A stretch of DNA of 64,000 bases. Source: an uncultured Gammaproteobacteria bacterium (GTDB lineage: Bacteria; Patescibacteriota; Microgenomatia; UBA8517). The number at the start of each line of letters is the position of its first letter. Positions within the stretch are counted from its first letter, which is position 1. The notes beneath the pieces were generated by a model that was not told the origin of the DNA, did not search any database, and worked only from the letters and a program-made list of their open reading frames with translations. A program made the position numbers and the translations under genes. Of the stretch, positions 1 through 64,000 are shown piece by piece. Where the stretch lies: NCBI GenBank assembly GCA_964599625.1, contig CAZRGC010000001.1, positions 51,019 to 115,018 of the forward strand. The letters are read 5' to 3'.

Positions 1-17
1 GGCCTGTTAAAGCCCAC

Positions 18-647
18 ATGCTAGTATCTGTTGACGGACAAAAACTTATTTCGGATAACCCGGGAATACTTAAGACTATTGATAGCAGCCTTTTGCAAAT
101 ATCACTTAGACTTGGTCCACTGGGTGACGACCAGAGAAAAGTTTCGGACGTAAGTGTAGTGTCGGGAGGATTAACTATTTCGCAACTTGGAAGCGGCAAT
201 CAGTCGGAGGCGATGCTCATGGAACTGAAGGGTAAAAAGTATGTAATAAAGACAAATAAATCTTTAAGCAGAAGATTTGACAGGTACTCTCAGCCGTATA
301 CGAACGAAATGCTCCAGATACAAGCCGTGCAAAAAGCTTTTGCTTCGGAATTCAAAACCGCTGGTGTATTTATCCCAAAGATTCTTTTTGCAACGGGACA
401 TATGAGCTGCTCAGAATATGTGCAGGGTAAAAGTTTGAAAACTACTGATGACAGAAAGATAAGAGAACTGGTGGTCAAAGTTTTTGAATACGTATATGAC
501 CACAACAAAGCAGGGGATGCGCTTTGGAAGGATGTGCATTTGGATTGGAACAACGATTTTGGAAACGGGCCTACAAGGGTTGATTTGATTGATTCAGGAA
601 GTGGCATAGCTTGGGTTGACCTCTTCTACCACAAGTGGGTTAATTAA
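18..647 (+). CDS. hypothetical protein; the ORF is open to the window edge, so it may be 5'-truncated
   Basis: 209-aa ORF with no stop upstream in frame before position 1. No motif I can assign confidently. Confidence 0.35.
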   Translation: MLVSVDGQKLISDNPGILKTIDSSLLQISLRLGPLGDDQRKVSDVSVVSGGLTISQLGSGNQSEAMLMELKGKKYVIKTNKSLSRRFDRYSQPYTNEMLQIQAVQKAFASEFKTAGVFIPKILFATGHMSCSEYVQGKSLKTTDDRKIRELVVKVFEYVYDHNKAGDALWKDVHLDWNNDFGNGPTRVDLIDSGSGIAWVDLFYHKWVN

Positions 648-1828
648 CGTTTGTAATATTTTCTTCCGCTTATCTTTTCCGGCAGCAAAGATTTGTCGGT
701 ATACATTTCGTAGTCATCTCCATACCCCGCATCACTCATTAGTTTGGTAACAGGATTTCTTATCTTTTTGGGAACGGGCAAATTGCCGTACCTTCTTACA
801 TCATCGAGCGCTTTGAAGTAAGCGTCGTAAGCCCCCCTGTCCTTTTTGGCTAAGGCCAGATACAAAGCTCCGTGTGCCAGGTTTTCCTGACATTCCGGGT
901 ATCCTATTGTTTCGCAGGCTCTAAATACTTCGTTTGCCACAACAAGAGCTGTGGGTTGGGCCATCCCCACATCTTCGGATGCGAATATCACCATGCGGCG
1001 GGCTATGTATAAGGGGTCTTGTCCCGCTTCAACCATTCTGGCCAGATAGTAAAGTGTGGCGTCGGGGTCGCTTGCTCTCATTGATTTGATAAAAGCAGAA
1101 ATGACATTGTAAAAATCTTCGCCTCGTTTATCAAAAGTATATTGTCTTCTTTGTAGTGCAGTCTCAATATGTTCGACTTTTATGGTTGGAGTCTCGGCAA
1201 ACTTGGCTGCAATTTCCAAAACATTAAGCATAACTCTTGCGTCACCATTGGAAGATTCCAGAAGAAATTTCTCTGCTCCTTTGTTTAATTTTCTTTTAAG
1301 ATGCTTTGCGGCACGCTCCAGAATTTTTTTGAGATTTTTTTCTGTTAATTGCTCTAAAATTAGAACTCTGCATCGGGAAAGAAGCGGACCTATTACTTCA
1401 AATGACGGGTTTTCGGTGGTGGCGCCAATGAGAACAATGTCTCCTCTTTCCACATGAGGCAGGAGTTTATCTTGCTGAGCCTTGTTGAATCTGTGAATTT
1501 CGTCCAAAAAAACAACTGGTTGAAGAGTAAGCTTGAGTTGTTTTTGGTCGGTTACAAGTTTTTCTATGTCAGAAACTTTGGTGTTTACAGCTGAAAATTC
1601 AAAAAATTCCCTTCCGAGAGATTTTGCCAGTATTCTGGCAAGTGTAGTTTTGCCGCTCCCTGGGGGGCCCCAAAAGATCAATGAGGGAAAACCTGCAGAA
1701 TTCCCCGACAGTTTATTTACTTTTAAAAGCTTTGTAATTATTCCTTCCCGGCCGACAATATTCTCTTGACCCACAAAGTCTTTGAGGGTTTTGGGCCGAA
1801 GTGTTTCCGGAAGCGGAGACCCATCCAT
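644..1828 (-). CDS. rarA: replication-associated recombination protein A (RarA/MgsA, AAA+ ATPase)
   Basis: Walker A motif GPPGSGKTTLA. Walker B motif VVFLDEIHRFNKAQQD. Also the RarA-typical LIGATTENPSF and LLSRCRV segments, and a C-terminal MgsA helical domain. Confidence 0.9.
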   Translation of the reverse strand: MDGSPLPETLRPKTLKDFVGQENIVGREGIITKLLKVNKLSGNSAGFPSLIFWGPPGSGKTTLARILAKSLGREFFEFSAVNTKVSDIEKLVTDQKQLKLTLQPVVFLDEIHRFNKAQQDKLLPHVERGDIVLIGATTENPSFEVIGPLLSRCRVLILEQLTEKNLKKILERAAKHLKRKLNKGAEKFLLESSNGDARVMLNVLEIAAKFAETPTIKVEHIETALQRRQYTFDKRGEDFYNVISAFIKSMRASDPDATLYYLARMVEAGQDPLYIARRMVIFASEDVGMAQPTALVVANEVFRACETIGYPECQENLAHGALYLALAKKDRGAYDAYFKALDDVRRYGNLPVPKKIRNPVTKLMSDAGYGDDYEMYTDKSLLPEKISGRKYYKR

Positions 1829-1922
1829 GTAGCCGCATTATACATAATCCCCAAAAAAACCCAAACACCAAACAAAATGTCTGGACAAACATTTTATTTT
1901 AATATGACTATATAATAAATAG

Positions 1923-2531
1923 ATGTTTGGAGTAAAAATACTCGAGGAAAAAAAATCTTCTAAAAACGGGCAGCTCAAAGTTGTTAAAACACTCTTTTCC
2001 AAACCTTACATTCAGGCCCAGGGGCTTACTCAATCGGGGGGGATTGTAGAAACAATATGGAAAGGCGCATTGGGAAAAGTGAAGCTGAAGAAAGTTAGAA
2101 CATGTTTGATTTTGGGTTATGGAGGTGGGACCGTGGCACGGCTTATTGGACGCAAATGGCCATATGCCAAGATAACGGGTGTAGACAACGACTCGGACAT
2201 TGTAAATCTGGGCCAAAAATATCTGGAATCTTTCAAAAAAGCAGATGTGTACATTAAAGATGCGGAAGAATTTTTGAAAGTGAATAGAGATAAATATGAC
2301 CTAATTATTGTTGATTTGTATAAGGGGGCAAACCTTCCCGCTAAATTTAAAACCGAAGCATTTTATAAACTGGTTGCCGGGAGGCTTTCGGCGGGTGGAA
2401 TTGCTGTATTTAATAGTTTGAGTCTAAGGAAGATGTCGGAGGAGAATATAGGGCCCGTTTTGGAAAAAGTGTTTGGTAAAATTCAAATTTTCAGGCCAAT
2501 TGTGAATCTTGTTTATATTTGCTCCAACTAG
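1923..2531 (+). CDS. spermidine-synthase-like SAM-dependent methyltransferase-fold protein
   Basis: GYGGGTVAR glycine-rich SAM motif, VTGVDNDSDIV, and YDLIIVDLY acidic motif typical of short PABS/spermine-synthase-like proteins. Confidence 0.5.
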   Translation: MFGVKILEEKKSSKNGQLKVVKTLFSKPYIQAQGLTQSGGIVETIWKGALGKVKLKKVRTCLILGYGGGTVARLIGRKWPYAKITGVDNDSDIVNLGQKYLESFKKADVYIKDAEEFLKVNRDKYDLIIVDLYKGANLPAKFKTEAFYKLVAGRLSAGGIAVFNSLSLRKMSEENIGPVLEKVFGKIQIFRPIVNLVYICSN

Positions 2532-2583
2532 TTGTTGACAAGTTTATTAGTTAGTGTTTATAATACAATTACTCTAATTAAAT

Positions 2584-3249
2584 ATGGAAATTAAAAGAAG
2601 TGAACTGAATTTTGCAGTTTTGGCAACGGACATTGCAGTGCTAACTTTGGACTCAGGGAAATTAAAAGTTTTAACGGTCGAAGCTGAATCCGTAAATTTT
2701 AAAGGGCAACCGGCGCTTCCCGGGGGTTTGGTTGATGTTTCGGAGTCTTCGTTGATTGCGGCAAAAAGAATACTTCAGAAATATTTGAGATCAACTGATT
2801 TTTACACAGAACAACTTTTTACGTTTGACGATCCAAAGCGAGATCCCGCAGGGCGGGTTGTCTCGGTAGCTTACCTTATGCTCGTGCCATGGAACCAGGC
2901 AAAGGAAATAACAACGGGTGCGGCCCGTTGGGTTACTTGCGACAACCTGCCCAAAATGGCCTATGATCACAATAAGGTTACTAAAGCTGCGGTGGCGCGG
3001 TTGAAAGGCAAACTTACCTACACAAATATTGTATTTGGACTAATGCCTCAAGAATTTACATTGACCGAACTTCAGGAAACGTATGAGAACATTCTCCAAA
3101 AAAGCATGGATAAAAGGAATTTTAGGAAGAAGATAACCTTGCTGGGTATTTTGAAAGAATTATCAAAGAACCGCAAGGGTAACGCTAATCGACCTGCTAA
3201 GTTGTTTGTTTTTGGTTCCAAGAAGCTTGAAGAGGTGGAAATCTTGTAA
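2584..3249 (+). CDS. NUDIX-family protein with NrtR-like C-terminal winged-helix region
   Basis: Degenerate Nudix box LPGGLVDVSESSLIAAKRILQKYL followed by a C-terminal domain resembling the NrtR DNA-binding module (LTELQETYENIL). The hydrolase motif is not canonical. Confidence 0.5.
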   Translation: MEIKRSELNFAVLATDIAVLTLDSGKLKVLTVEAESVNFKGQPALPGGLVDVSESSLIAAKRILQKYLRSTDFYTEQLFTFDDPKRDPAGRVVSVAYLMLVPWNQAKEITTGAARWVTCDNLPKMAYDHNKVTKAAVARLKGKLTYTNIVFGLMPQEFTLTELQETYENILQKSMDKRNFRKKITLLGILKELSKNRKGNANRPAKLFVFGSKKLEEVEIL

Positions 3250-3511
3250 TTTAAAAAAACTATAAGAATATTTTTTGATTACCAAAAATAACAATATCCA
3301 AAAATTGAACTTTTTACTGAACTCAATTTTTATCTAACTGCGATCAACAGATTGCAATAATCTAAAAACTATAGTATTATTCCAGACGTGAATTTGGGTA
3401 TAAATTTCTGAAGCCTCTTACTCTGATTTGAGGGCTGAAACAGAGCTTTGACTGTCAAAACTCTGGACAGCTTTTAATGCTCATTGACATTCAAAAATTT
3501 GGAAAGGGAAA

Positions 3512-4279
3512 GTGCCCATGTTTACAGACATTCAGATACGTACTGCACAGATCATCGGAAGGATGCACCTTACCGAGGGACTCAACATGCAGGACGTCCT
3601 GCACATGAGTTTTGCTGATGTGGGACCCAAAAGCGCTGTTCATGGCGTAATCTGTGACGGTTGTTCGCGAGACGCGAATCAACGACCGCTTCACAGCGAG
3701 GTTGGTGCTAGGCTTGGAGGGGACTTTCTGAGAGACGAAACCCAGAGGCTTTTGCTTCGCGGTGTGCCTATCAGGAATATTCCCCCGATTCTGCACAGAG
3801 GACTGATCAACTATGTTCGAAGACAGGCCGATACGATGCCGTTCAGGGATGCAAAATCCCAGATCCAGTTCATTGTGGACAAATTCTTGTTCACAACGGT
3901 TGGATTTATTCGGAATCAAACCGAAACCCTTGTTTACTACCAGGGAGACGGAGTTATCGTCATCAACGACGAACGGACCATAATCGACCAGAATGATCAC
4001 CCGACATACATCGGCTATCATGCAATCAGGCGCGAGTGGCTTCCCAAGGAAGTATCAAAACTTCCCGAAGGATTTACTACGCTTGTATTTCCCAACGACA
4101 CACTCGAAAAAATGGCGATCGCATCGGACTCGCTCGGCAAAGAACCTGATTTTTTTGATCAGCTCTGGGGATACAAAAACCCCATGGGTCTGCAAAGAAA
4201 GGTGAATGCCTGGTCTTTAAACGATCACAAGTTCGCTGACGATTTGTCAATAATAACCGTGGAGAAAGTGGCTCAATAA
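3512..4279 (+). CDS. PP2C-like (SpoIIE-type) protein phosphatase
   Basis: VHGVICDGCS corresponds to the metal-binding motif AVADGMGG. GDGVIVINDE corresponds to the LCSDGL motif. C-terminal ADDLSIITVEKV corresponds to the terminal DDiTvvvv motif. Divergent, so family membership needs an HMM. Confidence 0.5.
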   Translation: MPMFTDIQIRTAQIIGRMHLTEGLNMQDVLHMSFADVGPKSAVHGVICDGCSRDANQRPLHSEVGARLGGDFLRDETQRLLLRGVPIRNIPPILHRGLINYVRRQADTMPFRDAKSQIQFIVDKFLFTTVGFIRNQTETLVYYQGDGVIVINDERTIIDQNDHPTYIGYHAIRREWLPKEVSKLPEGFTTLVFPNDTLEKMAIASDSLGKEPDFFDQLWGYKNPMGLQRKVNAWSLNDHKFADDLSIITVEKVAQ

Positions 4280-4291
4280 TCGGAGGTTTAA

Positions 4292-6205
4292 ATGCGAGTT
4301 TTTATCGGCAACAATGCCGTCACTCTCGATAAACGGACCTTCAAGGGAGCCGGCGGCGAGGGTGCTGTTCACAAGATTTTACACAACGGACATGCGACAG
4401 GTCTGAAGGTTTATGAAACCCCAACACGGGAACGTGCGGAGAAGCTTATGGCTTTTTTCAAACGTGCCCCGAGGTTCACAAACCGGGTGATTGCGCCGCA
4501 GGAACTGGTGTTCAATAGTGCAGGGACTGCCGTTGGTTATACCTACGACCCCTCACACTACCCAATTGGCTTCACGATGCCTTTTGTGGATGGAAACTTT
4601 GCGGAACTGAAACAGCTTTCAAACAAAAAGTTCCGTAAAAGCTACCGCATTAGTACGCGTGATGTTGCGTTGGTTTTTCTTGATGGGATTCCAACACTTA
4701 GCAAAGTGGTTCACTCTCAGGGCTTTGTGGTCGGCGACCTGAGTGATGCGAACGAGATCACAATCAACAACCAGATGTTTTTTTGGGATGTTGACGCTTG
4801 GCAGTTTGACGGATTTCCGTGTCCTGTGGCAACACGAGACTTTGTTGATCCGGCGCTTTACGGCGTTGATTTTTCCAAGAAACCGTCTTTCAACACAGGT
4901 AACGACTGGTATTCGTATGCCGTTCTCCTTTTTAAGAGTCTGCTTCTGGTTCATCCATACGGAGGAACACACAACAGAGTAGATGATCAGCTGGAAAGAG
5001 CGGCTCGCAAAATATCTGTTTTTGACAAAAATGTCGTATATCCTGTAATCGGTATTCATCCCGACATTCTGACTGACGACCTTCATCACGTTTTTTATCA
5101 GTATTTTACCGAAGGTCAAAGAATGCCTTTTCCCGAAAAAACTTTGTCAGATTATCTTGATTCTCTGCGCGAGTGCACATCTTGCGGTACATATTTCCCG
5201 GGAGGCCGTGGAACATGTCCTGTGTGTAGTGCAAAAACGATGGTTGTTATTCAAAAACCGTCTACCTCCGCAAAAGATCTGGATATCTATGAGGTTATAA
5301 GGGTCAATGGCGATGTGCTTGCCAACGCAGTTATTGGCGATCAGGCACGTTTGCTGGTTAATGAAAACGGAAAGATCGTCTATTATGCGAAAGACCTTCG
5401 AAGTAAGACGTTCCCTGGAGTTCGTCGTGAACTTTTCCGTCACATACCCGGCTCAAAGTTCGAGATCGGTTCGGAGCATGTATATGTGAATCAGCCAAAA
5501 AGCGAAGAAATCCTTGTTTACGAGATTGCAACCGGAAAACTGGTGGGCAAGCTCACAACGGAGATTTTTGCTCCCGTAAGACGGGCTTCCTTCAGGGCAT
5601 CTGCATCTCATTTGTATCGCATTGACGGCAACGAACTCAAATTCGGCCGGCTTCGTGGAAATAGTTTTGAGGAGCAGAAGCTTAGGAATGTAGTTGATGA
5701 CCAAACCTGGTTTTGGGTGGAAGATAACTCCGACACCCCTTACGTTTTTGGTTTATTCCAGGTTCTCAAGCAACAAATGTTCTGGATGGTAAAAGATGGG
5801 AGACATTATGACGTACAAATTCCTGAACTCGAGATGGGAGAAGCAGTTCTCGATCTTGCGGTAAGGTTTTCAAGTCAGGGTGTATACCTTCTTAGGAAGA
5901 CTCAGCTTAACGGTATTAACTACGTAAGGCGCGAGATGGTGGACTCAAGCGGAAAGGTGATTTTCACCGACCGTATGGAGGAATCCAAATTGCCCAACCC
6001 CGATATCCATAACATAACCTATTCAACAGGTTTGGCTCTCCACGCTACGGATAAGGGTGTCTTAAACGAAAACGTTAAGACTGGGGCAACGAAGCTTTTC
6101 ACAAGCACCGAAGGCTTTGTTGATAGTGGAGATTCGCTTTTGCGATATGGTGCCTCGATCCTTGCAATCAAACAGGACCGAGTATTGATGATTTCACCCA
6201 AATAA
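4292..6205 (+). CDS. atypical protein-kinase-like protein with central CxxC zinc ribbon and about 300-aa beta-rich C-terminal region
   Basis: Glycine loop GAGGEGAV, putative beta3 Lys in TGLKVYE, catalytic-loop-like VVGDLSDANE (D-L-x-x-x-N), and DFG-like DVDAWQF. Zinc ribbon CTSCGTYF...CPVCS. Confidence 0.5.
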   Translation: MRVFIGNNAVTLDKRTFKGAGGEGAVHKILHNGHATGLKVYETPTRERAEKLMAFFKRAPRFTNRVIAPQELVFNSAGTAVGYTYDPSHYPIGFTMPFVDGNFAELKQLSNKKFRKSYRISTRDVALVFLDGIPTLSKVVHSQGFVVGDLSDANEITINNQMFFWDVDAWQFDGFPCPVATRDFVDPALYGVDFSKKPSFNTGNDWYSYAVLLFKSLLLVHPYGGTHNRVDDQLERAARKISVFDKNVVYPVIGIHPDILTDDLHHVFYQYFTEGQRMPFPEKTLSDYLDSLRECTSCGTYFPGGRGTCPVCSAKTMVVIQKPSTSAKDLDIYEVIRVNGDVLANAVIGDQARLLVNENGKIVYYAKDLRSKTFPGVRRELFRHIPGSKFEIGSEHVYVNQPKSEEILVYEIATGKLVGKLTTEIFAPVRRASFRASASHLYRIDGNELKFGRLRGNSFEEQKLRNVVDDQTWFWVEDNSDTPYVFGLFQVLKQQMFWMVKDGRHYDVQIPELEMGEAVLDLAVRFSSQGVYLLRKTQLNGINYVRREMVDSSGKVIFTDRMEESKLPNPDIHNITYSTGLALHATDKGVLNENVKTGATKLFTSTEGFVDSGDSLLRYGASILAIKQDRVLMISPK

Positions 6206-6222
6206 ACCCAAGGAGACTCGAA

Positions 6223-7149
6223 ATGAGTACACCGTTGTTCAATGCAAGTGGTCTGGGAACACTCCGCAAACCCGACCTTGCAAAATATGCCGCTCTCGGC
6301 AAAAATGCGGGACTGAAACCGGCTAGTGAAGACACATTCCGCCGCGTTTTGGTTTTGGTGGACATGCAGAACGACTTTATGGATCAACCATTGGCCGCTC
6401 TTCCTGTTCCCGGCGCTCTTGGCGACGTCAAGCGCGTGATCGAATACATCTACCGCAACCCGGAGAAGATCACAAAGATCGTCGCAAGTCTGGATACACA
6501 CGTCAAACGCATGATCTTCCACCCTGAATGGTGGATCAATGTGGAGACCAAGGAGCACCCGACTCCATACACCGAGATCACTTTGGCTGACATCAAGGCC
6601 GGTAAGTGGCAGGCGCTCGTTGACCCCATCTGGTCCGTTCGCTATGTCGCGTATCTCGAAACCCATGCACAGAAGCATCTCATGATCTGGCCATATCACT
6701 GCATCGTTGGCACTCAAGGTCAGGAACTTGTTCCCGAACTTGCAGAAGCCATCGCTTGGCACTCGGCCGCGCGCGGCACCACCGCTGATTTCATTGAGAA
6801 GGGGACCGACCCCAGGACCGAACACTACGGCATCTGGAAAGCGGAAATGGAAGATCCAAAAGATCCTTCAACTCTCATGAATGTCACCGCTCTTGATATG
6901 ATTTCTTCGTTCGATGAAATCAACATGGCGGGTGAAGCCTGGTCACATTGTGTGGATGCAACAATGCGGCAAGAAGTCGGCTATTTTTCCAATCAGCCCG
7001 ACGTCATCCGCAAGATCCGTTTTATGATCGACTGCACGAGCCCGGTGGCACATCCCACTATCGATTTCCGTGCCATGGCTCAGGCGTCGCTCGACAAAAT
7101 GGTCGCACAGGGTGTAGTTGTCATCAACTCAACTGACCCGGTCAAGTAA
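6223..7149 (+). CDS. isochorismatase-family (cysteine hydrolase / nicotinamidase-like) protein
   Basis: VLVLVDMQNDF (DxQxDF) N-terminal motif and AGEAWSHCV catalytic-Cys motif of the isochorismatase/PncA/YcaC family. Confidence 0.65.
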   Translation: MSTPLFNASGLGTLRKPDLAKYAALGKNAGLKPASEDTFRRVLVLVDMQNDFMDQPLAALPVPGALGDVKRVIEYIYRNPEKITKIVASLDTHVKRMIFHPEWWINVETKEHPTPYTEITLADIKAGKWQALVDPIWSVRYVAYLETHAQKHLMIWPYHCIVGTQGQELVPELAEAIAWHSAARGTTADFIEKGTDPRTEHYGIWKAEMEDPKDPSTLMNVTALDMISSFDEINMAGEAWSHCVDATMRQEVGYFSNQPDVIRKIRFMIDCTSPVAHPTIDFRAMAQASLDKMVAQGVVVINSTDPVK

Positions 7150-7189
7150 TACCAACCTTTTTCAAGATCAAATTTCAAGGAGATTTGCA

Positions 7190-7948
7190 ATGTCTCAATC
7201 AAAACAACCATCGGAAGCCATTGTTGGTGCAGGGCTTTCCGTAGAAGCAACCAACATTCTTGTCAAGAATGTGAACACGAAAACGATGGCCGGCGCAGGT
7301 GGTACTGATGTCGACGATCTGGTGACAGATGTCGTTACCCTCTCGCTTCTCATTGTGGACGAAAGCTATTCGATGTCTGACGACGAGACTCAAGTCAAGT
7401 CCGAAATCGATGCCAGTATCGAGGCGATCAAGGATAGCTCTCAGCGGGACGAGATCCTTCTGTCCATTTGGGCGTTTAATTCGCGCACCCGCCTGATTCA
7501 CAGCTACCTCAGCCTGGACCTGGTGGAACCGTTCACGGATTATCATCCGCAGAACAACACGGCGCTTTACGACTCGATCATCGACGGTCTGACCGGCCTG
7601 GTCAAGTATGAGGCAGAACTCAAAGCCCAAGGCTGGCGCGTCAAGCTCAACGTAGGCGTGGTCACCGATGGTGACGACAACGAGAGCCGCCATACCGCCG
7701 CGCAAGTCAAGACTGTGGTCGAGGAACTCCGCCGCAAGCGAGAGAACGCTACGTTCGCCCTTATTGCCCTCGGCAATGACGTGGACGAGACCGTACTCGC
7801 CGCGAGCATGGGTTTCCCCGATCCCAAACGATTCGATAAGACCCCTCAGGGCCGCCGCCGCGCGTTCGGTACCTGGAGTTCGAGTGTCATCAAGACCTCC
7901 CAAACCCAGATCGGCACCGCCAGTGGCAGTCTGTTCCAGGCACCCTAA
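7190..7948 (+). CDS. von Willebrand factor A domain protein (TerY-like)
   Basis: MIDAS motif LLIVDESYSMSD (DxSxS) plus downstream T and D residues (VVTDGDDNES). Start moved to the ATG at 7190 because AAGGAG sits 8 nt upstream; the ORF track begins at 7118. Confidence 0.75.
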   Translation: MSQSKQPSEAIVGAGLSVEATNILVKNVNTKTMAGAGGTDVDDLVTDVVTLSLLIVDESYSMSDDETQVKSEIDASIEAIKDSSQRDEILLSIWAFNSRTRLIHSYLSLDLVEPFTDYHPQNNTALYDSIIDGLTGLVKYEAELKAQGWRVKLNVGVVTDGDDNESRHTAAQVKTVVEELRRKRENATFALIALGNDVDETVLAASMGFPDPKRFDKTPQGRRRAFGTWSSSVIKTSQTQIGTASGSLFQAP

Positions 7949-7990
7949 TTTGCAGGGCAGTCCTGTGAGAAAAAAGTAAGTGTAAGTACA

Positions 7991-8042
7991 AAAGGAGAAC
8001 AATTCTTTCGCCGCAAGCGACTGAAGGGTTCTCCTTTTTTTG
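7991..8042 (+). terminator. rho-independent terminator ending the high-GC operon
   Basis: AAGGAGAAC pairs with GTTCTCCTT around a long loop, followed by a TTTTTTT run. Confidence 0.5.
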
Positions 8043-8059
8043 TGGTGTAAAATTCACTT

Positions 8060-8896
8060 ATGACCGAAAAAGCTTATGAACACGACTTGAATTTTGCCCA
8101 AGCTTGTGCAAACTATCTTCACGACATGTATCTAGAGGGCGTTTTAACCACAAACGATTTAGAAAGATTCGGTGATAAAGAGATCGACGAGCTGGTACTT
8201 AGAATCCACAAGGGAGGATTTCCTCCACACACAAACTACATGAGATGGGAACATGGGCAAAAACTTAAAGCGATTTTTCATTCGGAAACTCTTCCAAAAG
8301 TTGAAAGGCCTGATACTTTTGAGATAACAAAGTTTGTAGAAAATTTTTTGGATCATCAAAGACAACGCGGCTTTGATGAAATAACTGGTGCTATTGTTTA
8401 CGGAAGTCTTGTAGATGAAACCAGATTTGTTAGAGAAGGAAGTGATCTGGATATATTATTACTTGCAAATACACATTCAGGAAGTTTGTTTCTGGAAAAT
8501 GCATGGTTACAAGATCCCGATTCAGAAGTTAGTTCGGGGGATATTGAAATAAGGTCAAGATATGAGAATTGGAAACAAGATGCGTATAAATTTGCAAAAT
8601 ATGTGTTTCCTCAATTTCAAAACACACCACTCGAAATTGGACACATCTACAACCGCGACATGTTTGAGTATGCACTTTCTCCTGATTCCAAAATGGAAGT
8701 ACCTTGGTGGCTCTATTCACAAGGGATTTATACAATAGGTGGGTTTGAGGATATGTCGGAAGAAAAAGTTGATGCCGAAATTGAAGCAGCACTAAAATCT
8801 AAATGGGTTAAAGAATCAAAACTAAAAACAATCGAGGATATCAAAAAAAATCTGACCACTTTTTTTGGAAGAAACGACAGGTATAAGAAAAAATAA
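8060..8896 (+). CDS. nucleotidyltransferase-domain protein (Pol-beta superfamily)
   Basis: GAIVYGSLVDETRFVREGSDLDILLL matches the minimal NTase signature hG[GS]...DhDh. Confidence 0.5.
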   Translation: MTEKAYEHDLNFAQACANYLHDMYLEGVLTTNDLERFGDKEIDELVLRIHKGGFPPHTNYMRWEHGQKLKAIFHSETLPKVERPDTFEITKFVENFLDHQRQRGFDEITGAIVYGSLVDETRFVREGSDLDILLLANTHSGSLFLENAWLQDPDSEVSSGDIEIRSRYENWKQDAYKFAKYVFPQFQNTPLEIGHIYNRDMFEYALSPDSKMEVPWWLYSQGIYTIGGFEDMSEEKVDAEIEAALKSKWVKESKLKTIEDIKKNLTTFFGRNDRYKKK

Positions 8897-8939
8897 TCTC
8901 AATTTAGCATTGTGTCAACTTCTCTGCTAAAATAAACGC

Positions 8940-11705
8940 GTGCTAAATATATTCTCAAAACTTCTTGATCTTAATCAACGCGAAGTGGACCGTATTAAAA
9001 AGATTATTGTAAAAATAAACGATTTGGAGGGTAAAACAAAAAAACTCAAAGATGCGGACTTTGCCAAAAAAACTCAAGAATTTAAAAAACGTTTGGAGAA
9101 AGGCGAGACTTTGGAGGAAATTTTGCCGGAGGCGTATGCGTTGGTACGCGAGGCTTCTTATAGAGTCCTTGGTAAAAGACATTATGACGTTCAGTTGATT
9201 GCGGCAGTTGCACTTTTTGAAGGACGTGTTGCAGAACAAAAAACAGGTGAAGGTAAAACTTTGTCTGCAGTTCCCGCGCTTTACCTTAGGGCCTTAACAG
9301 GGCAGGGGGTGCATTTGGTAACAGTAAACGATTATTTGGCGAGACGTGACGCCGGTTGGAATGCCCCCATCTTCCACATGTTGGGAATGACAACTGGATC
9401 AATTATTCAAGAAACTAAATCGTTTGTTTACGATCCCAAGTTTTCTGATTCAAGTCACGGGGACGAAAGGCTTGCGCATTTGAGACCGGCCGAGAGATCT
9501 GAAGCATACAAGTGTGACATTTTGTACGGAACAAACAATGAATTTGGTTTTGACTACCTTCGCGACAACATGGTTAACTCGTTGGCCGAAATGGTGCAGC
9601 GTGGACACTATTTTGCAATTGTAGACGAGGTGGACTCGGTGCTTATCGACGAAGCAAGAACCCCTTTAATTATTTCCGCACCCGACACGGAGCCAACCAA
9701 AAAATATTATGATTTTGCGGCACTTGTAGAAAAGTTAAACCCAGATACCGATTTTAAGATAGACGAAAAAGCCAAAAGTGCGACTCTTACAGAGATGGGA
9801 ATAACCAGAGTAGAAAAACTTTTGGGTGTAGATAATCTTTACGAAAAAGATTTCGACAGCATTCACCATATAGAAAATGCACTTCGGGCAAAAGCAATTT
9901 ATCTAAGGGATCGGGACTACGTTGTCAAAGATAACCAAGTAACAATTGTTGATGAATTTACAGGACGTCTTATGGTTGGCAGGCGTTGGAGTGACGGACT
10001 CCATCAGGCAGTGGAAGCCAAAGAAAATGTAACAATTCAACAGGAAAGTAGAACCCTTGCAACAATCTCTTTCCAAAATTATTTCAGGCTTTATACACAC
10101 CTTGCGGGTATGACGGGTACCGCCTCCACAGAGTCGGAAGAATTCAGAAAAATTTACAAACTGGAAGTAGTGGTTATCCCCACACATAGAGAAATGGTAA
10201 GAAAAGACAAAGGAGATATGATCTATAAAACTCTAAGGGGAAAATACGGCGCAATTGTAGAAGAAATCGCAGAACGTCACGAAGTGGGTCAGCCTGTTCT
10301 TGTCGGTACTACCTCTATCGAGAAAAACGAGATAATTTCGGAATATCTCAAACGAAAGAAAATTCCACACAATGTTCTTAATGCCAAAAATCATGAGAAA
10401 GAAGCGGAAATAATTGCTGAAGCAGGCAAGCCTGGTGCGGTAACTGTTGCCACCAACATGGCGGGGCGTGGGGTGGACATTGTTTTAGGCGGCGCTATGC
10501 CGGATAGACGTGCGGGTGAAACCAACGAAAAGTATGAGTCCTCGAAAGATTATAAAAGTTGGAAAAAAGTTCACGACCAAGTCCTTGATGCAGGAGGCCT
10601 TTTTGTTATTGGAACAGAACGCCATGAAGCAAGACGTGTAGATAATCAGCTCAGGGGTAGATCGGGTCGCCAGGGGGACTCCGGGACTTCCCGATTTTAT
10701 CTTTCACTCGAGGATGATCTTATGAGAATTTTCGGAGGAGAACAAATAAGCGGGATTATGGACAGACTTAACCTGCCCGAAGATCAACCGATAGAAAACG
10801 CCCTCATCAGTAGAGCAATTGAACAGGCCCAAGTAAAAGTTGAAGGTTTCCATTTTGATATACGAAAAAGACTTGTTGAATTTGACGACGTTGCCAACCA
10901 GCAAAGAGATATTGTTTATAAACTCCGAAAAAGAATACTTGAGTCAACAGATGTAAAAGATGAAGTTGTAGAAAAGTTGAACCACCAACTGGAAAAAACA
11001 TTAATGATGGCAACAAGTGCAGAGACCGAAACAGTTGACGATGATCAGTTGGCTGTTGGACTTGCAGAGATGGTGCCTTTTGATGACGAATCTCTAAAAA
11101 GAATTAAGGGTGAAATAAAAATGCAAAAAAACAAATTGGAATTTTTGCAAAATGTTTTAAAAGATATTTATACAGCACGCGAGAAAGATTTGGGGGATAA
11201 AGTAATGAGAGAAGTGGAAAAGTATGCGTATTTGGGTGCGATAGATCATTTGTGGATGGATCACATAGACCACATAGATGACCTTAGGGAAGGGGTAACT
11301 CTTAGGGCCTACGGGCAACGCGACCCCTTGATCGAATTCAAAAACGAAGCCTACAGACTTTTTGAAAACCTCATAGATAAAATGGACGAAGAGCTTTCAC
11401 ACAGAATTTTCCGTATTGGGGTTGCCACACCGCAATCCGAAATACCACTTAATTTGGCAAGAGAAAATTTGGATAAATCTGACCTTACAGGTCTTTCCGG
11501 GAATGCCGATAAAACTGCAAAGTCAGGAGCTAAAGCTTTTGATAATAAAAAAATTTCAAGAAATGACCCTTGTTGGTGCGGAAGCGGAAAAAAGTGGAAG
11601 AAATGCCACATAAATAGGGAACCGCAAACGGCACAGGAACGTGAGGCCTATAACCTATTTTTCAATAATCCAGACGAATGGGATCGAAGGTTTGGGAAGA
11701 AGTAG
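8940..11705 (+). CDS. secA: protein translocase subunit SecA
   Basis: DEAD-motor motifs (GEGKTL, DEVDSVLIDEARTPLIIS, TNMAGRGVDIVLGG, RGRSGRQGD) and C-terminal zinc finger CWCGSGKKWKKCH. GTG start. Confidence 0.95.
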   Translation: MLNIFSKLLDLNQREVDRIKKIIVKINDLEGKTKKLKDADFAKKTQEFKKRLEKGETLEEILPEAYALVREASYRVLGKRHYDVQLIAAVALFEGRVAEQKTGEGKTLSAVPALYLRALTGQGVHLVTVNDYLARRDAGWNAPIFHMLGMTTGSIIQETKSFVYDPKFSDSSHGDERLAHLRPAERSEAYKCDILYGTNNEFGFDYLRDNMVNSLAEMVQRGHYFAIVDEVDSVLIDEARTPLIISAPDTEPTKKYYDFAALVEKLNPDTDFKIDEKAKSATLTEMGITRVEKLLGVDNLYEKDFDSIHHIENALRAKAIYLRDRDYVVKDNQVTIVDEFTGRLMVGRRWSDGLHQAVEAKENVTIQQESRTLATISFQNYFRLYTHLAGMTGTASTESEEFRKIYKLEVVVIPTHREMVRKDKGDMIYKTLRGKYGAIVEEIAERHEVGQPVLVGTTSIEKNEIISEYLKRKKIPHNVLNAKNHEKEAEIIAEAGKPGAVTVATNMAGRGVDIVLGGAMPDRRAGETNEKYESSKDYKSWKKVHDQVLDAGGLFVIGTERHEARRVDNQLRGRSGRQGDSGTSRFYLSLEDDLMRIFGGEQISGIMDRLNLPEDQPIENALISRAIEQAQVKVEGFHFDIRKRLVEFDDVANQQRDIVYKLRKRILESTDVKDEVVEKLNHQLEKTLMMATSAETETVDDDQLAVGLAEMVPFDDESLKRIKGEIKMQKNKLEFLQNVLKDIYTAREKDLGDKVMREVEKYAYLGAIDHLWMDHIDHIDDLREGVTLRAYGQRDPLIEFKNEAYRLFENLIDKMDEELSHRIFRIGVATPQSEIPLNLARENLDKSDLTGLSGNADKTAKSGAKAFDNKKISRNDPCWCGSGKKWKKCHINREPQTAQEREAYNLFFNNPDEWDRRFGKK

Positions 11706-11707
11706 GG

Positions 11708-13276
11708 TTAGAATCGCCAGTCTATCTCAATCTTGCCGTTACCCGCTCTTATCTCTTTAATGATTGCCCGAAGGAAGTGTTTTTTCTCTTCTAAGTTGGC
11801 ACTGTCCCATAAGATATCGAAGTCTTCCAATGATTTAGTAAATTTCTCCAATTCTTTGCGACGTTCGTTTACCAGTTGAAGCTTAGTTTTATATTCATCG
11901 GTAACCACATGGTATTTATTTTCTTCCTCGTCTAAACGCTTTATATTGGCTGCGTACACCTCAATTGAATCTATACCCGCCTCATAGGCTTCTTTTACCC
12001 GTTCACGGCGTCTATCGATGTCAGCTAGGTGTTTAGCCGCTAGGTTGGCGTCAGCTTCGAGGTTTTCGGTAATAGTGATGTTCTTATCCAATATCAGTCG
12101 TTCTCGGGCCGTAGGATTGTTTACAAGGTTCCTAATTTGGTTCAAAACGAACTCTTCTAGTCTAGTTGCACTCATTATCCGTCGTTGGCATATTCCTGTG
12201 TATTTATAGCCACCACACAAATATTCGTATGTTATGGTGTCGTTCCATTTAGGATTCTTTTTCTTTCGATTGTGATGACGGGTTAAATAGGTTACACCCG
12301 ATCCACAACGGATACATTTAGCTATGCCCGTTAATAGCCCACGGCTCATCCTTGCCCGTCCTTTTTGGGAATTTCCTCGTATCTTTTTCTCTTTTTGGGC
12401 TAATTTGAAGATTTCCTCAGTAATAATTGGGGCATGTTGTCCGTTTTCGACAATACCCTTATGATCCCTTAGTTTTCGTTGCTTGTTTTTGGCATAGTCG
12501 GCATGCCTCCATCCCCAAAGTACCTTTCCCGTATAGGTTTGGTTTTGTAGCATGTATTTGACTGCCTGCGCACGCCAATATGGGCCTCTAGGGGGTTTAA
12601 CCCCTTTTGTAGTTAGTTCAAACGCAATGCTTTGGGTACCTTTCCCTTTGATGTATTCGTCAAATATCCATCTGACGATTATTGCTTTTTCTTCATCAAT
12701 CTCAATTTTTCTCTGTACTTTGTTCTTTTCGTCGATCCAACGGACAATAACATAGCCGTAGGGGACGTTGTTTGGTATTTTTCCTGCCTTAGCCACTGCC
12801 AATTTACCCATTGTCATTCTGCGTCTGATCTTGTTGCGTTCGATTTCGGCCATCGTATCGCTAAAACCCTCTACCATAATGCCTAAATCGTCGTCTGTGG
12901 GATCGTAAAGTTTTGGATCTCGGGGTTCTACGGGAGTAGCTACGGAGTATGTTTGGATGAACATTTTTTTCAAGTCATCCCTAGCCTTGGTAGCATACGA
13001 TTTGTTACGGGCAAAACGATCAAAATCTTTGACGACTACTAGATCGAATTTGTAATCTGACGCGTCCTGCATCATTCTCTGGAAACCTAATCGTTCCTCG
13101 ATTAAATGTCCGCTTTCTACATCTTGATAGGGATCGGCCACTAATTCCCAGCCGTGATCGGCTATAGCCTTTTTACAAACTCGAATCTGATCTTGAATTG
13201 ATTCTTTCCCGTCGGCTTGTTCTTTTGTGCTAACACGGGCGTATATGACGGCCCGAATCTTAAATTTATTTTCCAT
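11708..13276 (-). CDS. large serine recombinase (integrase)
   Basis: N-terminal resolvase catalytic domain AVIYARVSTKEQ, then a recombinase domain and a Cys-rich zinc-ribbon region (CIRCGSG...C...C), then a C-terminal coiled coil. Confidence 0.85.
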   Translation of the reverse strand: MENKFKIRAVIYARVSTKEQADGKESIQDQIRVCKKAIADHGWELVADPYQDVESGHLIEERLGFQRMMQDASDYKFDLVVVKDFDRFARNKSYATKARDDLKKMFIQTYSVATPVEPRDPKLYDPTDDDLGIMVEGFSDTMAEIERNKIRRRMTMGKLAVAKAGKIPNNVPYGYVIVRWIDEKNKVQRKIEIDEEKAIIVRWIFDEYIKGKGTQSIAFELTTKGVKPPRGPYWRAQAVKYMLQNQTYTGKVLWGWRHADYAKNKQRKLRDHKGIVENGQHAPIITEEIFKLAQKEKKIRGNSQKGRARMSRGLLTGIAKCIRCGSGVTYLTRHHNRKKKNPKWNDTITYEYLCGGYKYTGICQRRIMSATRLEEFVLNQIRNLVNNPTARERLILDKNITITENLEADANLAAKHLADIDRRRERVKEAYEAGIDSIEVYAANIKRLDEEENKYHVVTDEYKTKLQLVNERRKELEKFTKSLEDFDILWDSANLEEKKHFLRAIIKEIRAGNGKIEIDWRF

Positions 13277-13284
13277 ATTTCTTC

Positions 13285-13512
13285 TTATTGTTTATCAAAT
13301 TTGATCCCAATTGATTCTAAGTATGCTAAAACATCTTGTTTCCTAAAACGTCTGTCGTTTCTTGAGCCAACACGAACAGCAACAAATTTTTTATCATCAT
13401 CCCATTTACGAAGTGTCCAGGGATTTACCCCTAGAATCCTAGCGGTTTGTTCTAGTGTTAGTAGTAATCCCCATGTGTCGGGGTTTGATGGTGAAAATGG
13501 TACTGTTGTCAT
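13285..13512 (-). CDS. excisionase/AlpA-family HTH DNA-binding protein (candidate recombination directionality factor)
   Basis: 75 aa. LTLEQTARILGVNPWTLRKW matches the excisionase-family HTH. Clear paralog of the gene at 27796-27993. Confidence 0.6.
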   Translation of the reverse strand: MTTVPFSPSNPDTWGLLLTLEQTARILGVNPWTLRKWDDDKKFVAVRVGSRNDRRFRKQDVLAYLESIGIKFDKQ

Positions 13513-13568
13513 ACAAGTAAAACTAATTTATACTAAGTTAACATAAAGAAATTTAAGAAACAAGCAGA

Positions 13569-14366
13569 ATGAAAAATGTAATAGACGACGCTAGGACATT
13601 GGTTTCTAAATTGGAGAAATCCATATCACCCAGTAATGAATGGAAAATTGTAAGTGTTGCAAAAACTTCAAAAAAGATAAAGTTGCCTAGATCACTGGCA
13701 AAACTGGATTGGTTTCAGTACTCTCACGAGGATACGTTGGATATATTAGTGAAACACGGTGTAATTAAGGGCGTAACGTATGATTGGTGGTTTTTGGGAT
13801 TTAAGAGTATAGATTCTCTGTGGGGTAGAAATAGGCCTGAGGAATTGGCTGTGGATGATGGGATAGTTCATATTGCTCAAAAAGTGAGACTCATTAGGAA
13901 AGATCAGATAATCGAATACTATTATGTAATTCCCTCTGATGATCGCGGCCCACAACCTCCTGGTTTGGCATCCATATTGGTAAATAGGGAACAACTGAAA
14001 AATTTCAAGAAAACACTAGATAGTTTGAAGGTTATGTTCAATGACAACGATAGTTGTTTGGAATTTTTGGGCGAAAGTCTTCAATTCAAAAAAATGGAGA
14101 AAGAGTGTGTAAAATTGTTGATTAAAAATTTGAATAAACCCGTTTCATATAAAGACTTTTATGAAGTCAGAGATGGAAGTTACACTACAAAGGCAATAGA
14201 GCAGGGAAAAAGTGATGCAGATGAACCGTCTCGGGCCATGTTCAAAAGAATTAGGGCAAAAATCTACAAAAATAAAAAATTGAAGCAAGTCTTGCTTCTA
14301 AGTGAATCAGTTGGTTTCAAAATGAAAGTAAATCGAGACGCCTTAGAAAAATTTCTTCTGATCTGA
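13569..14366 (+). CDS. hypothetical protein (island cargo)
   Basis: 265-aa ORF with no recognisable motif. Confidence 0.4.
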   Translation: MKNVIDDARTLVSKLEKSISPSNEWKIVSVAKTSKKIKLPRSLAKLDWFQYSHEDTLDILVKHGVIKGVTYDWWFLGFKSIDSLWGRNRPEELAVDDGIVHIAQKVRLIRKDQIIEYYYVIPSDDRGPQPPGLASILVNREQLKNFKKTLDSLKVMFNDNDSCLEFLGESLQFKKMEKECVKLLIKNLNKPVSYKDFYEVRDGSYTTKAIEQGKSDADEPSRAMFKRIRAKIYKNKKLKQVLLLSESVGFKMKVNRDALEKFLLI

Positions 14367-14456
14367 TAAAAGGATCCTCTTTTAAGTTTCGTCCCAATCC
14401 GTCCTAGTTGTGTATCTTTTTCCGTCCCCAAATCTGGGGATACCCTAGAGACTGAT

Positions 14457-14654
14457 ATGGAAAATCAGTCTAGTAATTCCACTAGCAAAGATAAGCGTGA
14501 TCGGTTAATTGGCAATGCCGTAGAGGCATACGCCACACTATTCCGTTCCGTGTTGGACAGAACGCAACGGGAGTACATGTCCAGGCAAATAAAAAAGGGT
14601 ATACAAGCAAAAAAATTAAAAGATGAATATGAAAAACACAGAGTACAAGTCTAA
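14457..14654 (+). CDS. small hypothetical protein (phage-like)
   Basis: 65-aa basic ORF that overlaps the next ORF. Confidence 0.25.
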   Translation: MENQSSNSTSKDKRDRLIGNAVEAYATLFRSVLDRTQREYMSRQIKKGIQAKKLKDEYEKHRVQV

Positions 14655-14871
14655 CGATCTATATCAAGCGGTAGCTCTCAAAACAGCAGGAATGCCGTTA
14701 CTTCGGCTGGAAAAGTCCTCGGGACACTTCTACATTTTCGTGTTCGATGATCCAAATAACAAAGCAGAAGAGATTTTGTCGCAATTTTGGGCCAAGACAT
14801 TACAAGTAGATGCAAAAACGTTTGTTGAAAATATAAATGAAGCTAAGGCACGCATTCATCAAGGCCTATGA
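14623..14871 (+). CDS. small hypothetical protein (phage-like)
   Basis: 82-aa ORF overlapping both neighbours in a compact phage-like arrangement. Confidence 0.25.
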   Translation: MNMKNTEYKSNDLYQAVALKTAGMPLLRLEKSSGHFYIFVFDDPNNKAEEILSQFWAKTLQVDAKTFVENINEAKARIHQGL

Positions 14872-15470
14872 AAAAACAAAAACCCTATCAGAACAAAAGA
14901 CAACTAAAACAAGCCTACGAGAAGTTTGGATCGACAAGAAGGGCAGCGAGGTTTTTTGGAGTTACAAACGGAACGATAATCCGTTGGATGAGACATTTTC
15001 ATCTTCCCAGAATTCCCAAACTATATTTATATGACAATCACTCTGGTTGGGGACGCCTAGCTGAAAAATATATTAGCAGACATCCATATTTTCGGAAGTA
15101 TTTCCGAGACGTTGGCGATTTCGATGACAAATCCAAATATGATGCGTTATGGTACTGGGATCGTGTCAACGTTAAATCTACACACAGCAAAGGAAAAAAG
15201 TGTTTCAGGATAAAGAAGAAAAAACACGACGTGGCGTATTACATTTGCTGTGTATACGATGACAAAATTGATCCGTTAATTCCCATCGAAGTTTTTATTA
15301 TTCCCGCTTCGGACGCCCCTAGAACGACTATTACAGTTTCACTAAAAACATCTTGTAAGTATGCAAAGTTTAGGTTGAGTCTACAACGGGGCAAGGCGTT
15401 TTCGATCAAGGACGAGATCAAATATAACGAGCAATTCAAGAATATATATAAGTACCCGAAGTTGAAATAA
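14868..15470 (+). CDS. hypothetical protein with N-terminal helix-turn-helix
   Basis: RRAARFFGVTNGTIIRWMRH is an HTH-like segment; the rest is unknown. Confidence 0.4.
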   Translation: MKKQKPYQNKRQLKQAYEKFGSTRRAARFFGVTNGTIIRWMRHFHLPRIPKLYLYDNHSGWGRLAEKYISRHPYFRKYFRDVGDFDDKSKYDALWYWDRVNVKSTHSKGKKCFRIKKKKHDVAYYICCVYDDKIDPLIPIEVFIIPASDAPRTTITVSLKTSCKYAKFRLSLQRGKAFSIKDEIKYNEQFKNIYKYPKLK

Positions 15471-15821
15471 CGTCAGAGAGAATTTGGAAAATTTTACCGA
15501 GGCATTTTAGCCTGAGGATACCTGGCGAGGGTAGCCCTGCAAGTCCGCAGTGATCGAGAAGCACTATAATAGCCGATTGCAGATAGCCCACCTGATTGAA
15601 GCGAGGGTATACGAAATATAACACAAGGGAAGACGTTGGGAAGAATGAAAAAATGTCTGAGACGATCTAGTGTTACGCACCATGCACTCGTCCCTTCTGC
15701 ATGTATCATCGGCAGTTTAGGTTAGATGGTTGGCTTAAACCTTCCGAGAGAAAACGGAGAAAAAGGTTGAAAATACCCTTTTTTCCTTCCTATCGCTCGG
15801 GTTCCGAAATATACATAATTT

Positions 15822-17111
15822 TCAATTACTGTAAAACCAATCCCATTCTGGGTTATCTACTTCTAAAATCTTACTCTTTAGCATTTTATACACTCCATCC
15901 TCTTTGATTGTTTGCCATGTGCCTTCGTAGTAATGGTAATCTACCTCGCCATCATTCCAATTTTTCGTTGAAAACTTAACAAATACTGTGTCGTCGGAGT
16001 TTTCAAATGGTTCGGTGTGAATGACATCAACATCTAGTATATCCGTGAACCTGTTTGTCCATTCCTCATAGTTGGTTTTCTTTAGATAATCGGTGCTTAG
16101 TAGATTGAATCCGTCCTGCATTCTTCTCGCCTTAAGATATGTGTAGAATGCCTCAACGGCTTTTTCTGGTGACTCTGAGGGATCTACTTGTATTTTGGTT
16201 ATATTTTGATCGGTAAAACTAGGAACAGCCGATCTTGCCCAGTCGCCGTCAATAAAAAGCGATAAACCCGCAAGACTAAGCGTGTTAATTCCTACGACTT
16301 GGCCACACTGATCTAATAGTGGCCCGCCACTCATGCCCTGAACCAAGCTAATATCCGTTTGAATGTAAGCCACAGGCATTTGTTTAGATTTTCTAAAATC
16401 CACAAATCTACCCTTAACAACAGTTGCATTGCCAACCAGATCAGTCCCCAAAGGATAGCCCGCAGCAATAAGCGGTTCATCAGCATGTAAGACTACACGT
16501 TCGGGTAAAGGCAAAACCATGTCTGGATATATATTGTCGGTAAATAGCACTGCCATATCCTCATCCTTGTTACCAATAATCTTATTAGGTGTGACAAAAT
16601 TCCCATCTGGGAAAATGATCTTGGGGCTTGGCTCGTCAGCTATAACATGGAAGTTAGTAATAACCTGATCGGGGGCAATAAAAAATCCTGTTCCTTCTGA
16701 ATACCCTCCAACTACTCGAACTACTGATTTTTGGATGGTATCTCTGGCTCCGATTGAACACAAAAATTTTCCATACCAGCCGTACTGCGTTCGCAGATAA
16801 TCGGCGATGACGAATAGGGAGGCTACCATGTAAGCAACAACACCAATGACAAACAATGATTTTAAGAAATTCTTTAGGCTTTTGAAGGGGTAAACGAAAG
16901 TTTCAAAAAAGATTTTGATCAGGGCAATAATAAATTTGATTGTGAATTTTACGATGTAGTAGGTGGTATAGGTTACAAGTTTGATGGGGAATTGATAAAT
17001 GGGGAATAGTAAGCGTTTGAAATAGGCCTTTAGCCGAGTTGTAGTATTTTTATAAGTATCCGAAATTTTTCGAGATAGCCTATCGAATTGTTTTTCAAAT
17101 ATGCTTATCAT
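15822..17111 (-). CDS. membrane-anchored trypsin-like (S1/DegP-type) serine protease
   Basis: N-terminal hydrophobic segments. Catalytic triad context: His in VITNFHVIA, Asp in EDMAVLF, Ser in GMSGGPL. About 130-aa C-terminal extra domain. Confidence 0.7.
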   Translation of the reverse strand: MISIFEKQFDRLSRKISDTYKNTTTRLKAYFKRLLFPIYQFPIKLVTYTTYYIVKFTIKFIIALIKIFFETFVYPFKSLKNFLKSLFVIGVVAYMVASLFVIADYLRTQYGWYGKFLCSIGARDTIQKSVVRVVGGYSEGTGFFIAPDQVITNFHVIADEPSPKIIFPDGNFVTPNKIIGNKDEDMAVLFTDNIYPDMVLPLPERVVLHADEPLIAAGYPLGTDLVGNATVVKGRFVDFRKSKQMPVAYIQTDISLVQGMSGGPLLDQCGQVVGINTLSLAGLSLFIDGDWARSAVPSFTDQNITKIQVDPSESPEKAVEAFYTYLKARRMQDGFNLLSTDYLKKTNYEEWTNRFTDILDVDVIHTEPFENSDDTVFVKFSTKNWNDGEVDYHYYEGTWQTIKEDGVYKMLKSKILEVDNPEWDWFYSN

Positions 17112-19591
17112 TTCGTTTTATTTGTAATGATCTGTTGCACGACTTGTAAGTCATTTTCATTAAACATCCTAAATCGTACAGAATTGTACTGATTATCACG
17201 GACTAAAATAGATTCTGGTTTTGATAACCCTTCATTTAGTATTTTTCTTTCCTCAGGTGTGGAGGAACCAAGTTCACCATATACCCAGTGATTTGCATAA
17301 TAATAAAATAACAACAATTCTCCATCTTCCCTTTTAATACTATGGTACGATCCTGCTCCACCTTTTGAGATGTATGCCTTACCATCGGGAAACGCTTTAT
17401 CAACCCACTCTGGAATAGTTTTTACTGCCTGTTTCACAAATTTACTCTGAACTCTTGCGAGTGTCTCTTCCTCCGTTTCGGGTGGTTTAGTAACTCTTAC
17501 CTTTACATCATCTACATCTTCTTCCTCACCCTTAACACCCCTCAAAACTTGGGAAAACCACTCAATTGCTGCCTCAGCTTCTCTTTGCAAAACAAAGTTG
17601 ATTTCCTTAATGTGTTTTACGGCATTACGGAAATCTTTAAGAGTAATGAATCGTTTTTCAGTTTCATACTTGGAACCAAAGAATTGCTCGAACTGATCCC
17701 AATTCTTTAGAATGAGGTTTGAGTAATCCATAATGTCGCATTGACACAGACGATCGTACGAATCCAATTTTTCTTCAGTGACAAAAGGATTCTTTCTCAA
17801 ATACTCGGCAATTTTTCCTTTAGCTTTTTCCTGTATATCCCCAGGAATTGCCTGATTCCAATAATCTTTTCCGAATTTGTTTGTAAGTTGGCTATTAATC
17901 AGAAGTCGCAATTTTAGTTCGATATCGTCCAACGCTTTGTTTGCATTAACTCCCAAAATTTGAATAATCTTGGAACCTGTTAGTCGCTCAAATTCCTTTT
18001 TGATTAATTCGGAACGTTCTTTGATAAACATTCGATAGTCGTCCTGTTGAATGGCATCTGAGTATTTAATGAGATGTGTTTCCAAAGTATCGCTAAACTC
18101 GGAATTTTCGCTTTGATAATGGGCAAAATAATCGCTTGGTTTCTGATCGAGAATATCTTTATTGAGTTCGGCAGGAATAAAACAGAAATTGGCTATTAAA
18201 TTTTCCCCACCAACTTTGTTACGTTGTAAGTAACGCTTCGGGAAAATGTGATGTTTCTCAGGGCTATTAAAACTTGAATAGTATTTATGATCCATTGGGA
18301 TAATGCCGTTTGCTTCAAAATGTCTAGGGTTTCTACTTGCCAACATACAGAAGATAGCGTTTCTAAGTGCGGATTTTGTACCAATAGTTGTAGTAGCTAT
18401 TTTGTCTTCATCCGCCGTAATTGTGAAATTGATTTTTACATCTTTGTTGTTCAACAATTTATCGAATATTTCTCTTCGATCCTCACCCATCTTGCTTTCC
18501 ATTGCCGCCGTATACCTTTCGCTTAGAGCTGCCTTCCAAAACCATTCATGTACTACGTCTGTCATATCCTTGGATAATGCTCGCCCATCTGTTTTGAAAT
18601 ACAAGTAAGCTAGCAAGGGGATGAAGGAAGGGTAAGGAGTAAATTCAAAGATTCGTACACCTAAGTTTGCAGATAGATGTTCAACAGATAATTCAATCGC
18701 ATTGGAAATTTCATCCCAATTGTCCTTTATCTCATCCCGTTTCAATTGCAATTGGTAAATTTTGCTGCAAAATCCTTTTAAGATCAGAGAAATGGCATGG
18801 GTGACAACCTCGGGAGTAATGTCTCCAAATCCTTTTGATGCAATTTTTTCTCGTAGTTCGTTGTATTTTTCTTTAAGATCGAAATCCTCACCCCAAGTAC
18901 TAGCAACTACCAAGTCGAATAGAGAAAGTTTTTTACCACCCTGATTGATACGTTCAAAGATAACACTCGCATTATTTAGTTCGACGTTGTATACAGTCAC
19001 AACGCTGAGAGGATAGGTGGTAAAAATCCGATGACATTCCATAAACACTTCCTGTCGTTCGGGAGACATTTTGCGAAACAATTGCATATGATCCTCTCCC
19101 AACACTTTGTATAGGGGGATATATCTGTCGCTTTCTCTCTTTACTTCAAATACTGATTGGTTACCATTGTCGTCGGGTTCTTTTTTGTAGTAATCCAAGT
19201 CTAGGCAGATTTGTGAACAGTCTACTAATTTTGTTTTATTGCCGTCCTTGAATTCAACTCTGATTCCATACCAAGCCGCATAAAGTGAGCAGATGCGTTG
19301 TTGCCCATCCAGGATGAATTTAATTTTTTCATCAACTCTTGGTTTGGGAGGTGTGATTCCAAGTTCAGGTAAGTCCCGATAAAAAAGGTTGTATTTGCCA
19401 GTAGTTTCCCAAAGGAAAAAACTACCGATTGGATATTCTTTGTAGATACTATCCAATAAAGCCACAATCTTGCTTCGTTCCCATACAAAATCCCTTTGAA
19501 ATCGAGGAACACGCAAGGTACCCTCTTTCAGGTATGTAAGTAGTGAAATGATTTGTTTATTCCCTTCGGATTCTATTTTTGGCAATTTCAT
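17108..19591 (-). CDS. GmrSD/BrxU-like type IV restriction-type enzyme (DUF262 + DUF1524)
   Basis: N-terminal DUF262/ParB-like motifs RFQRDFVW and LDGQQRICSL. C-terminal DUF1524 His-Me finger EKHHIFPKRYL...GENLIANFCFIPAELNKDI. Confidence 0.8.
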   Translation of the reverse strand: MKLPKIESEGNKQIISLLTYLKEGTLRVPRFQRDFVWERSKIVALLDSIYKEYPIGSFFLWETTGKYNLFYRDLPELGITPPKPRVDEKIKFILDGQQRICSLYAAWYGIRVEFKDGNKTKLVDCSQICLDLDYYKKEPDDNGNQSVFEVKRESDRYIPLYKVLGEDHMQLFRKMSPERQEVFMECHRIFTTYPLSVVTVYNVELNNASVIFERINQGGKKLSLFDLVVASTWGEDFDLKEKYNELREKIASKGFGDITPEVVTHAISLILKGFCSKIYQLQLKRDEIKDNWDEISNAIELSVEHLSANLGVRIFEFTPYPSFIPLLAYLYFKTDGRALSKDMTDVVHEWFWKAALSERYTAAMESKMGEDRREIFDKLLNNKDVKINFTITADEDKIATTTIGTKSALRNAIFCMLASRNPRHFEANGIIPMDHKYYSSFNSPEKHHIFPKRYLQRNKVGGENLIANFCFIPAELNKDILDQKPSDYFAHYQSENSEFSDTLETHLIKYSDAIQQDDYRMFIKERSELIKKEFERLTGSKIIQILGVNANKALDDIELKLRLLINSQLTNKFGKDYWNQAIPGDIQEKAKGKIAEYLRKNPFVTEEKLDSYDRLCQCDIMDYSNLILKNWDQFEQFFGSKYETEKRFITLKDFRNAVKHIKEINFVLQREAEAAIEWFSQVLRGVKGEEEDVDDVKVRVTKPPETEEETLARVQSKFVKQAVKTIPEWVDKAFPDGKAYISKGGAGSYHSIKREDGELLLFYYYANHWVYGELGSSTPEERKILNEGLSKPESILVRDNQYNSVRFRMFNENDLQVVQQIITNKTK

Positions 19592-19593
19592 AT

Positions 19594-20322
19594 TTATTTA
19601 ACCTTTTTGATAAAACCTAAATATTTATCTACATCCAAAGCAGGAACAGAGCCAAGTTGTCGAAGTTGTTCAATTAGTTTGAGTAAAAAGAACGCTAGTA
19701 TTGTGGCTCCTTTTTGTTCAAATATTTCTTTCTCGTTTACAATCTTTATTCCGTAGCTTAAGCAAACGACAAAAGATAATGCCGAACCTAATTTAACGTT
19801 CTCGTATGAGGGCTTACTTCCGTGTTCTTTGGTTAATATCCCTCCAAATATATTAAATGGTTCCTTTTTGTTTTTTCCGAGAATATGAGCGAAGCTGGCA
19901 GACGTTTTTTTCAATTCTTGAACACTTTTAAGTTTTTTGATTGCATATTCAAGGTTCGACTTGTTTAATTGTTGTTTGACTTCAAAAACGGCATAAACTC
20001 CCTCCGATGGTATATAAACAACATTTTCTCCCCGAAAAATAAATGGGGTGAAATGCCTATCATAAATAATGATGTCAATTTGTTCACTTATATTTCCTTT
20101 ATGATCTACCACAAAACCATTGTCCACGCTGTACCTTTCTGGTAAATAATTTCGTAGGAGTCCTATCCAATTCAGTTCCGTTTCGTTGCCCTTTGCCGAT
20201 GGATGATATATTTCATCAATCTTGCTCGACAATTTAAGTCTCATTTCTTCATCGAGAGCATTAAATAGTTTTTGCATGTTGATTTTTTTAGACATAGTTT
20301 TTACCAAACAATTTGATTCCAA
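19594..20322 (-). CDS. PD-(D/E)xK restriction-endonuclease-fold protein, NucC-like candidate effector
   Basis: EQIDIIIYD ... AVFEVKQ gives a D ... E-x-K arrangement. Size about 233-242 aa. The real start is probably the in-frame ATG at 20295 (MSKKINMQ), which removes the 22-nt overlap with the upstream NTase gene. The NucC resemblance is from memory of that family, not a search. Confidence 0.4.
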   Translation of the reverse strand: MESNCLVKTMSKKINMQKLFNALDEEMRLKLSSKIDEIYHPSAKGNETELNWIGLLRNYLPERYSVDNGFVVDHKGNISEQIDIIIYDRHFTPFIFRGENVVYIPSEGVYAVFEVKQQLNKSNLEYAIKKLKSVQELKKTSASFAHILGKNKKEPFNIFGGILTKEHGSKPSYENVKLGSALSFVVCLSYGIKIVNEKEIFEQKGATILAFFLLKLIEQLRQLGSVPALDVDKYLGFIKKVK

Positions 20323-21074
20323 TTTGAGTTTTTTATCGCTTCTCTTGCTTTATTTTTTACAGCACTTTTTTCTGTTTGTGTTAATAGATCAGAAAGGATA
20401 TTTCCCGAGTTGGCAGGATCGACTAAATAGGAATCTAAAGGATTATCGTTGTATTTAGCCAGTTCCGTTAAAACATGCCACGCATTGTTTCCTAGTTTGT
20501 CAATTCCAGTAGGGTAAAATTTCAGGATGTTAGTAACTATTAAGTATTCAAGATAGATTGATGGAAATTCAAGTTTGTTAAGTTCTCGCCACACCTTAAG
20601 GATTTTTATTTCATTCGTCCTACCCGAATTAGAAATGTCGTCTATATGTTTTTGAATATTAGTCTGTTTCCTCGTGTCTTGCTTAGAAACATATAGCCAA
20701 TGATCGTTAGTGTATCCAGGTTGTTTCCGTGCAGGTGTAACGTCTACCATTAAGCCGTTAAGGTTTAATCTTATGGAAACATTTTGTTTTCTAACACCAC
20801 TATAAATACTACTGATTTTTGAATATAGTGATTCATAAATCCCTTTTAATCCACCAGTATTTTCATTGCAATTGCTAGTTAATGAAACGAGATAATCTAC
20901 ATCTGACGCAATTGATATAGCTGTACCTTTAGCTCGTGATCCTGAGTCCAAAATATCTAAATAGCAAGTATTTGCCCATGTCTTTAGAATTGATTTCAGA
21001 GTGACAATTGAACTCGAATAGGGTGATAAGTTTCGTGCCTGGTATTTTAATAAAATTTGTTCAAGATATGTCAT
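20301..21074 (-). CDS. CD-NTase/SMODS-like nucleotidyltransferase
   Basis: SGSRAKGTAISIASDVDYLV matches GS...GT...SDhDh. Downstream LMVDVTPAR matches the third-Asp DVhPA motif of the OAS/cGAS/CD-NTase families. Confidence 0.5.
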   Translation of the reverse strand: MTYLEQILLKYQARNLSPYSSSIVTLKSILKTWANTCYLDILDSGSRAKGTAISIASDVDYLVSLTSNCNENTGGLKGIYESLYSKISSIYSGVRKQNVSIRLNLNGLMVDVTPARKQPGYTNDHWLYVSKQDTRKQTNIQKHIDDISNSGRTNEIKILKVWRELNKLEFPSIYLEYLIVTNILKFYPTGIDKLGNNAWHVLTELAKYNDNPLDSYLVDPANSGNILSDLLTQTEKSAVKNKAREAIKNSNWNQIVW

Positions 21075-21075
21075 A

Positions 21076-24000
21076 TTATTTTTCTTCTACAATCGCAATT
21101 TCCTCTGGAGTCAGATCGTAAAGTTCATAAATTTTTTGATCAATATATGTTTCTAATTTACGTATTTCTGTATTTTCAAGATTTATGTTCTTAGATAATT
21201 TCAATATTTCATCCACAAGTTCTATGATAATATTCTGTTTAGCTGGCGGCTTCGGAATGATAAGTGAACCCCTTACCGAGGAAGGATATGTGTGTGAAGT
21301 AGATCCCTGTAAACTTTCTGTAGCAAATCTTTTTCTGTAATAAAATTGCTGCAATTTTGACATCAGAAAAGCTAGCGCATATTTAAGATCTAATTTTTCT
21401 TCTAATAGCTTGTAACCTGAAAAATTAGTTTTTAACTCAGATCCATTAAGCGAAGCGTAGGGGACTACTAATACATTCCCATCATCTGTAAACATTTTTG
21501 AGTTATCATATGCAGCAGCAATTCTATGCCCTTTATCAGATACTTTTCGAATCGCTATTTTTTCATTTTCAAACAACTCTGGACTTCTCGATCCATACAT
21601 ATCTTCTTTTCGATAGTCTAGCCATAAACCTCGATAAGACACATGCCATCTATGGACATCCTTTCCCTCAAAAAACCTTTTTGCATTGCCAACAGGAACG
21701 TTGTTTACGACATCACTTTTACTAAATTTACCCTTTACTTTACTTGAGGGTTGAACACCATAGTTCACATAAAAATAGTTGCCAAATCTTGCAGATTTAT
21801 TTTCAAGTTTTTTGAGTAGATCTTCTTCAGTATTATTAATTGATAATACAAACTGGTGTGTTGGTTGTTGTAGCCATAATTTATTATTTACTGTATTTAA
21901 CAGAACTATTTCACCATTTGTTTCTTTGTTGCCAAAAATATTTATTGAATAGTTTTTTAGTACTCTCTTGGTGGCTACAAATACAGTTGTTCTTCTAGAA
22001 ACATTTTCAAAAACATTAATATCTGTAAACTCTAAAATATTGTCTAATGCCATGTTGTTTAATAAAAACTCTCTTACAGCTTTAGCGTATTTTTCTTTTA
22101 ATATTGGGTTAGGGACGATGAATGATATTGCCCCATTGAAGCCAAGTATTTTATGTCCAAGCGCAACAAATGCGACATATAAGTCCCAGTGTCCAGTTAA
22201 AAATGGATATTCCTTTAATCCAGCTTTAATAATTTTTCTCATTTCTGGATCGTCTTTTTCCATTTGCCACGCGCTCACATACGGTGGATTTGCTATAACC
22301 ACATCAAATCCACCTTTGTTTTCAAATACCTCGCTGTAATTTAATTTCCAAAGGAAAAAGGGACGGATGTTGGCTTTTTTATATTTTTCGACTTGCGTCA
22401 TCAATGATTCTTTTCCTTGTTCCCGAAGTGTGGCCTCGATAAGTTCCCAAGTTAGGGATTCTATTCTTTTTTTGATCTGATCTTTTTCTTTTTTATGTGA
22501 TGTATTGAAAAATTCTTTTTGTAACCGTTTCAAATCTTTAGCCTTTTCTTTAGCTTCACTTTCCTGATCGAATAGTCCCGTGTTCTCAATTGTCGGTTTT
22601 GGTTTGTCGGTTAATTTTTTTAACGCCTTATTATTCTTTTGTAACTCGGCCTCGATTTGTTGTTTTTTGATTCCTGTAAACTCTCCCTTTTGGTACAGTT
22701 GGACAAACTCCCGTGACAACTCACTTATTTTTGCCTTCAAACTTTCGATTTGGGCCGTATTGTCAAACACTGATTTCGTGAACAAATCCTCGTCAAATAG
22801 TTTTATTCCTTCAAACTCTTCCAATAGGCTATTGCCTTGCATGATTTTGTAATCTAGGTTTGGTAGTGGCTTGATTTTTTTAATATCTTGTTCGTCAACG
22901 ATGAGCGATAGCCATAAACGGAGTTTGGCTATTTCAGTAGCCCCAGGATCGATGTCTACCCCGTATAGGCTATGTTGGATCGCATGGTGTTTGAACGCAT
23001 ATATTGATCTGTCGCCATCTACAAAGTAGCTAGAAATGGTGTTTCGTACCCGTATAATCTCTGTCATCATCCCTACCAAAAATGCCCCCGAACCGACGGC
23101 GGGATCGCATACACGGATACTTGCCAATGCGTCATCTATTTGTTTGGCGTTATTTCTAATACTTTCTGGTAATTTATAGGAATAGGTATCGGTTTCCTCG
23201 CCGATCTCGGTAACCCTTGTGTCATGTTCTACTGCTGCCTCGCCAATTTGAACCAATGTCTCAATATCTTCCTTTTCAGCCTTTCCCTCTAGTTCCGTTG
23301 CCAAATAGTTCACCAAACTTTCTTGGCACATGTAGTGGACAATCTCACGGGGTGTATAGTACGTGCCTTTTGATTTTCTATCCCTAACCTCTAGTAGGTT
23401 CTCAAAAACCTTACCTAACATCTCGGGATCGACGGCTACCTCTCGCTCTAACGGCTCATCTTCTTTGACTGTAAAATTGTATCTGTCAAAAATATCTAAA
23501 ATCCCGTCTCCAGTATCACCTTCTTTTGTGGTGTTTTTATTTGAAAATAATTTATTAGGCAAATTTATTTGAGTGTCAGTCCATGAATAACCACTAATAG
23601 GATCAAATAATCCTCCGTTGAGGAAAGGTATTTTACATTTGAACAAAGGGTTAAAATGATCGACATCCGATCTATCCCTAGCTAGAGCGTCGTAAAAAAG
23701 TGGTTCAAGAACGTCGTTGAAAAAATTTTCGTAAGCAAGAACTTTTCCATCAAACAAGTCTCGCAAAAATGTTTTCGATCCAGTACCCCAATCTTTACCC
23801 ATTTCTACTCCGAACCAGCCCTTCTTCTGTAAAAAGTATAAGAAAACAATTTGTCCAAGCAATTTTTTAGTAAAATCTATAGTCTCAATATTTTTATCTT
23901 TGAAATCGTTTTCAATCTGAGGATCGGCCTTGACGATTTTATCCAATGCCTCTTTTGTTTCTAGGAATAACTGTTTGTATTTCTCGAAAAACTCTTTGGT

Positions 24001-24588
24001 AACAACCTCGACGCTAAACACTTTTTCCAAATCGGTTAGGGTAGGGGGAGCATCTTCTTTTATAAGTGTCGGTATTAATTGTTTTTGGGCCGTATGAGTG
24101 TTTTCGTTTTCGCCAACCAAGAAGGAAAATCGTTTGGCAGGGGTTAATTCGGTGATTGTTTTAAGTCGCCCTGCATCAGATTTGCCCAATCGGTATTCCA
24201 TTTTGACTAGCGATAACCGCCAGTCGGTAAGATTTGGTGGCACAAAAGCAACTATTGCCGCATCTTTTGCGTCTCTATTTTTAAGATAATCCGCTACAAA
24301 ATTTCTTTGCGTAGTTCTAGCTCTTTCGAGAGTTTCATTTTTTTCAAGGTAGACAGCAAGTATATCTATTTTGTTGTTATCAGAATCAGTGAAAGTTCCA
24401 AAGCGTTCATATGTTTTTATTGTAGGGTTAGTTTTTTTGAATTTATCTTTAACATATCCATGAGCATGGAATGCTTTTGTTTCGTCGAATTTCCTAAAAA
24501 GATTTTTTGTGAAGATCAAGAAGCGATCCCGATCGTAAGGGTTTTCAAATGTACTTTTGACTAGGTTGATTGCTGATTGTTTGTTCAT
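21076..24588 (-). CDS. large gamma-class N6-adenine DNA methyltransferase (PglX/Eco57I/DrmMI-like)
   Basis: Motif I VCDPAVGSGAFLVGMM. LYGVDIDPGATEIAKLRLWLSL. Motif IV VIANPPYVSAW. About 450-aa N-terminal and about 350-aa C-terminal (TRD-like) extensions. Confidence 0.85.
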   Translation of the reverse strand: MNKQSAINLVKSTFENPYDRDRFLIFTKNLFRKFDETKAFHAHGYVKDKFKKTNPTIKTYERFGTFTDSDNNKIDILAVYLEKNETLERARTTQRNFVADYLKNRDAKDAAIVAFVPPNLTDWRLSLVKMEYRLGKSDAGRLKTITELTPAKRFSFLVGENENTHTAQKQLIPTLIKEDAPPTLTDLEKVFSVEVVTKEFFEKYKQLFLETKEALDKIVKADPQIENDFKDKNIETIDFTKKLLGQIVFLYFLQKKGWFGVEMGKDWGTGSKTFLRDLFDGKVLAYENFFNDVLEPLFYDALARDRSDVDHFNPLFKCKIPFLNGGLFDPISGYSWTDTQINLPNKLFSNKNTTKEGDTGDGILDIFDRYNFTVKEDEPLEREVAVDPEMLGKVFENLLEVRDRKSKGTYYTPREIVHYMCQESLVNYLATELEGKAEKEDIETLVQIGEAAVEHDTRVTEIGEETDTYSYKLPESIRNNAKQIDDALASIRVCDPAVGSGAFLVGMMTEIIRVRNTISSYFVDGDRSIYAFKHHAIQHSLYGVDIDPGATEIAKLRLWLSLIVDEQDIKKIKPLPNLDYKIMQGNSLLEEFEGIKLFDEDLFTKSVFDNTAQIESLKAKISELSREFVQLYQKGEFTGIKKQQIEAELQKNNKALKKLTDKPKPTIENTGLFDQESEAKEKAKDLKRLQKEFFNTSHKKEKDQIKKRIESLTWELIEATLREQGKESLMTQVEKYKKANIRPFFLWKLNYSEVFENKGGFDVVIANPPYVSAWQMEKDDPEMRKIIKAGLKEYPFLTGHWDLYVAFVALGHKILGFNGAISFIVPNPILKEKYAKAVREFLLNNMALDNILEFTDINVFENVSRRTTVFVATKRVLKNYSINIFGNKETNGEIVLLNTVNNKLWLQQPTHQFVLSINNTEEDLLKKLENKSARFGNYFYVNYGVQPSSKVKGKFSKSDVVNNVPVGNAKRFFEGKDVHRWHVSYRGLWLDYRKEDMYGSRSPELFENEKIAIRKVSDKGHRIAAAYDNSKMFTDDGNVLVVPYASLNGSELKTNFSGYKLLEEKLDLKYALAFLMSKLQQFYYRKRFATESLQGSTSHTYPSSVRGSLIIPKPPAKQNIIIELVDEILKLSKNINLENTEIRKLETYIDQKIYELYDLTPEEIAIVEEK

Positions 24589-27500
24589 TCACTTATTAGA
24601 TATTCTGACAATATAACTTCCCTTGGCCCTGCTACCTGAGCCGAACTTTCAGCCAGAGTTTCTTTGAAAAACTCCGAGGGAATACTGACTTTGAGAATCG
24701 ACAATAGCTTTAATGGGTTGAATTTTTCACCTAATTCTTTATTTAGTAGTTTGAGTAAGTCCTTGGCAGTCCGTTTTGGCAATGCCCCTTCCTCTAAAAT
24801 CCTAATAACACTATTGATATATGCCTCGTCCTCGTCTGTAAAACCTTTGAAGTATTTAATCTCTTTAGATCGGAGTATTTTGACTATTTGAACCAAACTA
24901 TCTCGGCCTTTTTTGGATTGAACCTCCTGTGCCTCTTCTGTCGTTGTTTCGACAAACGCCTGTTTGTTCATAGCTAGTAGATCGTAGAAATCCTCGCCGA
25001 TATTTTCCCGTTTGGTATCTTTGTTAACCTCCAATAGTTTTGCTGCTGTAATGAAGTCTAGTTCGTTGGCTTCCTTGTCTGCCGAATAGAACTTTTGCAA
25101 TTTGCCCTTACGGAAAAATGTCAGCAGGCTATTATGTTTGCCGTCGCTATATTTTCTTGCGGTTCTGGCTTTTTTAGGTAGTCTTTTGATCGTTTCAAAC
25201 AGATCTGGATTGTTATCCCGAATATCACGAATGATATGTAGATATTTCAAATCGCTCTCTTCGCTCTCATCCTCGCCAGTAATCGTTTCCTTAGATGTAA
25301 GTTTTAACCAAAGATCGTGGGATTTAATTTCCTCACCTTCGGTTAGTAGTTTTGCATCTGCACCAAGTAGTTCAATAAATGCTTCAATTTTTGCTTCGGC
25401 TGCCTCGTTTAATTTGATCTGATCGTTTGATTGTTGTGTTGGGAAGAAATTGTAGGTGTAAATCTTTTCGTGTTTAGTATCGACTCGATTGATACGCCCT
25501 GTCCGTTGCATCAGCCTGGTTGGATTCCAGGGAATATCATAATTGATGACGCAATTGGATCGATGTAAATTGACACCCTCTGACAGAACTTCTGTTGCGA
25601 TCAGGATTCGGTAGTCATCGTGTGGAAATCTGGCTTGAGCGTCAAAATTCTCAATGACTTTTTCTCTAATGACTGCCGATGATCCTCCGTGATAGGCCAA
25701 TACCTGATCGGGGAATTTCTGGCCAAGGTTTTTTTCTAGATACTCGGCGGTTTCCTTTGATTCGGTAAAGATAATAAGTTTGTTGTCTTGTAATACCTTT
25801 TGGCTTGAAAGTGCATCAATAAATTTTGCTAGTTTAGGATCTCGATTGATCCGACGCCACATTTTTGCAATATCTCGCAAAATATTTAAGTCGTTTTCCA
25901 AATCTGTCTTGAATGTATCCTCAAATTCTGTCGATGAGTAGCGTTGCGCCTTATCTTCATCTATTAATTTTTGAATGGCTACTTCATCATCATTGTCTAG
26001 TAATTCAAATATCTTACTGATATGTTTTTTGCTGACATAAACATTTCCTTTATCAAATTCGGCAAGGAAACTCTCGTATGAGGATATAAACCGATCCAAT
26101 GTATTCCTAAATGCAAAGAAGCTACTTTCAAGCCGTTTAACTAAAAGGATTTTCATAAATCGGCCCATGTTCTTTTGTCCTTGTTCTTCACCTTGGGGAA
26201 TATCGCCTTTGTAGTACAGAAGTGGCATATAACGGGCGTATTTGAATTTTTGGGCGATCAACTCAATTGTCTTGGTGAAAATTTCATTCTCTTCATCATC
26301 TAATTCGTAAAACAATGGCTCGGGATCGGCCACATCGGGGAATCGTAGTTTTTGTTGTGCCAAATCTTTGCCAAAATACTTAACAATTTCCGATCTGGTT
26401 CGACGAACCATCAAATACTTAAGTACCTTTTCCCGAATATCGCTTGCGTTTTGACGTACTGTTTCCAAATACTCACTGCGGTTAGTTTTGCGATCCAAAT
26501 CTTTAAGTTTTTTCTCCAGTCCCGAGAAAAACATTTCAAGGTTGGGTAGGTTTGGAATAGTACTCTTTTTGGCCTTTTGGAATAGTTTAATCTGGCTCAA
26601 TATATCCTTGGGTGAATTGTTGTAGGGTGTGGCCGTAACCAAAATGACTCTTTTCCCTCGGCAAATCTGGGCTAGTTTTTCATAGGTAACATTATCTTCT
26701 GTTCTAAATCGGTGGGCTTCGTCAATAAACACATTTTTATATTTATCGGTGCCTCTCTCTGCTAATTTTTCTAATTTTCCTAATGATTCAAAATCTGCCG
26801 ATACCTTAAAATCTGAAAACACGTTTGGCCATGAACCTGGGTTATCACGATCGAGTAGCACAGGTGGGGCAATGACTAAATTTCGGCCATCAAGTTGATT
26901 GGCAAGCATGGCAGAAATGTATGTTTTACCCAAACCAACAACATCGGATAGGAAAACACCCCCATACTCTTCTAAAATCTTTTTAGCGTTCAATACGGCT
27001 TGTTCCTGATACTCTAGTTTTCTGAATTTCTCTGGTGTGTATTTATAGAATACGTCTTCGGTACGGCTAATCTGATCCTTGAAGTATTCGTATAGGAATT
27101 TTAAGTAGAGTTGGTAGGGAGTAATTGTATTGTTTAGCCATGTCTTGTCATTGACTGTTTCAATATATTTTTCGGACACATCAACGGAGTCTTTCCAAAG
27201 ATCGTTAAATTTATCCTGTGCGAATTTATGATCTGAAGCAGTCTTTAGTTCAACGTTGAATTCTAGATTGTCAGCTAGTCCTTTTTGGGAAAAATTGCTT
27301 GATCCCGTGATAACTCTCCCAACGTCCCGATCTCCCTCTTTGAATGTGAGAATGTATAGTTTGGCGTGGATGTTTGCCGTAGGATATGCCCGAATCTCTA
27401 ACTTGCCGCTTTTAATCCATTCAATGAATTTTTGAACACCTTTTTCGATTGTTGGGGTGTCTTCCGAATCTTCAAGCTCCGATGCTATTAAATTGGAAAA

Positions 27501-27773
27501 CTCTTCTTTAGCCTCTACATGGGAAAAACTCAAACTTAATTGCTCTTCGGCTGCTCTAATGTTTTCAAGAGTATCTCTTCCTGTGCCTATACCTATTAGA
27601 ATTCTGATTTTTTCGGTGTTTTCGAGTACAGGGTAGAGCTTATAAAACCCGCTAGAGTAGAAATAACCAACCAGTACATCAAAATATCGGGTGTCTTTTA
27701 TCAAAACACGGAACCGCTCCAAAAGACTTTGATTGTTCTCGTTGGTTATGAATGTTAAATCTGTATTATTCAT
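24585..27773 (-). CDS. PLD-family nuclease domain fused to SNF2-family helicase
   Basis: N-terminal HKD motif HAKLYILTF...GRVITGSSNFS. SNF2 motifs GLGKTYISAML, DEAHRFR and LVTATPYNN. Helicase-C motif QRTGRINRV. Confidence 0.85.
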   Translation of the reverse strand: MNNTDLTFITNENNQSLLERFRVLIKDTRYFDVLVGYFYSSGFYKLYPVLENTEKIRILIGIGTGRDTLENIRAAEEQLSLSFSHVEAKEEFSNLIASELEDSEDTPTIEKGVQKFIEWIKSGKLEIRAYPTANIHAKLYILTFKEGDRDVGRVITGSSNFSQKGLADNLEFNVELKTASDHKFAQDKFNDLWKDSVDVSEKYIETVNDKTWLNNTITPYQLYLKFLYEYFKDQISRTEDVFYKYTPEKFRKLEYQEQAVLNAKKILEEYGGVFLSDVVGLGKTYISAMLANQLDGRNLVIAPPVLLDRDNPGSWPNVFSDFKVSADFESLGKLEKLAERGTDKYKNVFIDEAHRFRTEDNVTYEKLAQICRGKRVILVTATPYNNSPKDILSQIKLFQKAKKSTIPNLPNLEMFFSGLEKKLKDLDRKTNRSEYLETVRQNASDIREKVLKYLMVRRTRSEIVKYFGKDLAQQKLRFPDVADPEPLFYELDDEENEIFTKTIELIAQKFKYARYMPLLYYKGDIPQGEEQGQKNMGRFMKILLVKRLESSFFAFRNTLDRFISSYESFLAEFDKGNVYVSKKHISKIFELLDNDDEVAIQKLIDEDKAQRYSSTEFEDTFKTDLENDLNILRDIAKMWRRINRDPKLAKFIDALSSQKVLQDNKLIIFTESKETAEYLEKNLGQKFPDQVLAYHGGSSAVIREKVIENFDAQARFPHDDYRILIATEVLSEGVNLHRSNCVINYDIPWNPTRLMQRTGRINRVDTKHEKIYTYNFFPTQQSNDQIKLNEAAEAKIEAFIELLGADAKLLTEGEEIKSHDLWLKLTSKETITGEDESEESDLKYLHIIRDIRDNNPDLFETIKRLPKKARTARKYSDGKHNSLLTFFRKGKLQKFYSADKEANELDFITAAKLLEVNKDTKRENIGEDFYDLLAMNKQAFVETTTEEAQEVQSKKGRDSLVQIVKILRSKEIKYFKGFTDEDEAYINSVIRILEEGALPKRTAKDLLKLLNKELGEKFNPLKLLSILKVSIPSEFFKETLAESSAQVAGPREVILSEYLISE

Positions 27774-27795
27774 TTTCTTAATTCTCTTTTTTAAT

Positions 27796-27993
27796 TTACA
27801 CCTTAGGGTGTCTAGATATATATGCCTCTATGTCCGCCTTTCTATATCGACGATCTCCAACACCTCTACGTGTACCAATTCTTACCGCTTTTAGGATTCC
27901 TTGTCTATCCCAACGCCTAAGTGTTTGCGGTTTAACATTCAGGATTTTTGCTGCCTGATTTAATGTTAGTAGTTCCTCTAGTTCTGAATTCAT
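27796..27993 (-). CDS. excisionase/AlpA-family HTH DNA-binding protein (paralog of 13285-13512)
   Basis: LTLNQAAKILNVKPQTLRRWDRQGILKAVRIGTRR aligns residue by residue with the other HTH protein. It is the first gene of the 12-kb minus-strand operon. Confidence 0.6.
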   Translation of the reverse strand: MNSELEELLTLNQAAKILNVKPQTLRRWDRQGILKAVRIGTRRGVGDRRYRKADIEAYISRHPKV

Positions 27994-28329
27994 ACTAATT
28001 GTCTTTAATTGTACTAAATTGCAGGGAAAAAAGGTAGATTATCGGGTAGGGAAAATGGGAAGGGGATATATAATCCTTATCGGCGTTTTTTGGTAGTGTG
28101 CAAATGTGTAGACTCACAACTACACATTTAGCCTTAAATCGGAAGACTACATAGACTATATATAGTAGTTGGCTAGTATCCCAACATATATTTATTAGCT
28201 ATAACTAGGGATATTAATTGGTATCAGCTATACTAGTAGAAGATTCCGTCCAATTTCGATTGAGTATTTTTAAGTAAAATCGAGGGGAGGGAGTAGTAAA
28301 ATTGAAAATGTGGGGTAAGTGGATCGAAA

Positions 28330-28376
28330 GCTAGCATCATGCCAGATAGGCATGTGTGGTACCCTATATGCTAGCA
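28330..28376. promoter_or_regulatory. nested palindrome: GCTAGCAT ... ATGCTAGC enclosing CATGCC-agata-GGCATG and GGTACC
   Basis: Perfect 8-bp inverted repeat with a 31-nt spacer that contains a 6-bp stem hairpin. It lies between the island end and the 3' end of the MoxR-like gene. Confidence 0.3.
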
Positions 28377-28413
28377 TTTCAAAAAGTGCCATTTTCCCAA
28401 GAAGGCCCCTTAA

Positions 28414-30102
28414 TTATTTGCGAGGAACTATCAAAGGTAATGCAACAACTTTTTGATGTGTTGCAGTCTCTTCAAACGATATTCCCCTATACGATCTATC
28501 ACTTTCTTTTCTTACAACCGAGCTTCTATTTTGCTCGCCCTCGTAAGTTGTGGATGTTCGGAAATGTAAGTTTCTTTCTGTCATAAGTGTTGACAGTGTG
28601 TTTTCCCCTGATTTATCTTCTTCTTCAAAGATGGCAATATAGTCTGCAGCTGACCCAAGCATGATTCTGAGACCTGATACGTCCAGATCGTTTGCCCATT
28701 CGTTTATAAGCTGCATCTGGTCATTTGTATTCATGTCTTTAGTATTCATTATGTTAAACGCTATTCTCTGGGGAATCGCCACATCACCCCTTATTCCTTT
28801 TTTATGCCGGGAGAAGTTTATCTCGCCAGTAATTTCAACTCCTTGGGCCTCCATCTCACTCAATGAATTCCCATCTAAGCTATATATTGTAAATCCCATT
28901 CTTTCCAACTCTTCTCTTTGTTCAGTGCTAAATCTTGGAGTTTTGTCTTTTTTTTCTCTGCTCTCGGCAAGGCCTTGCCTTTGTGAAAAGGATGGTCTTG
29001 GCGGCTTGTATACTACTTGCTCAATTGCTTCATTAAGCTTGTTGCGGTCGCTTACACTTTCGAGTTTGTTGGCATAATAATAGCGCAATGCCTGCTGCAT
29101 GGTTTCGGTTATATCGCCGTCATAAAACCTGGCTATGTAATCCCTGACTCTGGTTCTTTCCATTTGATCATCAAAGCTGAATCTCTGGGGCTGGTCAGCC
29201 CCGACTTTTCTTTTTTCTGCTTGCAATTTGGCGTTGCTATGAAACTCCTTATATAGTGCCAAGATTTCCTTTATTCCCGGTATTTCGGCAATTTCTTCTC
29301 TTGTGAGCGCTTTATCTCTTGATTCATATCTTTCAATATTCTTAGCTGCTCCCGGTTTTTCCATAGGTGCAAGGCCAAAGGCTGCATCAACAGCATATGC
29401 AAACGTATCTTTGGGAAGTCCAGCCGGGGCTTTCATGTAAACCCATCTTCTTAATTGAGCTGGGTCAAGGGGTTCCTTGCCAAAAAATCCCTGCCCAGGA
29501 GTGTTGCCAAGAGCAATCAGTTTTGTAATTCCTCTGTCTGTTCTTATTATTTCTGTACCTTCTTTTTCTTTAATCACAACTCGACCGTTGGACTGAAGGG
29601 CGTCATGGACCTCGTGAAGTCTTACAAGTATATTTGCTTGAGCGGCGTTAAACTCATCAAGAATAATAATTTTAACTTTTCCCGGCTCTGGCCTCAATCC
29701 GCTTGTTATTTTTCCATCTACAAATATATGTTCAGGGTCGTTATTTGTCTTTCTGTTTGGGTTTGGTACCCAACGGCCCATCAACTCCTCTGTGTCGGAC
29801 TGGCCGTTTAGGTTGTTGTAGTGAACTTCCCAATTAAGTTCCGCTGCCATTTTTTTAATAGTTGTAGTTTTTCCTATACTAGTGCCCCCCTCGATATACA
29901 TAGGGTCTCCTAAAAGCAAAGAGACAGCTACTTCTCTTTGAAACTGGAGAAAAAATTCATCAGCATAATATTCTTTTGGGGGATCGGGGACAAATACTTC
30001 TGATGCCACTTTTGCTCTGGGGAGTCTTACTCCCATGTAGTCCACATGATTTTCGGCGACAAATACGCCTACATCAGTCCTTCGTTCAGTGTAGCTGTCC
30101 AT
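28414..30102 (-). CDS. MoxR/AAA_5-type AAA+ ATPase with about 250-aa C-terminal extension
   Basis: Walker A GGTSIGKTTT. Walker B KIIILDEFNAAQANILVRLHEV. Last gene of the minus-strand operon. Confidence 0.65.
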   Translation of the reverse strand: MDSYTERRTDVGVFVAENHVDYMGVRLPRAKVASEVFVPDPPKEYYADEFFLQFQREVAVSLLLGDPMYIEGGTSIGKTTTIKKMAAELNWEVHYNNLNGQSDTEELMGRWVPNPNRKTNNDPEHIFVDGKITSGLRPEPGKVKIIILDEFNAAQANILVRLHEVHDALQSNGRVVIKEKEGTEIIRTDRGITKLIALGNTPGQGFFGKEPLDPAQLRRWVYMKAPAGLPKDTFAYAVDAAFGLAPMEKPGAAKNIERYESRDKALTREEIAEIPGIKEILALYKEFHSNAKLQAEKRKVGADQPQRFSFDDQMERTRVRDYIARFYDGDITETMQQALRYYYANKLESVSDRNKLNEAIEQVVYKPPRPSFSQRQGLAESREKKDKTPRFSTEQREELERMGFTIYSLDGNSLSEMEAQGVEITGEINFSRHKKGIRGDVAIPQRIAFNIMNTKDMNTNDQMQLINEWANDLDVSGLRIMLGSAADYIAIFEEEDKSGENTLSTLMTERNLHFRTSTTYEGEQNRSSVVRKESDRSYRGISFEETATHQKVVALPLIVPRK

Positions 30103-30104
30103 GG

Positions 30105-30518
30105 TTATTTTCTAAAAGTAAGACCAACCTTGTCCATGATTAGAAATCCGTCGTTTTCTGATTGTTCTAAAGCGCTCTTTGTAAATATCAGAAGTACGCC
30201 AAATTTTCCTCGGTTAGGTTTTATTACTTCAGGGCGCATCTCGTCTTCGTTGAATGTCTCAATTTGTCCTGTGGGGAATTGAACTAAGATATCATAAACT
30301 TTCTTGGACAATTTTTCGTTTACAACGAAAAAGGTACTCTTTTCCGCTGCAATATTTTCAAAGAAACTGGTATCGGTTTGGGATTCAGCAAAACCATAAC
30401 CTGTCAGAGCACCGCCGATTTGCTCTATTTCATCGGTTCCATCTACAACTGCCAGACTCACTTCATTCTGGCCACTTGTACAGCTCAAGAATTGTTCAAA
30501 ATTTTTTATCTCTTTCAT
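30105..30518 (-). CDS. hypothetical protein sandwiched between the vWA and MoxR genes
   Basis: 137-aa ORF, 2 nt before the MoxR gene and 13 nt after the vWA gene. Confidence 0.4.
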   Translation of the reverse strand: MKEIKNFEQFLSCTSGQNEVSLAVVDGTDEIEQIGGALTGYGFAESQTDTSFFENIAAEKSTFFVVNEKLSKKVYDILVQFPTGQIETFNEDEMRPEVIKPNRGKFGVLLIFTKSALEQSENDGFLIMDKVGLTFRK

Positions 30519-30531
30519 AATACTTATTACA

Positions 30532-32640
30532 TCATACGTAACTCCCGACTATTTTGCGAATTGCATTTGCCAACTCGTCTGGAATCTGTTGGACGTTTGA
30601 AGCTATAAAATAATTTTCAAAATATTCTTTCATAAATCCGGTTCCCGGACCTATGCCGCCACCTATGACTTTTTGATTCCTGCCGGCTTTGGCTTTTTCT
30701 ATTTCTGTCTTTAAATCAAAAGCACGCCTTGGACTGTCGCTTGGCAGATCTGGTCTGCCGTCGCTCAGAACTATCATTACTTTTTCTTTTTGGACTTGCC
30801 TTGCCAGCCTATCAGAACTTTGGTTAACTGCCCAGCCTGTGGCGGTGCCCCATTTCCTGTTACGTTGTGAACGGATTGGTATTTCCAGCATATCCTCCAT
30901 TTTTACACGGATATCATCTGACATCTTTTGGCCGAATTCCTGAAAAACAAACATGTCTGTATTGTATGCAACAACCTCCAAATTTATTGAAAGCCTGTTG
31001 AGAACTTCGGTCAATACAACAACCCCTTTAAATGTTTCCAGAATTTTGTCATCCTCAAGCATTGAAGTTGTTACATCTACAAGCAAAGTAAATGCGTAAT
31101 CTTTTTCCAGGGGTAGCTTTCTTCTTTGCCATGCCTTACTTTCCATAACAGAAACGCCGCGGACTTTCTCTTGGATTCTCTTGGGAATGTCTACCCGCCT
31201 TCCGGTTTTGTAGCCGGTTTGCAGATGACTTTCTCGTCTTTTGGAGAACAGTTCTCTTAGGTCGTTTTCTAATTTGTCTATTATGGGCATAAGGTCCGTA
31301 CGGATCCTTTCGTACTTTGTTTCGTCTGTGCCGAATATTTCCAGAATTTTTTGTTTGAATCTTTTGGTTTCTTTATCTATCTCTTCCTGAGATTTTTTGC
31401 CTGTATTTTCATCGTTTTGTTTTGCGTTCCCCTCGGTTCCATTGCCGCCTTTGGCTTGTGACTCCGAATCGTCTTTTGGTGCATTTCGCATCTCGTCTGG
31501 ATTTTCGTCCATCATTCCTTTGATTTCTCTGTTTATATCTGACTCCAAAATCTTCATTTTTTCTCCTGCCCTTTGCCTCAATTCTTCCTGTTTGTGTGCA
31601 GGAAGTGATTTCAGATGTTCTCTTAATTTCTGCTTCAATTCTTCGGAAAGCGATTCAAGATCTATGGGTGTTGTGGTATTTTCTTCTTCACTTGTCTCCT
31701 GTCTTTCGTTTTCAGACATTGCTTTCTCCATTGCCTCGACGAGTTGTTGAAGCTGTTCTTCTGTTAACTTTTCTGCAACATCTTGGGGAATCGGTTGCTC
31801 AGATCCTTGCTGTGACTTCGAATCTTCCATCATGTCATTTAACATTTCGGATACACCTGCATCTTCTAGATCTTTTTTGATTAGTTCTTCAAATTCCGGC
31901 CAGACCTGACTATCTATCGTCTCTCTTGCACCCCGTGCATATTTTTTAATGACATCCCCACTTTGGTCGGCTTCTTTTTTGGTGGGATATTTCCACCAGG
32001 TGTCATGTGCGCCTTTTTCAATTTTTGTCATAGCACGGGAAACATCCTCACTCAAAGTTTCGGGTGGTTGTCCAGGAGTTTCTCTTATCTCACTGTACCA
32101 CTTGCGTGTCAGCTCATTACCTGCTTGTATAAAACGAGGGATGAATCCAAGTTGTTCGTGGGCTGTTGCTGTTGTTTTTGATTCAACAATTTTTCCTGCC
32201 CTTTCTGCTTCTTCAAGATGTTCGCTGATTTTGGGATAGCCCTCTGCTACAAAATTAGTTGATCTTGCACCTTCCAAGACATTGGTAAGATACTGATAGC
32301 CTGGTTTCTCCCATTGGTCTTTTGGTATATCTCCTAGTCTGGAAATCCTAAGTCTGCCGCTTTGAGTGGCAACTTTGTAGCGTAATGAATCGAGGCTTTC
32401 GTTAACAAGGTCGTTGGGGTCTGCAATTATTTTTGTTCCTTGGACGTCACCTTCCCATCCGGATCCTGGGTCTCCGATTTCCACAGGAACACTAAAATTC
32501 TTGCCTACAAAGTGAGCCAAGGAGGAGAGCATGTGTCTTCTTTCACCAATAGTCGCACGTTCTTGCGAGGTAAAGTTTTCAAGAGGGTCTTTGCGTAAGT
32601 TTTCGGATTCTTGTTCGGGTCTTTCGGCTTTTTCAGGCAT
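30532..32640 (-). CDS. vWA-domain protein with long acidic coiled-coil linker
   Basis: C-terminal vWA: TLLVDVTTSMLED (DxSxS), then VMIVLSDGRPD. Central region rich in E and K (EELKQKLREHLK...). Confidence 0.7.
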   Translation of the reverse strand: MPEKAERPEQESENLRKDPLENFTSQERATIGERRHMLSSLAHFVGKNFSVPVEIGDPGSGWEGDVQGTKIIADPNDLVNESLDSLRYKVATQSGRLRISRLGDIPKDQWEKPGYQYLTNVLEGARSTNFVAEGYPKISEHLEEAERAGKIVESKTTATAHEQLGFIPRFIQAGNELTRKWYSEIRETPGQPPETLSEDVSRAMTKIEKGAHDTWWKYPTKKEADQSGDVIKKYARGARETIDSQVWPEFEELIKKDLEDAGVSEMLNDMMEDSKSQQGSEQPIPQDVAEKLTEEQLQQLVEAMEKAMSENERQETSEEENTTTPIDLESLSEELKQKLREHLKSLPAHKQEELRQRAGEKMKILESDINREIKGMMDENPDEMRNAPKDDSESQAKGGNGTEGNAKQNDENTGKKSQEEIDKETKRFKQKILEIFGTDETKYERIRTDLMPIIDKLENDLRELFSKRRESHLQTGYKTGRRVDIPKRIQEKVRGVSVMESKAWQRRKLPLEKDYAFTLLVDVTTSMLEDDKILETFKGVVVLTEVLNRLSINLEVVAYNTDMFVFQEFGQKMSDDIRVKMEDMLEIPIRSQRNRKWGTATGWAVNQSSDRLARQVQKEKVMIVLSDGRPDLPSDSPRRAFDLKTEIEKAKAGRNQKVIGGGIGPGTGFMKEYFENYFIASNVQQIPDELANAIRKIVGSYV

Positions 32641-32682
32641 TCACATTAGTTTACACCGTTAACCAATTAAACTGTGTGAGAA

Positions 32683-32934
32683 TTATGGTAGCTCTTTCGC
32701 ATTAAAGTAACCTGAGTTGAAGTTAAATTTAAGGTTTTGCAAAAATTTTATTCCGTCAGTTGGAAACAATTTGGTGCCACTTTTAGCGGAATAATCTAAA
32801 ATGCCGTTTTCTTTTATATATTTTACGAACTGGGCATCGCCTGCTGCGCTTACTTGTCCGTCAAGCAAAACAAAACTGGCGAATTCTGTTTGCTCGCCAT
32901 TGTTTTCAAGTTTGTAAATAATTACCTCGTTCAT
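32683..32934 (-). CDS. small hypothetical protein
   Basis: 83-aa ORF, 6 nt downstream of the PI-kinase-like gene. Confidence 0.3.
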   Translation of the reverse strand: MNEVIIYKLENNGEQTEFASFVLLDGQVSAAGDAQFVKYIKENGILDYSAKSGTKLFPTDGIKFLQNLKFNFNSGYFNAKELP

Positions 32935-32940
32935 ACTGGC

Positions 32941-33711
32941 TTAATAGGGGTGATACCTAAAACTTTCCAGGTCAGACTCTCTAATCTTACCGCTTCTTAG
33001 TTTTTGGTTAACAGTTGATACTCTGGCAAACATAGCATCAATTGCTTGCTGGGGGATGAGTGAAGACATTACATTTCTTAGTTTGTTTTGCCTTTGGGTA
33101 TTTGACATAAAACTTGCATATCGTTCTGAAACCTCGGGAGGTACAAGTTTTCCGATAACGTGTTCTTCCAAGTTGCTTGTAATGTTATATTGCCGCCAAT
33201 TATCAAAAGAAAGTCCGTTGTCTATAGCTATTATTTTCTTTTCTTTGACAAAATAGTTTGCTGTTTTCCTATCTTTGTTCCAAATTGAGTAGTCAAAAAG
33301 TGCTAACTCAAAAAGTTGCCTTCTCATCATGGGATCTGCTATGTCTGCATCCCAAATCGAAGTTTTAGGATCTTGAACGAAATCTTGAATACTGCCTTCG
33401 CGTCCGCCGACTTTTTTGATTGTAGTTATGGGCACCAAGTCTGGGTGTAATGCCTGCGAGACTTCAAAAGCAGCGACCTCGCGGAGATAAAGTTTGTATT
33501 GGCTTTCCTCTATTTCCAAAGGATCTTCGCCGTCCCCGGGTTTAAAGACTCCGTTTCCGTCACCCCTGAGATATATAAGCATTACAGTGTTGCTTCCTCC
33601 GGAAAGTCGTCTTGTTTTTTCGTGATCAACTTCTAGGTCCCTTAACTGTATATACCTTTCTGAAGTTATTTCCGGTTGGAACGGGGTGTCTCTTCCTTGT
33701 AATACATCCAT
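32941..33711 (-). CDS. PI3/PI4-kinase-family (type II PI4K-like) atypical kinase
   Basis: SGGSNTV glycine loop. GVFKPGDGEDP corresponds to the FKPxDEEP lysine motif. DRKTAN catalytic loop is of the DRHxxN type. IAIDNGLSF is DFG-like. Confidence 0.5.
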   Translation of the reverse strand: MDVLQGRDTPFQPEITSERYIQLRDLEVDHEKTRRLSGGSNTVMLIYLRGDGNGVFKPGDGEDPLEIEESQYKLYLREVAAFEVSQALHPDLVPITTIKKVGGREGSIQDFVQDPKTSIWDADIADPMMRRQLFELALFDYSIWNKDRKTANYFVKEKKIIAIDNGLSFDNWRQYNITSNLEEHVIGKLVPPEVSERYASFMSNTQRQNKLRNVMSSLIPQQAIDAMFARVSTVNQKLRSGKIRESDLESFRYHPY

Positions 33712-33718
33712 CTGAAGT

Positions 33719-34276
33719 TTATTGACCCTTCTTTTGAGCCTCTTCTACCAAATCTCTGATCCCTCTTTTTTGGAGGGCAAGAAGTTTGATGTTTCCCCAT
33801 TCACTTAACTCAACGTTTTCAAACTTTCTTACAAAGGTTTGATCATCTTGACAACGGATAAGATCATCAACATCATCCGGTAAATCCGAGTGGCACCATG
33901 AGTCGCGAAGTGAGTCAAACACGTTTGGTGTCATAATGCTACTACCCTTCATTGCTCTCAGAAGGACAGAGAAGACTGGGTCTAATCTGTAAAGCTCGTC
34001 ACCGTTCTGAAAAACAGACTCGGGGTCTATGATGTCAATATTTTCGCGAATTGTATCTATGTATTTATTTACTGTTTCAAGCGCTTTTCCTTCCCATTGT
34101 TTTGGTTCGGATTCCCATCCAAGTCCACGTTTAAAGTCCGTGAACTCTCTATCTATAGTAGAAAGTTTTCTTATCATTTGTTCTACAGAGCGCTCACCCT
34201 TTTCACTTTCATTTCTTCTATCGAATTGGTCCATAAGAAAAATATATATACACGGTACAAATAAATCAAGTAGCAT
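33719..34276 (-). CDS. hypothetical protein (first gene of the minus-strand operon; start may be 34234)
   Basis: 185-aa ORF with no motif recognised. Confidence 0.4.
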   Translation of the reverse strand: MLLDLFVPCIYIFLMDQFDRRNESEKGERSVEQMIRKLSTIDREFTDFKRGLGWESEPKQWEGKALETVNKYIDTIRENIDIIDPESVFQNGDELYRLDPVFSVLLRAMKGSSIMTPNVFDSLRDSWCHSDLPDDVDDLIRCQDDQTFVRKFENVELSEWGNIKLLALQKRGIRDLVEEAQKKGQ

Positions 34277-34307
34277 GAAGCTTAGTGCTATTTATTAGTG
34301 TTAATAT

Positions 34308-36512
34308 ATGAATATGGAGTTGACACATAGTACAAGCATCAAAGACTCGGTCCCTGTTAGGACTGCACAAGTACTAATGGACCCATTGAGAAGTTTGGGC
34401 TCGTACAGTCTGTACAAGCTTTCACAAGGGCGACTTAGGCCCGAACTTGGTCAGTTTTTTGGCCCCAAAGAAGAAGTCGAAGATGCAATTGACAATGTGC
34501 AAGTCACTCTTGATGGGATAGACGCGCGACTTTCGGGCGGTGAGAATTTTGTCAACAATTTATACATACATTGGAGTGTTGCACGAGATCAAATGGAGGA
34601 AGTAGTGGGAAAGAAAATTACTGAATATGTGCTTTTCGACAAAAAAAGCGGCAGGCATATGTTGTTTGCAGAAGATGGTGATCAGATGTTTCCCATACTG
34701 CTTCCGGGTAAAAACGATGTTGGGGCAGTGGAAAAAGGCCTTTTTGGACTGGGGGAACCGATTACAAAAAAGGACTTTCAGTCTGAATCTGTTTCCAGAG
34801 AAGTGGCAATAATGGAACTTGCCTCGCAGGAATATTTTGAAGGGGAAGAAGTTAGCCTTAGGAGAATAAATTCGGTTTGTAACGAATTTGAACTCAGACG
34901 CCACGCGGTTTTTGAAAGGGATGGTGAGATGTTTGAAAATCTGAGATCGATGGGTGCTATGAGTATAGGTGAACTGCAAACTGTTACCAGATATATGATC
35001 TCTTCAGGTTTGAGTTTTGAAGATGGAGCGGTAAGAGTCGACCCTTCATACGAGGCTCTTTGGATAAGTGCGCGGGTGATATCTTTGGGAGAGGGTGACG
35101 CGGCTGCCTACGAAGCCCAGGCCGAAAGAGAACTTAACGAATTTGTACAGCAGGTAGTTTATTTTAGAGCGGTTGATGCATATCTTTCTGAAAACCCCGG
35201 GATTGTCAGAGATTTTTACAAGTCAGATGTCTATCTTAAGCACAGGAAGGATTTTATAAATTCACATCTGAGTGCAAAAGGGAGAACCGAAGAAGACACA
35301 GCGAGAGCAATGCTTGCTAATTACTGTCTAAATAAGTTTGAAGGCAAAAGTACTACGGATTCACCATCGCTCAAATATATGAAACAGGGTGGCGAATTTG
35401 TCTCCGATATTGAACATTTTTTGGCTGGCTCAAATCTCAAAATTCCATCTGACCTGGCGGACTTGATGGCGTCGCTTCAGGTAAATCTGTTTGACAAAAA
35501 AGTAAGCAGTTCCGAAAAAGCAAGAGTACTGAAAGAGGGTGGCGAATCTTTGAGTAAGATACTTACAGAAATGTGGAGACACAAAGAAACCAGAAAGATA
35601 TATGAATCTTTGGCCAAACTGTCTCCTTTTGATTTGATAGACGACGATCAAAAATCATCCAAAGTTTTCAGAGTTATTATTGGAAATTTGGGTTTGTCGA
35701 GAGTTCCGGGTGAGGGTAGGTTTACAATGGCCAGTTATTTGAACAAGGCACCATATTACCCGGAAGGTTCCGAGGTTTTACCGTTCGACGAAGGGGACGC
35801 TTTATACGATGATGTTAAAGACTCTATTAAACATATATTTAACGGCAATGTTTTCCAGGGAGATCCCGGTGTAGAAAGTGCCTATGAATCTCAGGTTGCA
35901 AGAATTTTTACTGAAGGTTCCACAATTCTTAAATATTTATCCGAAGATCCGAGAGTGCCCCAGAAAGTTAGAAATTTTATCAGAACAATCCAAAACGGCG
36001 ACGAGCTTTCGTCCAGAATCATGGAGAGATATGGTTCTATTTCCGACCAAGACCCGCAGATAATAAACAGATTTTTTTCTGACGGATTTGAAAGGTTTCA
36101 GGTCATGACTGTTCATCGTTATGTCACAGACTTTGTCAGGGGTGTGGAGACAAATTTGATTATGGCAACAAACAAGAGTTGGCTTGAAAGAACAAAAAGA
36201 AAGACGGTAGGGAACTGGAAAAACTACGATTTCTCCCAGCTACCCGATGAAGTTATAAACGAAGCTATCGATAAAACACTGGCTGACGCCGAACATAGAC
36301 TTGATGTTTTGAATCACCAAACAACCCAAAGAACAACCCTGAAGGATAAACAGGAAATGTTGGAAAAAGTGTTTGGGTGGAACACTTATGATATGTGGTT
36401 TCTTAGGTGGGAAAAATTTTGGAATGTCTGGAACACTTTGGGTGGGGCTTGGGACTGTGCATGTTTTATGAGAAAGCCAATATTTAACCCGGGCACCTTC
36501 AAGCAGTATTAA
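34308..36512 (+). CDS. hypothetical protein (734 aa)
   Basis: Long uninterrupted ORF divergent from the MoxR-vWA operon; no motif recognised. Confidence 0.5.
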   Translation: MNMELTHSTSIKDSVPVRTAQVLMDPLRSLGSYSLYKLSQGRLRPELGQFFGPKEEVEDAIDNVQVTLDGIDARLSGGENFVNNLYIHWSVARDQMEEVVGKKITEYVLFDKKSGRHMLFAEDGDQMFPILLPGKNDVGAVEKGLFGLGEPITKKDFQSESVSREVAIMELASQEYFEGEEVSLRRINSVCNEFELRRHAVFERDGEMFENLRSMGAMSIGELQTVTRYMISSGLSFEDGAVRVDPSYEALWISARVISLGEGDAAAYEAQAERELNEFVQQVVYFRAVDAYLSENPGIVRDFYKSDVYLKHRKDFINSHLSAKGRTEEDTARAMLANYCLNKFEGKSTTDSPSLKYMKQGGEFVSDIEHFLAGSNLKIPSDLADLMASLQVNLFDKKVSSSEKARVLKEGGESLSKILTEMWRHKETRKIYESLAKLSPFDLIDDDQKSSKVFRVIIGNLGLSRVPGEGRFTMASYLNKAPYYPEGSEVLPFDEGDALYDDVKDSIKHIFNGNVFQGDPGVESAYESQVARIFTEGSTILKYLSEDPRVPQKVRNFIRTIQNGDELSSRIMERYGSISDQDPQIINRFFSDGFERFQVMTVHRYVTDFVRGVETNLIMATNKSWLERTKRKTVGNWKNYDFSQLPDEVINEAIDKTLADAEHRLDVLNHQTTQRTTLKDKQEMLEKVFGWNTYDMWFLRWEKFWNVWNTLGGAWDCACFMRKPIFNPGTFKQY

Positions 36513-36553
36513 CATAAAACTCAACCAGCGGGTAAATTTGATAAAATTACCGA

Positions 36554-37492
36554 ATGCAAACACCTGACGCCACTGATGGTAAATCTTCTGTCGAAGCCGA
36601 GAAACTTCGGGGAAATGATCACTATTTAAATGACGAATTGTTACGTCAGGCTATTAAAGAAAATTGGCCTGAGATAAATATGTCCGACCTAGACAGGATC
36701 ACGAAGCCGGGAATTTCTGATAAAAGTGATGACCTGGAAAGATGGGAGTTTGGCATGAGGGAGGCGAGAGTGAAAGAAATTATGGCACTTGATAGAACCC
36801 CTTTGGAAAAACTTCAGATATTGCTTTACGAGGAATGTTTTGGTGTTAATGCTTCACCCGGAAGAGATATTCAATTCAAAGACTCCCTTGCTCCGTCCCC
36901 AGGAGGCCTAATATCACATGGCTACCCACATGCAATTATTAACGGTTACGATTTAGAGTCAGTTAGTAAACTAGAGTTCACGGGGGGAAACGCGATGGAT
37001 GCGGTGAACTCGCTTTCTGGCATTCAAAAACGTGGAATGATTAGCGTATTGGCAGAAATTGCCTATCCTGTGATCTCGCGTTTTGGGGCCAGTTCTATTA
37101 CCGAAATGAACAAAAGAAATTTGGAAAAAAAACTGGGAACCGCATCGGGAGCGGTTGGTGACGAGGTTGAAAACTGGGCGTTTAGATTAATCAACATGAT
37201 TCACAACTCACCAGGTATGACCCAAAAAATTGAAGACCTTGGTCTGAAAAAAATAATTGGTGTTAAAGATTATGTTAACCATCCATTGATTTTGGTTTGG
37301 ACAATGCTTTGGGGAAAAATGAGCGGAAAGTTTTTACAAAGCCTAGACGATGGAACTGCAATTTATAAAAAAATTGGGCCAGACGAGAAGCAAGCAATTG
37401 GAGACCTTCTTTATGCCAGATTGCATCCAGACGCTCAGATACTGTTTAAGTATCAATCACCATCGGGGTACATTAATGAACAAACAAAATGA
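36554..37492 (+). CDS. hypothetical protein (312 aa)
   Basis: ORF overlapping the queA start by 4 nt. Confidence 0.45.
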   Translation: MQTPDATDGKSSVEAEKLRGNDHYLNDELLRQAIKENWPEINMSDLDRITKPGISDKSDDLERWEFGMREARVKEIMALDRTPLEKLQILLYEECFGVNASPGRDIQFKDSLAPSPGGLISHGYPHAIINGYDLESVSKLEFTGGNAMDAVNSLSGIQKRGMISVLAEIAYPVISRFGASSITEMNKRNLEKKLGTASGAVGDEVENWAFRLINMIHNSPGMTQKIEDLGLKKIIGVKDYVNHPLILVWTMLWGKMSGKFLQSLDDGTAIYKKIGPDEKQAIGDLLYARLHPDAQILFKYQSPSGYINEQTK

Positions 37493-38547
37493 AAACAACG
37501 GATTTTGATTACAATCTTCCGGAAAACTTAATCGCCCAGACACAGGCAGTTCCCAGAGACCACTCCAGACTTATGGTGATTCATAGGGAAACTGGCGAGA
37601 TTGAGCATAAAAAGTTCTATCAAATTTTGGAGTACTTCTCGGGTAACGATGTGTTGGTTCTTAATAATACCAAAGTTTTTCCTGCAAGATTTTTTGGCAA
37701 AAAAGATACAGGTGGAAAGATAGAAACACTTCTTATTGAAGAAACGGACAGAAATATTTGGAAAGCTCTAACAACCCCAGGGGTAAAAAAGGGACAAAAA
37801 ATATTCTTTGAAGATATTGTTTTTACGGCGATGGGGCATCATGAGCAAACTGTGATCTTGGAGTCGTCTGTTGATAAAATACATTTATTGTCGGTTCTTA
37901 ATTCTTTTGGAATTACACCACTTCCTCCTTATATTCATCCAAGTGAATCCGAGTCGAAAATAAGAGAAGAATATCAGACTGTTTATGCCAAGATATCAGG
38001 GTCTGTTGCAGCTCCCACTGCGGGGTTTCATTTTACCCCAGAACTTTTGCAGAAATTAAAAAACAAGGGTGTGCAAATTGAGTATGTGACACTGCATGTT
38101 GGTTTGGGAACTTTTGCTCCTGTAAAAACAGAAAATCTGGAGGAACATCCGATGCATTTTGAATATTTTGAAGTTAATAAAGAAACAATAGAAAGACTAA
38201 ATAAAGCAAAATCCGACGGAAAAAGAATTGTATCAGTGGGAACTACCACAACAAGAGTGTTGGAAACATTGTCGAACGATAGTGGTTGTCTGGGCAATGC
38301 CCTTAACGGATCAACTAATTTATTTATTTACCCGCCGTATAAATTTAAATTTGTTGATGCGCTAATTACAAACTTTCACCTTCCCAAATCCACCCTCTTG
38401 TCACTCGTATCTGCTTTTGTGTCAACGCCAAACACGCAGCAAAATTTTGTCAGTTTCCCCAACTCACTGATGGGTAAAGCCTATTCGGAAGCTGTCAGAG
38501 AAAATTATAGATTTTATTCTTTTGGTGATTCCAGTTTTATAATTTAA
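37489..38547 (+). CDS. queA: S-adenosylmethionine:tRNA ribosyltransferase-isomerase
   Basis: TKVFPARFFGKK..GGKIETLLIEE and C-terminal TNFHLPKSTLL motifs typical of QueA. Confidence 0.9.
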   Translation: MKTTDFDYNLPENLIAQTQAVPRDHSRLMVIHRETGEIEHKKFYQILEYFSGNDVLVLNNTKVFPARFFGKKDTGGKIETLLIEETDRNIWKALTTPGVKKGQKIFFEDIVFTAMGHHEQTVILESSVDKIHLLSVLNSFGITPLPPYIHPSESESKIREEYQTVYAKISGSVAAPTAGFHFTPELLQKLKNKGVQIEYVTLHVGLGTFAPVKTENLEEHPMHFEYFEVNKETIERLNKAKSDGKRIVSVGTTTTRVLETLSNDSGCLGNALNGSTNLFIYPPYKFKFVDALITNFHLPKSTLLSLVSAFVSTPNTQQNFVSFPNSLMGKAYSEAVRENYRFYSFGDSSFII

Positions 38548-39140
38548 TGTCACCACACTACATATTTTTTGATTGGCATAAAACTTTATCCGAAGATATT
38601 TTTTGGCCCGAGGATAACGACATTGCAGACGTTTTGTTTAAAAGCAAAGGGGATTTGGTAAATAGGTGGATGAAGGGTGAGAAAAAATCTGAAGATATAT
38701 CGAAAATTGTTCAGGACAAAATCGGAAAAGATCAAAAATATGTTTTAGAAAAACTTGAAAAAGGCTGCAGAGAAATGTCGTTTGCAATACCGGATATAGC
38801 AGTCCACATATCAAAAATCAGACAACTTGGGATAGGTGTGGGTATTGCGACAGATAATATGGATACTTTTTTGAGATTTACAGCCCCTGAGTTGAAACTT
38901 AATGGTGTTTTTGACGAGATATTGGTTTCTTCCGAAACAGGTTTTTTGAAAAGTGAAGTTGAGGGGGGAAATATTAAGTTTTTTGAGAAATTTATATCGG
39001 ACAAGAAAATAAAATACCAGGACATTGTTTTAATAGACGACTCGCAAAAAATCTCGGAAATATACAAACCTTTTGGTTTAGAGGTAATAACTGTGAATAA
39101 CACAAAAGATATTCCGAAGATAATCTCGGATTTTATATAA
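38547..39140 (+). CDS. hypothetical protein, possibly a degenerate HAD-like hydrolase
   Basis: N-terminal IFFDWHKTL resembles HAD motif I, but the second Asp is replaced. VLIDDSQ resembles motif IV. Weak. Confidence 0.3.
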   Translation: MSPHYIFFDWHKTLSEDIFWPEDNDIADVLFKSKGDLVNRWMKGEKKSEDISKIVQDKIGKDQKYVLEKLEKGCREMSFAIPDIAVHISKIRQLGIGVGIATDNMDTFLRFTAPELKLNGVFDEILVSSETGFLKSEVEGGNIKFFEKFISDKKIKYQDIVLIDDSQKISEIYKPFGLEVITVNNTKDIPKIISDFI

Positions 39141-39150
39141 TTACGAATAA

Positions 39151-40602
39151 ATGCTAAGAAAAATTAAGAAAGAATGGATAATTGTTTTGTTGATTGTCTT
39201 TTTTTCGTTTGCACTTCGGATATACAAAATAAACACAGATCTTTTGTTCCATAGGGACCAGGGTATGGTGGCAATGGATATTTACAAGATTTGGCATGAC
39301 AAAAAGATATCGTTAATTGGTGCCCCCACTGATGTTGACGGTTTGTATCATTCACCTGTTTATTACTGGATACTCACACCTTTGTACTGGCTTGGAAACG
39401 GAAATATTATCTACCCGGCTGTTTTTCAGATATTTTTGGAAGTCATTTCCTTGCCATTTTTGTATCTTGCAGTTAAAAAACTTTTTGACAAAAAGACGGC
39501 CCTGTTAACGCTTATCATTTATTCTGTTTCGTACGGACTTATTTCTTATAGCAGATGGTTCATTACAGTACCCTTCATCTTGCCGTTGGCAAATCTACTT
39601 TTGTACTTTTTGGCCAGTGGAACTAATATTTTTGCAGTTTCGCTTTTGGTTGGAATGATTACTCAGACGAATGCTGCAGTAGGAGTCTTTTATTTGCCTT
39701 TCGTTTTTTATCACTTCCGTAAGTACTTAACTTTCCAAAATCTGTTTATTATTTTCACTGGTTTTATCATACCGGCAATACCGTTGATTATTTTCCAGTT
39801 CCGGCACGACTTCATAATACTCAAAACTGTAGCCAGTTATTCATCTGGGTCGGCAGGTTTGGGTGTGTCCCTGCAGGTCTTTTTTGGAAATTTAATTAAA
39901 TTTTTACAGGAGGCCAATCACTTGATACTTTTTCCCTTTATAGTTCCTTCGACTTTGCTTCTTTGGTATGGCCTTTGGAAGGCGGGCAAGAGCAAAAAAT
40001 TATTATTATCATATTTGGCGATACCCTTCATTTTTTTGGCGTTTTACAAAAGGGGGTCAATCAGCTTTTTTTACATGGCCGCACTTCCTGCAATTCTTGC
40101 CGTTTTAGCCAACGGGATTTTGAAACTTCCAAAAACTTTAAGTTATTTTTTGGTTGGCTTTGTTGTTGTTTACAACATTGTTCTACTCAAAAACGTATAC
40201 GAACCGAATAACGCGCTTATTCCCATTGGAGACCGCAACATAATTACAATTTCCGACAGAAAGAAAATTCTGGATTGGATGTACACCAAAGCGGATGGAA
40301 AAAAGTTTTCAACCTGGATTTACACAATCCCGTATTTTCAGGACTACCCCTGGGATTATCTGTTAACGACTTATGCACTGCCAAAATACGGTTATCTACC
40401 CGAAAAAACCGGGTCATTTTCTCCGGGAGATCTAAAAAATTCGGAAATATTTTTTGATGTCTACGAAGTAGACCATGACAATCCATCAAGGCAAAGTGTT
40501 TGGTTTTACGATATCAACAAAAGTTTTGGAAACACTTTGGATTATTTTGGATCTCACGATATCCATGTGGAATTGAGATCTTGGGATCCTAAAAAACAGT
40601 GA
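39151..40602 (+). CDS. polytopic membrane protein, GT-C (ArnT/PMT-like) glycosyltransferase candidate
   Basis: Many TM helices. N-terminal RIYKINTDLLFHRDQG loop, typical of GT39/GT83-type enzymes. Confidence 0.45.
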   Translation: MLRKIKKEWIIVLLIVFFSFALRIYKINTDLLFHRDQGMVAMDIYKIWHDKKISLIGAPTDVDGLYHSPVYYWILTPLYWLGNGNIIYPAVFQIFLEVISLPFLYLAVKKLFDKKTALLTLIIYSVSYGLISYSRWFITVPFILPLANLLLYFLASGTNIFAVSLLVGMITQTNAAVGVFYLPFVFYHFRKYLTFQNLFIIFTGFIIPAIPLIIFQFRHDFIILKTVASYSSGSAGLGVSLQVFFGNLIKFLQEANHLILFPFIVPSTLLLWYGLWKAGKSKKLLLSYLAIPFIFLAFYKRGSISFFYMAALPAILAVLANGILKLPKTLSYFLVGFVVVYNIVLLKNVYEPNNALIPIGDRNIITISDRKKILDWMYTKADGKKFSTWIYTIPYFQDYPWDYLLTTYALPKYGYLPEKTGSFSPGDLKNSEIFFDVYEVDHDNPSRQSVWFYDINKSFGNTLDYFGSHDIHVELRSWDPKKQ

Positions 40603-41452
40603 ACAATATACCGATAATTACAATTACCACCCCAATTATTTTTTTGTCTATCTTTTCTTTCTCTTTCAAAATAAAAATTCCATAAAACACGGAAAAAACA
40701 GTCATTGCCTGATAAAGCCCGACAACTTTGCTGGCGTCGGCAACCGCAAGCGCCCTAACCAAAAGATAAGAAGAGACGATGTTGAACATTCCTGCCAAAA
40801 GCATGTGGGGAAGTCTTTTTGCTGCGACCAATGTAATTTGTTTTGCCGGATTTTTCATCAAAAAGGGTAAGCCAAGAAGGGGAATAATTCCTTGCGACAT
40901 AACTACAAATTCACTGGATGCAAGCCCGCTTACTTTTTTGAGAACAGTGCTCAGAAGCGCACTTGAAAAAGAAAAAAGCAATGCAGTTTTTATGCCGCTA
41001 TCTCTTTTGATTTCTTTGGGCGAAGACACAACCGAAATTCCTGCAAATATGGCGACAATTCCCGCGTACTCCGTAATGGTTAAACGTTCGCCAACCAACA
41101 GAAACGCCAATAGCGGGGACCAAACAACCCTTAGACGGGAAATTATTGATGAAATGGAAAGATCTGTCAGTGCATGCATTTTCATGAATACATAAACAGA
41201 AAAGAGTTCGGTTAAGCCAACCAGTGAAAAAGTTATTATGTTTGGAAAACTAAGATGCGGAAACGGTTTGGATAAAACTACAAAAAAGAAGAAACCGGAT
41301 CTTATAAATTCAAACCACCAAGCATACGCTGTATAGTCGCCTTTGTCTTTGAGTGCTGTGCGGTTTGTAATGTTGAAACCGTTTGAAGCAAGTCCTGCAA
41401 CTACCGCCAAAATAAGCCAATTCATATTAGTCGGACCCCATGTTGGCGGCAT
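40589..41452 (-). CDS. EamA/DMT-family membrane transporter
   Basis: About 10 TM segments with duplicated EamA-like halves. Confidence 0.55.
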   Translation of the reverse strand: MPPTWGPTNMNWLILAVVAGLASNGFNITNRTALKDKGDYTAYAWWFEFIRSGFFFFVVLSKPFPHLSFPNIITFSLVGLTELFSVYVFMKMHALTDLSISSIISRLRVVWSPLLAFLLVGERLTITEYAGIVAIFAGISVVSSPKEIKRDSGIKTALLFSFSSALLSTVLKKVSGLASSEFVVMSQGIIPLLGLPFLMKNPAKQITLVAAKRLPHMLLAGMFNIVSSYLLVRALAVADASKVVGLYQAMTVFSVFYGIFILKEKEKIDKKIIGVVIVIIGILFTVF

Positions 41453-43643
41453 CGTATCTTTTCTCGTTCAACTTAACTTTTCTTACCTGAATCATGTCTG
41501 GGTCGTATATTTTGGTTTCGTGAACACTGTCGGGGCTTGAATAAACGGCTCTTTTTACAAGCCACTCAACTGACACGTGACCATCCGCATCCAAGTCCGC
41601 TTCGGGTGTTGGTTCTATCCCAAGTTCCACAAGCATTGAATAAGCGGCTTTGGCAATCCACCTGGCAGTTCTGTATTTGGGGTCAACGATCTGTGGAAGT
41701 TGGTTGTCTACCTCGTCGTAAAAACCGTCTTGGAGTTTACTTCTAACATACGCCAAAGTGCTTATTCCGGTATCCATTTCGTCGACGACTTCCATTCCCC
41801 AACCGACTTTTTTGGTGCGGGGCATTTCAAAGGGAACTGACTTGCCTTCGACTTGTTGTATATATTCACCGATAACATCTTTTAGAAAAACTCTTGCATC
41901 TTCGTGGACTATTTCAAAAAGAATAATTTTTTTAAGTTTTTTCATCTCCCTTTCTTCCTCGGTGTCAGATTTTAGAATTTTGATTTTTTCCAAATATTCA
42001 GAAATAAACTTGTTGGACTCAGTAATCAATTCTTCCCTTGTCATGCCGCGCTTGTCCATTTCGGCAACATCTTCCACCATCATTCTGTACGAGTGATTCC
42101 AGTCGTGGGCATAAAATTCTCTGGGTGTTTGAAGAAATTCGTCTACATAAATATCTTTAGGAGAAAGACCGACAAATCTGATTGGAACACCTCTGGTTTT
42201 AAGAAGGTCTGTGGCTGATAGCGGTTCAAAAGTCGGGATGACAATCTCTTCGGGCAGACGTCCGGTAGCAATTATTTCGTCGATCCTGTATTTGTAGCGG
42301 AAAGAGTGATAATAAGCATTTTCTACCTCCCTAGGGTCGTGACTTATTGGTTTGTCTGGTGATAATTTTTCGAAATAACCTCTTTGTTTTCTGGAGACCA
42401 TGTCAAAAAAATCCATGGATCTTCCCAATGCCAGAATTGTCGGCAAGTATGGGCAAGTGGCGCGGTTTCCAAGGGTTACAGCTCTCAAATCCATAACTAT
42501 CAAATCCCTTAGTCCTGTCAAAAGTGGTTCTTCGGCACACATCTTGTTCATTTCTTCGCTGAACATCTCGTCCATTACTCTGTTTACGGAGGGATAAAGT
42601 TCTTCTATCTCTGTATAAAGTGAGTTTCCGTTTGCCTCGAACTTTGCCCGTATCCTTTGGTAGCCCTCTACCGGATTTTTGATGATATCCCTTATCAGTT
42701 CGTGTTCTACAAGTTTGTTTTTTCTTTCGTCCGAAGTTTGGCTAGTTATAAAGGCTACAATCTCTCTGTGGTGTCCAAAAGCAAAACCACCAGTTGTAGA
42801 ATCCGGAGACATAATGTCTTCTTTTGTCCGCCACGAAAATCCGCTTGGTGGGGTGCCCACTATTTCGCACCTGAATCCTGTGGTGTCCACTATATGGCGC
42901 GGGTCTGAAGGTCTTAGGACTCTGTTTAGGTTTTCCCTGTAGTGAAATCCTCCGGAATCTGCGGGATAAATTCTTATAACAGCCGCATTGTTCTTTGAGG
43001 TGACGGTGTAACATTCTTCGTTGTTGTCATCTCTGCTTTTTCCATAGACTGGGTCTTTGGTTTGCAGTATTTTTTCTCCTGCTATTCTAAGCGCTGCAAA
43101 CACTTTTGGTTCCAGTCCCAACGGATTATCTTCGTCGGTGTCTTTTATAAAACCACCGGGGAGGGCAGAACCAAGCGGATAATAATTTCTTTCCATGCAC
43201 AAGACTTCCCTTGTTTTGCCTTCCAGGGACCCGGGTTTCATAATCACCAGGTCGACTGTTCTTGCAGGTTTGAGCAAATTATCCACGTATTCTGTAGCTG
43301 CCTCAACCAAGCCTTCGTTTTGGATTAGATTTTCTGCCAGTGCTATTGAATCGGGAACTGTGCTTCCTATGTACTCGGAAAGATGTTCTTCTATTCTTCC
43401 TCTTTCTGTTTTGTTGTCTTTGAGTCTGTCGGCCCAATAGACCATATACAAAATTGTTTGAGGTCTTATTTCACCTGAGTCAATTTTTTCCTGAGGAACA
43501 GTTTCTCTGATAAGTTTGTCTGTAATAAGTTTGTGGATTTTGTCGATCTCACTTTCGGGGTTAACTTGTGACTCCACATATCCTTGGCGTTCCATGTTTG
43601 TAATATATAATACGACTAAACATATGTCAGATGCTATCGTCAA
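41427..43643 (-). CDS. hypothetical protein (738 aa), possible Nudix-like segment
   Basis: GSALPGGFIKDTDE...AALRIAGEKI resembles a Nudix box. Otherwise unassigned. Confidence 0.4.
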   Translation of the reverse strand: MTIASDICLVVLYITNMERQGYVESQVNPESEIDKIHKLITDKLIRETVPQEKIDSGEIRPQTILYMVYWADRLKDNKTERGRIEEHLSEYIGSTVPDSIALAENLIQNEGLVEAATEYVDNLLKPARTVDLVIMKPGSLEGKTREVLCMERNYYPLGSALPGGFIKDTDEDNPLGLEPKVFAALRIAGEKILQTKDPVYGKSRDDNNEECYTVTSKNNAAVIRIYPADSGGFHYRENLNRVLRPSDPRHIVDTTGFRCEIVGTPPSGFSWRTKEDIMSPDSTTGGFAFGHHREIVAFITSQTSDERKNKLVEHELIRDIIKNPVEGYQRIRAKFEANGNSLYTEIEELYPSVNRVMDEMFSEEMNKMCAEEPLLTGLRDLIVMDLRAVTLGNRATCPYLPTILALGRSMDFFDMVSRKQRGYFEKLSPDKPISHDPREVENAYYHSFRYKYRIDEIIATGRLPEEIVIPTFEPLSATDLLKTRGVPIRFVGLSPKDIYVDEFLQTPREFYAHDWNHSYRMMVEDVAEMDKRGMTREELITESNKFISEYLEKIKILKSDTEEEREMKKLKKIILFEIVHEDARVFLKDVIGEYIQQVEGKSVPFEMPRTKKVGWGMEVVDEMDTGISTLAYVRSKLQDGFYDEVDNQLPQIVDPKYRTARWIAKAAYSMLVELGIEPTPEADLDADGHVSVEWLVKRAVYSSPDSVHETKIYDPDMIQVRKVKLNEKRYDAANMGSD

Positions 43644-44403
43644 GGACTCTGCATCAAGAAGAGTGGATCGGGATGTGGTAAGTCACCACAAAGTTTACGA
43701 GGTTTACAAAAGTCTGATCGAAAAACCCGGCAGGGGGAGATTGCCTTCTAAGGGGAAAACTTACTATCACGAAGGGCAAGTGGATACATATTCCAATACA
43801 AGTAATACTTTTACCATCGGCGAAAATAATTATCGCAAAACCTCTTTTACAGAAGAACAGGAGAAATACAACGACCTTGTGAGAGTTGCGCTAAGGGATG
43901 CGATTATCGACGAAGAAAACGGGTTTGTCGCAAAGTTTAAATTACGTTGGGACAAAGACGGGTCGCAGGCAAATTTTGAAGATATCCTCACAGAAACTTA
44001 TTTGGAGAGTATATTTAAAGCTTTTGACAACAAACCCAATTTAACCCCTGCTTTTTATGGATTTTTGGTTGCCAGTAACGCCGGAGCCGACGGACTGCAG
44101 GTGGCCTTAAACGAGTCATTGTATCCAAGAGATATAATTGGTGACAGTCTACCAGATAACTACAAAACTTTTGTTGGAGTTCATTCTGCAAAAAATGATA
44201 ACGTTATGAATTGGGAAGTGCAGTGTGGGGCCCCGGCACTGGCTATGAAAATAATAGCGGAGGGGCAAAAATGCACAAGGTATGCAGGCCTTAAAATTGA
44301 CGACCTGGACAATACAAGATTTGGTGGTCCCAGTTCTGATGTAGCCAGTAAGATTCGGACCGAACTTTCTTCAAGAATGAGAAACCTGGGTTATAAGACT
44401 TAG
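43624..44403 (+). CDS. hypothetical protein
   Basis: The ORF track gives 43516, but the ATG at 43624 avoids a 128-nt antisense overlap with the preceding gene. Confidence 0.4.
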   Translation: MSDAIVKDSASRRVDRDVVSHHKVYEVYKSLIEKPGRGRLPSKGKTYYHEGQVDTYSNTSNTFTIGENNYRKTSFTEEQEKYNDLVRVALRDAIIDEENGFVAKFKLRWDKDGSQANFEDILTETYLESIFKAFDNKPNLTPAFYGFLVASNAGADGLQVALNESLYPRDIIGDSLPDNYKTFVGVHSAKNDNVMNWEVQCGAPALAMKIIAEGQKCTRYAGLKIDDLDNTRFGGPSSDVASKIRTELSSRMRNLGYKT

Positions 44404-44471
44404 CGAAGTTGCAACACCAGCTTTTGGGGGAAAAATCACTCGCAAGTGCGGAGGGGATGTAATAATATTTA

Positions 44472-45944
44472 TTGAATATGGAAAAAGCTTCTGTTGGGCC
44501 GAAGTTTGAAAAACCCTATGTTTTGGATGGAACTTCTTATTCTGTTTCTGTTGATGGAACTTCGTTTGTAAGAGAAGTTGATGGAATAAAAACGCTGGAG
44601 GTTGTCAAAGGGCCTCATTTGGTTGGAATCGAATCAGCAGAAGCAATAAAACGCGGGGCAAACATAGTTGTAATCGAAACTCCAGGTGCCGAAATGTGGG
44701 CCAAGAAAAACTGTGAAAGATTGGAAGATGTTTTGTTTGAGGAACTGAATGGGTCGCCGCGCTACAGAATAAATTCAAATTATTTGGCCCAAGGTGGCCA
44801 TGTTCCTGAACCTGTTTACAGGAATTCATCACTCACTATGCAGCCGATACCATTCCAAAGGGAAGGGGCATATGGCATGTTTTCGGGAATAAGCGAATAT
44901 GAGATCTTTGTCGCAAAAGACAATCCGTCGCTGACCGTGTTCTTCACGGAGCATTTGCCATTGTATTCGGGAAAAGATACCAAAGCGAAACATTTGGTGT
45001 TTATTGTTCCTCCTGGTGGTGGCGGCACGATTAACGATGCAATGAGAAAGTCGGGCCTAGGGAAAACCATGAAATCCGAAGTAGTTGGTAGCCACAGGAA
45101 AGATGTTACGGGTGTGTCGGCTAAAACCTTGCAGACAACTGTTGACGGAATATCAAAAAACCTAAAGGCAGGGGAGGATGAAGTAAAACGGAAAATAGAA
45201 ACGGCCTGGCTAAAAAAGAAAGAGGAAGCTATGTTTGAGATTCCCCACCCAGATAAAAGAAAAGTTGATTTGGGATGGAAAGAAAGTTCGATAAAAGAAA
45301 AAGCCAGAATTGCAAAAAAAGTTGCGGACGAGCTGACCAAATATCCCAGTGAAAGAGTGCAGATTTTGGAGAAGGCCAAAGTTCTAGCATCCGCCGGTGA
45401 TAGGATGAGAAAATGTCCTTTTACTCCTTCTGGAGTGGGTGTCCAGACAGAAGATTTGTTGCCGGATCAAGGTATGACCACTTCTGATTTGAAAATCAAA
45501 AATGCAGCAATGGATATTTTGACAGAAGTCTGGGACAAATCCCCAGACGTTGTAAGGGGATACATAATTGCAGCCTCGGACCTTACTGCGCTTCCGCATT
45601 TGAGAAATCACTCTGAGTTAATTTGGAAAAGAGTTCGTGAGGCAAGAACTAACATGCAAGAGTATAGAAATTATCTTTTGGGTAAAGGTAAATCTATGCC
45701 GGAACATTTTGAACCGGAATTCATTGCCCAGATGGTTTATTATGCATTCCCTGAAATCACACAAAACAACTCATTCAGGTATTCAGTTTCCCAAAATGAA
45801 TTAAGAAAGGATGTTGGAGAAGAACCTGTTTTTGATAGAGATAAATTTGATTTGACACTTCTGGAACGCGCGGCAAAGCTTTACCCACGTGATGCTGCAA
45901 TTTCTGATGGCTTGGCGCAACACAAAGCCAGAATGAAAAAATGA
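44472..45944 (+). CDS. hypothetical protein (490 aa)
   Basis: Long ORF, no motif recognised. Confidence 0.45.
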   Translation: MNMEKASVGPKFEKPYVLDGTSYSVSVDGTSFVREVDGIKTLEVVKGPHLVGIESAEAIKRGANIVVIETPGAEMWAKKNCERLEDVLFEELNGSPRYRINSNYLAQGGHVPEPVYRNSSLTMQPIPFQREGAYGMFSGISEYEIFVAKDNPSLTVFFTEHLPLYSGKDTKAKHLVFIVPPGGGGTINDAMRKSGLGKTMKSEVVGSHRKDVTGVSAKTLQTTVDGISKNLKAGEDEVKRKIETAWLKKKEEAMFEIPHPDKRKVDLGWKESSIKEKARIAKKVADELTKYPSERVQILEKAKVLASAGDRMRKCPFTPSGVGVQTEDLLPDQGMTTSDLKIKNAAMDILTEVWDKSPDVVRGYIIAASDLTALPHLRNHSELIWKRVREARTNMQEYRNYLLGKGKSMPEHFEPEFIAQMVYYAFPEITQNNSFRYSVSQNELRKDVGEEPVFDRDKFDLTLLERAAKLYPRDAAISDGLAQHKARMKK

Positions 45945-45945
45945 T

Positions 45946-46518
45946 ATGACAGCCCGAACTCACAACGCTTTTGCTGTGGCATCCCTGATTACTGTTGCTG
46001 CATTTTTTCCGCCTGAGAATATTAATGTTTTGACATTAATACTGTGTCTTGTGGGTACAACTGTCGGCGCCTTGATTCCAGATATGGATACTTCAGGAAA
46101 CTATCTTTGGGGGCTTTTGCCACAAGGACAAAGATTGGGGGGTGTGTTAAGAAGGATTTTTTATAAACACAGGACAATTACACATTCTGTTATCGGATTT
46201 TTTCTTATTCATAAATTTTTAAGTTGGGTTCTTCCTATGATTTTCAATTCGGGATTCGTCCAAACCGACATCTTGTTGGCATCGATTTTGATAGGTTATG
46301 CTTCACACCTTTTGTCTGACAGTCTTACTGAGGAAGGCATACCTTTGCTGTTTCCTATAGATGTTTCGTTCGGAATTCCGCCAATAAAAAGTTGGAGAAT
46401 AAAAACAGGAAAATGGTTTGAAAACCTGGTTATTTTTCCTGCTGTGTGGGTGTATGTTGTTTGGTTTGTGAATTTAAATAAGGAAACGTATTTGAATATT
46501 TTTAGGTCTTTGGTATAA
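45946..46518 (+). CDS. membrane-bound metal-dependent-hydrolase-like protein (DUF457/YdjM-like)
   Basis: Four or five TM helices with conserved His and Asp (IPDMDT, HSVIG, HLLSD). Confidence 0.4.
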   Translation: MTARTHNAFAVASLITVAAFFPPENINVLTLILCLVGTTVGALIPDMDTSGNYLWGLLPQGQRLGGVLRRIFYKHRTITHSVIGFFLIHKFLSWVLPMIFNSGFVQTDILLASILIGYASHLLSDSLTEEGIPLLFPIDVSFGIPPIKSWRIKTGKWFENLVIFPAVWVYVVWFVNLNKETYLNIFRSLV

Positions 46519-46530
46519 AAGTCGAAGAAT

Positions 46531-47379
46531 ATGGAAAAACCGGGTTACGATTTTCAGGTTTATCACGGAACAGTCTCCCCAAAAGAACACCTTATGGACG
46601 GATTAAGCGGACACCGTGCGTACGACAATGTGGCGATAGATCCCTTTTCTTCGGTTGCCTGGTCAAGTAGAAGTGACCGTATGGCAAGACTGACTGTTTG
46701 GGATGTTGCAAAAGACGACGTCAAAATATCCAAAAGACTAAAAACTGGTGGAATAAACCGAAGATTTACAGAAGAAGAAAAAGAACGCCACTTTGAGTCG
46801 TTCAGAAGAAATATTGGACAAAACCCATCGCTCAGGAAGGACTTGCTTAGGCCAACAAAGACAGTTGACGAGACATTGGAAGATGAAAAACGCACAGAAA
46901 ACGGTTTGCCCGGAGAAAGATTGACTTATGTTGTCGATTTTACTGAAAAACAAGCTAAATATTTGAGAACCAGACCCTGGAAGATGCAAATGGATATTAT
47001 TGATTGGGCGGACAGCGAGGTTGATGGGGATACTTTCACCGATATGGAAAATGATTTTTTGGTCAACTTTCCCGAACCTGAAAAAATGGAAGTAGTTTAC
47101 GACAAAGGCAATGCTGCTGCAGACAAAAGGCAAATTTTAAAAAAACTTTTTGCTCAATCACTTTACGCAAACTGCTTGGAGTTGGTGATTGGGGATAACC
47201 TAAATTTTAGTCAGGAGATAATAGCAAACCTTGCACTGAACAAGGTTTTACGAAAACCCGAAGAGTATTACCGTGGAAGAGAGTTTTTTTACAAACTACA
47301 ACCCAGACTAATTAGAATAACCGACAGGGTTAAAGCAGAAGTTTCTGCATTTTACCCGGAATTCAAAAATCTTGACTGA
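46531..47379 (+). CDS. hypothetical protein
   Basis: 282-aa ORF. Confidence 0.45.
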   Translation: MEKPGYDFQVYHGTVSPKEHLMDGLSGHRAYDNVAIDPFSSVAWSSRSDRMARLTVWDVAKDDVKISKRLKTGGINRRFTEEEKERHFESFRRNIGQNPSLRKDLLRPTKTVDETLEDEKRTENGLPGERLTYVVDFTEKQAKYLRTRPWKMQMDIIDWADSEVDGDTFTDMENDFLVNFPEPEKMEVVYDKGNAAADKRQILKKLFAQSLYANCLELVIGDNLNFSQEIIANLALNKVLRKPEEYYRGREFFYKLQPRLIRITDRVKAEVSAFYPEFKNLD

Positions 47380-47401
47380 TCCTGATTGCATAAACAAAAA
47401 A

Positions 47402-47430
47402 GCCCCCTGATGGAAGAATTCCTAGGGGGC
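47402..47430 (-). terminator. GC-rich hairpin plus U-run terminator for the minus-strand nucleosidase gene
   Basis: GCCCCCT ... AGGGGGC stem with a 15-nt loop. The A6 run at 47395-47400 gives a U6 run on the minus-strand transcript. Overlaps the stop codon at 47422. Confidence 0.45.
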
Positions 47431-48180
47431 CTGACTGGCAAAATATAAAAGAATGAATCTCAATGCGACATTGGCGCTTGCGTCTGCGGCTTCTTGATAA
47501 TGTGATTTATCTTTTTGGCCGTCGGCGTAGTCGCTGACTGATCTAACGGCAATAAACGGCGTGTTGAACGACTTGGAAATGTTTGCTATCCAAAATGTTT
47601 CCATATCAACAACGCTTGAACCGTGATCTGAACGGATTTTGGTGACGAGTTCCTCGTCTGAAACAAATTCGGGGGATGTAATTCCGTTGTCAGGGAAACT
47701 GACAGAGCTCGGAAAACCAGTATTGGTTAACCCCTTTGCAATGTTCAAAAGCGTTTCGTCTATTTGTATCCGCTGATCTGTGCCAAGATCGTACCAAGCC
47801 GTAGGAACAACTGTATTGCCAATTTCCAGATTGGGATCAATTCCACCCGCGATACCCGAAAACACCAACAGTTCCACATTAAAATTTTCTAATGTGTAGT
47901 TTGTGGATTGGGTTGCGTTTGTGGGACCGACACCTGTTTGGAAAATGACAATTTGGTATTTGTCCAAATTGGCCAAGGTGTAGACAATGCCGTTTGATGT
48001 GCACTGAGAAATCACGTCTACTCTGCTTTCGACCGCCAATGTTTCCATCCCAAATGCAGTGGCAACAAAAACATGTTTTGTGCCCTGAAACTCCGGGTAG
48101 CAGGTGTTGCCTGTTGTGGCGGGTGAGCATGCGCTTATCAAAAGCGCCAAACTGACTATGAAAAACGTGATCTTTTTCAA
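47422..48180 (-). CDS. secreted lipoprotein of the purine nucleoside phosphorylase / MTA-SAH nucleosidase family
   Basis: Signal peptide plus lipobox LISACS. GIAGGID and SVVDMETFWIA motifs of the PNP_UDP_1 family. Confidence 0.65.
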   Translation of the reverse strand: MKKITFFIVSLALLISACSPATTGNTCYPEFQGTKHVFVATAFGMETLAVESRVDVISQCTSNGIVYTLANLDKYQIVIFQTGVGPTNATQSTNYTLENFNVELLVFSGIAGGIDPNLEIGNTVVPTAWYDLGTDQRIQIDETLLNIAKGLTNTGFPSSVSFPDNGITSPEFVSDEELVTKIRSDHGSSVVDMETFWIANISKSFNTPFIAVRSVSDYADGQKDKSHYQEAADASANVALRFILLYFASQAP

Positions 48181-48244
48181 ATCAACCTCAATGTGCTAGC
48201 TGTCGAAGTATAATGATAACACTTTTAGCCTCGAAAGTCAAGTA

Positions 48245-48334
48245 CTATAGGTTTTAACCTGAAGTTCATGAGATACATTTACTACACAAACTCGTATCTC
48301 GCAAGCTACGCTTATAGGTTTTCACTTGGAATTC
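48245..48334. repeat. two copies of a 24-bp imperfect direct repeat (19 of 24 identical) in a divergent promoter region
   Basis: ctataggttttaacctgaagttca at 48245-48268 and ttataggttttcacttggaattca at 48311-48334. Confidence 0.4.
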
Positions 48335-48399
48335 AATAAATATATTTTTAGCAAACTAAGTTTGCTTGAATCGGCCTGTAGTAGTGTTAAAATACAGCC

Positions 48400-48927
48400 A
48401 TGACAGAAAAAAACGACAAGGGGACTGGTGGTGCCAATGCAGTCGAATATAGAAGGTTTTTGGATGAAGGAAAACTTCCTGCTTCGATACTTTTTTACTT
48501 TGCAGACGACAGGGAAAAAGCGGCGATGGAGCTTGTGGAGATGGCCAAAGCACAAAAAATAAATGTTGTTACGTCCAGAGAGTTGGACTTTAGGGTTATT
48601 GCCGATGAATCTGATAGAAATTTGATTAGGGAGAAAATCGGTGAGATTTTAATTTTTCCATCTAAAGGACTTTTGGAACACGGAGACGCTGCCAAGTTCT
48701 TGTATGGAAAAAACGGCTTTTACGGAAGAGATGGTATTGCTCGGGCAATGTTTGTTTTTGCAACAAGAGAAGATGCAGAGTCTGTTGGAATATTTGCAGG
48801 AGATCCGCTAGGCTTCCAACTTTCAGGTAAGCCTATTCAAGCAGGTGAAATGGATCTTCCGGGAATAGAGGTGTTTCCAAGGTGGCTGAAAATGGTCAAA
48901 GAAAGAAACCTTAAGGTAGTTTCTTAA
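48400..48927 (+). CDS. hypothetical protein
   Basis: 175-aa ORF. Confidence 0.4.
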   Translation: MTEKNDKGTGGANAVEYRRFLDEGKLPASILFYFADDREKAAMELVEMAKAQKINVVTSRELDFRVIADESDRNLIREKIGEILIFPSKGLLEHGDAAKFLYGKNGFYGRDGIARAMFVFATREDAESVGIFAGDPLGFQLSGKPIQAGEMDLPGIEVFPRWLKMVKERNLKVVS

Positions 48928-49439
48928 GAGAGAAATCTTTCTAGTTTATTTAATGCCTCAAAAAAGTCTTCTTTGTTGTCCAAATCTAGCCTAGCTTCTG
49001 TGATGTCATTTTTTTTGAGTGTTATTCTGTCCGAACTGGGTGAAACTATAAGATAGTTCATGTGAACCTCGCGCGGTTTATCCATTCCCGCCAAAAATTT
49101 GCCAAATTGTTCTTCCTCTTGGCCGTATTTTTGCAGGTTGAAGTCGGGTAATATTACGATTGTTATACCTTTAGTTTCTGACAAGGTGAACCCTTCCCCC
49201 GAAGCCTCTTGTCCGGGCAAAAGAAAATCAAACAGGCCGTTTGCTTCTGCCACACTCAGGCCATCTTCGTGGCTGTTTAGGGCATTTGCCAATTCCTGCC
49301 CCTTTCCCATATCTTTTTCTAGACTTAGGATCAAAACTTTCTGTTTGTAAGCCTTTATTTTTTCGGCAATGACTGGGCTTTTTCGCATTGCATCTGCAAA
49401 CGCTGTCACTACCAAAGACTCTCTGGTTTCTTTTTCCAT
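48924..49439 (-). CDS. hypothetical protein
   Basis: 171-aa ORF convergent with the previous one and overlapping it by 4 nt. Confidence 0.4.
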   Translation of the reverse strand: MEKETRESLVVTAFADAMRKSPVIAEKIKAYKQKVLILSLEKDMGKGQELANALNSHEDGLSVAEANGLFDFLLPGQEASGEGFTLSETKGITIVILPDFNLQKYGQEEEQFGKFLAGMDKPREVHMNYLIVSPSSDRITLKKNDITEARLDLDNKEDFFEALNKLERFLS

Positions 49440-49499
49440 TGAGCGATTTTACACCCTACCCTGTAAATGGTGCAAAAAAGATGTTAGTATCTTTTTTGT

Positions 49500-50066
49500 A
49501 TGGAAGGGGAACAACCGTCTCAGACACCTCAGACTAACGATTTTTCGGAAAACAAAATGAACTTGGTTGCTGTTGCCGCTGCAGTGCTTTTGGTTGCGGT
49601 TGGTTTCTTCTTTTTTACACGAATGAGTGGAAAAACTTCCCAAAGTATGTCCTATACAAATCCCACACCTGAGTCTACAATAGAACCTTCGGCCGGGGTA
49701 AGCCCGACCAATGTTCCGCTAACAGCAAAAACAACAATGGACAATAAACTTGCTATCGAAGACCAAAAGGTTGGGACGGGTGACGAAGCCACTGCCGGCA
49801 AAAAGATTACTGTTAACTATAAAGGTACTCTTACAGATGGCACCAAATTTGACAGCTCATACGATCACGGAACTCCTTTTTCGTTTGTTTTGGGATCGGG
49901 ACAGGTTATCCAGGGTTGGGATCAGGGGTTTAGCGGAATGAAAGTCGGAGGAAAAAGAAAACTCACAATTCCGCCTTCAATGGGGTATGGTGACAGGGGT
50001 GTTCCCGGAGCAATACCCGGCGGAGCAACTCTTATCTTCGAAGTAGAGCTTCTTAAAGTCGAGTAA
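49500..50066 (+). CDS. FKBP-type peptidyl-prolyl cis-trans isomerase with N-terminal membrane anchor
   Basis: [39 protein letters not shown]...[22 protein letters not shown] is a canonical FKBP domain. Confidence 0.85.
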
Positions 50067-50133
50067 TCCTGTAGTTTGCAAACACTGCTTTGTTTTTGTA
50101 CAATCTCAACGATGAGTTTAGAATGGAGTCAAG

Positions 50134-50649
50134 ATGAGTTCCTTAAAGTACAAAAATGTGTTGGGACTACTGTTCGCGGTTGTCGTGTCCGGTTCAATTC
50201 TTTTGTTCCGTGATCAGATTGCACAGCTTTCGGGATTGGGTTATATCGGACTCTTTCTCATTAACGTATTTGGCAGTGCAACACTTTTTTTGCCCACTCC
50301 GCTTTTTCTCACAACTGTAGCCGCAGCGGCTGTTTTGAACCCGTTCTGGGTAACAGTAATAGCTGCCGGTGGTTCGACAATTGGAGAACTCACAGGATAT
50401 GTTGCAGGCAAAAGCGGTTCGGGTTATGTTTCGGGACACGCAGAAAAAGTAACCGGATGGATGGAAAAGTACGGCGCTTTTGCACTGATTCTACTGGCTG
50501 CAATACCAAATCCGCTCTTTGATGTTGCCGGTATTGTTGCGGGTGCAACCAACGTTCCTGTGTGGAAGTATCTTGTTGCACTTTTTATCGGCAAACTTAT
50601 AAAGTTCGGAGTGCTTGCTTTCTTTGGTTTTCAGACAATTAGACTTTAG
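50134..50649 (+). CDS. DedA/VTT-family membrane protein
   Basis: Small polytopic protein whose layout (LFLPTP, GxxxG-rich helices) resembles DedA/TVP38. Confidence 0.5.
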   Translation: MSSLKYKNVLGLLFAVVVSGSILLFRDQIAQLSGLGYIGLFLINVFGSATLFLPTPLFLTTVAAAAVLNPFWVTVIAAGGSTIGELTGYVAGKSGSGYVSGHAEKVTGWMEKYGAFALILLAAIPNPLFDVAGIVAGATNVPVWKYLVALFIGKLIKFGVLAFFGFQTIRL

Positions 50650-50656
50650 GCAACTG

Positions 50657-50690
50657 GCCTGCATCAAAATATGGATGCAGGCCTTTTTTG
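50657..50690 (+). terminator. rho-independent terminator
   Basis: GGCCTGCATC-aaaatatg-GATGCAGGCC followed by TTTTTT. Confidence 0.8.
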
Positions 50691-50740
50691 TGATTAATGT
50701 TGCAAAGATTATTTTCTAAGATAATAATGTCTGAAAGGAG

Positions 50741-51166
50741 GTGAATTTTTTTATGATTAATTTATCAACAAATTGGCCGGCGGTATTGGCAGCTGCGGGT
50801 GCGTCTATTATTTTGGGATTCTTGTGGTACTCGAAAGCGTTGTTTGGGCAGGAATGGGCCGAACTTACCAAGATTTCTCTTAGTGAAATGAGACCCAAAA
50901 AGGGAGCGATTCAAATGTACCTAGTTGGTACTTTGAGCGCACTGATTACCGCCTTTGTGCTTAAGCAATTTATAGATCTTTTCTATATTGTTAACATTAT
51001 GGACGGGTTGCAGTTGGCTTTTTGGATCTGGTTTGGGTTTGTAACAACTGTTTTGGTAACGGGTGTTTTATACATGAAACAGTCCTGGAAACTTTTTATC
51101 ATTAATGCCGGATACCAGTTAGCCAGCCTTATGGTAATGGCTGCAATTTTTGCCTACTGGCAATAA
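50741..51166 (+). CDS. small membrane protein (DUF1761-like)
   Basis: 141 aa with four predicted TM helices. Confidence 0.35.
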   Translation: MNFFMINLSTNWPAVLAAAGASIILGFLWYSKALFGQEWAELTKISLSEMRPKKGAIQMYLVGTLSALITAFVLKQFIDLFYIVNIMDGLQLAFWIWFGFVTTVLVTGVLYMKQSWKLFIINAGYQLASLMVMAAIFAYWQ

Positions 51167-51175
51167 GTTATAACA

Positions 51176-51754
51176 ATGGGGAAATTTCTGCTCGGTACTG
51201 TCGCACTCTTGCTTTTTGCGGGGGCTATATGGCTGTTTGCTTCTAACAAAAACGGATTAGAATTCTCTTCTGGTGGCATAAGCATTGGGCGAGCCACCAT
51301 GTCTTTTGGCAGCCAGGATTTTAAAAACGGCGGTGAAATTCCAATTAAGTTTACTTGCGATGGTGAGAATGCAATTCCACCAATGAATATAGATAGAACC
51401 CCTGGGGATGCAAAAAGCTTGGCTGTGATAATTGAAGATTTGGACACAAACCCTAAAGGGTTTACACATTGGATTTTATACAATATTGATCCTTCAAGGC
51501 AAAATATTGAATATGCCAAAACTCCCGAAGAAGCAGATAGCGGCCGAAACGATTTTGGCAACATTGGATACGGCGGTCCATGCCCTCCACAAAGCGAACC
51601 TCACACATATCATTTCAAGATTTATGCCCTGGACACAAAACTGGAGATTGCAGGAAACGCAACCAGGGCAGAGTTGGAAAACGCCCTAGAGGGACATGTT
51701 GTCGCGCAGGGTCAATTCAAGGGAACATATACAAACCGCTACGCCAGTAGGTGA
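51176..51754 (+). CDS. YbhB/YbcL-family phosphatidylethanolamine-binding (Raf-kinase-inhibitor-like) protein
   Basis: GYGGPCPP ... HTYHFKIYALD is the PEBP signature. N-terminal signal/TM segment. Confidence 0.8.
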   Translation: MGKFLLGTVALLLFAGAIWLFASNKNGLEFSSGGISIGRATMSFGSQDFKNGGEIPIKFTCDGENAIPPMNIDRTPGDAKSLAVIIEDLDTNPKGFTHWILYNIDPSRQNIEYAKTPEEADSGRNDFGNIGYGGPCPPQSEPHTYHFKIYALDTKLEIAGNATRAELENALEGHVVAQGQFKGTYTNRYASR

Positions 51755-51802
51755 TGTAATACGCCAGCAGGTGATGTAATACGCCAGTAGGTGAGGTGGT
51801 GA
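51740..51802. repeat. three tandem copies of a 20-bp unit (acgccagtaggtgatgtaat)
   Basis: Copy 1 contains the PEBP gene stop codon. Copies 2 and 3 carry 1 and about 5 changes. Located 13 nt upstream of tgt. Confidence 0.6.
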
Positions 51803-51814
51803 TACAATTCTTCC

Positions 51815-52918
51815 GTGAGAAAAAAGTTTTTTAGATACAAAAAGGGGAATCTTCCATTGCCGGTATTTTTTCCGGACGCTACTCGAGCGGTTCTAAAATG
51901 TCTTGATTCAAACGATATTCAAAGTACAAAAACCAAAGGCATTCTTGTGAATACTTATCATTTGTGGCAAGGCCTTCCACAAAAAGTTCTTGCGGAGTTT
52001 GGTGGGGTCCGGGAGTTTATGAACTTTGACGGGGCTGTAATATCCGACTCGGGAGGGTTTCAGGTGATGTCTGTAATTAAAAAAGGCGTGGTTAAGGGCA
52101 AAGTCAAAGATGAAGGTGTAGTGCTTTACCCGGGTAAAAATAGAAAATTGGTGTTTAGTCCCGAAGACTCAATTGAATATCAGATGCGATTGAACACTGA
52201 CATGGTAGTGGTACTGGATGATTTTACGGAACCTGCCTCAAGTGAAAAAAATGCAAAAGAAACAGTAGAAAGGACAATCTTGTGGGCCAAAAGATCCAAA
52301 GAAAGATTCGAAAAACTTTGTAGGTCCAAAGGCTTAACTGAGGCTGGTCGACCATACCTATTGGGAGTGGTACAGGGTGGAGAGTTCCCTGATCTTCGAA
52401 CTCATTGTGCCAAAGAGCTTGCGAAAATAGGCTTCGACGGCTTTGGGTGGGGCGGCTGGCCTATTGATAAAGACGGAAACCTGGATGTGGCAAGTGCAAA
52501 AATAATCGCCGAAAACGCCCCGGAAGATTATCTGCTTTATGGACTTGGAGTTGGAAAGCCGGATGACATAGTTCGGAGTGTGGACTTGGGTTTTGGGATT
52601 TTTGATTGTGTTTTGCCTACACGCGATGGCAGACATGGAAGGCTGTATGTTTACAATGCTCAAACTCTGAAAGACATAAATGTTGAAGTTTCTGACTTCT
52701 ATAGTTTTTATGATGCCAAAAAAGAAAAGCACCTTACAGACAAATCCCCAATAAGCACCGCGTGTGATTGTTTGCTTTGTAAAAATTATTCGAGAGGTTA
52801 CCTTTCTCATTTGTTTAAAATTGGAGACACTTCTGCGATGAGATTGGCCTCAATTCACAACCTTCGTTTTTATTCTATTCTGGTAGAAAAATTGCAGGCA
52901 CGCTTTGAGAGGGGTTGA
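51815..52918 (+). CDS. tgt: queuine tRNA-ribosyltransferase
   Basis: DSGGFQ, LGVGKPDDIV, FDCVLPTRDGRHG and zinc site CDCLLCKNYSRGYLSHL. Confidence 0.9.
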   Translation: MRKKFFRYKKGNLPLPVFFPDATRAVLKCLDSNDIQSTKTKGILVNTYHLWQGLPQKVLAEFGGVREFMNFDGAVISDSGGFQVMSVIKKGVVKGKVKDEGVVLYPGKNRKLVFSPEDSIEYQMRLNTDMVVVLDDFTEPASSEKNAKETVERTILWAKRSKERFEKLCRSKGLTEAGRPYLLGVVQGGEFPDLRTHCAKELAKIGFDGFGWGGWPIDKDGNLDVASAKIIAENAPEDYLLYGLGVGKPDDIVRSVDLGFGIFDCVLPTRDGRHGRLYVYNAQTLKDINVEVSDFYSFYDAKKEKHLTDKSPISTACDCLLCKNYSRGYLSHLFKIGDTSAMRLASIHNLRFYSILVEKLQARFERG

Positions 52919-52972
52919 CAATTATAATTCCTTACATATATACTGACGCACTTGTAAGCCTGGACAGAAAAA

Positions 52973-53638
52973 ATGGAAGAAAATCAAAATACCGAAACTC
53001 AAGAAACCTTGAATCCTCAGCAAGGAAGCGGTGTGTCTTTCCCTTCACTTAACCCCGAACCCAAAAAATCCAGTGGTCCCAAGACTTTTCTTATAATTGG
53101 AATTTTGATTCTTGTTGCCATTCTTGGCTTTGTGATTTACAAAAGTGCGACAGGAAAATCGGGAGACGAGACACCCGATCCGACACCTTTTGACAACCTA
53201 ACAACAAGCGATGTTCCCTCCAGTTTGCCCACATCAACACCCACACCAACACCGGTTGGAACACCAAAGGCCACTATTGATAAATCCAAGATAACAATTG
53301 AAATTCAAAACGGAACCGGAGTTCCTGGAGATGCAGGTTATTTGCAAACCCAGCTTAAAAATTTGGGTTATACAAACGCCAAAGCCGGAAACGCATCTGA
53401 ACAAGATGCCACTTCTACAACCGTAACTTTTTCTACAAAACTTGATTCCACAATAGTTGCAGAGATAACACAAAAACTGAATTCACTTTACGTGACTGTA
53501 AATACAAAAACATCTTCTTCGCAGACATCCGATGTCTTGGTTGTTACAGGGCCCAGAAAAGGTGCGGCTACTGCTACTCCTAGAGCAACATCTACACCAA
53601 CTCCTACCGGCACACCAAAGCCAACCGCAACTCCTTGA
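52973..53638 (+). CDS. LytR_C-domain membrane protein with Pro/Thr-rich linkers
   Basis: TM anchor. KITIEIQNGTGVPGDAGYLQTQLKNLGY resembles the LytR C-terminal domain. TPTPTP linkers. Confidence 0.45.
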   Translation: MEENQNTETQETLNPQQGSGVSFPSLNPEPKKSSGPKTFLIIGILILVAILGFVIYKSATGKSGDETPDPTPFDNLTTSDVPSSLPTSTPTPTPVGTPKATIDKSKITIEIQNGTGVPGDAGYLQTQLKNLGYTNAKAGNASEQDATSTTVTFSTKLDSTIVAEITQKLNSLYVTVNTKTSSSQTSDVLVVTGPRKGAATATPRATSTPTPTGTPKPTATP

Positions 53639-53662
53639 GTTTCCCCTGTGCTAGAATAATTT

Positions 53663-54121
53663 TTGATGGAGCTTTTGTATGAACTTCTGGCTAAAACAGT
53701 CGATGTGAATTTTTGGGGAAAAGTAATCCCTGTTCCTTATATTGAAGTCAGTGTTATTCTGGTTCTACTTTTCCTTCTGGTTTTGACAATGGCACAGTAT
53801 CGCCATCACACAGTTCACTATTCATTTAAAGGTGCCGGTTTTGGGATACTTTTTGGTTTTATGTTGGCACTCACATTGGAAGGGTTTTTGTTGGTAAAGG
53901 GTTCCACTGCGATAACAGCACTTTTAGGCTGGAAGAATGCCCCCAAACCCTTGAGCGTGGCATTGGATTCAGGAAGAAACAAGCTAACAGAAGTTTTGGG
54001 AATACAGGATGCGGCAAACTCAATTGTCAAAGCAAGTGTTCCACAGGAGGCGATAAAAGTTTTTCAGAGCTTGACCCCCCAAGACAGGGAAAAAATAAAG
54101 AGCTTGATTTGTGCTCCATAG
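53663..54121 (+). CDS. small membrane protein
   Basis: 152 aa with three TM helices. Confidence 0.4.
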   Translation: MMELLYELLAKTVDVNFWGKVIPVPYIEVSVILVLLFLLVLTMAQYRHHTVHYSFKGAGFGILFGFMLALTLEGFLLVKGSTAITALLGWKNAPKPLSVALDSGRNKLTEVLGIQDAANSIVKASVPQEAIKVFQSLTPQDREKIKSLICAP

Positions 54122-54380
54122 TTCATAAAATGTAAACCTTAGGTTGTAGACCTATAATCTTGACTTTTGTACAAAAGTAGTGTACCATTGCCCCTGAGTT
54201 AGGTCTTTGTCCTTTTTTGGGAAATTAAGCCCTAACTTTCTTTTTGTTTGTACATTAACAAACCAAGAATATACAAAATTATTGATTTATCTCCGGTTGG
54301 TGCCGATGAAAGAGACATTCTGCCAAGTTGGTAGACAGTTTCTTTAAGTCGGTATCAACTATTTTGAAAGGAGACCGCTT

Positions 54381-56345
54381 ATGATTCAAAAAAGGCGGTT
54401 TGCGTTTGGAATCCTCCTGGTGGTTCTTGCTTTGAGTACGCTGGCATGCGGATTATTCTCCCCGCCGGCACCTCAGGTTCCACCCCCAGTGGCAGGCGCC
54501 AACACCGCAAACCAACAGCACTACAGTGTGCAGGAGCTCTATACTGAGGCTCAGCAAATCGCTGAGACAAATGTGGAGAGTCGAATGCACTCCCGTGCCT
54601 GGCTTTGGTTTTTCGCACTGGCAATTTTCGTGTTCGCGGGCGGAGTTTTTCTGGGTCTCGATTCTGCCGGGTTGTGGTCTGTCGCATTAATTGTGGCAAT
54701 CCTCCTCGGTTCTTTCGGAGCCTTTGTTAATAACGCCCAAATCCCCGGCAAAGTCGATGAAGTCGGCCATCAGTTGGCAGACCAAGCGATCACCCAGGGT
54801 GTGGATTTGGCTCAGCGAGCTCAAGCCACAAATTACCAGTACATACATGCCGTTGTTTCGCAAATCGGCATGGAGATTCAAAACTGCGAACGCACCGTCA
54901 ACCATCGTGACTTCTGCTCGAGTGAAACGCCGTACTACACCAACCGCGACATCAATTCGCATCAAGTGTGTACAACCTCCACTGACGCTGACGGGAAAAC
55001 AACCGAAAGCTGTCATGAAGAGCATGATGAGGAATACACTCCATGGTTCACCCATGTTGTGCGCTACTACATTATTCCTGACACGCGCGCAAAATACTTG
55101 AGCGAACAGATATATCACCAGCTCTGTCTGGCGGATTCTGGCGCTTTCGAACCCTGCGCGAAGGACGAGTACGGTGTGATCAGCGATAAGCGTAAACCTG
55201 TTGTCTATGCAAACACGGACTGGCGCGCGCCGCAAGATGCCATGAACCATCTCTATTGTGAGACTGGTATCTTCGGCACATCCTGCGAACGCCCCGGCTC
55301 GTACAACGAGCACGTCCCAGATGCTTATACAATGGTGAAAAATGCCAAGGAAAATGGCGGCCCTGTTGTTGACGCGACCTTCATCGGTCCGTACTTTAAC
55401 TGGGGCTTCGCGGCCGACAGTCCTTTGTACGATGTGTACGATGGGGATTACAACACCCTCAGATCACTCGTCAACCTGCCTGGCCCAAGTGGTGTAGCCT
55501 ACACCATTACAGACTCCTACGGCAAACCCGCGACACTTCCCACCTCACTGGTGGCAACCGATGGCGACCTCGCGATTGGGTTCAACCCCATCACTGTCAT
55601 TGGTTCGTGTGTCAGCCCTGATCAAATTCAGGGATATGCGGAATACGCGATGCAAGTTCAAGGCGACTTCGGCCCCACAAAACAGGGATCACTTCGGTGG
55701 TTCTTGGTGTGTGATTCAGTCGTTCAGCAACTCGGCGGAATGCCATATACCGTTTCGGCGGTGAAGGCTTACCTTCGTGATGCTGGTGTATGGTCGTTGT
55801 TCTCAATGCCCAAAAACCTGGTCTTTGCAATCGCTTCCATCAGCGACGATGGCACGCGCATTACCGGCCGCGGTCTGGAAACAGGCATGCCCGCCGGCAA
55901 TACTCTGGTTATCCAGCGCGTGAATGCTTCGATCCCTGCAGGTGAAAGTCTGCCGTTGACCAAGGAAAACCTCTTTGGAACATTCACGGCAAACTATAAT
56001 CCCTCACAGGGCGACAAGTTCACTTACCAGTTTTCGGACCTGACTCAGGCTGGCTCGGTTATCGGACTTCTCTACGAGAAGGACCCCAACTACACCCCGC
56101 CCGATCCCAGCGATCCGTCTTGTACTGGTGCCAAAGCCGACCATGTCGGATTCGTGCGTTACAGCACATGTAATACCGATTACCTCAAAACCACCATCGA
56201 GGTGAACGAGGACGGCCGGTTCTTGATCATGAATACGGTGACCCAGGGCGCAATCGCTTCCACACCAGTCTTTGGTGCTTGGATGGTTTTGCTTTTGGCC
56301 ATCGGCGCGTTGTTTTTCGCTGCTTACGCGCGCAGCAATATGTAA
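54381..56345 (+). CDS. Cys-rich envelope protein with N- and C-terminal TM segments (higher-GC patch)
   Basis: 654 aa. Hydrophobic segments at both ends. Cys-rich central part. GC clearly above backbone. Confidence 0.5.
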   Translation: MIQKRRFAFGILLVVLALSTLACGLFSPPAPQVPPPVAGANTANQQHYSVQELYTEAQQIAETNVESRMHSRAWLWFFALAIFVFAGGVFLGLDSAGLWSVALIVAILLGSFGAFVNNAQIPGKVDEVGHQLADQAITQGVDLAQRAQATNYQYIHAVVSQIGMEIQNCERTVNHRDFCSSETPYYTNRDINSHQVCTTSTDADGKTTESCHEEHDEEYTPWFTHVVRYYIIPDTRAKYLSEQIYHQLCLADSGAFEPCAKDEYGVISDKRKPVVYANTDWRAPQDAMNHLYCETGIFGTSCERPGSYNEHVPDAYTMVKNAKENGGPVVDATFIGPYFNWGFAADSPLYDVYDGDYNTLRSLVNLPGPSGVAYTITDSYGKPATLPTSLVATDGDLAIGFNPITVIGSCVSPDQIQGYAEYAMQVQGDFGPTKQGSLRWFLVCDSVVQQLGGMPYTVSAVKAYLRDAGVWSLFSMPKNLVFAIASISDDGTRITGRGLETGMPAGNTLVIQRVNASIPAGESLPLTKENLFGTFTANYNPSQGDKFTYQFSDLTQAGSVIGLLYEKDPNYTPPDPSDPSCTGAKADHVGFVRYSTCNTDYLKTTIEVNEDGRFLIMNTVTQGAIASTPVFGAWMVLLLAIGALFFAAYARSNM

Positions 56346-56369
56346 GCATTACTCTCAAGGAGAAAATCA

Positions 56370-57290
56370 ATGAACCTCTTGAAGAAGGTGATCCCAATCA
56401 TTTTGGCTCTCACGTTCGTCCTTACCGCGTGTGGAAACCCTGCTCCTCAGGACACGGCCCCGGCTCTGCCGAAGCTTGATCCTGTTGCAATTTTGGCTCA
56501 GGCCCGCACGTACTATAAAGGCGGCGTGGATCGCGAAAGCAACATCACCGTTCTCTGGCGCAAGTACGAACTCGCCCTCAACAACCTCCGCCTCGGCGCG
56601 AAGGACCTGATGGGTGTGGCAAATGCTTGTTCCGCCAGTGTCGCCCAGACTGAGTCGACGATCGCCCAGGCCGCAACCGGCAACATGGACGGAGACGCGA
56701 TCTTCAGTGCGTTGGTGACAAACTCGATCAGTGGTGAACAGGCCACAACCGAGTGCGTTCAGGTGTTCCGTCAGTTGGCCGATTACATCGTTGCCAACCG
56801 CGCGGCCGTGCAAAATGCCAATCTCATGGCTTTCGAAGCGGCTGTGGAATATCAGAACTATACCTCCAGCTTTCCCGAGGTCGATTTCATGAACGACCTC
56901 ATGCAAACCTATGGGAACACCCAGAAGGTCTACGAAAAGTTGGCGGAAAATGGTATCGGCGTCTCTGATTGGTCCTGGCTTCCCACTGCGAACCTTTGGG
57001 TCAGCCACACTGATAAGAATTTGTGCCAATACTACATCAGCGGCGAATTCATGAACAACATTGCGTATTCTGCGAAGCTCAAGTTCACCGGCCACGAGTC
57101 GGCGCTCGCGCTTCTGTACGAATCCACATGGAACCCTGCGGCCAATGGCGGTACCGGCGAATGCCGAATGACACGCTACGCGGCTTTGGAGTACATGACC
57201 CGCTCGATCGTGAGCGCGGACACGCAATCAATCATCGAGTCCGGCCAGGACACCGAATTGTTCCCGGCTACGGCTACACCCGTTCCTTAA
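56370..57290 (+). CDS. lipoprotein of unknown function (higher-GC patch)
   Basis: Signal peptide with lipobox LTACG. 306 aa. Confidence 0.5.
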   Translation: MNLLKKVIPIILALTFVLTACGNPAPQDTAPALPKLDPVAILAQARTYYKGGVDRESNITVLWRKYELALNNLRLGAKDLMGVANACSASVAQTESTIAQAATGNMDGDAIFSALVTNSISGEQATTECVQVFRQLADYIVANRAAVQNANLMAFEAAVEYQNYTSSFPEVDFMNDLMQTYGNTQKVYEKLAENGIGVSDWSWLPTANLWVSHTDKNLCQYYISGEFMNNIAYSAKLKFTGHESALALLYESTWNPAANGGTGECRMTRYAALEYMTRSIVSADTQSIIESGQDTELFPATATPVP

Positions 57291-57303
57291 GGAGAAGAGA
57301 ACA

Positions 57304-57990
57304 ATGGATCCTATCACCATTTTGTTTGTTGCGACCGGCCTTCTGGCCGCGTTCAGCTTCGCCGGCAAGAATATCCGGGACACATTCCTGGCTTCTGACA
57401 GCGACGGCTTTCAACCTCTCCTGCTCGGCATCGTGCTCGCGCTTTTGGGCCTCGGGGTTGGTCTCTTCGATGTGACCGGTGGTTTGTTGCTCAAGGGTTT
57501 GGGAGTCCTCTTTGTGGGTTATGGAGCATTCGTGCTTCTCCCCGAAGGGATCACAGACTTCCTGGTCAACCCTGTGGCTGGCATTGTCTATACAGTCGTT
57601 TCGCTCTGGGCGTTCTTTTCAGTCCCGGCCACGATGGCTGTCACGACTGCCTATGTCATGCGTCTCGTTGCCCCAACCTTCATTGCGGCGATGTTTGCCA
57701 CCCTCGGCGCCCTGGCGTTCACAAGTGACTCCTTCAAGGATCACCTGAGCCAGCAAGTTGGCGGCGGCATCTTTGCTGTGGTTGGTCTTGCCTTCGGTGC
57801 ACTGGCTTTAACGGCCGGTACGTTCGAATTGGCGATCATTGCATCTGGTCTCGGCGGCTTACTCTTCATCCTCGGGGTGTTGGTACTAGTCGGTTCAGAC
57901 ACAGTGGAAGGTTTTCTGACCACCAAGGCGGCATTCGTCTGGTTGCCCCTCATGGCAGTCGCAGGCGCTTTCGCCCGTTTCCTGTTCTAG
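57304..57990 (+). CDS. Gly-rich polytopic membrane protein (higher-GC patch)
   Basis: 228 aa, 6-7 TM helices rich in GxxxG. Confidence 0.5.
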   Translation: MDPITILFVATGLLAAFSFAGKNIRDTFLASDSDGFQPLLLGIVLALLGLGVGLFDVTGGLLLKGLGVLFVGYGAFVLLPEGITDFLVNPVAGIVYTVVSLWAFFSVPATMAVTTAYVMRLVAPTFIAAMFATLGALAFTSDSFKDHLSQQVGGGIFAVVGLAFGALALTAGTFELAIIASGLGGLLFILGVLVLVGSDTVEGFLTTKAAFVWLPLMAVAGAFARFLF

Positions 57991-58024
57991 TAACAGGCGC
58001 TTAGCAGTATATTCTTGGTTTAAT

Positions 58025-58065
58025 CGGGGAACCGGGTCATTCACAAAAATGATTCCGGTTCCCCG
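58025..58065. terminator. perfect 11-bp-stem hairpin (CGGGGAACCGG ... CCGGTTCCCCG) between convergent genes
   Basis: Strong stem, but the T-run is 10 nt downstream, so terminator function is uncertain. Confidence 0.4.
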
Positions 58066-58193
58066 AAACTCACACTTTTTACTTCAATATTTCAACCTAC
58101 TTTTTATATCTCTCAACTATTTTTGTAATAATTTTTCCCACAAAAAAATCCCCGCCCATGGAAACTCCACGAACGGGGACAAGCCCGACAACT

Positions 58194-58676
58194 TTAGTTG
58201 AACATAGCGTCATTAGCATCAAGGCCAAATATGGCCGCGATTCCGACAATGACCGCAGGTGTCAGGTAGGTGGCAATCACGAATAACAGCAAAGCCTCAA
58301 TGATTTGCCCAACTATCCAGAGCACTGCTCCAATTGCTCCCAGGACCCAGATCGAACTGAAGATGTTGGCAAAGAAAGCCATGATTCCTGCCCAAAGCAC
58401 CAGGTTAATCACATCCACCGGCTCGGCCGGTAAAAGTGCACAAAGGGCGATGATGATCACGACAATCTTCACCAGGGGTGAGAGGTTTTTGAATACTGCA
58501 ATTGGCCAGTCGTTCAAGTTATCGAACAGATCTGTCAATATTGACATGGTTGTTCTCCTTAAGGTACAAACGGTTTGAGCCCGAATTTTATCACATTTGG
58601 CCAATTTAAGGCTGTTTGGGTTATACTTGTCATAACATGCAGGAAATAAAACAAAAAATTGCCGAACTTTTGACAC
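58194..58676 (-). CDS. small polytopic membrane protein
   Basis: 160 aa with four TM helices. Confidence 0.45.
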   Translation of the reverse strand: MSKVRQFFVLFPACYDKYNPNSLKLAKCDKIRAQTVCTLRRTTMSILTDLFDNLNDWPIAVFKNLSPLVKIVVIIIALCALLPAEPVDVINLVLWAGIMAFFANIFSSIWVLGAIGAVLWIVGQIIEALLLFVIATYLTPAVIVGIAAIFGLDANDAMFN

Positions 58677-59719
58677 GTTTGACAGATTTGACGAATGCTT
58701 TAAATATTCCTGATAAGCAGAAAAAAATTGAGGAACTGACTGTCAAATCCGCCGACCCAAATCTCTGGGATAATCAGGAAGAAGCAAGAAGTGTTACCCA
58801 AGAACTTTCCGACCTCAAAAAAGAATTAGAAGAAGTTGAAGAATTAACTCAAAATTTGGAAATAATCAAAGTACTCTCGGACGATTCTTCCCAGGAGGAA
58901 AACTTACAAACAGAGGTTGCCAAAGCCGAAAAGTTTATGGAAAAGCTGGAACTCAAATCATTTTTGTCAGGCGAATACGATGGTAAGAATGCAATTCTTT
59001 CCATACATGCAGGTCAGGGTGGAACCGAGGCAATGGATTGGTCCAATATGATTTACAGAATGTATACACGTTTTTGTGAGATAAGAGGTTGGAAGTCACA
59101 AATTCTAGAATATTCGGCAGGGGAAGAGGCTGGTATCAAAAGTGTAACAATAAAAGTTTTGGGACATTATGCCTACGGTTATCTCAAAGGAGAAGCAGGA
59201 ACCCATAGACTTGTCAGACAATCACCATTCAATGCAGACAAACTAAGACAAACTTCATTTGCTCTTGTCGAAGTTATGCCCGAACTTTCCGATGTTGACT
59301 TGCGTGATATAGAAATCAAGGAAGACGATTTAGATTGGCAGTTCATTCACGCAGGTGGGCACGGCGGCCAAAATGTGAATAAAGTTGCCACGGCAGTACG
59401 GCTTACACACATCCCTTCCGGAATAGTCATCACCGCATCCACCGAAAGGTTTCAGGAGCAAAACCGAAAGATTGCAATGGATCTTTTGAGAGGAAAGCTT
59501 TGGCTCATGCAGCAAGAAATTGCCAAAGGTCTCAAAAAGGAATTAAAAGGCGACTACAGACCTGCATCTTGGGGAACGCAAATCAGAAGTTATGTGCTTC
59601 ATCCATACAAAATGGTTAAAGACTTAAGAACAGATGTCGAAACAGGAAATACTGATGCCGTTTTAGACGGGGAAATAGATCTTTTTATCGATGCCGAACT
59701 CAAGTCAGTGGGTAGATAA
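58637..59719 (+). CDS. prfB: peptide chain release factor 2
   Basis: SPF tripeptide (RQSPFN) and GGQ motif (HAGGHGGQNVNKV). Start placed at the ATG at 58637; the track start at 58616 is a TTG. The reading frame is uninterrupted. Confidence 0.9.
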   Translation: MQEIKQKIAELLTRLTDLTNALNIPDKQKKIEELTVKSADPNLWDNQEEARSVTQELSDLKKELEEVEELTQNLEIIKVLSDDSSQEENLQTEVAKAEKFMEKLELKSFLSGEYDGKNAILSIHAGQGGTEAMDWSNMIYRMYTRFCEIRGWKSQILEYSAGEEAGIKSVTIKVLGHYAYGYLKGEAGTHRLVRQSPFNADKLRQTSFALVEVMPELSDVDLRDIEIKEDDLDWQFIHAGGHGGQNVNKVATAVRLTHIPSGIVITASTERFQEQNRKIAMDLLRGKLWLMQQEIAKGLKKELKGDYRPASWGTQIRSYVLHPYKMVKDLRTDVETGNTDAVLDGEIDLFIDAELKSVGR

Positions 59720-59765
59720 TATTTTGAATTTGCGTTTTGACAACCCACTTTGATATATTGAATCC

Positions 59766-60236
59766 ATGCAGCAAATCAACCCAGGTCTTGGTGGGGTTCA
59801 AAAACAAGTAACAAAAGCTTTTGGAAGTTTTGATATCAAAAAACATTGGGGGTATATTCTTGGCGCACTTTTGGTGGTCCTGGCAGGAGTCGGAAGTGGC
59901 GGGTTTATCTCTCAAAAACTACTGGGGACATCTCCCCAAACAATTTCTTCAGGAGCAGCTCCCGGCGCAAAAGTAACGGATAACGAAGCTGGGATGTTGG
60001 ACTCCAACACAAAGTACGACGAGGCAACGGGTGATCTCAAAGAAGAAGGCATAGGCAACGAAGGCACACACCATCTAGAACGCGACGGTGGACCCAGCAG
60101 ATATGTTTATCTCACCTCAAGTGTTATTGATCTTCAAAGTTTTGTCGGCAAAAAGGTCCAAGTTTGGGGCCAAACGCTTGCTTCCAAAAAGGCTGGCTGG
60201 CTAATGGATGTCTCCAAAATCAAAGTAGTTGAATAA
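59766..60236 (+). CDS. hypothetical membrane-anchored protein
   Basis: 156 aa with one N-terminal TM helix. Confidence 0.4.
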   Translation: MQQINPGLGGVQKQVTKAFGSFDIKKHWGYILGALLVVLAGVGSGGFISQKLLGTSPQTISSGAAPGAKVTDNEAGMLDSNTKYDEATGDLKEEGIGNEGTHHLERDGGPSRYVYLTSSVIDLQSFVGKKVQVWGQTLASKKAGWLMDVSKIKVVE

Positions 60237-60304
60237 AACAGTTCAGGGAAATGTTGTTTTGGGCTGGTAATTATACTTTTCACTTGATAATGTAAATTCT
60301 GCGT

Positions 60305-61015
60305 ATGGCCGAAGAAAAAAAAGAAATGGTTCATCTTAAGAACGTTACCAAACGTTTTGGTTCGGTTTCTGCAGTTTCAGAGATAAGCTTTGATGTTTCC
60401 AAGGGTGAATTTGTTTTTTTGACAGGACCTTCTGGTGCGGGCAAGACCACTATTTTAAAAATGATTCTTGGTGAGTTTTCTCCAGACAGCGGACAGATCG
60501 TTGTTGGTGGTAGAAATGTGCATTCACTAAAGCCGTCTGAAGTGCCCGAATACAGACAAAAAATTGGCACAGTTTTCCAAGATTTCAAAATTCTTCCTGA
60601 GCGTACTGTTGGTGAAAATGTAGAAGTTGCACTTGCCGTAATTGGACTTTCGGAGTCCGGTTGGAGCGAACGAGTCATGCATGTTCTTAAACTTGTTGGC
60701 CTTTCCAAAAATGTGAATATGTTTCCATCACAACTTTCAGGTGGGGAATTACAGCGTGTTTCTTTGGCTCGCGCGTTGGCTGTGAACCCATCGCTACTTT
60801 TGGCAGATGAGCCCACCGGAAATCTTGACTGGGACACATCAGATACAATAATGGAACTCTTTGAAAAAATCGCATCAGAAGGTAAAACAATTATCATGGC
60901 TACCCATAATATGGAGATTATAAAAAAGTACAAAAAAAGAGTTATACATATAGTTGACGGAAAAGTGACAGACAAGTCGGGCGGGAGTAAGATGGACTCT
61001 AAGAATAATGGCTAA
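60305..61015 (+). CDS. ftsE: cell-division ATP-binding protein FtsE
   Basis: Walker A GPSGAGKTT. ABC signature LSGGELQRVSLARAL. Walker B LLLADEPTGNLD. Confidence 0.9.
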   Translation: MAEEKKEMVHLKNVTKRFGSVSAVSEISFDVSKGEFVFLTGPSGAGKTTILKMILGEFSPDSGQIVVGGRNVHSLKPSEVPEYRQKIGTVFQDFKILPERTVGENVEVALAVIGLSESGWSERVMHVLKLVGLSKNVNMFPSQLSGGELQRVSLARALAVNPSLLLADEPTGNLDWDTSDTIMELFEKIASEGKTIIMATHNMEIIKKYKKRVIHIVDGKVTDKSGGSKMDSKNNG

Positions 61016-61925
61016 TATTCATATCAAGACTGCGTTAGGGTATGTAAGGCGTTCGCCGTTTCAAGCATTGGCAGCCATATCGGTTTTGTTGCTAACTTTT
61101 TTTGTTGCCACGTTAGTTTCTGTTTTGGTTTATTCTTCATCAAAACTAATAGGATATTTCGAGACTAGGCCCCAGGTTATCGCATTTCTCAAAAGTGATG
61201 CAAAAGAAGATGAAATTTCTACCCTTCAACACAAGCTGGAAAAAGATGATCGCATAAAAGAAGTTAAATATGTTAGCAAAGAGGAAGCATTATCTATTTA
61301 CAAAACAGCCACCAGCGACAATCCATTATTGGGGCAACTTGTGAGCCCTTCTATATTTCCTTCGTCATTGGAATTTTCGGTTAACGATCTCAATTTTGCA
61401 CAAAAAGTAATAGAAGATGTTAAAGGTGAGTCAATTGTTGACTCCGTTGGTTTCACAGCTGCGTTGGGTGGTGAGTCCAGTCTCAACGAGGTGGTGTCCC
61501 GACTCAGAACAATCACGTCTTATGTCAAAGTTGGAGGTGTGTCTTTTGTGGGAATACTTGCACTTACTTCATTTGTTGTTCTTTTGATAATCATAAGTTT
61601 AAGAATGAGCACAAGGCGTGATGAGGTGGAAATTCTCAATTTGATAGGTGCAACAAAAGGTTTCATAAGGAGTCCAATAATAATAGAAGCGGTTATATAT
61701 GCAGTTTTGGGTGTATTTCTGGGGTGGGCCATCACCTTTATAGCTGTCCTTTATTTTGCACCTTCGGCTGTGACATACTTCGGCGACATCCCGGTTCTCC
61801 CCAAAGACGCAATAGGAATATTTGAACTTTTTGGAATAATTCTCGGAGTGGAACTTTTGGCCGGTTTCGTTCTTGCCTTTTCGGGAAGCCTTCTTGCCGT
61901 ATCACGTGCCAGGAAAGCAAAATGA
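61008..61925 (+). CDS. ftsX: cell-division permease FtsX
   Basis: Overlaps ftsE by 8 nt. One N-terminal TM helix, a periplasmic domain, and three C-terminal TM helices. Confidence 0.75.
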   Translation: MANIHIKTALGYVRRSPFQALAAISVLLLTFFVATLVSVLVYSSSKLIGYFETRPQVIAFLKSDAKEDEISTLQHKLEKDDRIKEVKYVSKEEALSIYKTATSDNPLLGQLVSPSIFPSSLEFSVNDLNFAQKVIEDVKGESIVDSVGFTAALGGESSLNEVVSRLRTITSYVKVGGVSFVGILALTSFVVLLIIISLRMSTRRDEVEILNLIGATKGFIRSPIIIEAVIYAVLGVFLGWAITFIAVLYFAPSAVTYFGDIPVLPKDAIGIFELFGIILGVELLAGFVLAFSGSLLAVSRARKAK

Positions 61926-63106
61926 CACTAAAAATAAATGGAACAAAGATATTTCTATTTGCGCTAGGCCTTTTAGCATTTTTGGCCCTCACTCCGCGTT
62001 TGGTTTCTGGCGATGATTGTGACAATATTCCATCGGACAAAGACCATATTTCACAAAAAATACAGTGCCTCACAGGCAAGATTTCTCAGTTAAACACACA
62101 AGCCTCAACTCTCAAAAATCAAATTTCGCAATTTGATGCACAAATCAAACTGACAACTCTTAAAATCACAGATACCCAAAACAAGATCAGTCTTTTGGGC
62201 GGACGCATAGATCAATTGGAAGTTTCCATGAACGATCTCACCAAGGCTTTTTCCGGGCGGGCAGTCGAGACATACAAAATGTCCAGGTTCTCCGACGCTG
62301 TTGTCTTTGTTATGGCTGCGGAGGATTTAACCAATGCCGTATCCAGATATCATTATCTGCAAAAAATTCAGGAAGCAGACAGAAGTCTTTTAACCCGCCT
62401 TCAGGAGACCCAAACAATGTACCAGGGACAAAAGGTTGATCAGGAAACACTGCAAAAACAACTAACCGCTCAACAGCAAAACTTGAATTCCCAAAAGACA
62501 GCCAAAGCTAGACTTTTGAAAGATACTCAAAATAGTGAAGTCAGGTATCAACAACTACTGGCAGAAGCAAAAGCAGAGTACGAAGCCATTCAGGGAATTT
62601 TGGCCGGCAAAGGAAAAGAAACCGAAGTTGGCAAGGTTAATGCAGGTGATAAAATCGCAAGTGTTATTCAGGGTTCTTCCTGTAATTCCGGCGGGACCCA
62701 TTTACATTTTACTGTAAGTAGCGGTGGGGTAACACAAAACCCATTTAACTATCTCAAAGGCGGTGTTGATTATGTTAACTGTTCAGGGTCAGGTTGTGGA
62801 TCAAGTGACGGTGACAGCTTTAACCCTTCCGGGTCTTGGGATTGGCCAATTAGTCCAAAAATAAAATTTAACCAGGGATACGGAGCAACCTGGGCCGTTA
62901 GAAACACGTATGTTGGAAAAATTTATAACGCCCACAACGGAATAGATATAACAAGTGATTCACCGGATGTGCGCGCGGTCAAAGCAGGAACCTTATATAG
63001 AGGAAGCTATGTAGGTGGTGGTGGTTGTTCTTTGCGGTATGTCAGAGTTCACAACGACGATGGAGGGTTGGATGTTTTCTATCTTCATGTAAACTACGTG
63101 TTGTAG
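61922..63106 (+). CDS. coiled-coil M23/LytM-domain peptidase (EnvC-like FtsEX partner)
   Basis: Overlaps ftsX by 4 nt. Signal/TM segment, long Q-rich coiled coil, and M23 motifs GGTHLHF, AHNGIDI and FYLHV. Confidence 0.7.
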   Translation: MTLKINGTKIFLFALGLLAFLALTPRLVSGDDCDNIPSDKDHISQKIQCLTGKISQLNTQASTLKNQISQFDAQIKLTTLKITDTQNKISLLGGRIDQLEVSMNDLTKAFSGRAVETYKMSRFSDAVVFVMAAEDLTNAVSRYHYLQKIQEADRSLLTRLQETQTMYQGQKVDQETLQKQLTAQQQNLNSQKTAKARLLKDTQNSEVRYQQLLAEAKAEYEAIQGILAGKGKETEVGKVNAGDKIASVIQGSSCNSGGTHLHFTVSSGGVTQNPFNYLKGGVDYVNCSGSGCGSSDGDSFNPSGSWDWPISPKIKFNQGYGATWAVRNTYVGKIYNAHNGIDITSDSPDVRAVKAGTLYRGSYVGGGGCSLRYVRVHNDDGGLDVFYLHVNYVL

Positions 63107-63141
63107 ACTTTTGGAATAATTAAAAAGTTAGAGTTGTAATA

Positions 63142-63927
63142 ATGCAAATAACACGTAGAACAAAAATAGTTGCGGCAGTTTCTGTTTTTGTAGTAACTTT
63201 TGGTTTACTTGCCAAAAATATATTTGCAGCAAGTGTAACGATTACAAACCTTCCGGCAAACATAACCGCAGAGACAGACTTTCAGGTGGCATTTGTTGTT
63301 AATGGGGCAGTCCCAGGGTCCCATTACTATTCAAAAGGTCTTGGTGGTCCAAGTTTCACCAATATTGATACCTGGAATGGGGGTTGGTTGCAGCAAAACG
63401 ATGCATGGACTTCCATGCCCGATTTCAACCCGACAGAAAGTACATATTCCGGAACTATAAAATTGCGTTTTGATGGTTCAGTATCTGCAGGTTCACACCA
63501 GGTAAAAATAAGGATTAAAGAATCCGGCAACGATAATTATATAGATTCGGATATTCAAAATACCAATGTAGCACCTGCTCCCACCCCTACACCAACCCCA
63601 TCTGCAACTCCTGTTCCCACTCCCACATCAACACCTGTTTCTACAAAATCACCAACCCCCACCCCCATAAAAACCAAGTCACCAACTCCCGTTTCCACAC
63701 CAACACCTCAAGTATTGGCAGTTCAAACAGACAACCCTTCACCCGAATCATTGGAAACACTGTTACCTGAACAGACTTCACAGCCTGAATCCAAATCTCC
63801 AATAGATCCCAAAAAGAAAGTAATGATAATTTCGATAATAATTATTTCAGTTGGAATTTTAATTACGGGAGTTGCTGGTTTTTTAGCATACAAAAAAGCC
63901 AAGATGCCAGGTGAACCTCTGGTATAA
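63142..63927 (+). CDS. secreted protein with Pro/Thr-rich linker and C-terminal membrane anchor
   Basis: Signal peptide. PTPTPTP linker of about 60 aa. Terminal hydrophobic helix plus KKAK. Confidence 0.45.
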   Translation: MQITRRTKIVAAVSVFVVTFGLLAKNIFAASVTITNLPANITAETDFQVAFVVNGAVPGSHYYSKGLGGPSFTNIDTWNGGWLQQNDAWTSMPDFNPTESTYSGTIKLRFDGSVSAGSHQVKIRIKESGNDNYIDSDIQNTNVAPAPTPTPTPSATPVPTPTSTPVSTKSPTPTPIKTKSPTPVSTPTPQVLAVQTDNPSPESLETLLPEQTSQPESKSPIDPKKKVMIISIIIISVGILITGVAGFLAYKKAKMPGEPLV

Positions 63928-64000
63928 TATTTTAGTGAAAGAGAAAAACAATTATCAATCCAGGCTTATTAAAAAAATCTTGTTATGGTCCCCCCCGATA

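Follow-up and report, generated by a model that had tools for sequence, protein, structure and literature searches.

A predicted nicotinamidase operon with a kinase, phosphatase and vWA trio alongside an NrtR-family repressor in a patescibacterial genome

The 64,000-nt stretch analysed here (the window) carries, according to its ORF calls, a cassette of four co-directional genes separated by short gaps, which encode a PP2C phosphatase, a kinase, a nicotinamidase and a vWA protein (Table 1). The initial annotation had recognised this layout and the hairpin terminator that closes it; the hairpin spans 7990-8034, is followed by U7 and has a folding energy of -25.6 kcal/mol (z -3.9). The start it had proposed, at 3491, is instead where a spurious ORF on the reverse strand ends, and the PP2C gene begins at 3518, with a GTG at 3512 as the alternative start. 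The complete kinase gene spans 4292-6205, and the vWA gene is annotated at 252 aa in sister contigs. Judging from the encoded sequences, the cassette is a predicted operon which joins a nicotinamide-recycling enzyme to a kinase/phosphatase/vWA trio, with an NrtR-family repressor alongside.

Table 1. Features of the cassette and its upstream region, in window coordinates.
Feature	Position	Strand	Basis
Sigma-70 promoter upstream of nrtR (TTGACA, 18 nt, TATAAT)	2535..2564	+	12/12 matches
NrtR-type predicted operator TAGTGTTTATAATACAATT	2552..2570	.	2 mismatches to TAGTGT-N7-ACACTA
NrtR-family repressor, Nudix-like effector domain and winged helix	2584..3249	+	Pfam, PDB matches
Near-perfect palindrome of 25 bp between nrtR and the PP2C gene, CAGAGCTTTGAC-T-GTCAAAACTCTG	3441..3465	.	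palindromic sequence
PP2C-like Ser/Thr phosphatase, PphC homologue	3518..4279	+	PF13672 24.6 bits; invariant residues; hhalign to PphC
Hanks-type Ser/Thr kinase domain, residues 1-285 of the 637-aa protein	4292..5146	+	conserved motifs; hhalign to YegI
Zn ribbon of the kinase protein, residues 292-315	5165..5236	+	C295, C298, C309, C312
C-terminal beta-propeller of the kinase protein, residues 325-637	5264..6205	+	AF2 model, Foldseek
PncA-type nicotinamidase (predicted), 308 aa	6223..7149	+	catalytic/metal residues invariant; AF2 fold matches
YegL/TerY-like vWA protein with MIDAS	7190..7948	+	invariant motif; hhalign to YegL; phrog_7371
Intrinsic terminator, hairpin and U7	7990..8041	+	folding energy

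As single sequences, the four proteins score weakly. In Pfam, the PP2C protein lies just above the threshold of PP2C_2 (cut-off 24), the vWA protein reaches 15.4 for VWA_2 (cut-off 27), the nicotinamidase reaches 17.1 for Isochorismatase (PF00857, cut-off 27), as well as 26.3 for NCBIfam PRK11609 (cut-off 174), and the window kinase protein has no Pfam kinase match, although PF00069 is carried by its homologues. By profile-profile comparison, hhalign links the kinase family to E. coli YegI at 99.4%, in a match limited to the kinase and Zn-ribbon region. All four assignments are firm because they rest on family alignments, folds and profile-profile comparisons, and the domain identities given initially, including the Zn ribbon and the intact MIDAS, hold on this basis.

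In the PP2C family, D26, D47-G48, G143-D144-G145, D204 and D241-D242 are invariant, and hhalign matches the family to E. coli PphC at 97.6%. The kinase motifs G19xGGEG, K39, D149, N154, D166/D168, D205-W206 and R236 are invariant or nearly so, while the Glu of motif III is missing, as has been published for YegI; both YegI and PphC are enzymatically active (bioRxiv 10.1101/819920). The four cysteines of the Zn ribbon are intact and invariant throughout the family. Beyond it, the C-terminal domain is modelled by AF2 as all-beta (pLDDT 87.8), and its Foldseek matches comprise the kinase-WD40 of LRRK2, the clathrin N-terminal domain and WD40 proteins. In the vWA protein, which matches phrog_7371 (1.8e-14), the MIDAS residues D57-x-S-x-S61, T124 and D160 are intact and invariant in the family, and the Ser-rich C-terminal tail is conserved (R223, S230, S232). 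Since the Pfam family vWA-TerF-like matched only one of 21 family members, the label "TerY-like" rests on homology to E. coli YegL (hhalign 95%, E 3e-8).

The 308-aa protein is predicted, from its sequence and its structural model, to be a PncA-type nicotinamidase. The D47/K193/C243 triad is invariant in 23 sequences and 98-100% conserved in 50, the PncA-specific metal site D91/H93/H159 (D-x-H...WPxH), aligned to 1ilw, is invariant in the family alignment, and so is the ATxHC-like cysteine motif. The top 11 PDB fold matches of the AF2 model (pLDDT 94.7) are all nicotinamidases or pyrazinamidases (E down to 9.5e-14), and other isochorismatase-like hydrolases rank lower. The protein shares with PncA/Pnc1 (1ilw, 2wta, 3v8e and 3pl1, which are among these best folds) the fold, the Asp-Lys-Cys triad and the Asp/His/His metal site; it differs in carrying about 100 additional residues, including ~40 that extend the N-terminus and ~50 inserted between DxH and WPxH, in having ~20% identity to the solved enzymes, and in being encoded directly upstream of a vWA gene. 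It is likely that the cassette enzyme serves as the nicotinamidase of many Patescibacteria. The enzyme belongs to a large subfamily (1466 representatives at E<=1e-30), members of which are also found in other fusions, e.g. with an ion-channel-like protein.

The repressor combines NrtR_WHD (PF21906, 7.7e-23) with NUDIX (PF00293), and its Nudix box is degenerate in the translation and in the conservation table. The closest solved structure is the arabinose sensor AraR (5bs6, 1e-28) rather than NrtR (3gz5, 5e-17), which counts against an assumed NrtR-type effector. Within the predicted operator, the spacer takes in the -10 element of nrtR; an equivalent of this operator is conserved in loci L007 (5456) and L015 (5463). 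Published NrtR operators have a GT-N7-AC core and either overlap the promoter or fall between the promoter and the start codon (PMC2330246), and the site in the window agrees with them in the core and in its promoter-overlapping position. On a broader scale, 32 of the 45 standard-order loci have TAGTGT-N7-ACACTA, with at most one mismatch, between -250 and +120 relative to their first cassette gene (background 0.007 per interval of this size); none of the nine Anaerolineae cassette copies has it. The same operator also stands before pncB (L071) and before nadK (L057 and L042). The 268-bp spacer between nrtR and the PP2C gene of the window contains no operator, so that control of the cassette there depends on read-through across these 268 bp; no terminator-like site separates nrtR from the cassette in the window. 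This spacer also contains the 25-bp palindrome; a relative with two mismatches is found at 2667-2685.

The four genes travel jointly in about 60 loci of Patescibacteria, Chloroflexota, Elusimicrobia and other phyla, and nearly every sufficiently flanked locus has all of them (63 non-redundant loci). Two gene orders occur; the nicotinamidase-vWA and PP2C-kinase pairs stay adjacent in both, and the nicotinamidase gene always lies directly upstream of the vWA gene, phage copies included. The hydrolase, which had been taken for an insert outside the triad, is thus a conserved core gene of the cassette, and the invariance of both gene pairs suggests two interacting sub-modules, nicotinamidase-vWA and PP2C-kinase. 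Three huge phage genomes carry the cassette, and nadE or a NUDIX gene is found close to these copies. In 18 non-redundant loci from at least four phyla, and additionally in L076 and L077, an NrtR homologue is encoded no more than 7 kb away. The commonest neighbour is pncB, which directly follows the vWA gene or precedes nrtR in eight non-redundant loci, as well as in L071 and L077, and shares an operon with the cassette in several loci, often directly after the vWA gene. The other recurrent neighbours with a functional annotation, besides NrtR, are nadE (five loci), nadK (three) and NADAR (three), together with ABC transporters and methyltransferases. None of pncB, nadE and nadK lies within the window.

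Three of the cassette proteins are homologous, by profile comparison, to those of TerY-P and E. coli YegL-PphC-YegI: the MIDAS and the PP2C metal site are intact, as are the catalytic residues of the kinase, among them K39 as in YegI, and the permuted form of the cassette preserves the vWA-PP2C-kinase order. The TerY-P triad, as defined in PMC11090510 after Anantharaman 2012, comprises a vWA protein with MIDAS, a PP2C alongside and a kinase with a C-terminal Zn ribbon, all found in the cassette, and an association with Ter or DNA restriction/processing, which was not found in the flanks examined. The identification as a TerY-P triad made initially therefore stands as homology and composition, but without the Ter or conflict context. 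The cassette differs further in having a fourth obligatory gene, in its placement under predicted NrtR control, in the absence of Ter, McrBC/CoCoNuT and DNA-processing genes in the window flanks and among neighbours that recur in the ~60 loci, and in the beta-propeller at the end of its kinase, the C-terminal half lying outside the hhalign match to YegI. In the TerY-P-like modules described as stand-alone defence systems, according to PMC11090510 citing Gao 2020, an OB fold replaces the Zn ribbon, whereas the cassette kinase has the ribbon. The likeness to NrtR regulons (Rodionov et al. 2008, PMC2330246) lies in the Nudix and winged-helix regulator, the promoter-overlapping GT-N7-AC palindrome, pncB and nadK behind the operator and nadE near the cassette. 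Apart from the uncharacterised nrtX-nrtY, the regulons described there consist of metabolic, transport or pentose genes; neither a kinase/phosphatase/vWA triad in an NrtR regulon nor a description of the cassette turned up in the PMC2330246 main text or in the other literature searched.

The reading that we favour, and hold to be fairly probable, is that of a nicotinamide-salvage operon under NrtR control in which phosphorylation gates the enzyme; this last step is the one that we infer. Consumption of NAD would yield a breakdown product, by analogy with characterised NrtR proteins ADP-ribose, which would free the repressor from its operator. The nicotinamidase would then convert nicotinamide into nicotinate, feeding the Preiss-Handler route (PncB, NadD, NadE) to NAD, and the kinase and phosphatase would gate this step post-translationally. 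Phosphorylation would most likely act on the vWA protein, at its Ser-rich tail, or on the nicotinamidase itself; the MIDAS site may then bind or release the enzyme, with the beta-propeller as a candidate input or docking module. Huge phages presumably use the cassette to sustain NAD during infection. A bolder proposal, which appears possible if doubtful, is that the triad is a dedicated phosphorylation switch on the nicotinamidase, forming a sensor and actuator of NAD turnover in small-genome bacteria, Chloroflexota and huge phages which would control nicotinamide clearance and NAD recovery.

Triads of vWA, PP2C and kinase proteins are widespread among bacteria, including E. coli. To our knowledge, they have no established physiological role or substrate, and the sole functional lead of which we are aware is that some variants have been reported to protect against phage. 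In the cassette, the triad is tied to a single enzyme whose chemistry is known and to a metabolite-responsive regulator of a known type, which makes direct tests of switching and of induction by NAD products feasible. Furthermore, NrtR regulons are extended to signalling proteins, and the presence of the module in huge phages bears on phage-host competition over NAD. The recurrence of the cassette in many phyla and in huge phages hints at a possible role for the signalling trio; if the phosphorylation-switch reading were true, it would provide a first concrete physiological output for a widespread orphan triad and link it to the phage-host contest over NAD.

The same genes could instead form a conflict system, acting as TerY-P-like anti-phage defence or as phage counter-defence, in which the triad would sense infection and the nicotinamidase would be the effector, depriving NadV-type phage salvage of nicotinamide or restoring NAD after an NADase attack. 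Homology of the triad to the TerY-P/YegLKI type, the three huge phage copies, the patchy phyletic spread with anomalous GC and the NADAR genes adjoining the cassette in three loci agree with such a role, and stand-alone defence modules of this kind have been reported (Gao 2020, as cited in PMC11090510). We nevertheless consider it unlikely. PADLOC models for TerY-P gave no match among window proteins (E<=0.1) or family members (E<=0.01), and the kinases matched generic kinase models only (PD-T4-6, mad6, PglW). The functionally annotated genes that recur beside the cassette serve NAD biosynthesis or housekeeping and do not form defence islands, and no Ter, restriction/DNA-processing or defence genes were found in its flanks in the window or recurrently near it in the ~60 loci; moreover, the position in relatives is stable and syntenic, and an NrtR operator common to pncB and nadK indicates metabolic regulation. 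It is more improbable still that the enzyme acts on another amide and the regulator senses a ligand other than NAD products, as AraR does with arabinose, the NAD neighbours then reflecting a broader regulon. AraR is indeed the top PDB match of the regulator, and the enzyme, with its extension and insertion relative to PncA, scores below the family cut-offs and belongs to a large subfamily with other fusions; yet its PncA-specific metal site and ATxHC-like motif are invariant, its eleven best folds all belong to nicotinamidases or pyrazinamidases, and the most frequent neighbour, pncB, uses the product nicotinate.

Finally, the locus had been interpreted as a recently acquired, Ter-linked stress island, with an unrelated cysteine hydrolase gene inserted into a classical TerY-P triad. 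Apart from the triad architecture itself, this reading draws on base composition: GC is 0.495 in the cassette vs 0.409 in the remaining window (0.48, 0.46, 0.53 and 0.56 by gene in cassette order, with a 500-bp maximum of 0.58), GC3 is 0.47-0.67 vs 0.29-0.43 in flanking genes, and 26 of 596 4.4-kb windows (step 100 bp) reach the level of the cassette. GC is therefore raised, but not to the 55-65% against a 30-40% backbone given initially, and the cassettes of nearly all low-GC Patescibacteria-type hosts show such a surplus, of 4 to 8 points. The RarA-NrtR-cassette synteny is common to Woesebacteria-like relatives at a kinase identity of 57%, which rules out a recent arrival. Together with the absence of Ter genes and the constant place of the hydrolase gene beside the vWA gene, phage copies included, this makes the stress-island reading very improbable, so that the initial annotation is partly confirmed as an observation and partly supported as an interpretation. 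An older transfer of the cassette is plausible; its phyletic spread is patchy and it is present in phage genomes. The recent acquisition of the window is a 16.8-kb element at 11609-28380, separate from the cassette. Of the 4.4-kb intervals sampled across the window, those of highest GC fall in a second, unrelated patch at ~54-58.5 kb.

Four co-directional genes separated by short gaps, encoding a PP2C-like phosphatase, a kinase-like protein, a nicotinamidase-like hydrolase and a vWA protein, are present in the window as initially annotated; gene calls on sister contigs concur, and the terminator predicted at the cassette end was recovered. The GC content of the cassette is indeed raised, but the 55-65 % against 30-40 % first given overstated the difference, the values being 0.495 for the cassette and 0.409 for the remaining window. 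Individual genes range from 0.46 to 0.56, with a GC3 of 0.47-0.67 compared to 0.29-0.43 in adjacent genes. The low-GC gene just past the terminator was considered as a further member and rejected, since it is restricted to contigs of the same species.

Coordinates of the cassette, its upstream region and other features of the window
Feature	Position	Strand	Description
nrtR promoter	2535-2564		TTGACA-18-TATAAT, 12/12, just 5' of nrtR
NrtR-type operator	2552-2570		TAGTGTTTATAATACAATT
NrtR-family regulator gene (nrtR)	2584-3249		upstream of cassette
Relative of spacer palindrome	2667-2685		within nrtR, 2 mismatches
Near-perfect palindrome, 25 bp	3441-3465		nrtR-PP2C spacer, CAGAGCTTTGAC-T-GTCAAAACTCTG
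Loosely conserved box	3478-3492		GCTCNTTRACAA
PP2C-like phosphatase gene	3518-4279
Kinase-like protein gene	4292-6205		637 aa
Nicotinamidase-like protein gene	6223-7149		308 aa
vWA protein gene	7190-7948		252 aa
Terminator	7990-8034		hairpin, then U7; dG -25.6 kcal/mol, z -3.9
Gene past terminator	8060-8896		GC 0.367, GC3 0.29; weak Pol-beta nucleotidyltransferase match
Probable integrated element	11609-28380		16.8 kb
Large serine recombinase	11708-13276	minus	secA end of 16.8-kb stretch
Small HTH ORF	13285-13512		secA end of 16.8-kb stretch
Second GC-rich patch	54381-57990		GC up to 0.555; three co-directional ORFs (654, 306, 228 aa)

The hydrolase, previously regarded as an insert in a signalling triad, belongs to the core of the cassette. 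Homologues sharing 25-68% kinase identity are in every case surrounded by the identical four-gene set, and a scan of GTDB representative genomes yielded 60 loci, distributed in Patescibacteria (Woesebacteria, WWE3, Collierbacteria, Kuenenbacteria) as well as in Chloroflexota, Elusimicrobia, Riflebacteria, Myxococcota, Bdellovibrionota and further groups. When the ORFs of all loci were searched iteratively with HMMs, the four genes turned up together in nearly every locus with sufficient flank. Two gene orders occur, PP2C-kinase-nicotinamidase-vWA (standard) and nicotinamidase-vWA-PP2C-kinase (permuted), and the pairs nicotinamidase-vWA and PP2C-kinase stay adjacent in either. A single locus, in a Microgenomates genome (L019, 6230-8881), was noted to carry PP2C and kinase fused in one 883-aa ORF.

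Single-sequence Pfam matches of the window proteins are marginal (PP2C_2, 24.6 bits against a cut-off of 24; Isochorismatase, 17.1 against 27; VWA_2, 15.4 against 27), and the kinase-like protein has no Pfam kinase match; despite this, family-level evidence makes the domain assignments firm. Among scored candidates, 300 clusters fall into the kinase family at E<=0.001, and the best 120 of these are nearly all full-length, many with PF00069. Its catalytic site is intact: the Gly loop G19xGGEG, K39, the catalytic-loop residues D149 and N154, D166/D168 at the DFG position, D205-W206, R236 and the activation-loop T181 are conserved, and the four Zn-ribbon cysteines (295, 298, 309, 312) are invariant across the family. 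The AlphaFold model (pLDDT 87.8) places residues 325-637 in an all-beta domain; in the PDB it is matched best by LRRK2 (kinase plus WD40) and by beta-propellers. The phosphatase and vWA sites are likewise intact, the PP2C retaining its metal-binding Asp residues and the vWA protein a complete MIDAS motif along with a C-terminal tail that is Ser-rich and conserved; searching PDB sequences with profiles of the PP2C, vWA and kinase returned nothing useful. In the hydrolase, the PncA-type active site is intact, with the triad D47, K193 and C243 and the metal site D91, H93 and H159 invariant in the family.

Directly upstream, the window encodes an NrtR-family regulator (NrtR_WHD, 7.7e-23, plus NUDIX in Pfam) with a degenerate Nudix box. 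In 18 non-redundant loci, drawn from several phyla, a regulator of this family sits no more than 7 kb from the cassette, and the same holds for L076 and L077. Moreover, a 19-bp palindrome, TAGTGT-N7-ACACTA, was found near the first cassette gene (<=1 mismatch, -250 to +120) in 32 of 45 standard-order loci, against a background expectation of 0.007 per interval of this size, and in none of nine Anaerolineae-type permuted loci. It resembles the NrtR sites of a published account in its GT-N7-AC core and in the frequent overlap with promoter elements (PMC2330246). The sole window site of this type encloses in its spacer the -10 box of the nrtR promoter, and it is kept in the loci L007 and L015.

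Neither a motif scan nor sequence inspection revealed an NrtR operator in the nrtR-PP2C spacer of the window, and no terminator-like site was found from nrtR to the PP2C gene. The spacer holds a 25-bp palindrome that may act as another operator or form an RNA hairpin; a relative of it lies within nrtR, where 0.1 such matches are expected by chance. Patescibacteria-type loci share a loosely conserved box 25-85 nt before the start codon of the PP2C gene, on the downstream side of the NrtR operators (besides the window, in L007, L015, L016, L018, L019, L030, L042 and L059), and has no match in Rfam. Since Rfam returned nothing for the whole window at gathering threshold, nor for 2500-3560 at E<=1, the spacer was rejected as a known riboswitch.

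Clustering of adjoining ORFs across loci identified pncB, encoding nicotinate phosphoribosyltransferase, as the most frequent neighbour (8 non-redundant loci, plus L071 and L077). It usually stands immediately 3' of the vWA gene, linking cassette and pncB in one operon in many genomes. ABC transporters (6 loci), NAD synthase (5), methyltransferases (4), NAD kinase (3) and NADAR (3) also recur. The window itself was searched for pncB, nadE, nadK and NADAR, and none was found. The TAGTGT-N7-ACACTA operator is found upstream of pncB (L071) and of nadK (L057, L042) too, and the motif therefore marks a NAD regulon which includes the cassette. Taken as a whole, these observations make a NAD-salvage operon the favoured interpretation, held with moderate confidence. 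NAD consumption would raise the level of a breakdown product, ADP-ribose by analogy, which would free the repressor from its operator; the nicotinamidase would then convert nicotinamide to nicotinate, the substrate of PncB. The triad of vWA, PP2C and kinase may gate the nicotinamidase step through phosphorylation, of either the vWA tail or the enzyme itself, and the kinase propeller might serve as an input or docking module, this specific gating model being much less certain than salvage itself. It is improbable that the hydrolase acts on another amide, or that the regulator answers another ligand. Compared with PncA, the hydrolase is extended at its N-terminus and has about 50 residues inserted, and the regulator matches AraR (1e-28) as well as NrtR (5e-17) and NadQ among solved structures; the eleven top PDB matches of the hydrolase model (pLDDT 94.7) are, without exception, nicotinamidase/pyrazinamidase structures.

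The signalling part of the operon has known relatives. At the level of sequence, profile-profile comparison ties the three proteins to E. coli yegL-pphC-yegI (hhalign, kinase to YegI 99.4%, E 2e-21; PP2C to PphC 97.6%, E 4e-12; vWA to YegL 95%, E 3e-8), the alignment to YegI extending only over kinase and Zn ribbon. As reported for YegI, the cassette kinase lacks the motif III Glu. The TerY-P likeness first proposed also stands in terms of architecture, the published description being of a TerY-like vWA together with a PP2C and a kinase that bears a Zn ribbon at its C-terminus (PMC11090510). Furthermore, although a kinase pattern scan of IMG/VR viral contigs gave no match, tblastn against GenBank phage records located the cassette in three huge "uncultured phage" genomes of 462-595 kb (L079, LR756500.1; L080, LR745208.1; L081, LR756511.1) and in an unverified phage fragment (L082, MT837596.1) where the kinase is cut at the contig end. 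All four are in the order nicotinamidase-vWA-PP2C-kinase, one near nadE and one beside a plain NUDIX gene; local GC around the huge-phage cassettes is 0.24, 0.56 and 0.42. A conflict system in which the nicotinamidase would serve as effector or counter-measure is unlikely: PADLOC TerY-P models matched none of the cassette proteins and indicated no specific system, and the supposed Ter-linked context is missing, neither Ter nor restriction genes lying near the cassette. A recently acquired Ter-type island, as originally suggested from the raised GC, is very improbable. The RarA-NrtR-cassette arrangement is common to relatives at 57% kinase identity, and almost every low-GC Patescibacteria-type locus has a cassette 4 to 8 GC points above its flanks; in most Anaerolineae and Elusimicrobia loci the excess is small or nil. 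Shared synteny and recurrent GC excess argue against recent arrival, and would fit older transfers or a constraint on the composition of the cassette.

The cassette shows a fixed association of a TerY-P/YegLKI-type triad with a NAD-salvage enzyme and an NrtR regulon. Among the papers searched, none links NrtR to PP2C, TerY to isochorismatase, or nicotinamidase to vWA, PP2C and kinase, though the 2012 TerY-P paper might mention such a combination. The nicotinamidase subfamily itself is broader (1466 representatives at E<=1e-30) and includes other forms (P0178, P0181, P0195, P0231, P0249, P0271, P0286, P0287; P0168, P0262; P0185): an unannotated N-terminal domain (about 250 aa; GRIIRG...DDPxR...RAFLYFxxHLRELYxGDGYT) is fused to some members, others are tandem duplicates, and one 1629-aa protein, ankyrin and ion-transport channel-like, carries two C-terminal copies.

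The recent insertion in the window is not the cassette but a 16.8-kb stretch, extra with respect to the 96.5%-identical sister contig (L001), which begins at the secA 3' end, adjoining a serine recombinase, and probably represents an integrated, strain-specific element of lower GC. The second GC-rich patch was tested as a paralogous cassette copy because its ORF sizes resemble those of the cassette, and was rejected as unrelated upon comparison; an rRNA origin was discarded because of the empty Rfam search. Its three ORFs have no Pfam match, and the middle one (306 aa) features a lipoprotein-like N-terminus.

Follow-up and report, generated by a model that had tools for sequence, protein, structure and literature searches.

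Probable modular organisation of a seven-gene defence array on a serine-recombinase island

Seven minus-strand genes lying head to tail at 15822-27993 of the window (the whole 64,000-nucleotide stretch of DNA analysed here) probably form a modular anti-phage defence array on a serine-recombinase island, likely co-transcribed and composed of three systems that are each capable of standing alone. In this reading, module 1 would be an RM-like pair consisting of a PLD-SNF2 helicase and an MmeI-like N6A methylase, headed by an HTH gene; module 2 would be a minimal type I CBASS, and module 3 would combine a BrxU-like GmrSD protein fused to HEPN with a membrane S1C-NTF2 protease. We infer that these modules act in layers rather than interdependently. 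The preliminary description of this DNA had placed all seven reading frames exactly, and its seven family assignments held up in Pfam and PADLOC searches and were then refined; strong full-length PADLOC matches to defence-specific models support the membership of these genes in defence families. Its characterisation of the genome as CPR-like agrees with the closest homologues of named origin (from Roizmanbacteria, Woykebacteria, Woesebacteria and Patescibacteria).

Counted upward from the protease end, the first and fifth junctions between array genes are overlaps of 4 nt each, the second and fourth are gaps of 2 nt and 1 nt, and the third, between NucC and the CD-NTase, is an overlap of 22 nt with the TTG start of NucC or a gap of 5 nt with its ATG start. 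The HTH and PLD-SNF2 genes are separated by a 22-nt spacer (HTH stop at 27796, helicase ATG at 27773); the earlier statement that junctions are 3 nt or less everywhere stands for five overlaps or gaps of ≤2 nt and fails for this spacer. With the HTH spacer excepted, five of five array junctions are ≤3 nt, whereas among the window’s 39 remaining same-strand junctions the share is only 23% (median 24 nt); the probability of this is ~6e-4 if junctions are independent. The packing is tight enough for the single transcription unit proposed previously, behind a 420-nt intergenic region, and suggests that the array is operon-like and probably co-transcribed.

The first gene (27796..27993, minus strand) encodes a 65-aa HTH_17 (MerR/excisionase-type) DNA-binding protein (Pfam HTH_17 4e-14; PADLOC mad1 4e-12), a probable transcriptional regulator of the array, and homologues are found upstream of the helicase in relatives L005, L051, L054 and L057. 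The non-coding leader 5’ of this gene (27994..28413, minus strand; 420 nt, from reading of the sequence) holds a perfect 10-nt inverted repeat (I6) at 28102-28129 and is presumed to be the promoter/operator region, from which the HTH protein would set expression. Promoter and terminator scans gave nothing above shuffled expectation. The large serine recombinase of the island that carries the array (11708..13276, minus strand) is confirmed by Pfam Resolvase, Recombinase and Zn_ribbon_recom matches and lies directly against the 3’ end of secA (8940-11705). Recombinases also adjoin the array in L005, L049, L054 and L143.

The PLD (HKD-type) nuclease::SNF2/SF2 helicase (24585..27773, minus strand; 1062 aa) matches Pfam PLDc_2, ResIII, SNF2-rel_dom and Helicase_C, as well as the PADLOC models C3a139 ‘HKD+Snf2’ (1e-46) and DrmD (9e-42). 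It carries the motifs H136-x-K138, GSSN157-160, GLGKT280-284 and DEAH351-354, none of which varies within the family; homologues fall into at least 7956 90% clusters, and the protein is predicted to be the restriction/translocase subunit of the RM-like core. The adjoining gene (21076..24588, minus strand) encodes a 1170-aa MmeI/Eco57I-like gamma-class N6-adenine DNA methyltransferase with a TaqI_C-type TRD, for which the best model is the REBASE-type type IIG family (PADLOC REase_MTase_IIG 2e-243; Pfam Eco57I, N6_Mtase, MmeI_Mtase and TaqI_C). The motifs LNGGLF323, YYTP410, DPAVGSG495 and NPPY767 are present, and the TRD segment (~21131-22274) is hypervariable. No solved homologue was detectable for the N-terminal 385 residues, nor could a nuclease motif be demonstrated in the N-terminus. 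Of the previous labels, ‘PglX-like’ was correct as to an N6A methyltransferase but loose as to family, the MmeI/Eco57I-like type IIG assignment fitting best, and ‘DISARM/BREX-like’ is also loose, as DrmA/DrmB, PglZ/BrxC and DUF499/DUF3780 are absent in Pfam and PADLOC searches. The methylase would mark a motif read through its swappable TRD, and unmarked DNA would be attacked by the SNF2 translocase, which would be driven by ATP and carries the PLD nuclease.

The PLD-SNF2 helicase and the methylase are an obligate and very widespread pair. Among 65 metagenome loci with enough downstream sequence, 60 have the methylase no more than four genes after the helicase (with genes between the two in 16 of the 60), and in the remaining five the contigs end within 1.5 kb. 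Pairing was also observed in 28 of 31 viral-collection loci, where it holds down to 30-36% helicase identity, and on cultured Thermus and Parabacteroides plasmids. The 3’ flank of the pair is a general hotspot for diverse, co-oriented, tightly joined defence cargo. The gene after a complete methylase is co-oriented in 37 of 39 loci and follows at a median gap of 2 nt (≤10 nt in 70%, compared to 42% of other same-strand pairs), and 31 distinct families occupy this first position across a sample of 37 loci. Lamassu-, Gabija- and PARIS-like genes are among the cargo, and the genes seen comprise LmuB/SMC, AriA, GajB with OLD-TOPRIM, AAA_13/PDC-S06, Cas4-like PDDEXK, GmrSD_N, radical SAM, Mrr, a KAP NTPase and a NucC-like protein. 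Beside helicases 89-95% identical to that of the window, the CBASS position is filled by an ATPase of the AAA_13 or the OLD family, or by unknown proteins of 285 aa or 763 aa. The helicase-methylase pair is probably the conserved ‘anchor’ of the array, and appended cargo, being co-oriented and tightly joined, would ride on the core’s transcription.

Close relatives are mosaics with one common breakpoint after the NPPY motif. Nucleotide homology to L049, L136, L051 and L054 in all cases breaks at window positions 22274-22277, just past this motif (catalytic motif IV), and homology between relatives restarts exactly at the protease start, 17113. Amino acid identity between L049 and the window is 97% for the helicase, 75% for the methylase (with an unrelated TRD), 97% for the CD-NTase, 98% for both NucC and GmrSD, and 72% for the protease. 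L136 shares the helicase (95%), the recombinase (92%, in the equal relative position) and the protease (89%), and in this relative OLD-ATPase cargo replaces CBASS and GmrSD. Recombination among relatives at the fixed point after methylase motif IV would exchange both TRD and cargo. The gene order recurs beyond the contig, in L049 and largely in L005, where HTH, helicase, methylase, CD-NTase, NucC, a PDDEXK nuclease (in the GmrSD slot) and protease follow one another and all parts are 65-70% identical to those of the window. At just 70% identity, the L005 helicase is no nearer to that of the window than those of many relatives whose cargo differs. Retention of the L005 block across substantial divergence could mean that the combination was selected for and not simply linked.

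The CD-NTase (20301..21074, minus strand; 257 aa) is a minimal CBASS cyclase with a full-length match to the PADLOC Cyclase model PDLC00803 (1.6e-82) and a Pfam SMODS domain, and alignment of the family shows no variation at G45-S46, D58-x-D60 and D111. The next gene (19594..20322, minus strand) encodes 242 aa from TTG 20322 or 233 aa from ATG 20295, the start used in public gene calls. Previously described as a PD-(D/E)xK nuclease of ~240 aa, the protein is indeed a nuclease, and its identity is sharpened to the CBASS effector NucC by PADLOC (‘Endonuclease (NucC)’ 6e-75; NucC 5e-48; Pfam DUF6602), with residues ID73-74 and E105-V-K107 fitting the NucC active-site pattern ID-x30-E-x-K. The CD-NTase and NucC therefore constitute a complete minimal (type I) CBASS. 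As in type I CBASS, they form a two-gene cyclase-effector unit with the GS/DxD/D triad and the NucC ID...ExK site; they differ in the unusually short cyclase and in the position of the pair, 1 nt after the methylase gene and without a promoter region of its own. In Pfam searches, no Cap2/Cap3 or HORMA/TRIP13 genes adjoin the pair. NucC comes after this CD-NTase family in 11 loci, and the two occur without other array genes in at least nine other genomes (L004, L006, L017, L027, L028, L036, L038, L040 and L043); more often (~28 of 45 loci), the CD-NTase family is instead paired with a ~175-aa upstream gene. Upon infection, the cyclase would be activated and its cyclic oligonucleotide (cA3 for characterised NucC) would yield the active NucC hexamer, which would destroy DNA in abortive infection. 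The CBASS classification is reportedly that of Millman et al. from 2020, and the account of NucC reportedly that of Lau et al. from the same year.

Downstream, an 827-aa BrxU/GmrSD-like type IV restriction protein (17108..19591, minus strand) consists of DUF262, a DUF1524-like region and, at the C-terminus, a HEPN extension. It matches Pfam GmrSD_N (7e-29) and, below cutoff, HEPN_Swt1 (1e-3), as well as the PADLOC models PDC-M55C (2e-45), HEC-05 (2e-41; residues 11-538 against 25-593 of 600) and PDC-M34B (2e-11; residues 553-681), and contains the motifs DGQQR95, HHIFP447 and R655-NAVK-H660. The original GmrSD/BrxU-like assignment is borne out and can be refined to a BrxU-like protein with a C-terminal HEPN domain. 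The last array gene (15822..17111, minus strand) encodes a 429-aa membrane-anchored HtrA/DegS-like S1C serine protease with a C-terminal NTF2-like domain (Pfam Trypsin_2 7e-21), a strong hydrophobic segment at residues 85-105, and the motifs His155 (NFH) and GMSGG259-263. Its AlphaFold2 model (pLDDT 81) has the RsgI9 S1C-NTF2 bi-domain as best PDB fold match (7sjy, E 3e-18), in keeping with the membrane trypsin-like protease proposed before and refining it to an S1C-NTF2 protein. Relatives of the protease are found with only a PDDEXK partner, a PDDEXK_1 nuclease (L137-140), with GmrSD and PDDEXK (L141), by itself (L146), or terminating other RM arrays (L184 and L186). Module 3 is probably a variant of this recurrent GmrSD/PDDEXK_1/protease set from which the PDDEXK_1 gene was lost, and its GmrSD-HEPN protein would serve as a type IV arm, with an added RNase domain, against modified DNA escaping module 1.

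The tight coupling at all five junctions, the one leader upstream of the regulator, and a gene order that is the same in L049 and nearly complete in the 70%-diverged L005 would also suit an integrated system in which the seven proteins are one functional unit and self/non-self discrimination by methylation, signalling by nucleotides, and nuclease/protease effectors are interdependent (e.g., the RM-like core or a GmrSD sensor triggers the CD-NTase, or the cyclic nucleotide controls more than NucC). We consider this unlikely, and the preliminary claim that the genes are fused into one novel interdependent system is not upheld: each module turns up in many genomes that lack the others, unrelated genes replace CBASS beside helicases of 89-95% identity, the first cargo position is held by 31 families in 37 loci, and only one of 45 genomes sampled through the CD-NTase contains the composite. 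Moreover, SAVED and CARF cyclic-nucleotide sensor domains were not recognised by Pfam or PADLOC in array proteins other than NucC. Further from the data still is an artefact or housekeeping origin (i.e., chimeric assembly, or a chromatin-type helicase, an HtrA quality-control protease and a tRNA/rRNA methylase), which is highly improbable even though the nearest curated families of the protease are HtrA/DegS-type and core relatives are annotated only generically in RefSeq. Misassembly is ruled out by recurrence of the junctions in four independent sequencing runs: the MTase/CD-NTase/NucC/GmrSD junctions are identical on contigs of three other runs (L001-L003), and L049, from a fourth, has the same six-gene order on a contig that stops 145 nt upstream of the helicase. 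The full-length defence-model matches (NucC 6e-75, CBASS cyclase 2e-82, type IIG 2e-243 and HEC-05 2e-41), the recombinase-island location, and a patchy, HGT-like distribution across phyla at ~68% identity also argue against housekeeping functions.

A different division of the region is possible, though doubtful. In this CPR clade, the HTH protein, PLD-SNF2 helicase and methylase, together with a nuclease of either the PDDEXK_1 or the GmrSD-HEPN kind and the membrane protease, may form a five-gene frame in which only what lies between the methylase and the nuclease-protease end, here the CD-NTase and NucC, is foreign and embedded sensu Payne et al. The window, L049, L005, L051 and L136 all have helicase-methylase on the 5’ side and PDDEXK or GmrSD followed by protease on the 3’ side, bracketing four different inserts, so that the protease might be part of this clade’s core; the return of nucleotide homology exactly at the protease start, and L054, whose locus runs from the methylase through two unknown genes to GmrSD and PDDEXK and then stops, point the same way. 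However, the protease family was found in none of 80 metagenome loci with 57-84% helicase identity and is therefore not a general partner of the pair, and in six other contexts the protease, with or without PDDEXK, occurs without the helicase and the window-type methylase. In L049, the protease diverges to 72% identity whereas flanking genes remain at 97-98%, and it was therefore exchanged independently.

The modular array is a variation on the known theme of embedded or appended defence genes. Helicase-methylase (Hma), BREX, DISARM and type I RM operons embed defence genes, including GmrSD-like HEC-05 (10.1101/2024.01.29.577857). Hma systems are DUF499-centred BREX-related (BR) systems, and the Type-2 BR helicase, like that of the window, has an N-terminal HKD/PLD nuclease (Payne et al. 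2024, 10.1101/2024.01.29.577857; Rakesh & Krishnan 2026, PMC12839542). The window shares with Hma/BR the core of SNF2-type helicase and N6A methylase and the nesting of very diverse, unrelated defence genes, including GmrSD-like HEC-05/BrxU, in the operon. In contrast, the DUF499 ATPase (HmaC) and DUF3780 are absent from the window and sampled relatives, the HmaA model matches only the generic C-lobe of the window helicase (1e-24), and cargo is here mainly appended 3’ of the methylase. Class 1 DISARM (DrmA, DrmB, DrmC, DrmD and DrmMI) has in common with the window a DrmD-type SNF2 helicase (PADLOC 9e-42; NCBIfam 146 bits), an adenine methylase (the window’s is similar to DrmMI, 2e-31) and a PLD nuclease domain as in DrmC, but the window lacks DrmA and DrmB (DUF1998), its PLD domain is fused to the helicase, and its DrmD score is far under the NCBIfam cutoff (146 vs 610).

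The BrxU-type HEC-05 model aligns full-length with the window’s GmrSD protein, which has DUF262 bearing DGQQR, a linker and a DUF1524-like His-Me region and which, as BrxU does in BREX loci, travels within an RM-like operon. It differs in ~290 aa of extra C-terminal sequence with the HEPN Rx4H motif (RNAVKH), in a nuclease motif of HHIFP rather than (D/E)HIxP (DUF1524 is not called by Pfam), and in the coupled membrane protease that comes next. In type ISP (LlaGI-like) and type IIG/IIL (MmeI-like) RM enzymes, nuclease, SF2 translocase and gamma-class N6A methylase functions come together with a TRD. The window core combines the same functions, and its methylase has the LNGGLF, YYTP and NPPY motifs and modular TRD of the MmeI family, but the functions are split over two polypeptides and the nuclease is PLD, not Mrr/PD-ExK. 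RsgI9 of Clostridium thermocellum (PDB 7sjy) resembles the window protease in the order of its parts, with a membrane anchor, then an S1C fold and then an NTF2-like domain; the window protein is without the anti-sigma domain, keeps the His and the GMSGG serine motif, and is found in the context of defence and RM islands rather than sigma-factor regulation.

Seven open reading frames on the minus strand filled positions 15822-27993 in the tight run that had been reported, and they matched the listed genes: an HTH protein, a PLD-SNF2 helicase, a methylase, a CD-NTase, NucC, a GmrSD-like protein and a protease. The helicase/methylase and GmrSD/protease genes overlapped by 4 nt, methylase and CD-NTase were separated by 1 nt, and NucC and GmrSD by 2 nt; CD-NTase and NucC overlap by 22 nt with a TTG start and lie 5 nt apart with the ATG start of the public gene calls. 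The preliminary description had placed every junction at 3 nt or less, which held for these five but not for the HTH/helicase junction, where a 22-nt spacer was found. Elsewhere in the window, a spacing of 3 nt or less occurred in only 23% of 39 same-strand junctions (median 24 nt), so the array is packed more tightly than the genome norm. Scans for consensus promoters and terminators across 13000-30500 gave counts not above expectation (48 vs 50 and 11 vs 14 in shuffled sequence) and are therefore uninformative on transcript structure; a single transcript for the array is thus probable on the grounds of gene spacing only. Identical methylase/CD-NTase/NucC/GmrSD junctions were present on contigs of three other sequencing runs, and in a fourth run the array order was kept on a contig whose helicase is 97% identical (locus L049). 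The recurrence of these junctions, and of the order in L049, excludes an assembly error as the source of the gene order, a possibility that the preliminary description had allowed for.

The first gene encodes an HTH_17 (MerR/excisionase-type) protein that also matches PADLOC mad1, and it is preceded by a 420-nt non-coding leader. Within the leader, at 28102-28129, two 10-nt arms form a perfect inverted repeat around an 8-nt spacer (AAATGTGTAG N8 CTACACATTT), approximately 110 nt upstream of the HTH start codon. The HTH protein may use this repeat as its operator, or the repeat may be the terminator of the gene cluster that lies upstream. That cluster, co-oriented with the array on the minus strand at 28414-33711, encodes a 562-aa AAA_5 (MoxR-like) ATPase, a 137-aa protein, a 702-aa vWA-domain protein, an 83-aa ORF and a 256-aa HipA/PI3K-like kinase. 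It resembles MoxR-vWA conflict systems, and PADLOC returned no match to it.

The helicase (24585-27773) has a PLDc_2 domain at residues 95-193 followed by SNF2/Helicase_C domains, and an N6A methylase gene (21076-24588) adjoins it. Its single PLD/HKD module (H136-x-K138, GSSN157) precedes the SNF2/SF2 motor (GLGKT280, DEAH351), and all of these motif residues are invariant across the family. Single-HKD nucleases form one active site by dimerising. A search of solved structures with the helicase gave generic SF2 matches only. The methylase had been labelled PglX-like, which did not stand: the NCBIfam PglX score was 77 bits against a cutoff of 500, and the best model was a REBASE-derived type IIG enzyme (PADLOC REase_MTase_IIG, 2e-243, 809 bits). 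Methylase and target-recognition domain (TRD) lie in one polypeptide (Eco57I/N6_Mtase and TaqI_C domains), which carries the MmeI-family motifs LNGGLF, YYTP, DPAVGSG and NPPY and a TaqI_C-type TRD. The N-terminal ~385 aa are highly conserved. A 36-sequence profile of this region, searched against solved structures in the PDB, matched only a methylase motif X region; direct phmmer searches returned methylase cores only, and no PD-ExK motif was assignable.

The next gene was confirmed as the CD-NTase/SMODS-like enzyme that had been proposed. The 257-aa protein matched the PADLOC CBASS cyclase model over its full length (1.6e-82), and its catalytic residues G45-S46, D58-V-D60 and D111 were invariant in 24 homologues. 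What had been described as a PD-(D/E)xK nuclease of roughly 240 aa is indeed a nuclease, and can now be specified as NucC (PADLOC, 6e-75). Its active site, I73-D74 ... E105-V-K107, fits ID-x30-E-x-K, the PD-(D/E)xK-type pattern of NucC. Neither Cap2/Cap3 (type II) nor HORMA/TRIP13 (type III) genes were found beside the pair with Pfam or PADLOC. Judged by their sequences, CD-NTase and NucC are a complete minimal type I CBASS, in which activation of NucC by a cyclic oligonucleotide is predicted. Characterised NucC enzymes are activated by cA3.

The GmrSD/BrxU-like assignment was borne out by a GmrSD_N match (7e-29), the DUF262 NTPase motif DGQQR at residues 95-99 and an alignment over 540 residues to the BrxU-type HEC-05 model. 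The putative His-Me site reads HHIFP (447-451), with His replacing the acidic residue of (D/E)H(I/V)xP; the HEC-05 alignment spans this region, and DUF1524 was not reported by Pfam. Beyond that alignment, the C-terminal ~290 residues include an HEPN-type Rx4-6H motif (RNAVKH, 655-660). Pfam HEPN_Swt1 scored 19.7 bits, below its cutoff of 27.5, and PADLOC PDC-M34B matched at 1.7e-11. The last gene encodes a membrane trypsin-like protease, as had been stated (Trypsin_2, 7e-21), with H155, D185 and S261 (GMSGG) invariant in 41 homologues, a strong hydrophobic segment at 85-105 and a weaker one at 50-76. Its AlphaFold2 model (pLDDT 81) consists of an S1C protease followed by an NTF2-like domain, and the best match among solved structures was to RsgI9, an anti-sigma factor, in its S1C-NTF2 sensor module (7sjy, E 3e-18); the rmsd to the DegS fold was 2.5 Å. 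The protease shares its fold and catalytic triad with HtrA/DegS S1C enzymes but lacks their C-terminal PDZ domain, its C-terminal domain being NTF2-like as in RsgI9, and its NCBIfam HtrA-family scores were far under their cutoffs. Across the array, the Pfam, PADLOC and NCBIfam searches showed the original labels to be largely right, and sharpened them.

We consider it likely that the array comprises three systems in series on one probable transcript. Gene content, intact motifs, recurrence, mosaicism and junction statistics were observed directly; co-transcription, the activities of the proteins and their independent, layered action are inferred. In the restriction-modification (RM)-like core, the exchangeable TRD of the methylase would define the motif in which this enzyme marks adenines, and the SNF2 motor with its PLD nuclease, probably dimeric with one active site, would translocate along and cut unmarked DNA. 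How strongly the array is expressed is probably controlled by the HTH protein, perhaps via the leader palindrome. The type I CBASS would cause abortive infection through NucC, and the BrxU-like type IV enzyme, with a putative added HEPN RNase domain, would hit modified phage DNA that evades the first layer; the membrane protease is counted with this third system.

The core would function like Hma, BREX and DISARM systems but belongs to none of them, because DUF499/DUF3780, DrmA/DrmB and PglZ/BrxC are absent. With respect to class 1 DISARM, the array had no DrmB/DUF1998 match, and the DrmA model matched the SNF2 protein in its generic helicase lobe and nowhere else; NCBIfam DrmD gave the helicase 146 bits against a cutoff of 610, and PADLOC DrmMI matched the methylase partially, with 107 bits compared to 809 for the type IIG model. 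For BREX, neither PglZ nor BrxC was found in the array or its flanks, and PglX scored below its cutoff. Hma/Type-2 BREX-related (BR) systems combine an HKD-Swi2/Snf2 helicase with an N6-MTase and are defined by a DUF499 ATPase and DUF3780, the latter as a stand-alone gene in 98% of them (PMC12839542). The array does contain an N-terminal HKD nuclease on a Swi2/Snf2 helicase and an N6-MTase. However, DUF499 (HmaC) and DUF3780 were absent from the window and from ten large or recurrent neighbour proteins of relatives, which matched KAP NTPase, SMC-like ATPases, NYN, DUF4062-HATPase_c_4, YhcG and ORF6N instead; the common ~161-aa gene between helicase and methylase in relatives is NYN, not a stand-alone DUF3780. 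Assignment of the core to Hma/Type-2 BR was rejected on this absence. No name for the two-gene pair was found in PADLOC, NCBIfam, RefSeq annotation or the literature searched.

The helicase family is large (at least 7956 clusters at ~68% identity, across many phyla), and the methylase accompanies it. Among 80 sampled metagenome loci, 65 had enough downstream sequence to be judged; the methylase lay 3' of the helicase in 60 of these, and the other five contigs end too early. The two genes were directly adjacent in 44 loci and separated by one to three genes in 16, the embedded genes encoding NYN RNase, DUF4062-HATPase_c_4, YhcG nuclease or ORF6N. The pair persisted at 30-36% helicase identity (28/31 loci, phage-like IMG/VR contigs). 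Plasmids from Thermus oshimai and Parabacteroides distasonis carry it as well, under RefSeq names that are generic only. The gene following a complete methylase was co-oriented in 37 of 39 loci with a median gap of 2 nt; the gap was 10 nt or less in 70%, compared to 42% of other gene pairs. This first post-methylase gene belonged to 31 different families. Cargo proteins, i.e., those encoded 3' of the methylase, matched Lamassu LmuB/SMC, PARIS AriA, Gabija GajB and OLD-TOPRIM, AAA_13/PDC-S06, Cas4-like PDDEXK, GmrSD_N, radical SAM, Mrr, KAP NTPase and a NucC-like protein, and many had no match at all.

Close relatives of the window's helicase share one frame that is filled differently in each, and a common breakpoint was seen among them. 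L049 is a mosaic of the window: helicase, CD-NTase, NucC and GmrSD are 97%, 97%, 98% and 98% identical, respectively, the protease is 72% identical, and the methylase is 75% identical with an unrelated TRD. In L136 (helicase 95%, recombinase 92%), the methylase is followed by a 221-aa protein, an OLD-family ATPase, PDDEXK and the protease; in L051 (helicase 92%) by an AAA_13 ATPase, PDDEXK and the protease, adjoining secA as in the window; and in L054 (helicase 89%) by unknown proteins of 285 and 763 aa, GmrSD (86%) and PDDEXK. More distant loci carried proteins of 379, 1215 and 117 aa (L143, helicase 73%) or a 51-aa ORF and then a different CBASS, with a SAVED effector, on the opposite strand (L142, helicase 72%). 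Nucleotide homology to L049, L136, L051 and L054 ends in every case at 22274-22277, directly after NPPY (aa 767-770). It picks up again either in the methylase tail, at 21131, or where the protease gene begins, at 17113. Position 22274-22277 is thus a recombination breakpoint common to these loci, with the conserved catalytic part on one side and the variable TRD and cargo on the other.

The array is one instance of a wider pattern, in which a very common helicase-methylase pair is followed by a hotspot for cargo; here the whole lies on a serine-recombinase island. It is quite possible, and we propose it tentatively, that the PLD-SNF2/MmeI-like pair is a widespread RM-like system that acts as a docking platform, with the TRD and the coupled 3' genes swapped as cassettes at a fixed point after motif IV. 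If this is true, the 3' flank would be a rich source of new defence genes through "guilt by appending", with the CPR pair of PDDEXK_1 and membrane S1C-NTF2 protease and the unannotated 1000-1200-aa proteins as candidates.

The CBASS pair and the protease each have a distribution of their own. With one genome sampled per species, CD-NTase and NucC occurred together in ~11 of 45 CD-NTase loci, nine of which had no other array gene within 10 kb. Among these nine is the closest relative, a Roizmanbacteria MAG (79% identity). In ~28 of the 45 (among L007-L042), the partner was not NucC but a conserved upstream gene of ~175 aa (cluster f3), presumably an alternative effector. Because most CD-NTase and NucC loci lack the other array genes within 10 kb, the two genes are an independent mobile pair. 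The protease family has at least 2074 homologues at ~70% identity, chiefly in CPR lineages, and was absent from all 80 metagenome helicase loci, so the protease was rejected as a universal partner of the core. It was found beside PDDEXK_1 alone (L137-140), with PDDEXK and a GmrSD that is 41% identical over its full length, in a locus lacking helicase and methylase (L141), by itself in a complete Woesebacteria genome, in a region that looks mobile (L146), at one end of an array of LexA-like and type I-like RM genes whose other end has PDDEXK (L184, 7001-14411), and as the last gene of a ResIII, PDDEXK, DUF2254 and 351-aa array (L186, 44-8293). On account of these contexts, the GmrSD-protease pair of the window is a variant of a recurrent GmrSD/PDDEXK/protease set without the PDDEXK gene. 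In L184 and L186, PDDEXK_1 and the protease lie at or near opposite ends of other restriction-type CPR arrays, a hint that these two genes form a frame of their own in which others become embedded.

The preliminary description had read the seven genes as a single novel, fused and possibly interdependent system, an interpretation that is not supported. A truly interdependent set of seven genes is unlikely because each module also occurs apart from the rest and the content of the CBASS slot changes freely. The gene order was conserved only in part: it is the same in L049 and composite in L005, but the CBASS slot is filled otherwise in L051, L136 and L054. Some selection may nevertheless hold CBASS and protease together with the core, and the strongest case for this is L005 (labelled uncultured gammaproteobacterium), the only composite among the 45 CD-NTase loci, in which HTH, helicase, methylase, CD-NTase, NucC, a Cas4-like PDDEXK_1 in the place of GmrSD, protease and serine recombinase follow one another. 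Its shared parts are each 65-70% identical to the window, whereas many equally or more similar helicases carry other cargo. Two overlapping ORFs (604 and 574 aa, 6007-9527) make up the L005 methylase, which may reflect a frameshift or pseudogene, an error in the sequence or an enzyme that truly has two subunits.

Somewhat more credible, although still improbable, is a frame of five genes (HTH, helicase, methylase, nuclease and protease) in which CBASS is embedded. Such a frame fits the five closest relatives but not the helicase family at large, and it is further weakened because the protease is exchanged on its own. An artefact or a set of housekeeping genes is contradicted by the evidence in hand and can be given practically no weight. 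Three systems in series is the reading we retain as likely.

The array is a compact example of how an immune system is assembled, from a conserved restriction-like core followed by interchangeable second-line modules for abortive infection and modified-DNA restriction, probably under one regulator and moving on a recombinase island in ultra-small CPR genomes. Most of its interest attaches to the core pair, to the fixed point of recombination and to the recurring pair of nuclease and protease, and less to the combination of these seven genes; its practical value lies more in the general pattern. Defence genes nested in Hma, BREX, DISARM and type I RM operons have been used for discovery, GmrSD-like HEC-05 included (10.1101/2024.01.29.577857). 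Known defence genes fill the slot behind the very common core pair, along with many unknown genes, so that new systems can be sought there in the same way. The recurrent nuclease and membrane-protease pair is a defence candidate typical of CPR bacteria.

As had been proposed, a serine-recombinase island carries the array, and the genome is CPR-like. The island adjoins the 3' end of secA in the window (8940-13276) and in L051 (22699-23183), suggesting a shared integration site; in L051, no recombinase was found between protease and secA. tRNA and Rfam scans of the window gave no match, and no attachment-site tRNA was found. Beside the serine recombinase in L143 (5406-8123) and L136 (13631-13972) are DUF5659, a DnaG-type zinc-ribbon primase fragment and an AAA_25 ATPase, which suggests that the carrier is a replicative integrative or prophage-like element. 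Two patches of the window, at ~6000-8000 and 54000-58000, have 50-55% GC against a background of ~40%, and each has long ORFs on either strand. Neither rRNA nor any other Rfam family was detected in them, and paralogous island-related gene sets were rejected, as the encoded proteins have no mutual similarity and no Pfam match. A cultured example of the same architecture is present on the Parabacteroides distasonis plasmid NZ_OY725763.1 (L183, 7204-20787), in the order HTH, RNA-binding-domain, SNF2, N6 methylase, hypothetical, TIR-domain, hypothetical and AAA, and would be a convenient experimental model.

Follow-up and report, generated by a model that had tools for sequence, protein, structure and literature searches.

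The DNA analysed here, a 64,000-nucleotide stretch from a CPR (Microgenomates-like) bacterium that we refer to as the window, contains a putative oligonucleotide cyclase gene directly followed by a putative nuclease gene. The lineage was assigned by homology of the SecA protein, for which an exact-sequence search gave no match. This raises the question whether the two genes form a minimal CBASS defence system and, if so, whether this system is independent of the operon that surrounds it. Both open reading frames are present on the minus strand, as the preliminary description had it (Table 1), and the cyclase-NucC pair is confirmed as a well-supported but ordinary member of the known minimal type I CBASS.

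Table 1. Genes of the operon containing the cyclase-NucC pair, in operon order (window coordinates)
Feature	Length	Coordinates	Strand	Assigned by
HTH_17/MerR-type DNA-binding protein, first operon gene	65 aa	27796..27993	(-)	Pfam HTH_17 4.4e-14
PLD (HKD) nuclease-SNF2-type helicase fusion	1062 aa	24585..27773	(-)	Pfam PLDc_2, ResIII, SNF2-rel_dom, Helicase_C
Type IIG-like N6-adenine DNA methyltransferase	1170 aa	21076..24588	(-)	Pfam Eco57I 2e-31
Compact CD-NTase (CBASS oligonucleotide cyclase)	257 aa	20301..21074	(-)	PADLOC, Pfam SMODS, AlphaFold/Foldseek
NucC endonuclease effector	233 aa from ATG at 20295	19594..20295	(-)	PADLOC, DUF6602, solved NucC
GmrSD-like (DUF262) type IV-restriction-like protein	827 aa	17108..19591	(-)	Pfam GmrSD_N 6.6e-29
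Trypsin-like serine protease, last operon gene	429 aa	15822..17111	(-)	Pfam Trypsin_2 7e-21

The cyclase and its family

In agreement with the active site of three acidic residues that had been proposed for a CD-NTase, D58, D60 and D111 are present in the 257-aa protein. The segment SGSRAKGTAISIASDVDYL holds D58 and D60 together with the G45-S46 pair, while LMVDVTPA supplies D111. Of the motifs listed in the preliminary description, SDVDYL and VDVTPA are found as given; the one read as GS-x-GT is in fact GS-RAK-GT. The PADLOC Cyclase model PDLC00803 is matched over the full length (1.6e-82; residues 2-257 on model positions 5-253 of 253), along with 13 other PADLOC CBASS cyclase models, and the Pfam check suggested earlier returned SMODS with 27.3 bits, just over the cut-off of 26.5. 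With 52.9 and 32.4 bits, the NCBIfam models CBASS_cyclase_a and CBASS_cyclase_b stay far under their 200-bit cut-off, so membership in these cyclase equivalogs is not assigned.

An AlphaFold model of the cyclase built on a 136-sequence alignment reached a pLDDT of 97.7 and a pTM of 0.92, superseding an earlier run on 22 close homologues (pLDDT 71.8). The predicted fold is bilobed and cGAS/DncV-like, and closest to solved CD-NTases in Foldseek. E. coli MS115-1 CdnC (6p80) is the best solved match both by sequence (top PDB match, 1.9e-5) and by fold (E 1.2e-12, TM 0.72), P. aeruginosa CdnD reaches a TM of 0.73-0.76, and all of the best 25 PDB matches are CD-NTases (CdnC, CdnD, CdnE, CdnB and CdnG, TM 0.55-0.76). 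The identity of the 257-aa protein as a CD-NTase, the cyclase of a CBASS, is thereby confirmed; by analogy with its solved relatives it should be a small cGAS-like enzyme with a cyclic nucleotide product. It is considerably shorter than CdnC (321 aa), with which it shares 19% identity in the structural alignment. In type III CBASS, CdnC and CdnD synthesise cA3/cAAG and have NucC as their partner. Both of these nearest relatives depend on HORMA, which the window cyclase lacks.

Clustered at 50%, the compact cyclase family has 738 representatives, nearly all of them 250-270 aa and typically about 255-265 aa long. CPR bacteria, Deltaproteobacteria and Elusimicrobia are among its hosts. In an alignment of 136 members, D111 is present without exception, while G45, S46, D58 and D60 each reach a conservation of at least 90%; all five residues are invariant among 22 close homologues, and the mean column identity across 22 family members is 72%. 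A protein identical to the one in the window was found in three further sequencing runs. While a scan of the genome collection with the single cyclase protein returned one locus only, a metagenome scan with the cyclase alignment returned 80 loci, and neither HORMA nor TRIP13 was found in the homologous loci with Pfam-annotated genes. The partner of most family members is an upstream membrane effector, not NucC. This exchange of an upstream membrane protein for a downstream NucC within one cyclase family suggests that a common signal is read.

The NucC effector and the CBASS type

The open reading frame of the nuclease reaches a TTG at 20322, which corresponds to 242 aa. The internal ATG listed in Table 1 is the start chosen by gene callers on identical metagenome contigs, and the alignment to the PADLOC NucC model starts at residue 11 of the 242-aa frame. 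Numbered from this ATG, the motif QIDIIIYD supplies D74 and FEVKQ supplies E105 and K107, exactly as computed in the preliminary description, whose NucC catalytic numbering also holds to within one residue: E. coli NucC has 241 aa and the active site D73/E104/K106. The ID-x30-EVK site (I73-D74 ... E105-V106-K107) has the same spacing as ID-x30-EAK. Among 15 aligned NucC sequences the aspartate and the glutamate are invariant, and the lysine is conserved but for one arginine.

The assignment as NucC is supported by PADLOC ("Effector: Endonuclease (NucC)" 6e-75; NucC 4.7e-48), by Pfam DUF6602 (1.1e-33) and by solved structures. E. coli NucC (6p7o) matches at 1.4e-39, spanning residues 6-236 of its 241, with 37% identity over 220 columns, and four other solved NucC proteins match as well, including those of Vibrio, Serratia and Pseudomonas. 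Matches of this strength, for the cyclase as for NucC, do not arise by chance. The restriction-endonuclease-like protein noted earlier downstream of the cyclase is, hence, a DUF6602 protein and a clear NucC homologue with intact PD-(D/E)xK-type catalytic residues. In a phage collection searched with NucC, two weak partial matches only were obtained.

In E. coli NucC the cAAA pocket is formed by Arg53, Tyr81 and Thr226, with the main chain of Val227. Compared with this protein, the window NucC retains R53 (as R54), V227 (V217), the catalytic D73, E104 and K106 (D74, E105 and K107) and the gate-loop histidine H136 (H137), while Y81 is replaced by F82, which keeps the stacking ring, and T226 by S216, which keeps the hydroxyl. 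Judged from the alignment, the pocket residues are compatible with cAAA binding. The gate-loop latch Tyr141 has no equivalent in the window NucC, as it falls in a one-residue deletion that shortens the loop, and it is likewise missing from each of the 12 related NucC sequences from metagenomes in the alignment; a Paenibacillus homologue retains it. As mutation of Tyr141 in E. coli NucC abolishes cAAA-activated cleavage, activation may differ in detail here. An unlikely possibility is that this latch-less NucC subfamily answers to a cyclic trinucleotide other than cAAA.

The type I order of cyclase and then effector, as claimed earlier, was found: the cyclase stop codon lies 5 nt before the NucC ATG on the same strand, and this same-strand adjacency is conserved in 13 distinct loci. 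Ancillary genes were sought with Pfam in open reading frames of at least 120 aa between 8.9 and 36.5 kb, and with PADLOC also in the operon and its upstream neighbours. Neither Cap2/Cap3 nor HORMA/TRIP13 was matched in these scans, in line with what had been stated before, here for the large open reading frames of that stretch, and the same frames include no QueC/TGT/OGG-like (type IV) ancillary gene. For 8.9-36.5 kb the pair is therefore a type I CBASS; type II and type III were rejected, given that the Pfam and PADLOC scans of these frames returned none of the corresponding ancillary genes. A QueA gene, coding for a tRNA-modification enzyme, is located at 37.5 kb on the opposite strand.

A counterpart in composition is the type I XpCdnC03-NucC operon, which is reported to restrict phages in E. 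coli (Richmond-Buccola et al., bioRxiv 10.1101/2023.05.21.541620). Compared by description, it resembles the window pair in consisting of two genes, with a cyclase of clade C and nothing ancillary; unlike the window pair, it is presented without mention of a surrounding R-M-type operon. The type III CBASS of E. coli MS115-1 (CdnC with NucC, 6p7o/6p7p) has an effector of the same family, with which the window NucC has the ID-x30-E(A/V)K site and the Arg53/His136 equivalents in common. It differs in its HORMA/TRIP13 genes, in the longer gate loop with Tyr141 and in its host, which is not a CPR bacterium. The NucC proteins of type III CRISPR systems (Vibrio metoecus and Serratia; 6uxf and 7zgv) are homologous cA3-activated nucleases (5.1e-37 and 2.7e-35). 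There, Cas10 supplies the signal, whereas the window NucC has a CD-NTase gene directly upstream and no CRISPR array was found in the window.

The host operon and the distribution of the pair

The pair lies within a seven-gene operon (Table 1). The methylase stop codon and the cyclase start are separated by 1 nt, the cyclase stop and the NucC ATG by 5 nt, and the NucC stop and the next gene by 2 nt; with this tight packing, the earlier wording that the pair is embedded in an operon is correct. The HTH gene ends 22 nt before the helicase start, the helicase and the methylase start overlap by 4 nt, and so do the protease and the GmrSD-like stop. In consensus scans for promoters and terminators, sites were no more numerous than in shuffled sequence, so that the argument for co-transcription is one of gene spacing; on this basis, the pair is probably co-transcribed with the other operon genes. 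Two high-GC patches have no paralogous gene sets in common.

The 65-aa HTH protein matches PADLOC mad1 (4.3e-12). For the helicase, PADLOC reports "HKD+Snf2" (1.4e-46) and DrmD (8.8e-42), and its homologues number in the thousands, with 67-97% identity. The methylase carries an NPPY motif and a TaqI_C-type specificity domain, is also matched by Pfam N6_Mtase, MmeI_Mtase and TaqI_C and by PADLOC REase_MTase_IIG (2.1e-243), and has TaqI and BpuSI among its PDB relatives. The GmrSD-like protein matches PDC-M55C (2.1e-45) and HEC-05 (2.3e-41) in PADLOC and the DUF262 domain-containing protein 7p9k in the PDB (1.6e-10), while its central HEPN_Swt1-like match is weak and below the cut-off (0.0011). 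The N-terminal third of the protease appears hydrophobic by eye.

Two known systems were considered for the operon as a whole. An assignment as Hma was rejected, as the HmaA match is confined to helicase residues 591-766 (1.4e-24), which belong to the C-terminal domain, and the operon contains no HmaC ATPase gene; HmaB is absent among the best 25 PADLOC matches of the methylase. DISARM was rejected as well: DrmD-like (8.8e-42) and DrmMI-like (2e-31) matches are present, but DrmB (DUF1998) and a separate DrmC are not. [quoted passage not shown] (bioRxiv 10.1101/2024.01.29.577857), whose main text does not mention CBASS. The window is like these cases in that an unrelated defence cassette lies in the same orientation between the genes of a helicase/methylase system. 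The HEC-05 match of the GmrSD-like neighbour, and the cargo genes PDC-S06 and PDC-S31 of related operons, which match PADLOC phage-defence-candidate (PDC) models, fit this comparison. Unlike the Hma cases of Payne et al., the window operon is not a demonstrated Hma and has no HmaC ATPase.

The same seven-gene order is found in L009, a locus from another assembly, with 61-70% identity for the HTH protein (61%), the helicase, the N-terminal part of the methylase, the cyclase, NucC and the protease (68% to the last operon gene), and a 429-aa Trypsin_2 protein takes the same operon position in L093. Elsewhere the surroundings of the pair vary. On a Paenibacillus plasmid no R-M genes are annotated within 5 kb of it; in L014 it closes a type I R-M operon, following HsdR-HsdM-HsdS, and in L058 its neighbours are a TnsA-like and a GmrSD-like gene. 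L014, L058 and L060 are independent loci in which it stands beside or inside R-M-type operons. LexA-like repressors adjoin the pair in L005, L007, L011 and L056, and neighbours with a weaker LexA-like match do so in L066 and L078; no third gene is constantly linked to it across the loci compared. Conversely, in related helicase-methylase cores this position is taken by other cargo, namely a PDC-S06 ATPase, PDC-S31 or unknowns. As far as gene order across these loci indicates, the pair fills a slot for variable cargo in a helicase-methylase operon that is itself widespread. The conservation of order in L009 would allow a degree of functional coupling between the pair and the flanking genes.

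Proposed mechanism and alternative explanations

The pair occurs elsewhere alone or in other contexts and the core carries other cargo, which therefore argues for an autonomous embedded cassette. We consider it highly likely (probability about 0.85) that the pair is a type I CBASS anti-phage module, consisting of a CD-NTase and one effector, that sits as such a cassette in the cargo slot of the operon. Upon infection, the 257-aa cyclase would most likely make a signal of the cyclic tri-adenylate type (3'3'3'-cAAA). NucC trimers would take up this signal in their three-fold pocket, two trimers would join to a hexamer that cuts double-stranded DNA without sequence specificity, and the infected cell would die ahead of phage release. 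With NucC homology and with CdnC as the best solved match, cAAA is the expected signal and DNA destruction by a NucC hexamer the expected outcome. We infer cA3 as the product by analogy, from the NucC partner and the CdnC/CdnD structural neighbours only; the trimer-to-hexamer assembly is likewise drawn from known NucC proteins, and abortive infection would be the presumed result of the pair's action. It counts against this explanation that the solved cyclases nearest the one in the window require a HORMA partner, and none was found here.

This last point bears on an alternative that we regard as unlikely, namely that the pair is not an independent module but a functional part of one composite seven-gene system. 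The cyclase could then, for example, be triggered by DNA ends or translocation arising from the PLD-SNF2 helicase, the methylase or the GmrSD-like protein, so that restriction comes first and suicide follows. The seven genes overlap or follow each other within 22 nt, their order recurs in L009, CdnC as the nearest solved cyclase requires, according to a review, a partner plus DNA (PMC10419184) where no HORMA was found here, and the pair lies beside or inside R-M-type operons in L014, L058 and L060. However, the pair is also found without a helicase-methylase neighbour, the core bears quite different cargo in its place, a constantly linked third gene is missing, and same-orientation embedding of unrelated defence systems is a general phenomenon (bioRxiv 10.1101/2024.01.29.577857). 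It is equally doubtful that the HORMA-less cyclase is licensed by the surrounding restriction machinery, e.g. by DNA ends or by translocation intermediates of the helicase or the GmrSD-like protein; if it were, the locus would be a wired two-layer operon, and restriction that fails or is still under way would set off cA3/NucC suicide.

The origin of the closest solved relatives, CdnC and CdnD, from HORMA/TRIP13 operons, and a cyclase about 60 residues shorter than CdnC, would also fit a degenerate type III CBASS or an inactive remnant that has lost HORMA/TRIP13 and with it signalling. This is very unlikely, as 255-265 aa is the norm for the large family, which is highly conserved with its catalytic triad intact, the Pfam-annotated homologous loci are free of HORMA/TRIP13, and the identical protein recurs in the three further sequencing runs. 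NucC could instead belong to a type III CRISPR-Cas system located elsewhere in the genome, in the manner of Vibrio metoecus or Serratia, with the cyclase being incidental. This is suggested by the known role of NucC homologues as accessories of type III CRISPR and by type III-accessory labels on both the best PADLOC model of the helicase and the alternative membrane effector of the cyclase family. It was rejected as highly improbable: the window has no CRISPR-like repeat array, no Cas match occurred among the proteins scanned, and the pairing with a cyclase gene 5 nt upstream is conserved in the 13 distinct loci. Finally, an AbiEii/MNT-like toxin-antitoxin nucleotidyltransferase beside an unrelated PD-(D/E)xK nuclease could not be told from a CD-NTase by motifs alone, because both families share the Pol-beta GS...DxD core. 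SMODS is the sole Pfam family at E<=0.1, with no AbiEii or NTP_transf_2-type match, the reading named earlier as the one to guard against; the 14 PADLOC models are of CBASS cyclases and no toxin-antitoxin model matches, CD-NTases rank first in the Foldseek search, and the partner is unambiguously NucC. The AbiEii/MNT-type assignment is thus refuted and of next to no probability.

The small HORMA-free cyclases related to CdnC and CdnD are now documented as a large and highly conserved family, which would be a handy minimal system for studying how a type I cyclase senses infection. CBASS joins the cassettes known inside operons of the helicase-methylase and type I R-M kinds, in this case in a CPR bacterium with a small genome.

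A CD-NTase followed by NucC

Both open reading frames that the preliminary description had singled out as a minimal CBASS-like pair were confirmed at the stated position, on the minus strand. The 257-aa product of the upstream gene is a CD-NTase/SMODS-like cyclase, as proposed. Its catalytic residues G45-S46, D58 and D60 lie in SGSRAKGTAISIASDVDYL and D111 in LMVDVTPA, SMODS is its sole Pfam match (27.3 bits, barely above the cut-off of 26.5), and the PADLOC cyclase model PDLC00803 aligns over the full length (1.6e-82; residues 2-257 to model positions 5-253 of 253), with 13 other PADLOC CBASS cyclase models matching more weakly. Scores against the NCBIfam CBASS cyclase equivalogs are far below their cut-offs. 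Among solved structures, its sequence is closest to E. coli MS115-1 CdnC (1.9e-5) and PDB 9sa4/9sa5; the latter are labelled 'CD-NTase', nothing more, and may be the Bacillus cereus CdnD for which cA3 production was measured in a 2026 study (PMC13424991).

An alignment of 22 close homologues yielded a mediocre structure model (pLDDT 71.8), one of 136 sequences a model with a pLDDT of 97.7 and a pTM of 0.92. With the latter, the first 25 Foldseek matches in the PDB are all CD-NTases: CdnC (E 1.2e-12, TM 0.72) and P. aeruginosa CdnD (TM 0.73-0.76) rank first, then, in this order, E. cloacae CdnD, CdnE, CdnB and CdnG. Among the 136 family members D111 is invariant, and G45, S46, D58 and D60 are each at least 90% conserved. 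As profile, fold and residue evidence all point to a CD-NTase, an AbiEii/MNT-type nucleotidyltransferase, named beforehand as the alternative, is excluded.

Features of the window and LexA-like repressor genes at related loci (L-numbers, homologous loci from other assemblies or metagenomes)
Feature	Position	Strand	Remark
Operon gene 1, HTH_17/MerR-type protein	27796-27993	-	65 aa
Operon gene 2, PLD-SNF2 helicase	24585-27773	-	
Operon gene 3, type IIG-like N6-adenine methylase	21076-24588	-	
Operon gene 4, CD-NTase cyclase	20301-21074	-	257 aa
Operon gene 5, NucC endonuclease	19594-20295	-	233 aa from ATG
Operon gene 6, GmrSD-like DUF262 protein	17108-19591	-	PADLOC HEC-05, PDB 7p9k
Operon gene 7, trypsin-like protease	15822-17111	-	429 aa
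Large serine recombinase, small unknown ORFs, HTH_50 protein	11708-13276 (-), 13569-15470 (+)		
Cluster upstream of the operon	28414-33711	-	
Higher-GC patches	4292-7948 and 54381-57990	+	GC 0.51-0.56
LexA-like repressor, L005	9339-9941		
LexA-like repressor, L007	9126-9725		
LexA-like repressor, L011	730-1329		
LexA-like repressor, L056	168-788		
LexA-like repressor, L079	3815-4474		

The downstream gene has two possible starts, TTG at 20322 (242 aa) and ATG at 20295 (233 aa). Gene callers chose the ATG on identical metagenome contigs, and the PADLOC NucC model alignment starts at residue 11 of the long form. Numbered from the ATG, QIDIIIYD holds D74 and FEVKQ holds E105 and K107; our recount returned the values first proposed, which are one higher at each position than the catalytic numbering of E. 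coli NucC (D73, E104 and K106). The assignment as a NucC-like nuclease is borne out by matches to Pfam DUF6602 (1.1e-33), PADLOC 'Effector: Endonuclease (NucC)' (6e-75) and PADLOC NucC (4.7e-48), and by the PDB, where each of the five matches is a NucC, with that of E. coli MS115-1 in first place (1.4e-39; 37% identity over 220 aligned columns).

The functional residues of E. coli NucC, defined in the original study (bioRxiv 10.1101/694703), were mapped onto the window protein by alignment with related NucC sequences. The three catalytic residues are kept, as are the phosphate contact R53 (R54 in the window protein), the main-chain contact V227 (V217) and the gate-loop latch residue H136 (H137); the stacking residue Y81 is a phenylalanine (F82) and the ligand contact T226 a serine (S216). 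The other latch residue, Y141, is absent from the gate loop (residues 137-142), which is shorter by one residue. It is also missing from all 12 aligned metagenomic relatives (NucC genes of L008-L079) and is retained in a Paenibacillus plasmid homologue in the same alignment. Its mutation in E. coli NucC abolishes cAAA-activated cleavage (bioRxiv 10.1101/694703). Its absence is a real difference from the E. coli enzyme and may alter details of how the nuclease is activated.

All large open reading frames (120 aa or more) between 8.9 and 36.5 kb were scanned with Pfam, and those of the operon and its upstream neighbours with PADLOC as well. Besides the seven operon genes, they are those for SecA, a serine recombinase, an HTH protein, an AAA_5 ATPase, a VWA protein, a kinase-like protein and five unknowns, two of them small and one of 137 aa; none matches Cap2/Cap3 or HORMA/TRIP13, in line with the absence reported before. 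With the NucC ATG 5 nt past the cyclase stop and no ancillary gene in this set, the arrangement is the type I CBASS layout that the gene order had indicated. The 64-kb window contains no CRISPR-like repeat array, tRNA gene or Rfam family at gathering score.

Profile, residue, fold and context evidence uphold both the observation and its interpretation as a minimal CBASS. With a probability of about 0.85, the pair is an autonomous type I CBASS: the HORMA-less, CdnC-like cyclase would make a cyclic trinucleotide that would switch on NucC, which in turn would destroy DNA. We somewhat favour cAAA as the specific signal.

Cyclase family and effector partners

The cyclase family is large and compact, with 828 matches in a 90%-clustered database (the best 120 at 63-100% identity and 255-275 aa) and 738 representatives at 50% clustering; of the 150 listed, those matched over their full length mostly measure 250-275 aa. 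The named members belong to Roizmanbacteria, other Patescibacteria, Deltaproteobacteria and Elusimicrobia, and the family is also found on plasmids of Paenibacillus, rhizobia and others.

Partners were counted for 78 non-redundant cyclases from fetched loci, a biased sample picked by likeness to the window cyclase. A 176-aa membrane protein lies upstream in 58 (loci L004, L010 and L015-L090; e.g. L087 4226-4753), NucC lies directly downstream in 13, and seven were assigned to neither class. The N-terminally anchored membrane protein matches the PADLOC CBASS '1TM' effector (2.7e-60) as well as type III CRISPR-accessory membrane-protein models, and has no relative in Pfam or the PDB. Neighbour joining places 11 of the 13 cyclases paired with NucC in a single clade within the membrane-effector cyclases, and the other two in a second small group; hence, NucC pairing looks like a derived effector swap within the family, which weakly suggests that both effectors read the same signal.

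A LexA-like repressor of ~200 aa (LexA_DNA_bind plus Peptidase_S24), usually divergent, adjoins many cyclase-NucC and some membrane-effector pairs. By analogy with the regulator modules of other CBASS operons (e.g. CapH+CapP), this suggests that such pairs may be under DNA-damage-responsive transcriptional control.

The pair as cargo of a helicase-methylase operon

That the host is a CPR bacterium follows from its SecA, which shares 80-82% identity with proteins of Microgenomates and Woesebacteria. As described earlier, the pair is embedded in an operon: it forms genes 4 and 5 of seven minus-strand genes, with gaps of at most 22 nt or 4-nt overlaps between neighbours and junctions around the pair of 1 (methylase stop to cyclase ATG), 5 and 2 nt (NucC stop to next ATG). 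This spacing points to co-transcription with the restriction-type genes; consensus promoter and terminator scans gave no more sites than shuffled sequence. Membership tests for Hma and DISARM both failed, and we therefore name the operon only an R-M-like helicase-methylase system. Its GmrSD-like protein combines an N-terminal DUF262, a weak central HEPN_Swt1/PDC-M34B-like match (residues ~552-681) and a C-terminal extension of ~150 residues without match; Pfam reported no DUF1524 in it. The N-terminal third of the protease looks hydrophobic by eye.

The main rival reading, functional coupling of the pair with the flanking restriction machinery, draws on another assembly (L009), where the seven-gene order is conserved at 61-70% identity, with a Cas4-like PD-DExK protein replacing the GmrSD-like one, the specificity half of the methylase divergent and the terminal protease at 68% identity in the same position. 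However, a Paenibacillus plasmid carries the pair without any annotated R-M gene within 5 kb. In several loci the pair adjoins LexA-like S24 repressors, with R-M genes farther out in L005 and L007. In L014 (1968-8778) it closes a type I R-M operon at its 3' end, 14 nt past HsdS in the order HsdR-HsdM-NUMOD3-HsdS, where the NUMOD3-motif protein has 156 aa, and in L058 it lies between a TnsA-like and a GmrSD-like gene. Conversely, all four relatives examined of the helicase, whose family has at least 7,900 matches (best 120 at 67-97% identity), keep helicase and methylase and carry different cargo right after the methylase: two unknowns and a GmrSD-like gene (L092), a PDC-S06 ABC-type ATPase and a Cas4-like gene as in L009 (L093), three unknowns (L094) or PDC-S31 (L095). 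Although its cargo differs, L093 has a 429-aa Trypsin_2 protease at the same operon position. Because the pair occurs without the helicase-methylase genes, and these with other cargo, we regard the pair as an independent cassette and coupling as quite improbable.

Hma, BREX, DISARM and type I R-M have been described as showing the same pattern, under the phrase 'defence systems embedded in defence systems'; in 96.7% of cases the embedded genes run in the same direction as their host system (bioRxiv 10.1101/2024.01.29.577857). By such 'guilt by embedding', the unknowns in the post-methylase slot (222-763 aa) would be candidate defence genes.

A large serine recombinase directly follows secA, before small unknown ORFs and an HTH_50 protein, and GC is lower across ~17-28 kb (0.32-0.39 vs 0.40-0.44), which together suggest that the defence operon is on an integrated element. 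The L009 operon is also flanked by a serine recombinase, only 22% identical to that of the window. The cluster upstream of the operon, perhaps a further module of defence or regulation, gave no significant PADLOC matches; it encodes an AAA_5 (dynein/MoxR-type) ATPase, a VWA-domain protein of 702 aa, a kinase-like protein of 256 aa (weak PI3_PI4_kinase/HipA_2 match) and an unknown of 137 aa. Elsewhere, two patches stand out by a GC higher than the usual 0.40 or so; each holds three ORFs without Pfam match, of sizes similar between the patches, and paralogy was rejected on comparing the ORF pairs.

Since a type I CdnC03-NucC operon was reported earlier to restrict phages (bioRxiv 10.1101/2023.05.21.541620), the cyclase-NucC architecture is already known, and the pair adds another example. 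Of some interest are the family of small, highly conserved cyclases, the apparent swap of effectors, the lack of the gate-loop tyrosine and the embedding of the probable CBASS as cargo in the genome of a CPR bacterium.
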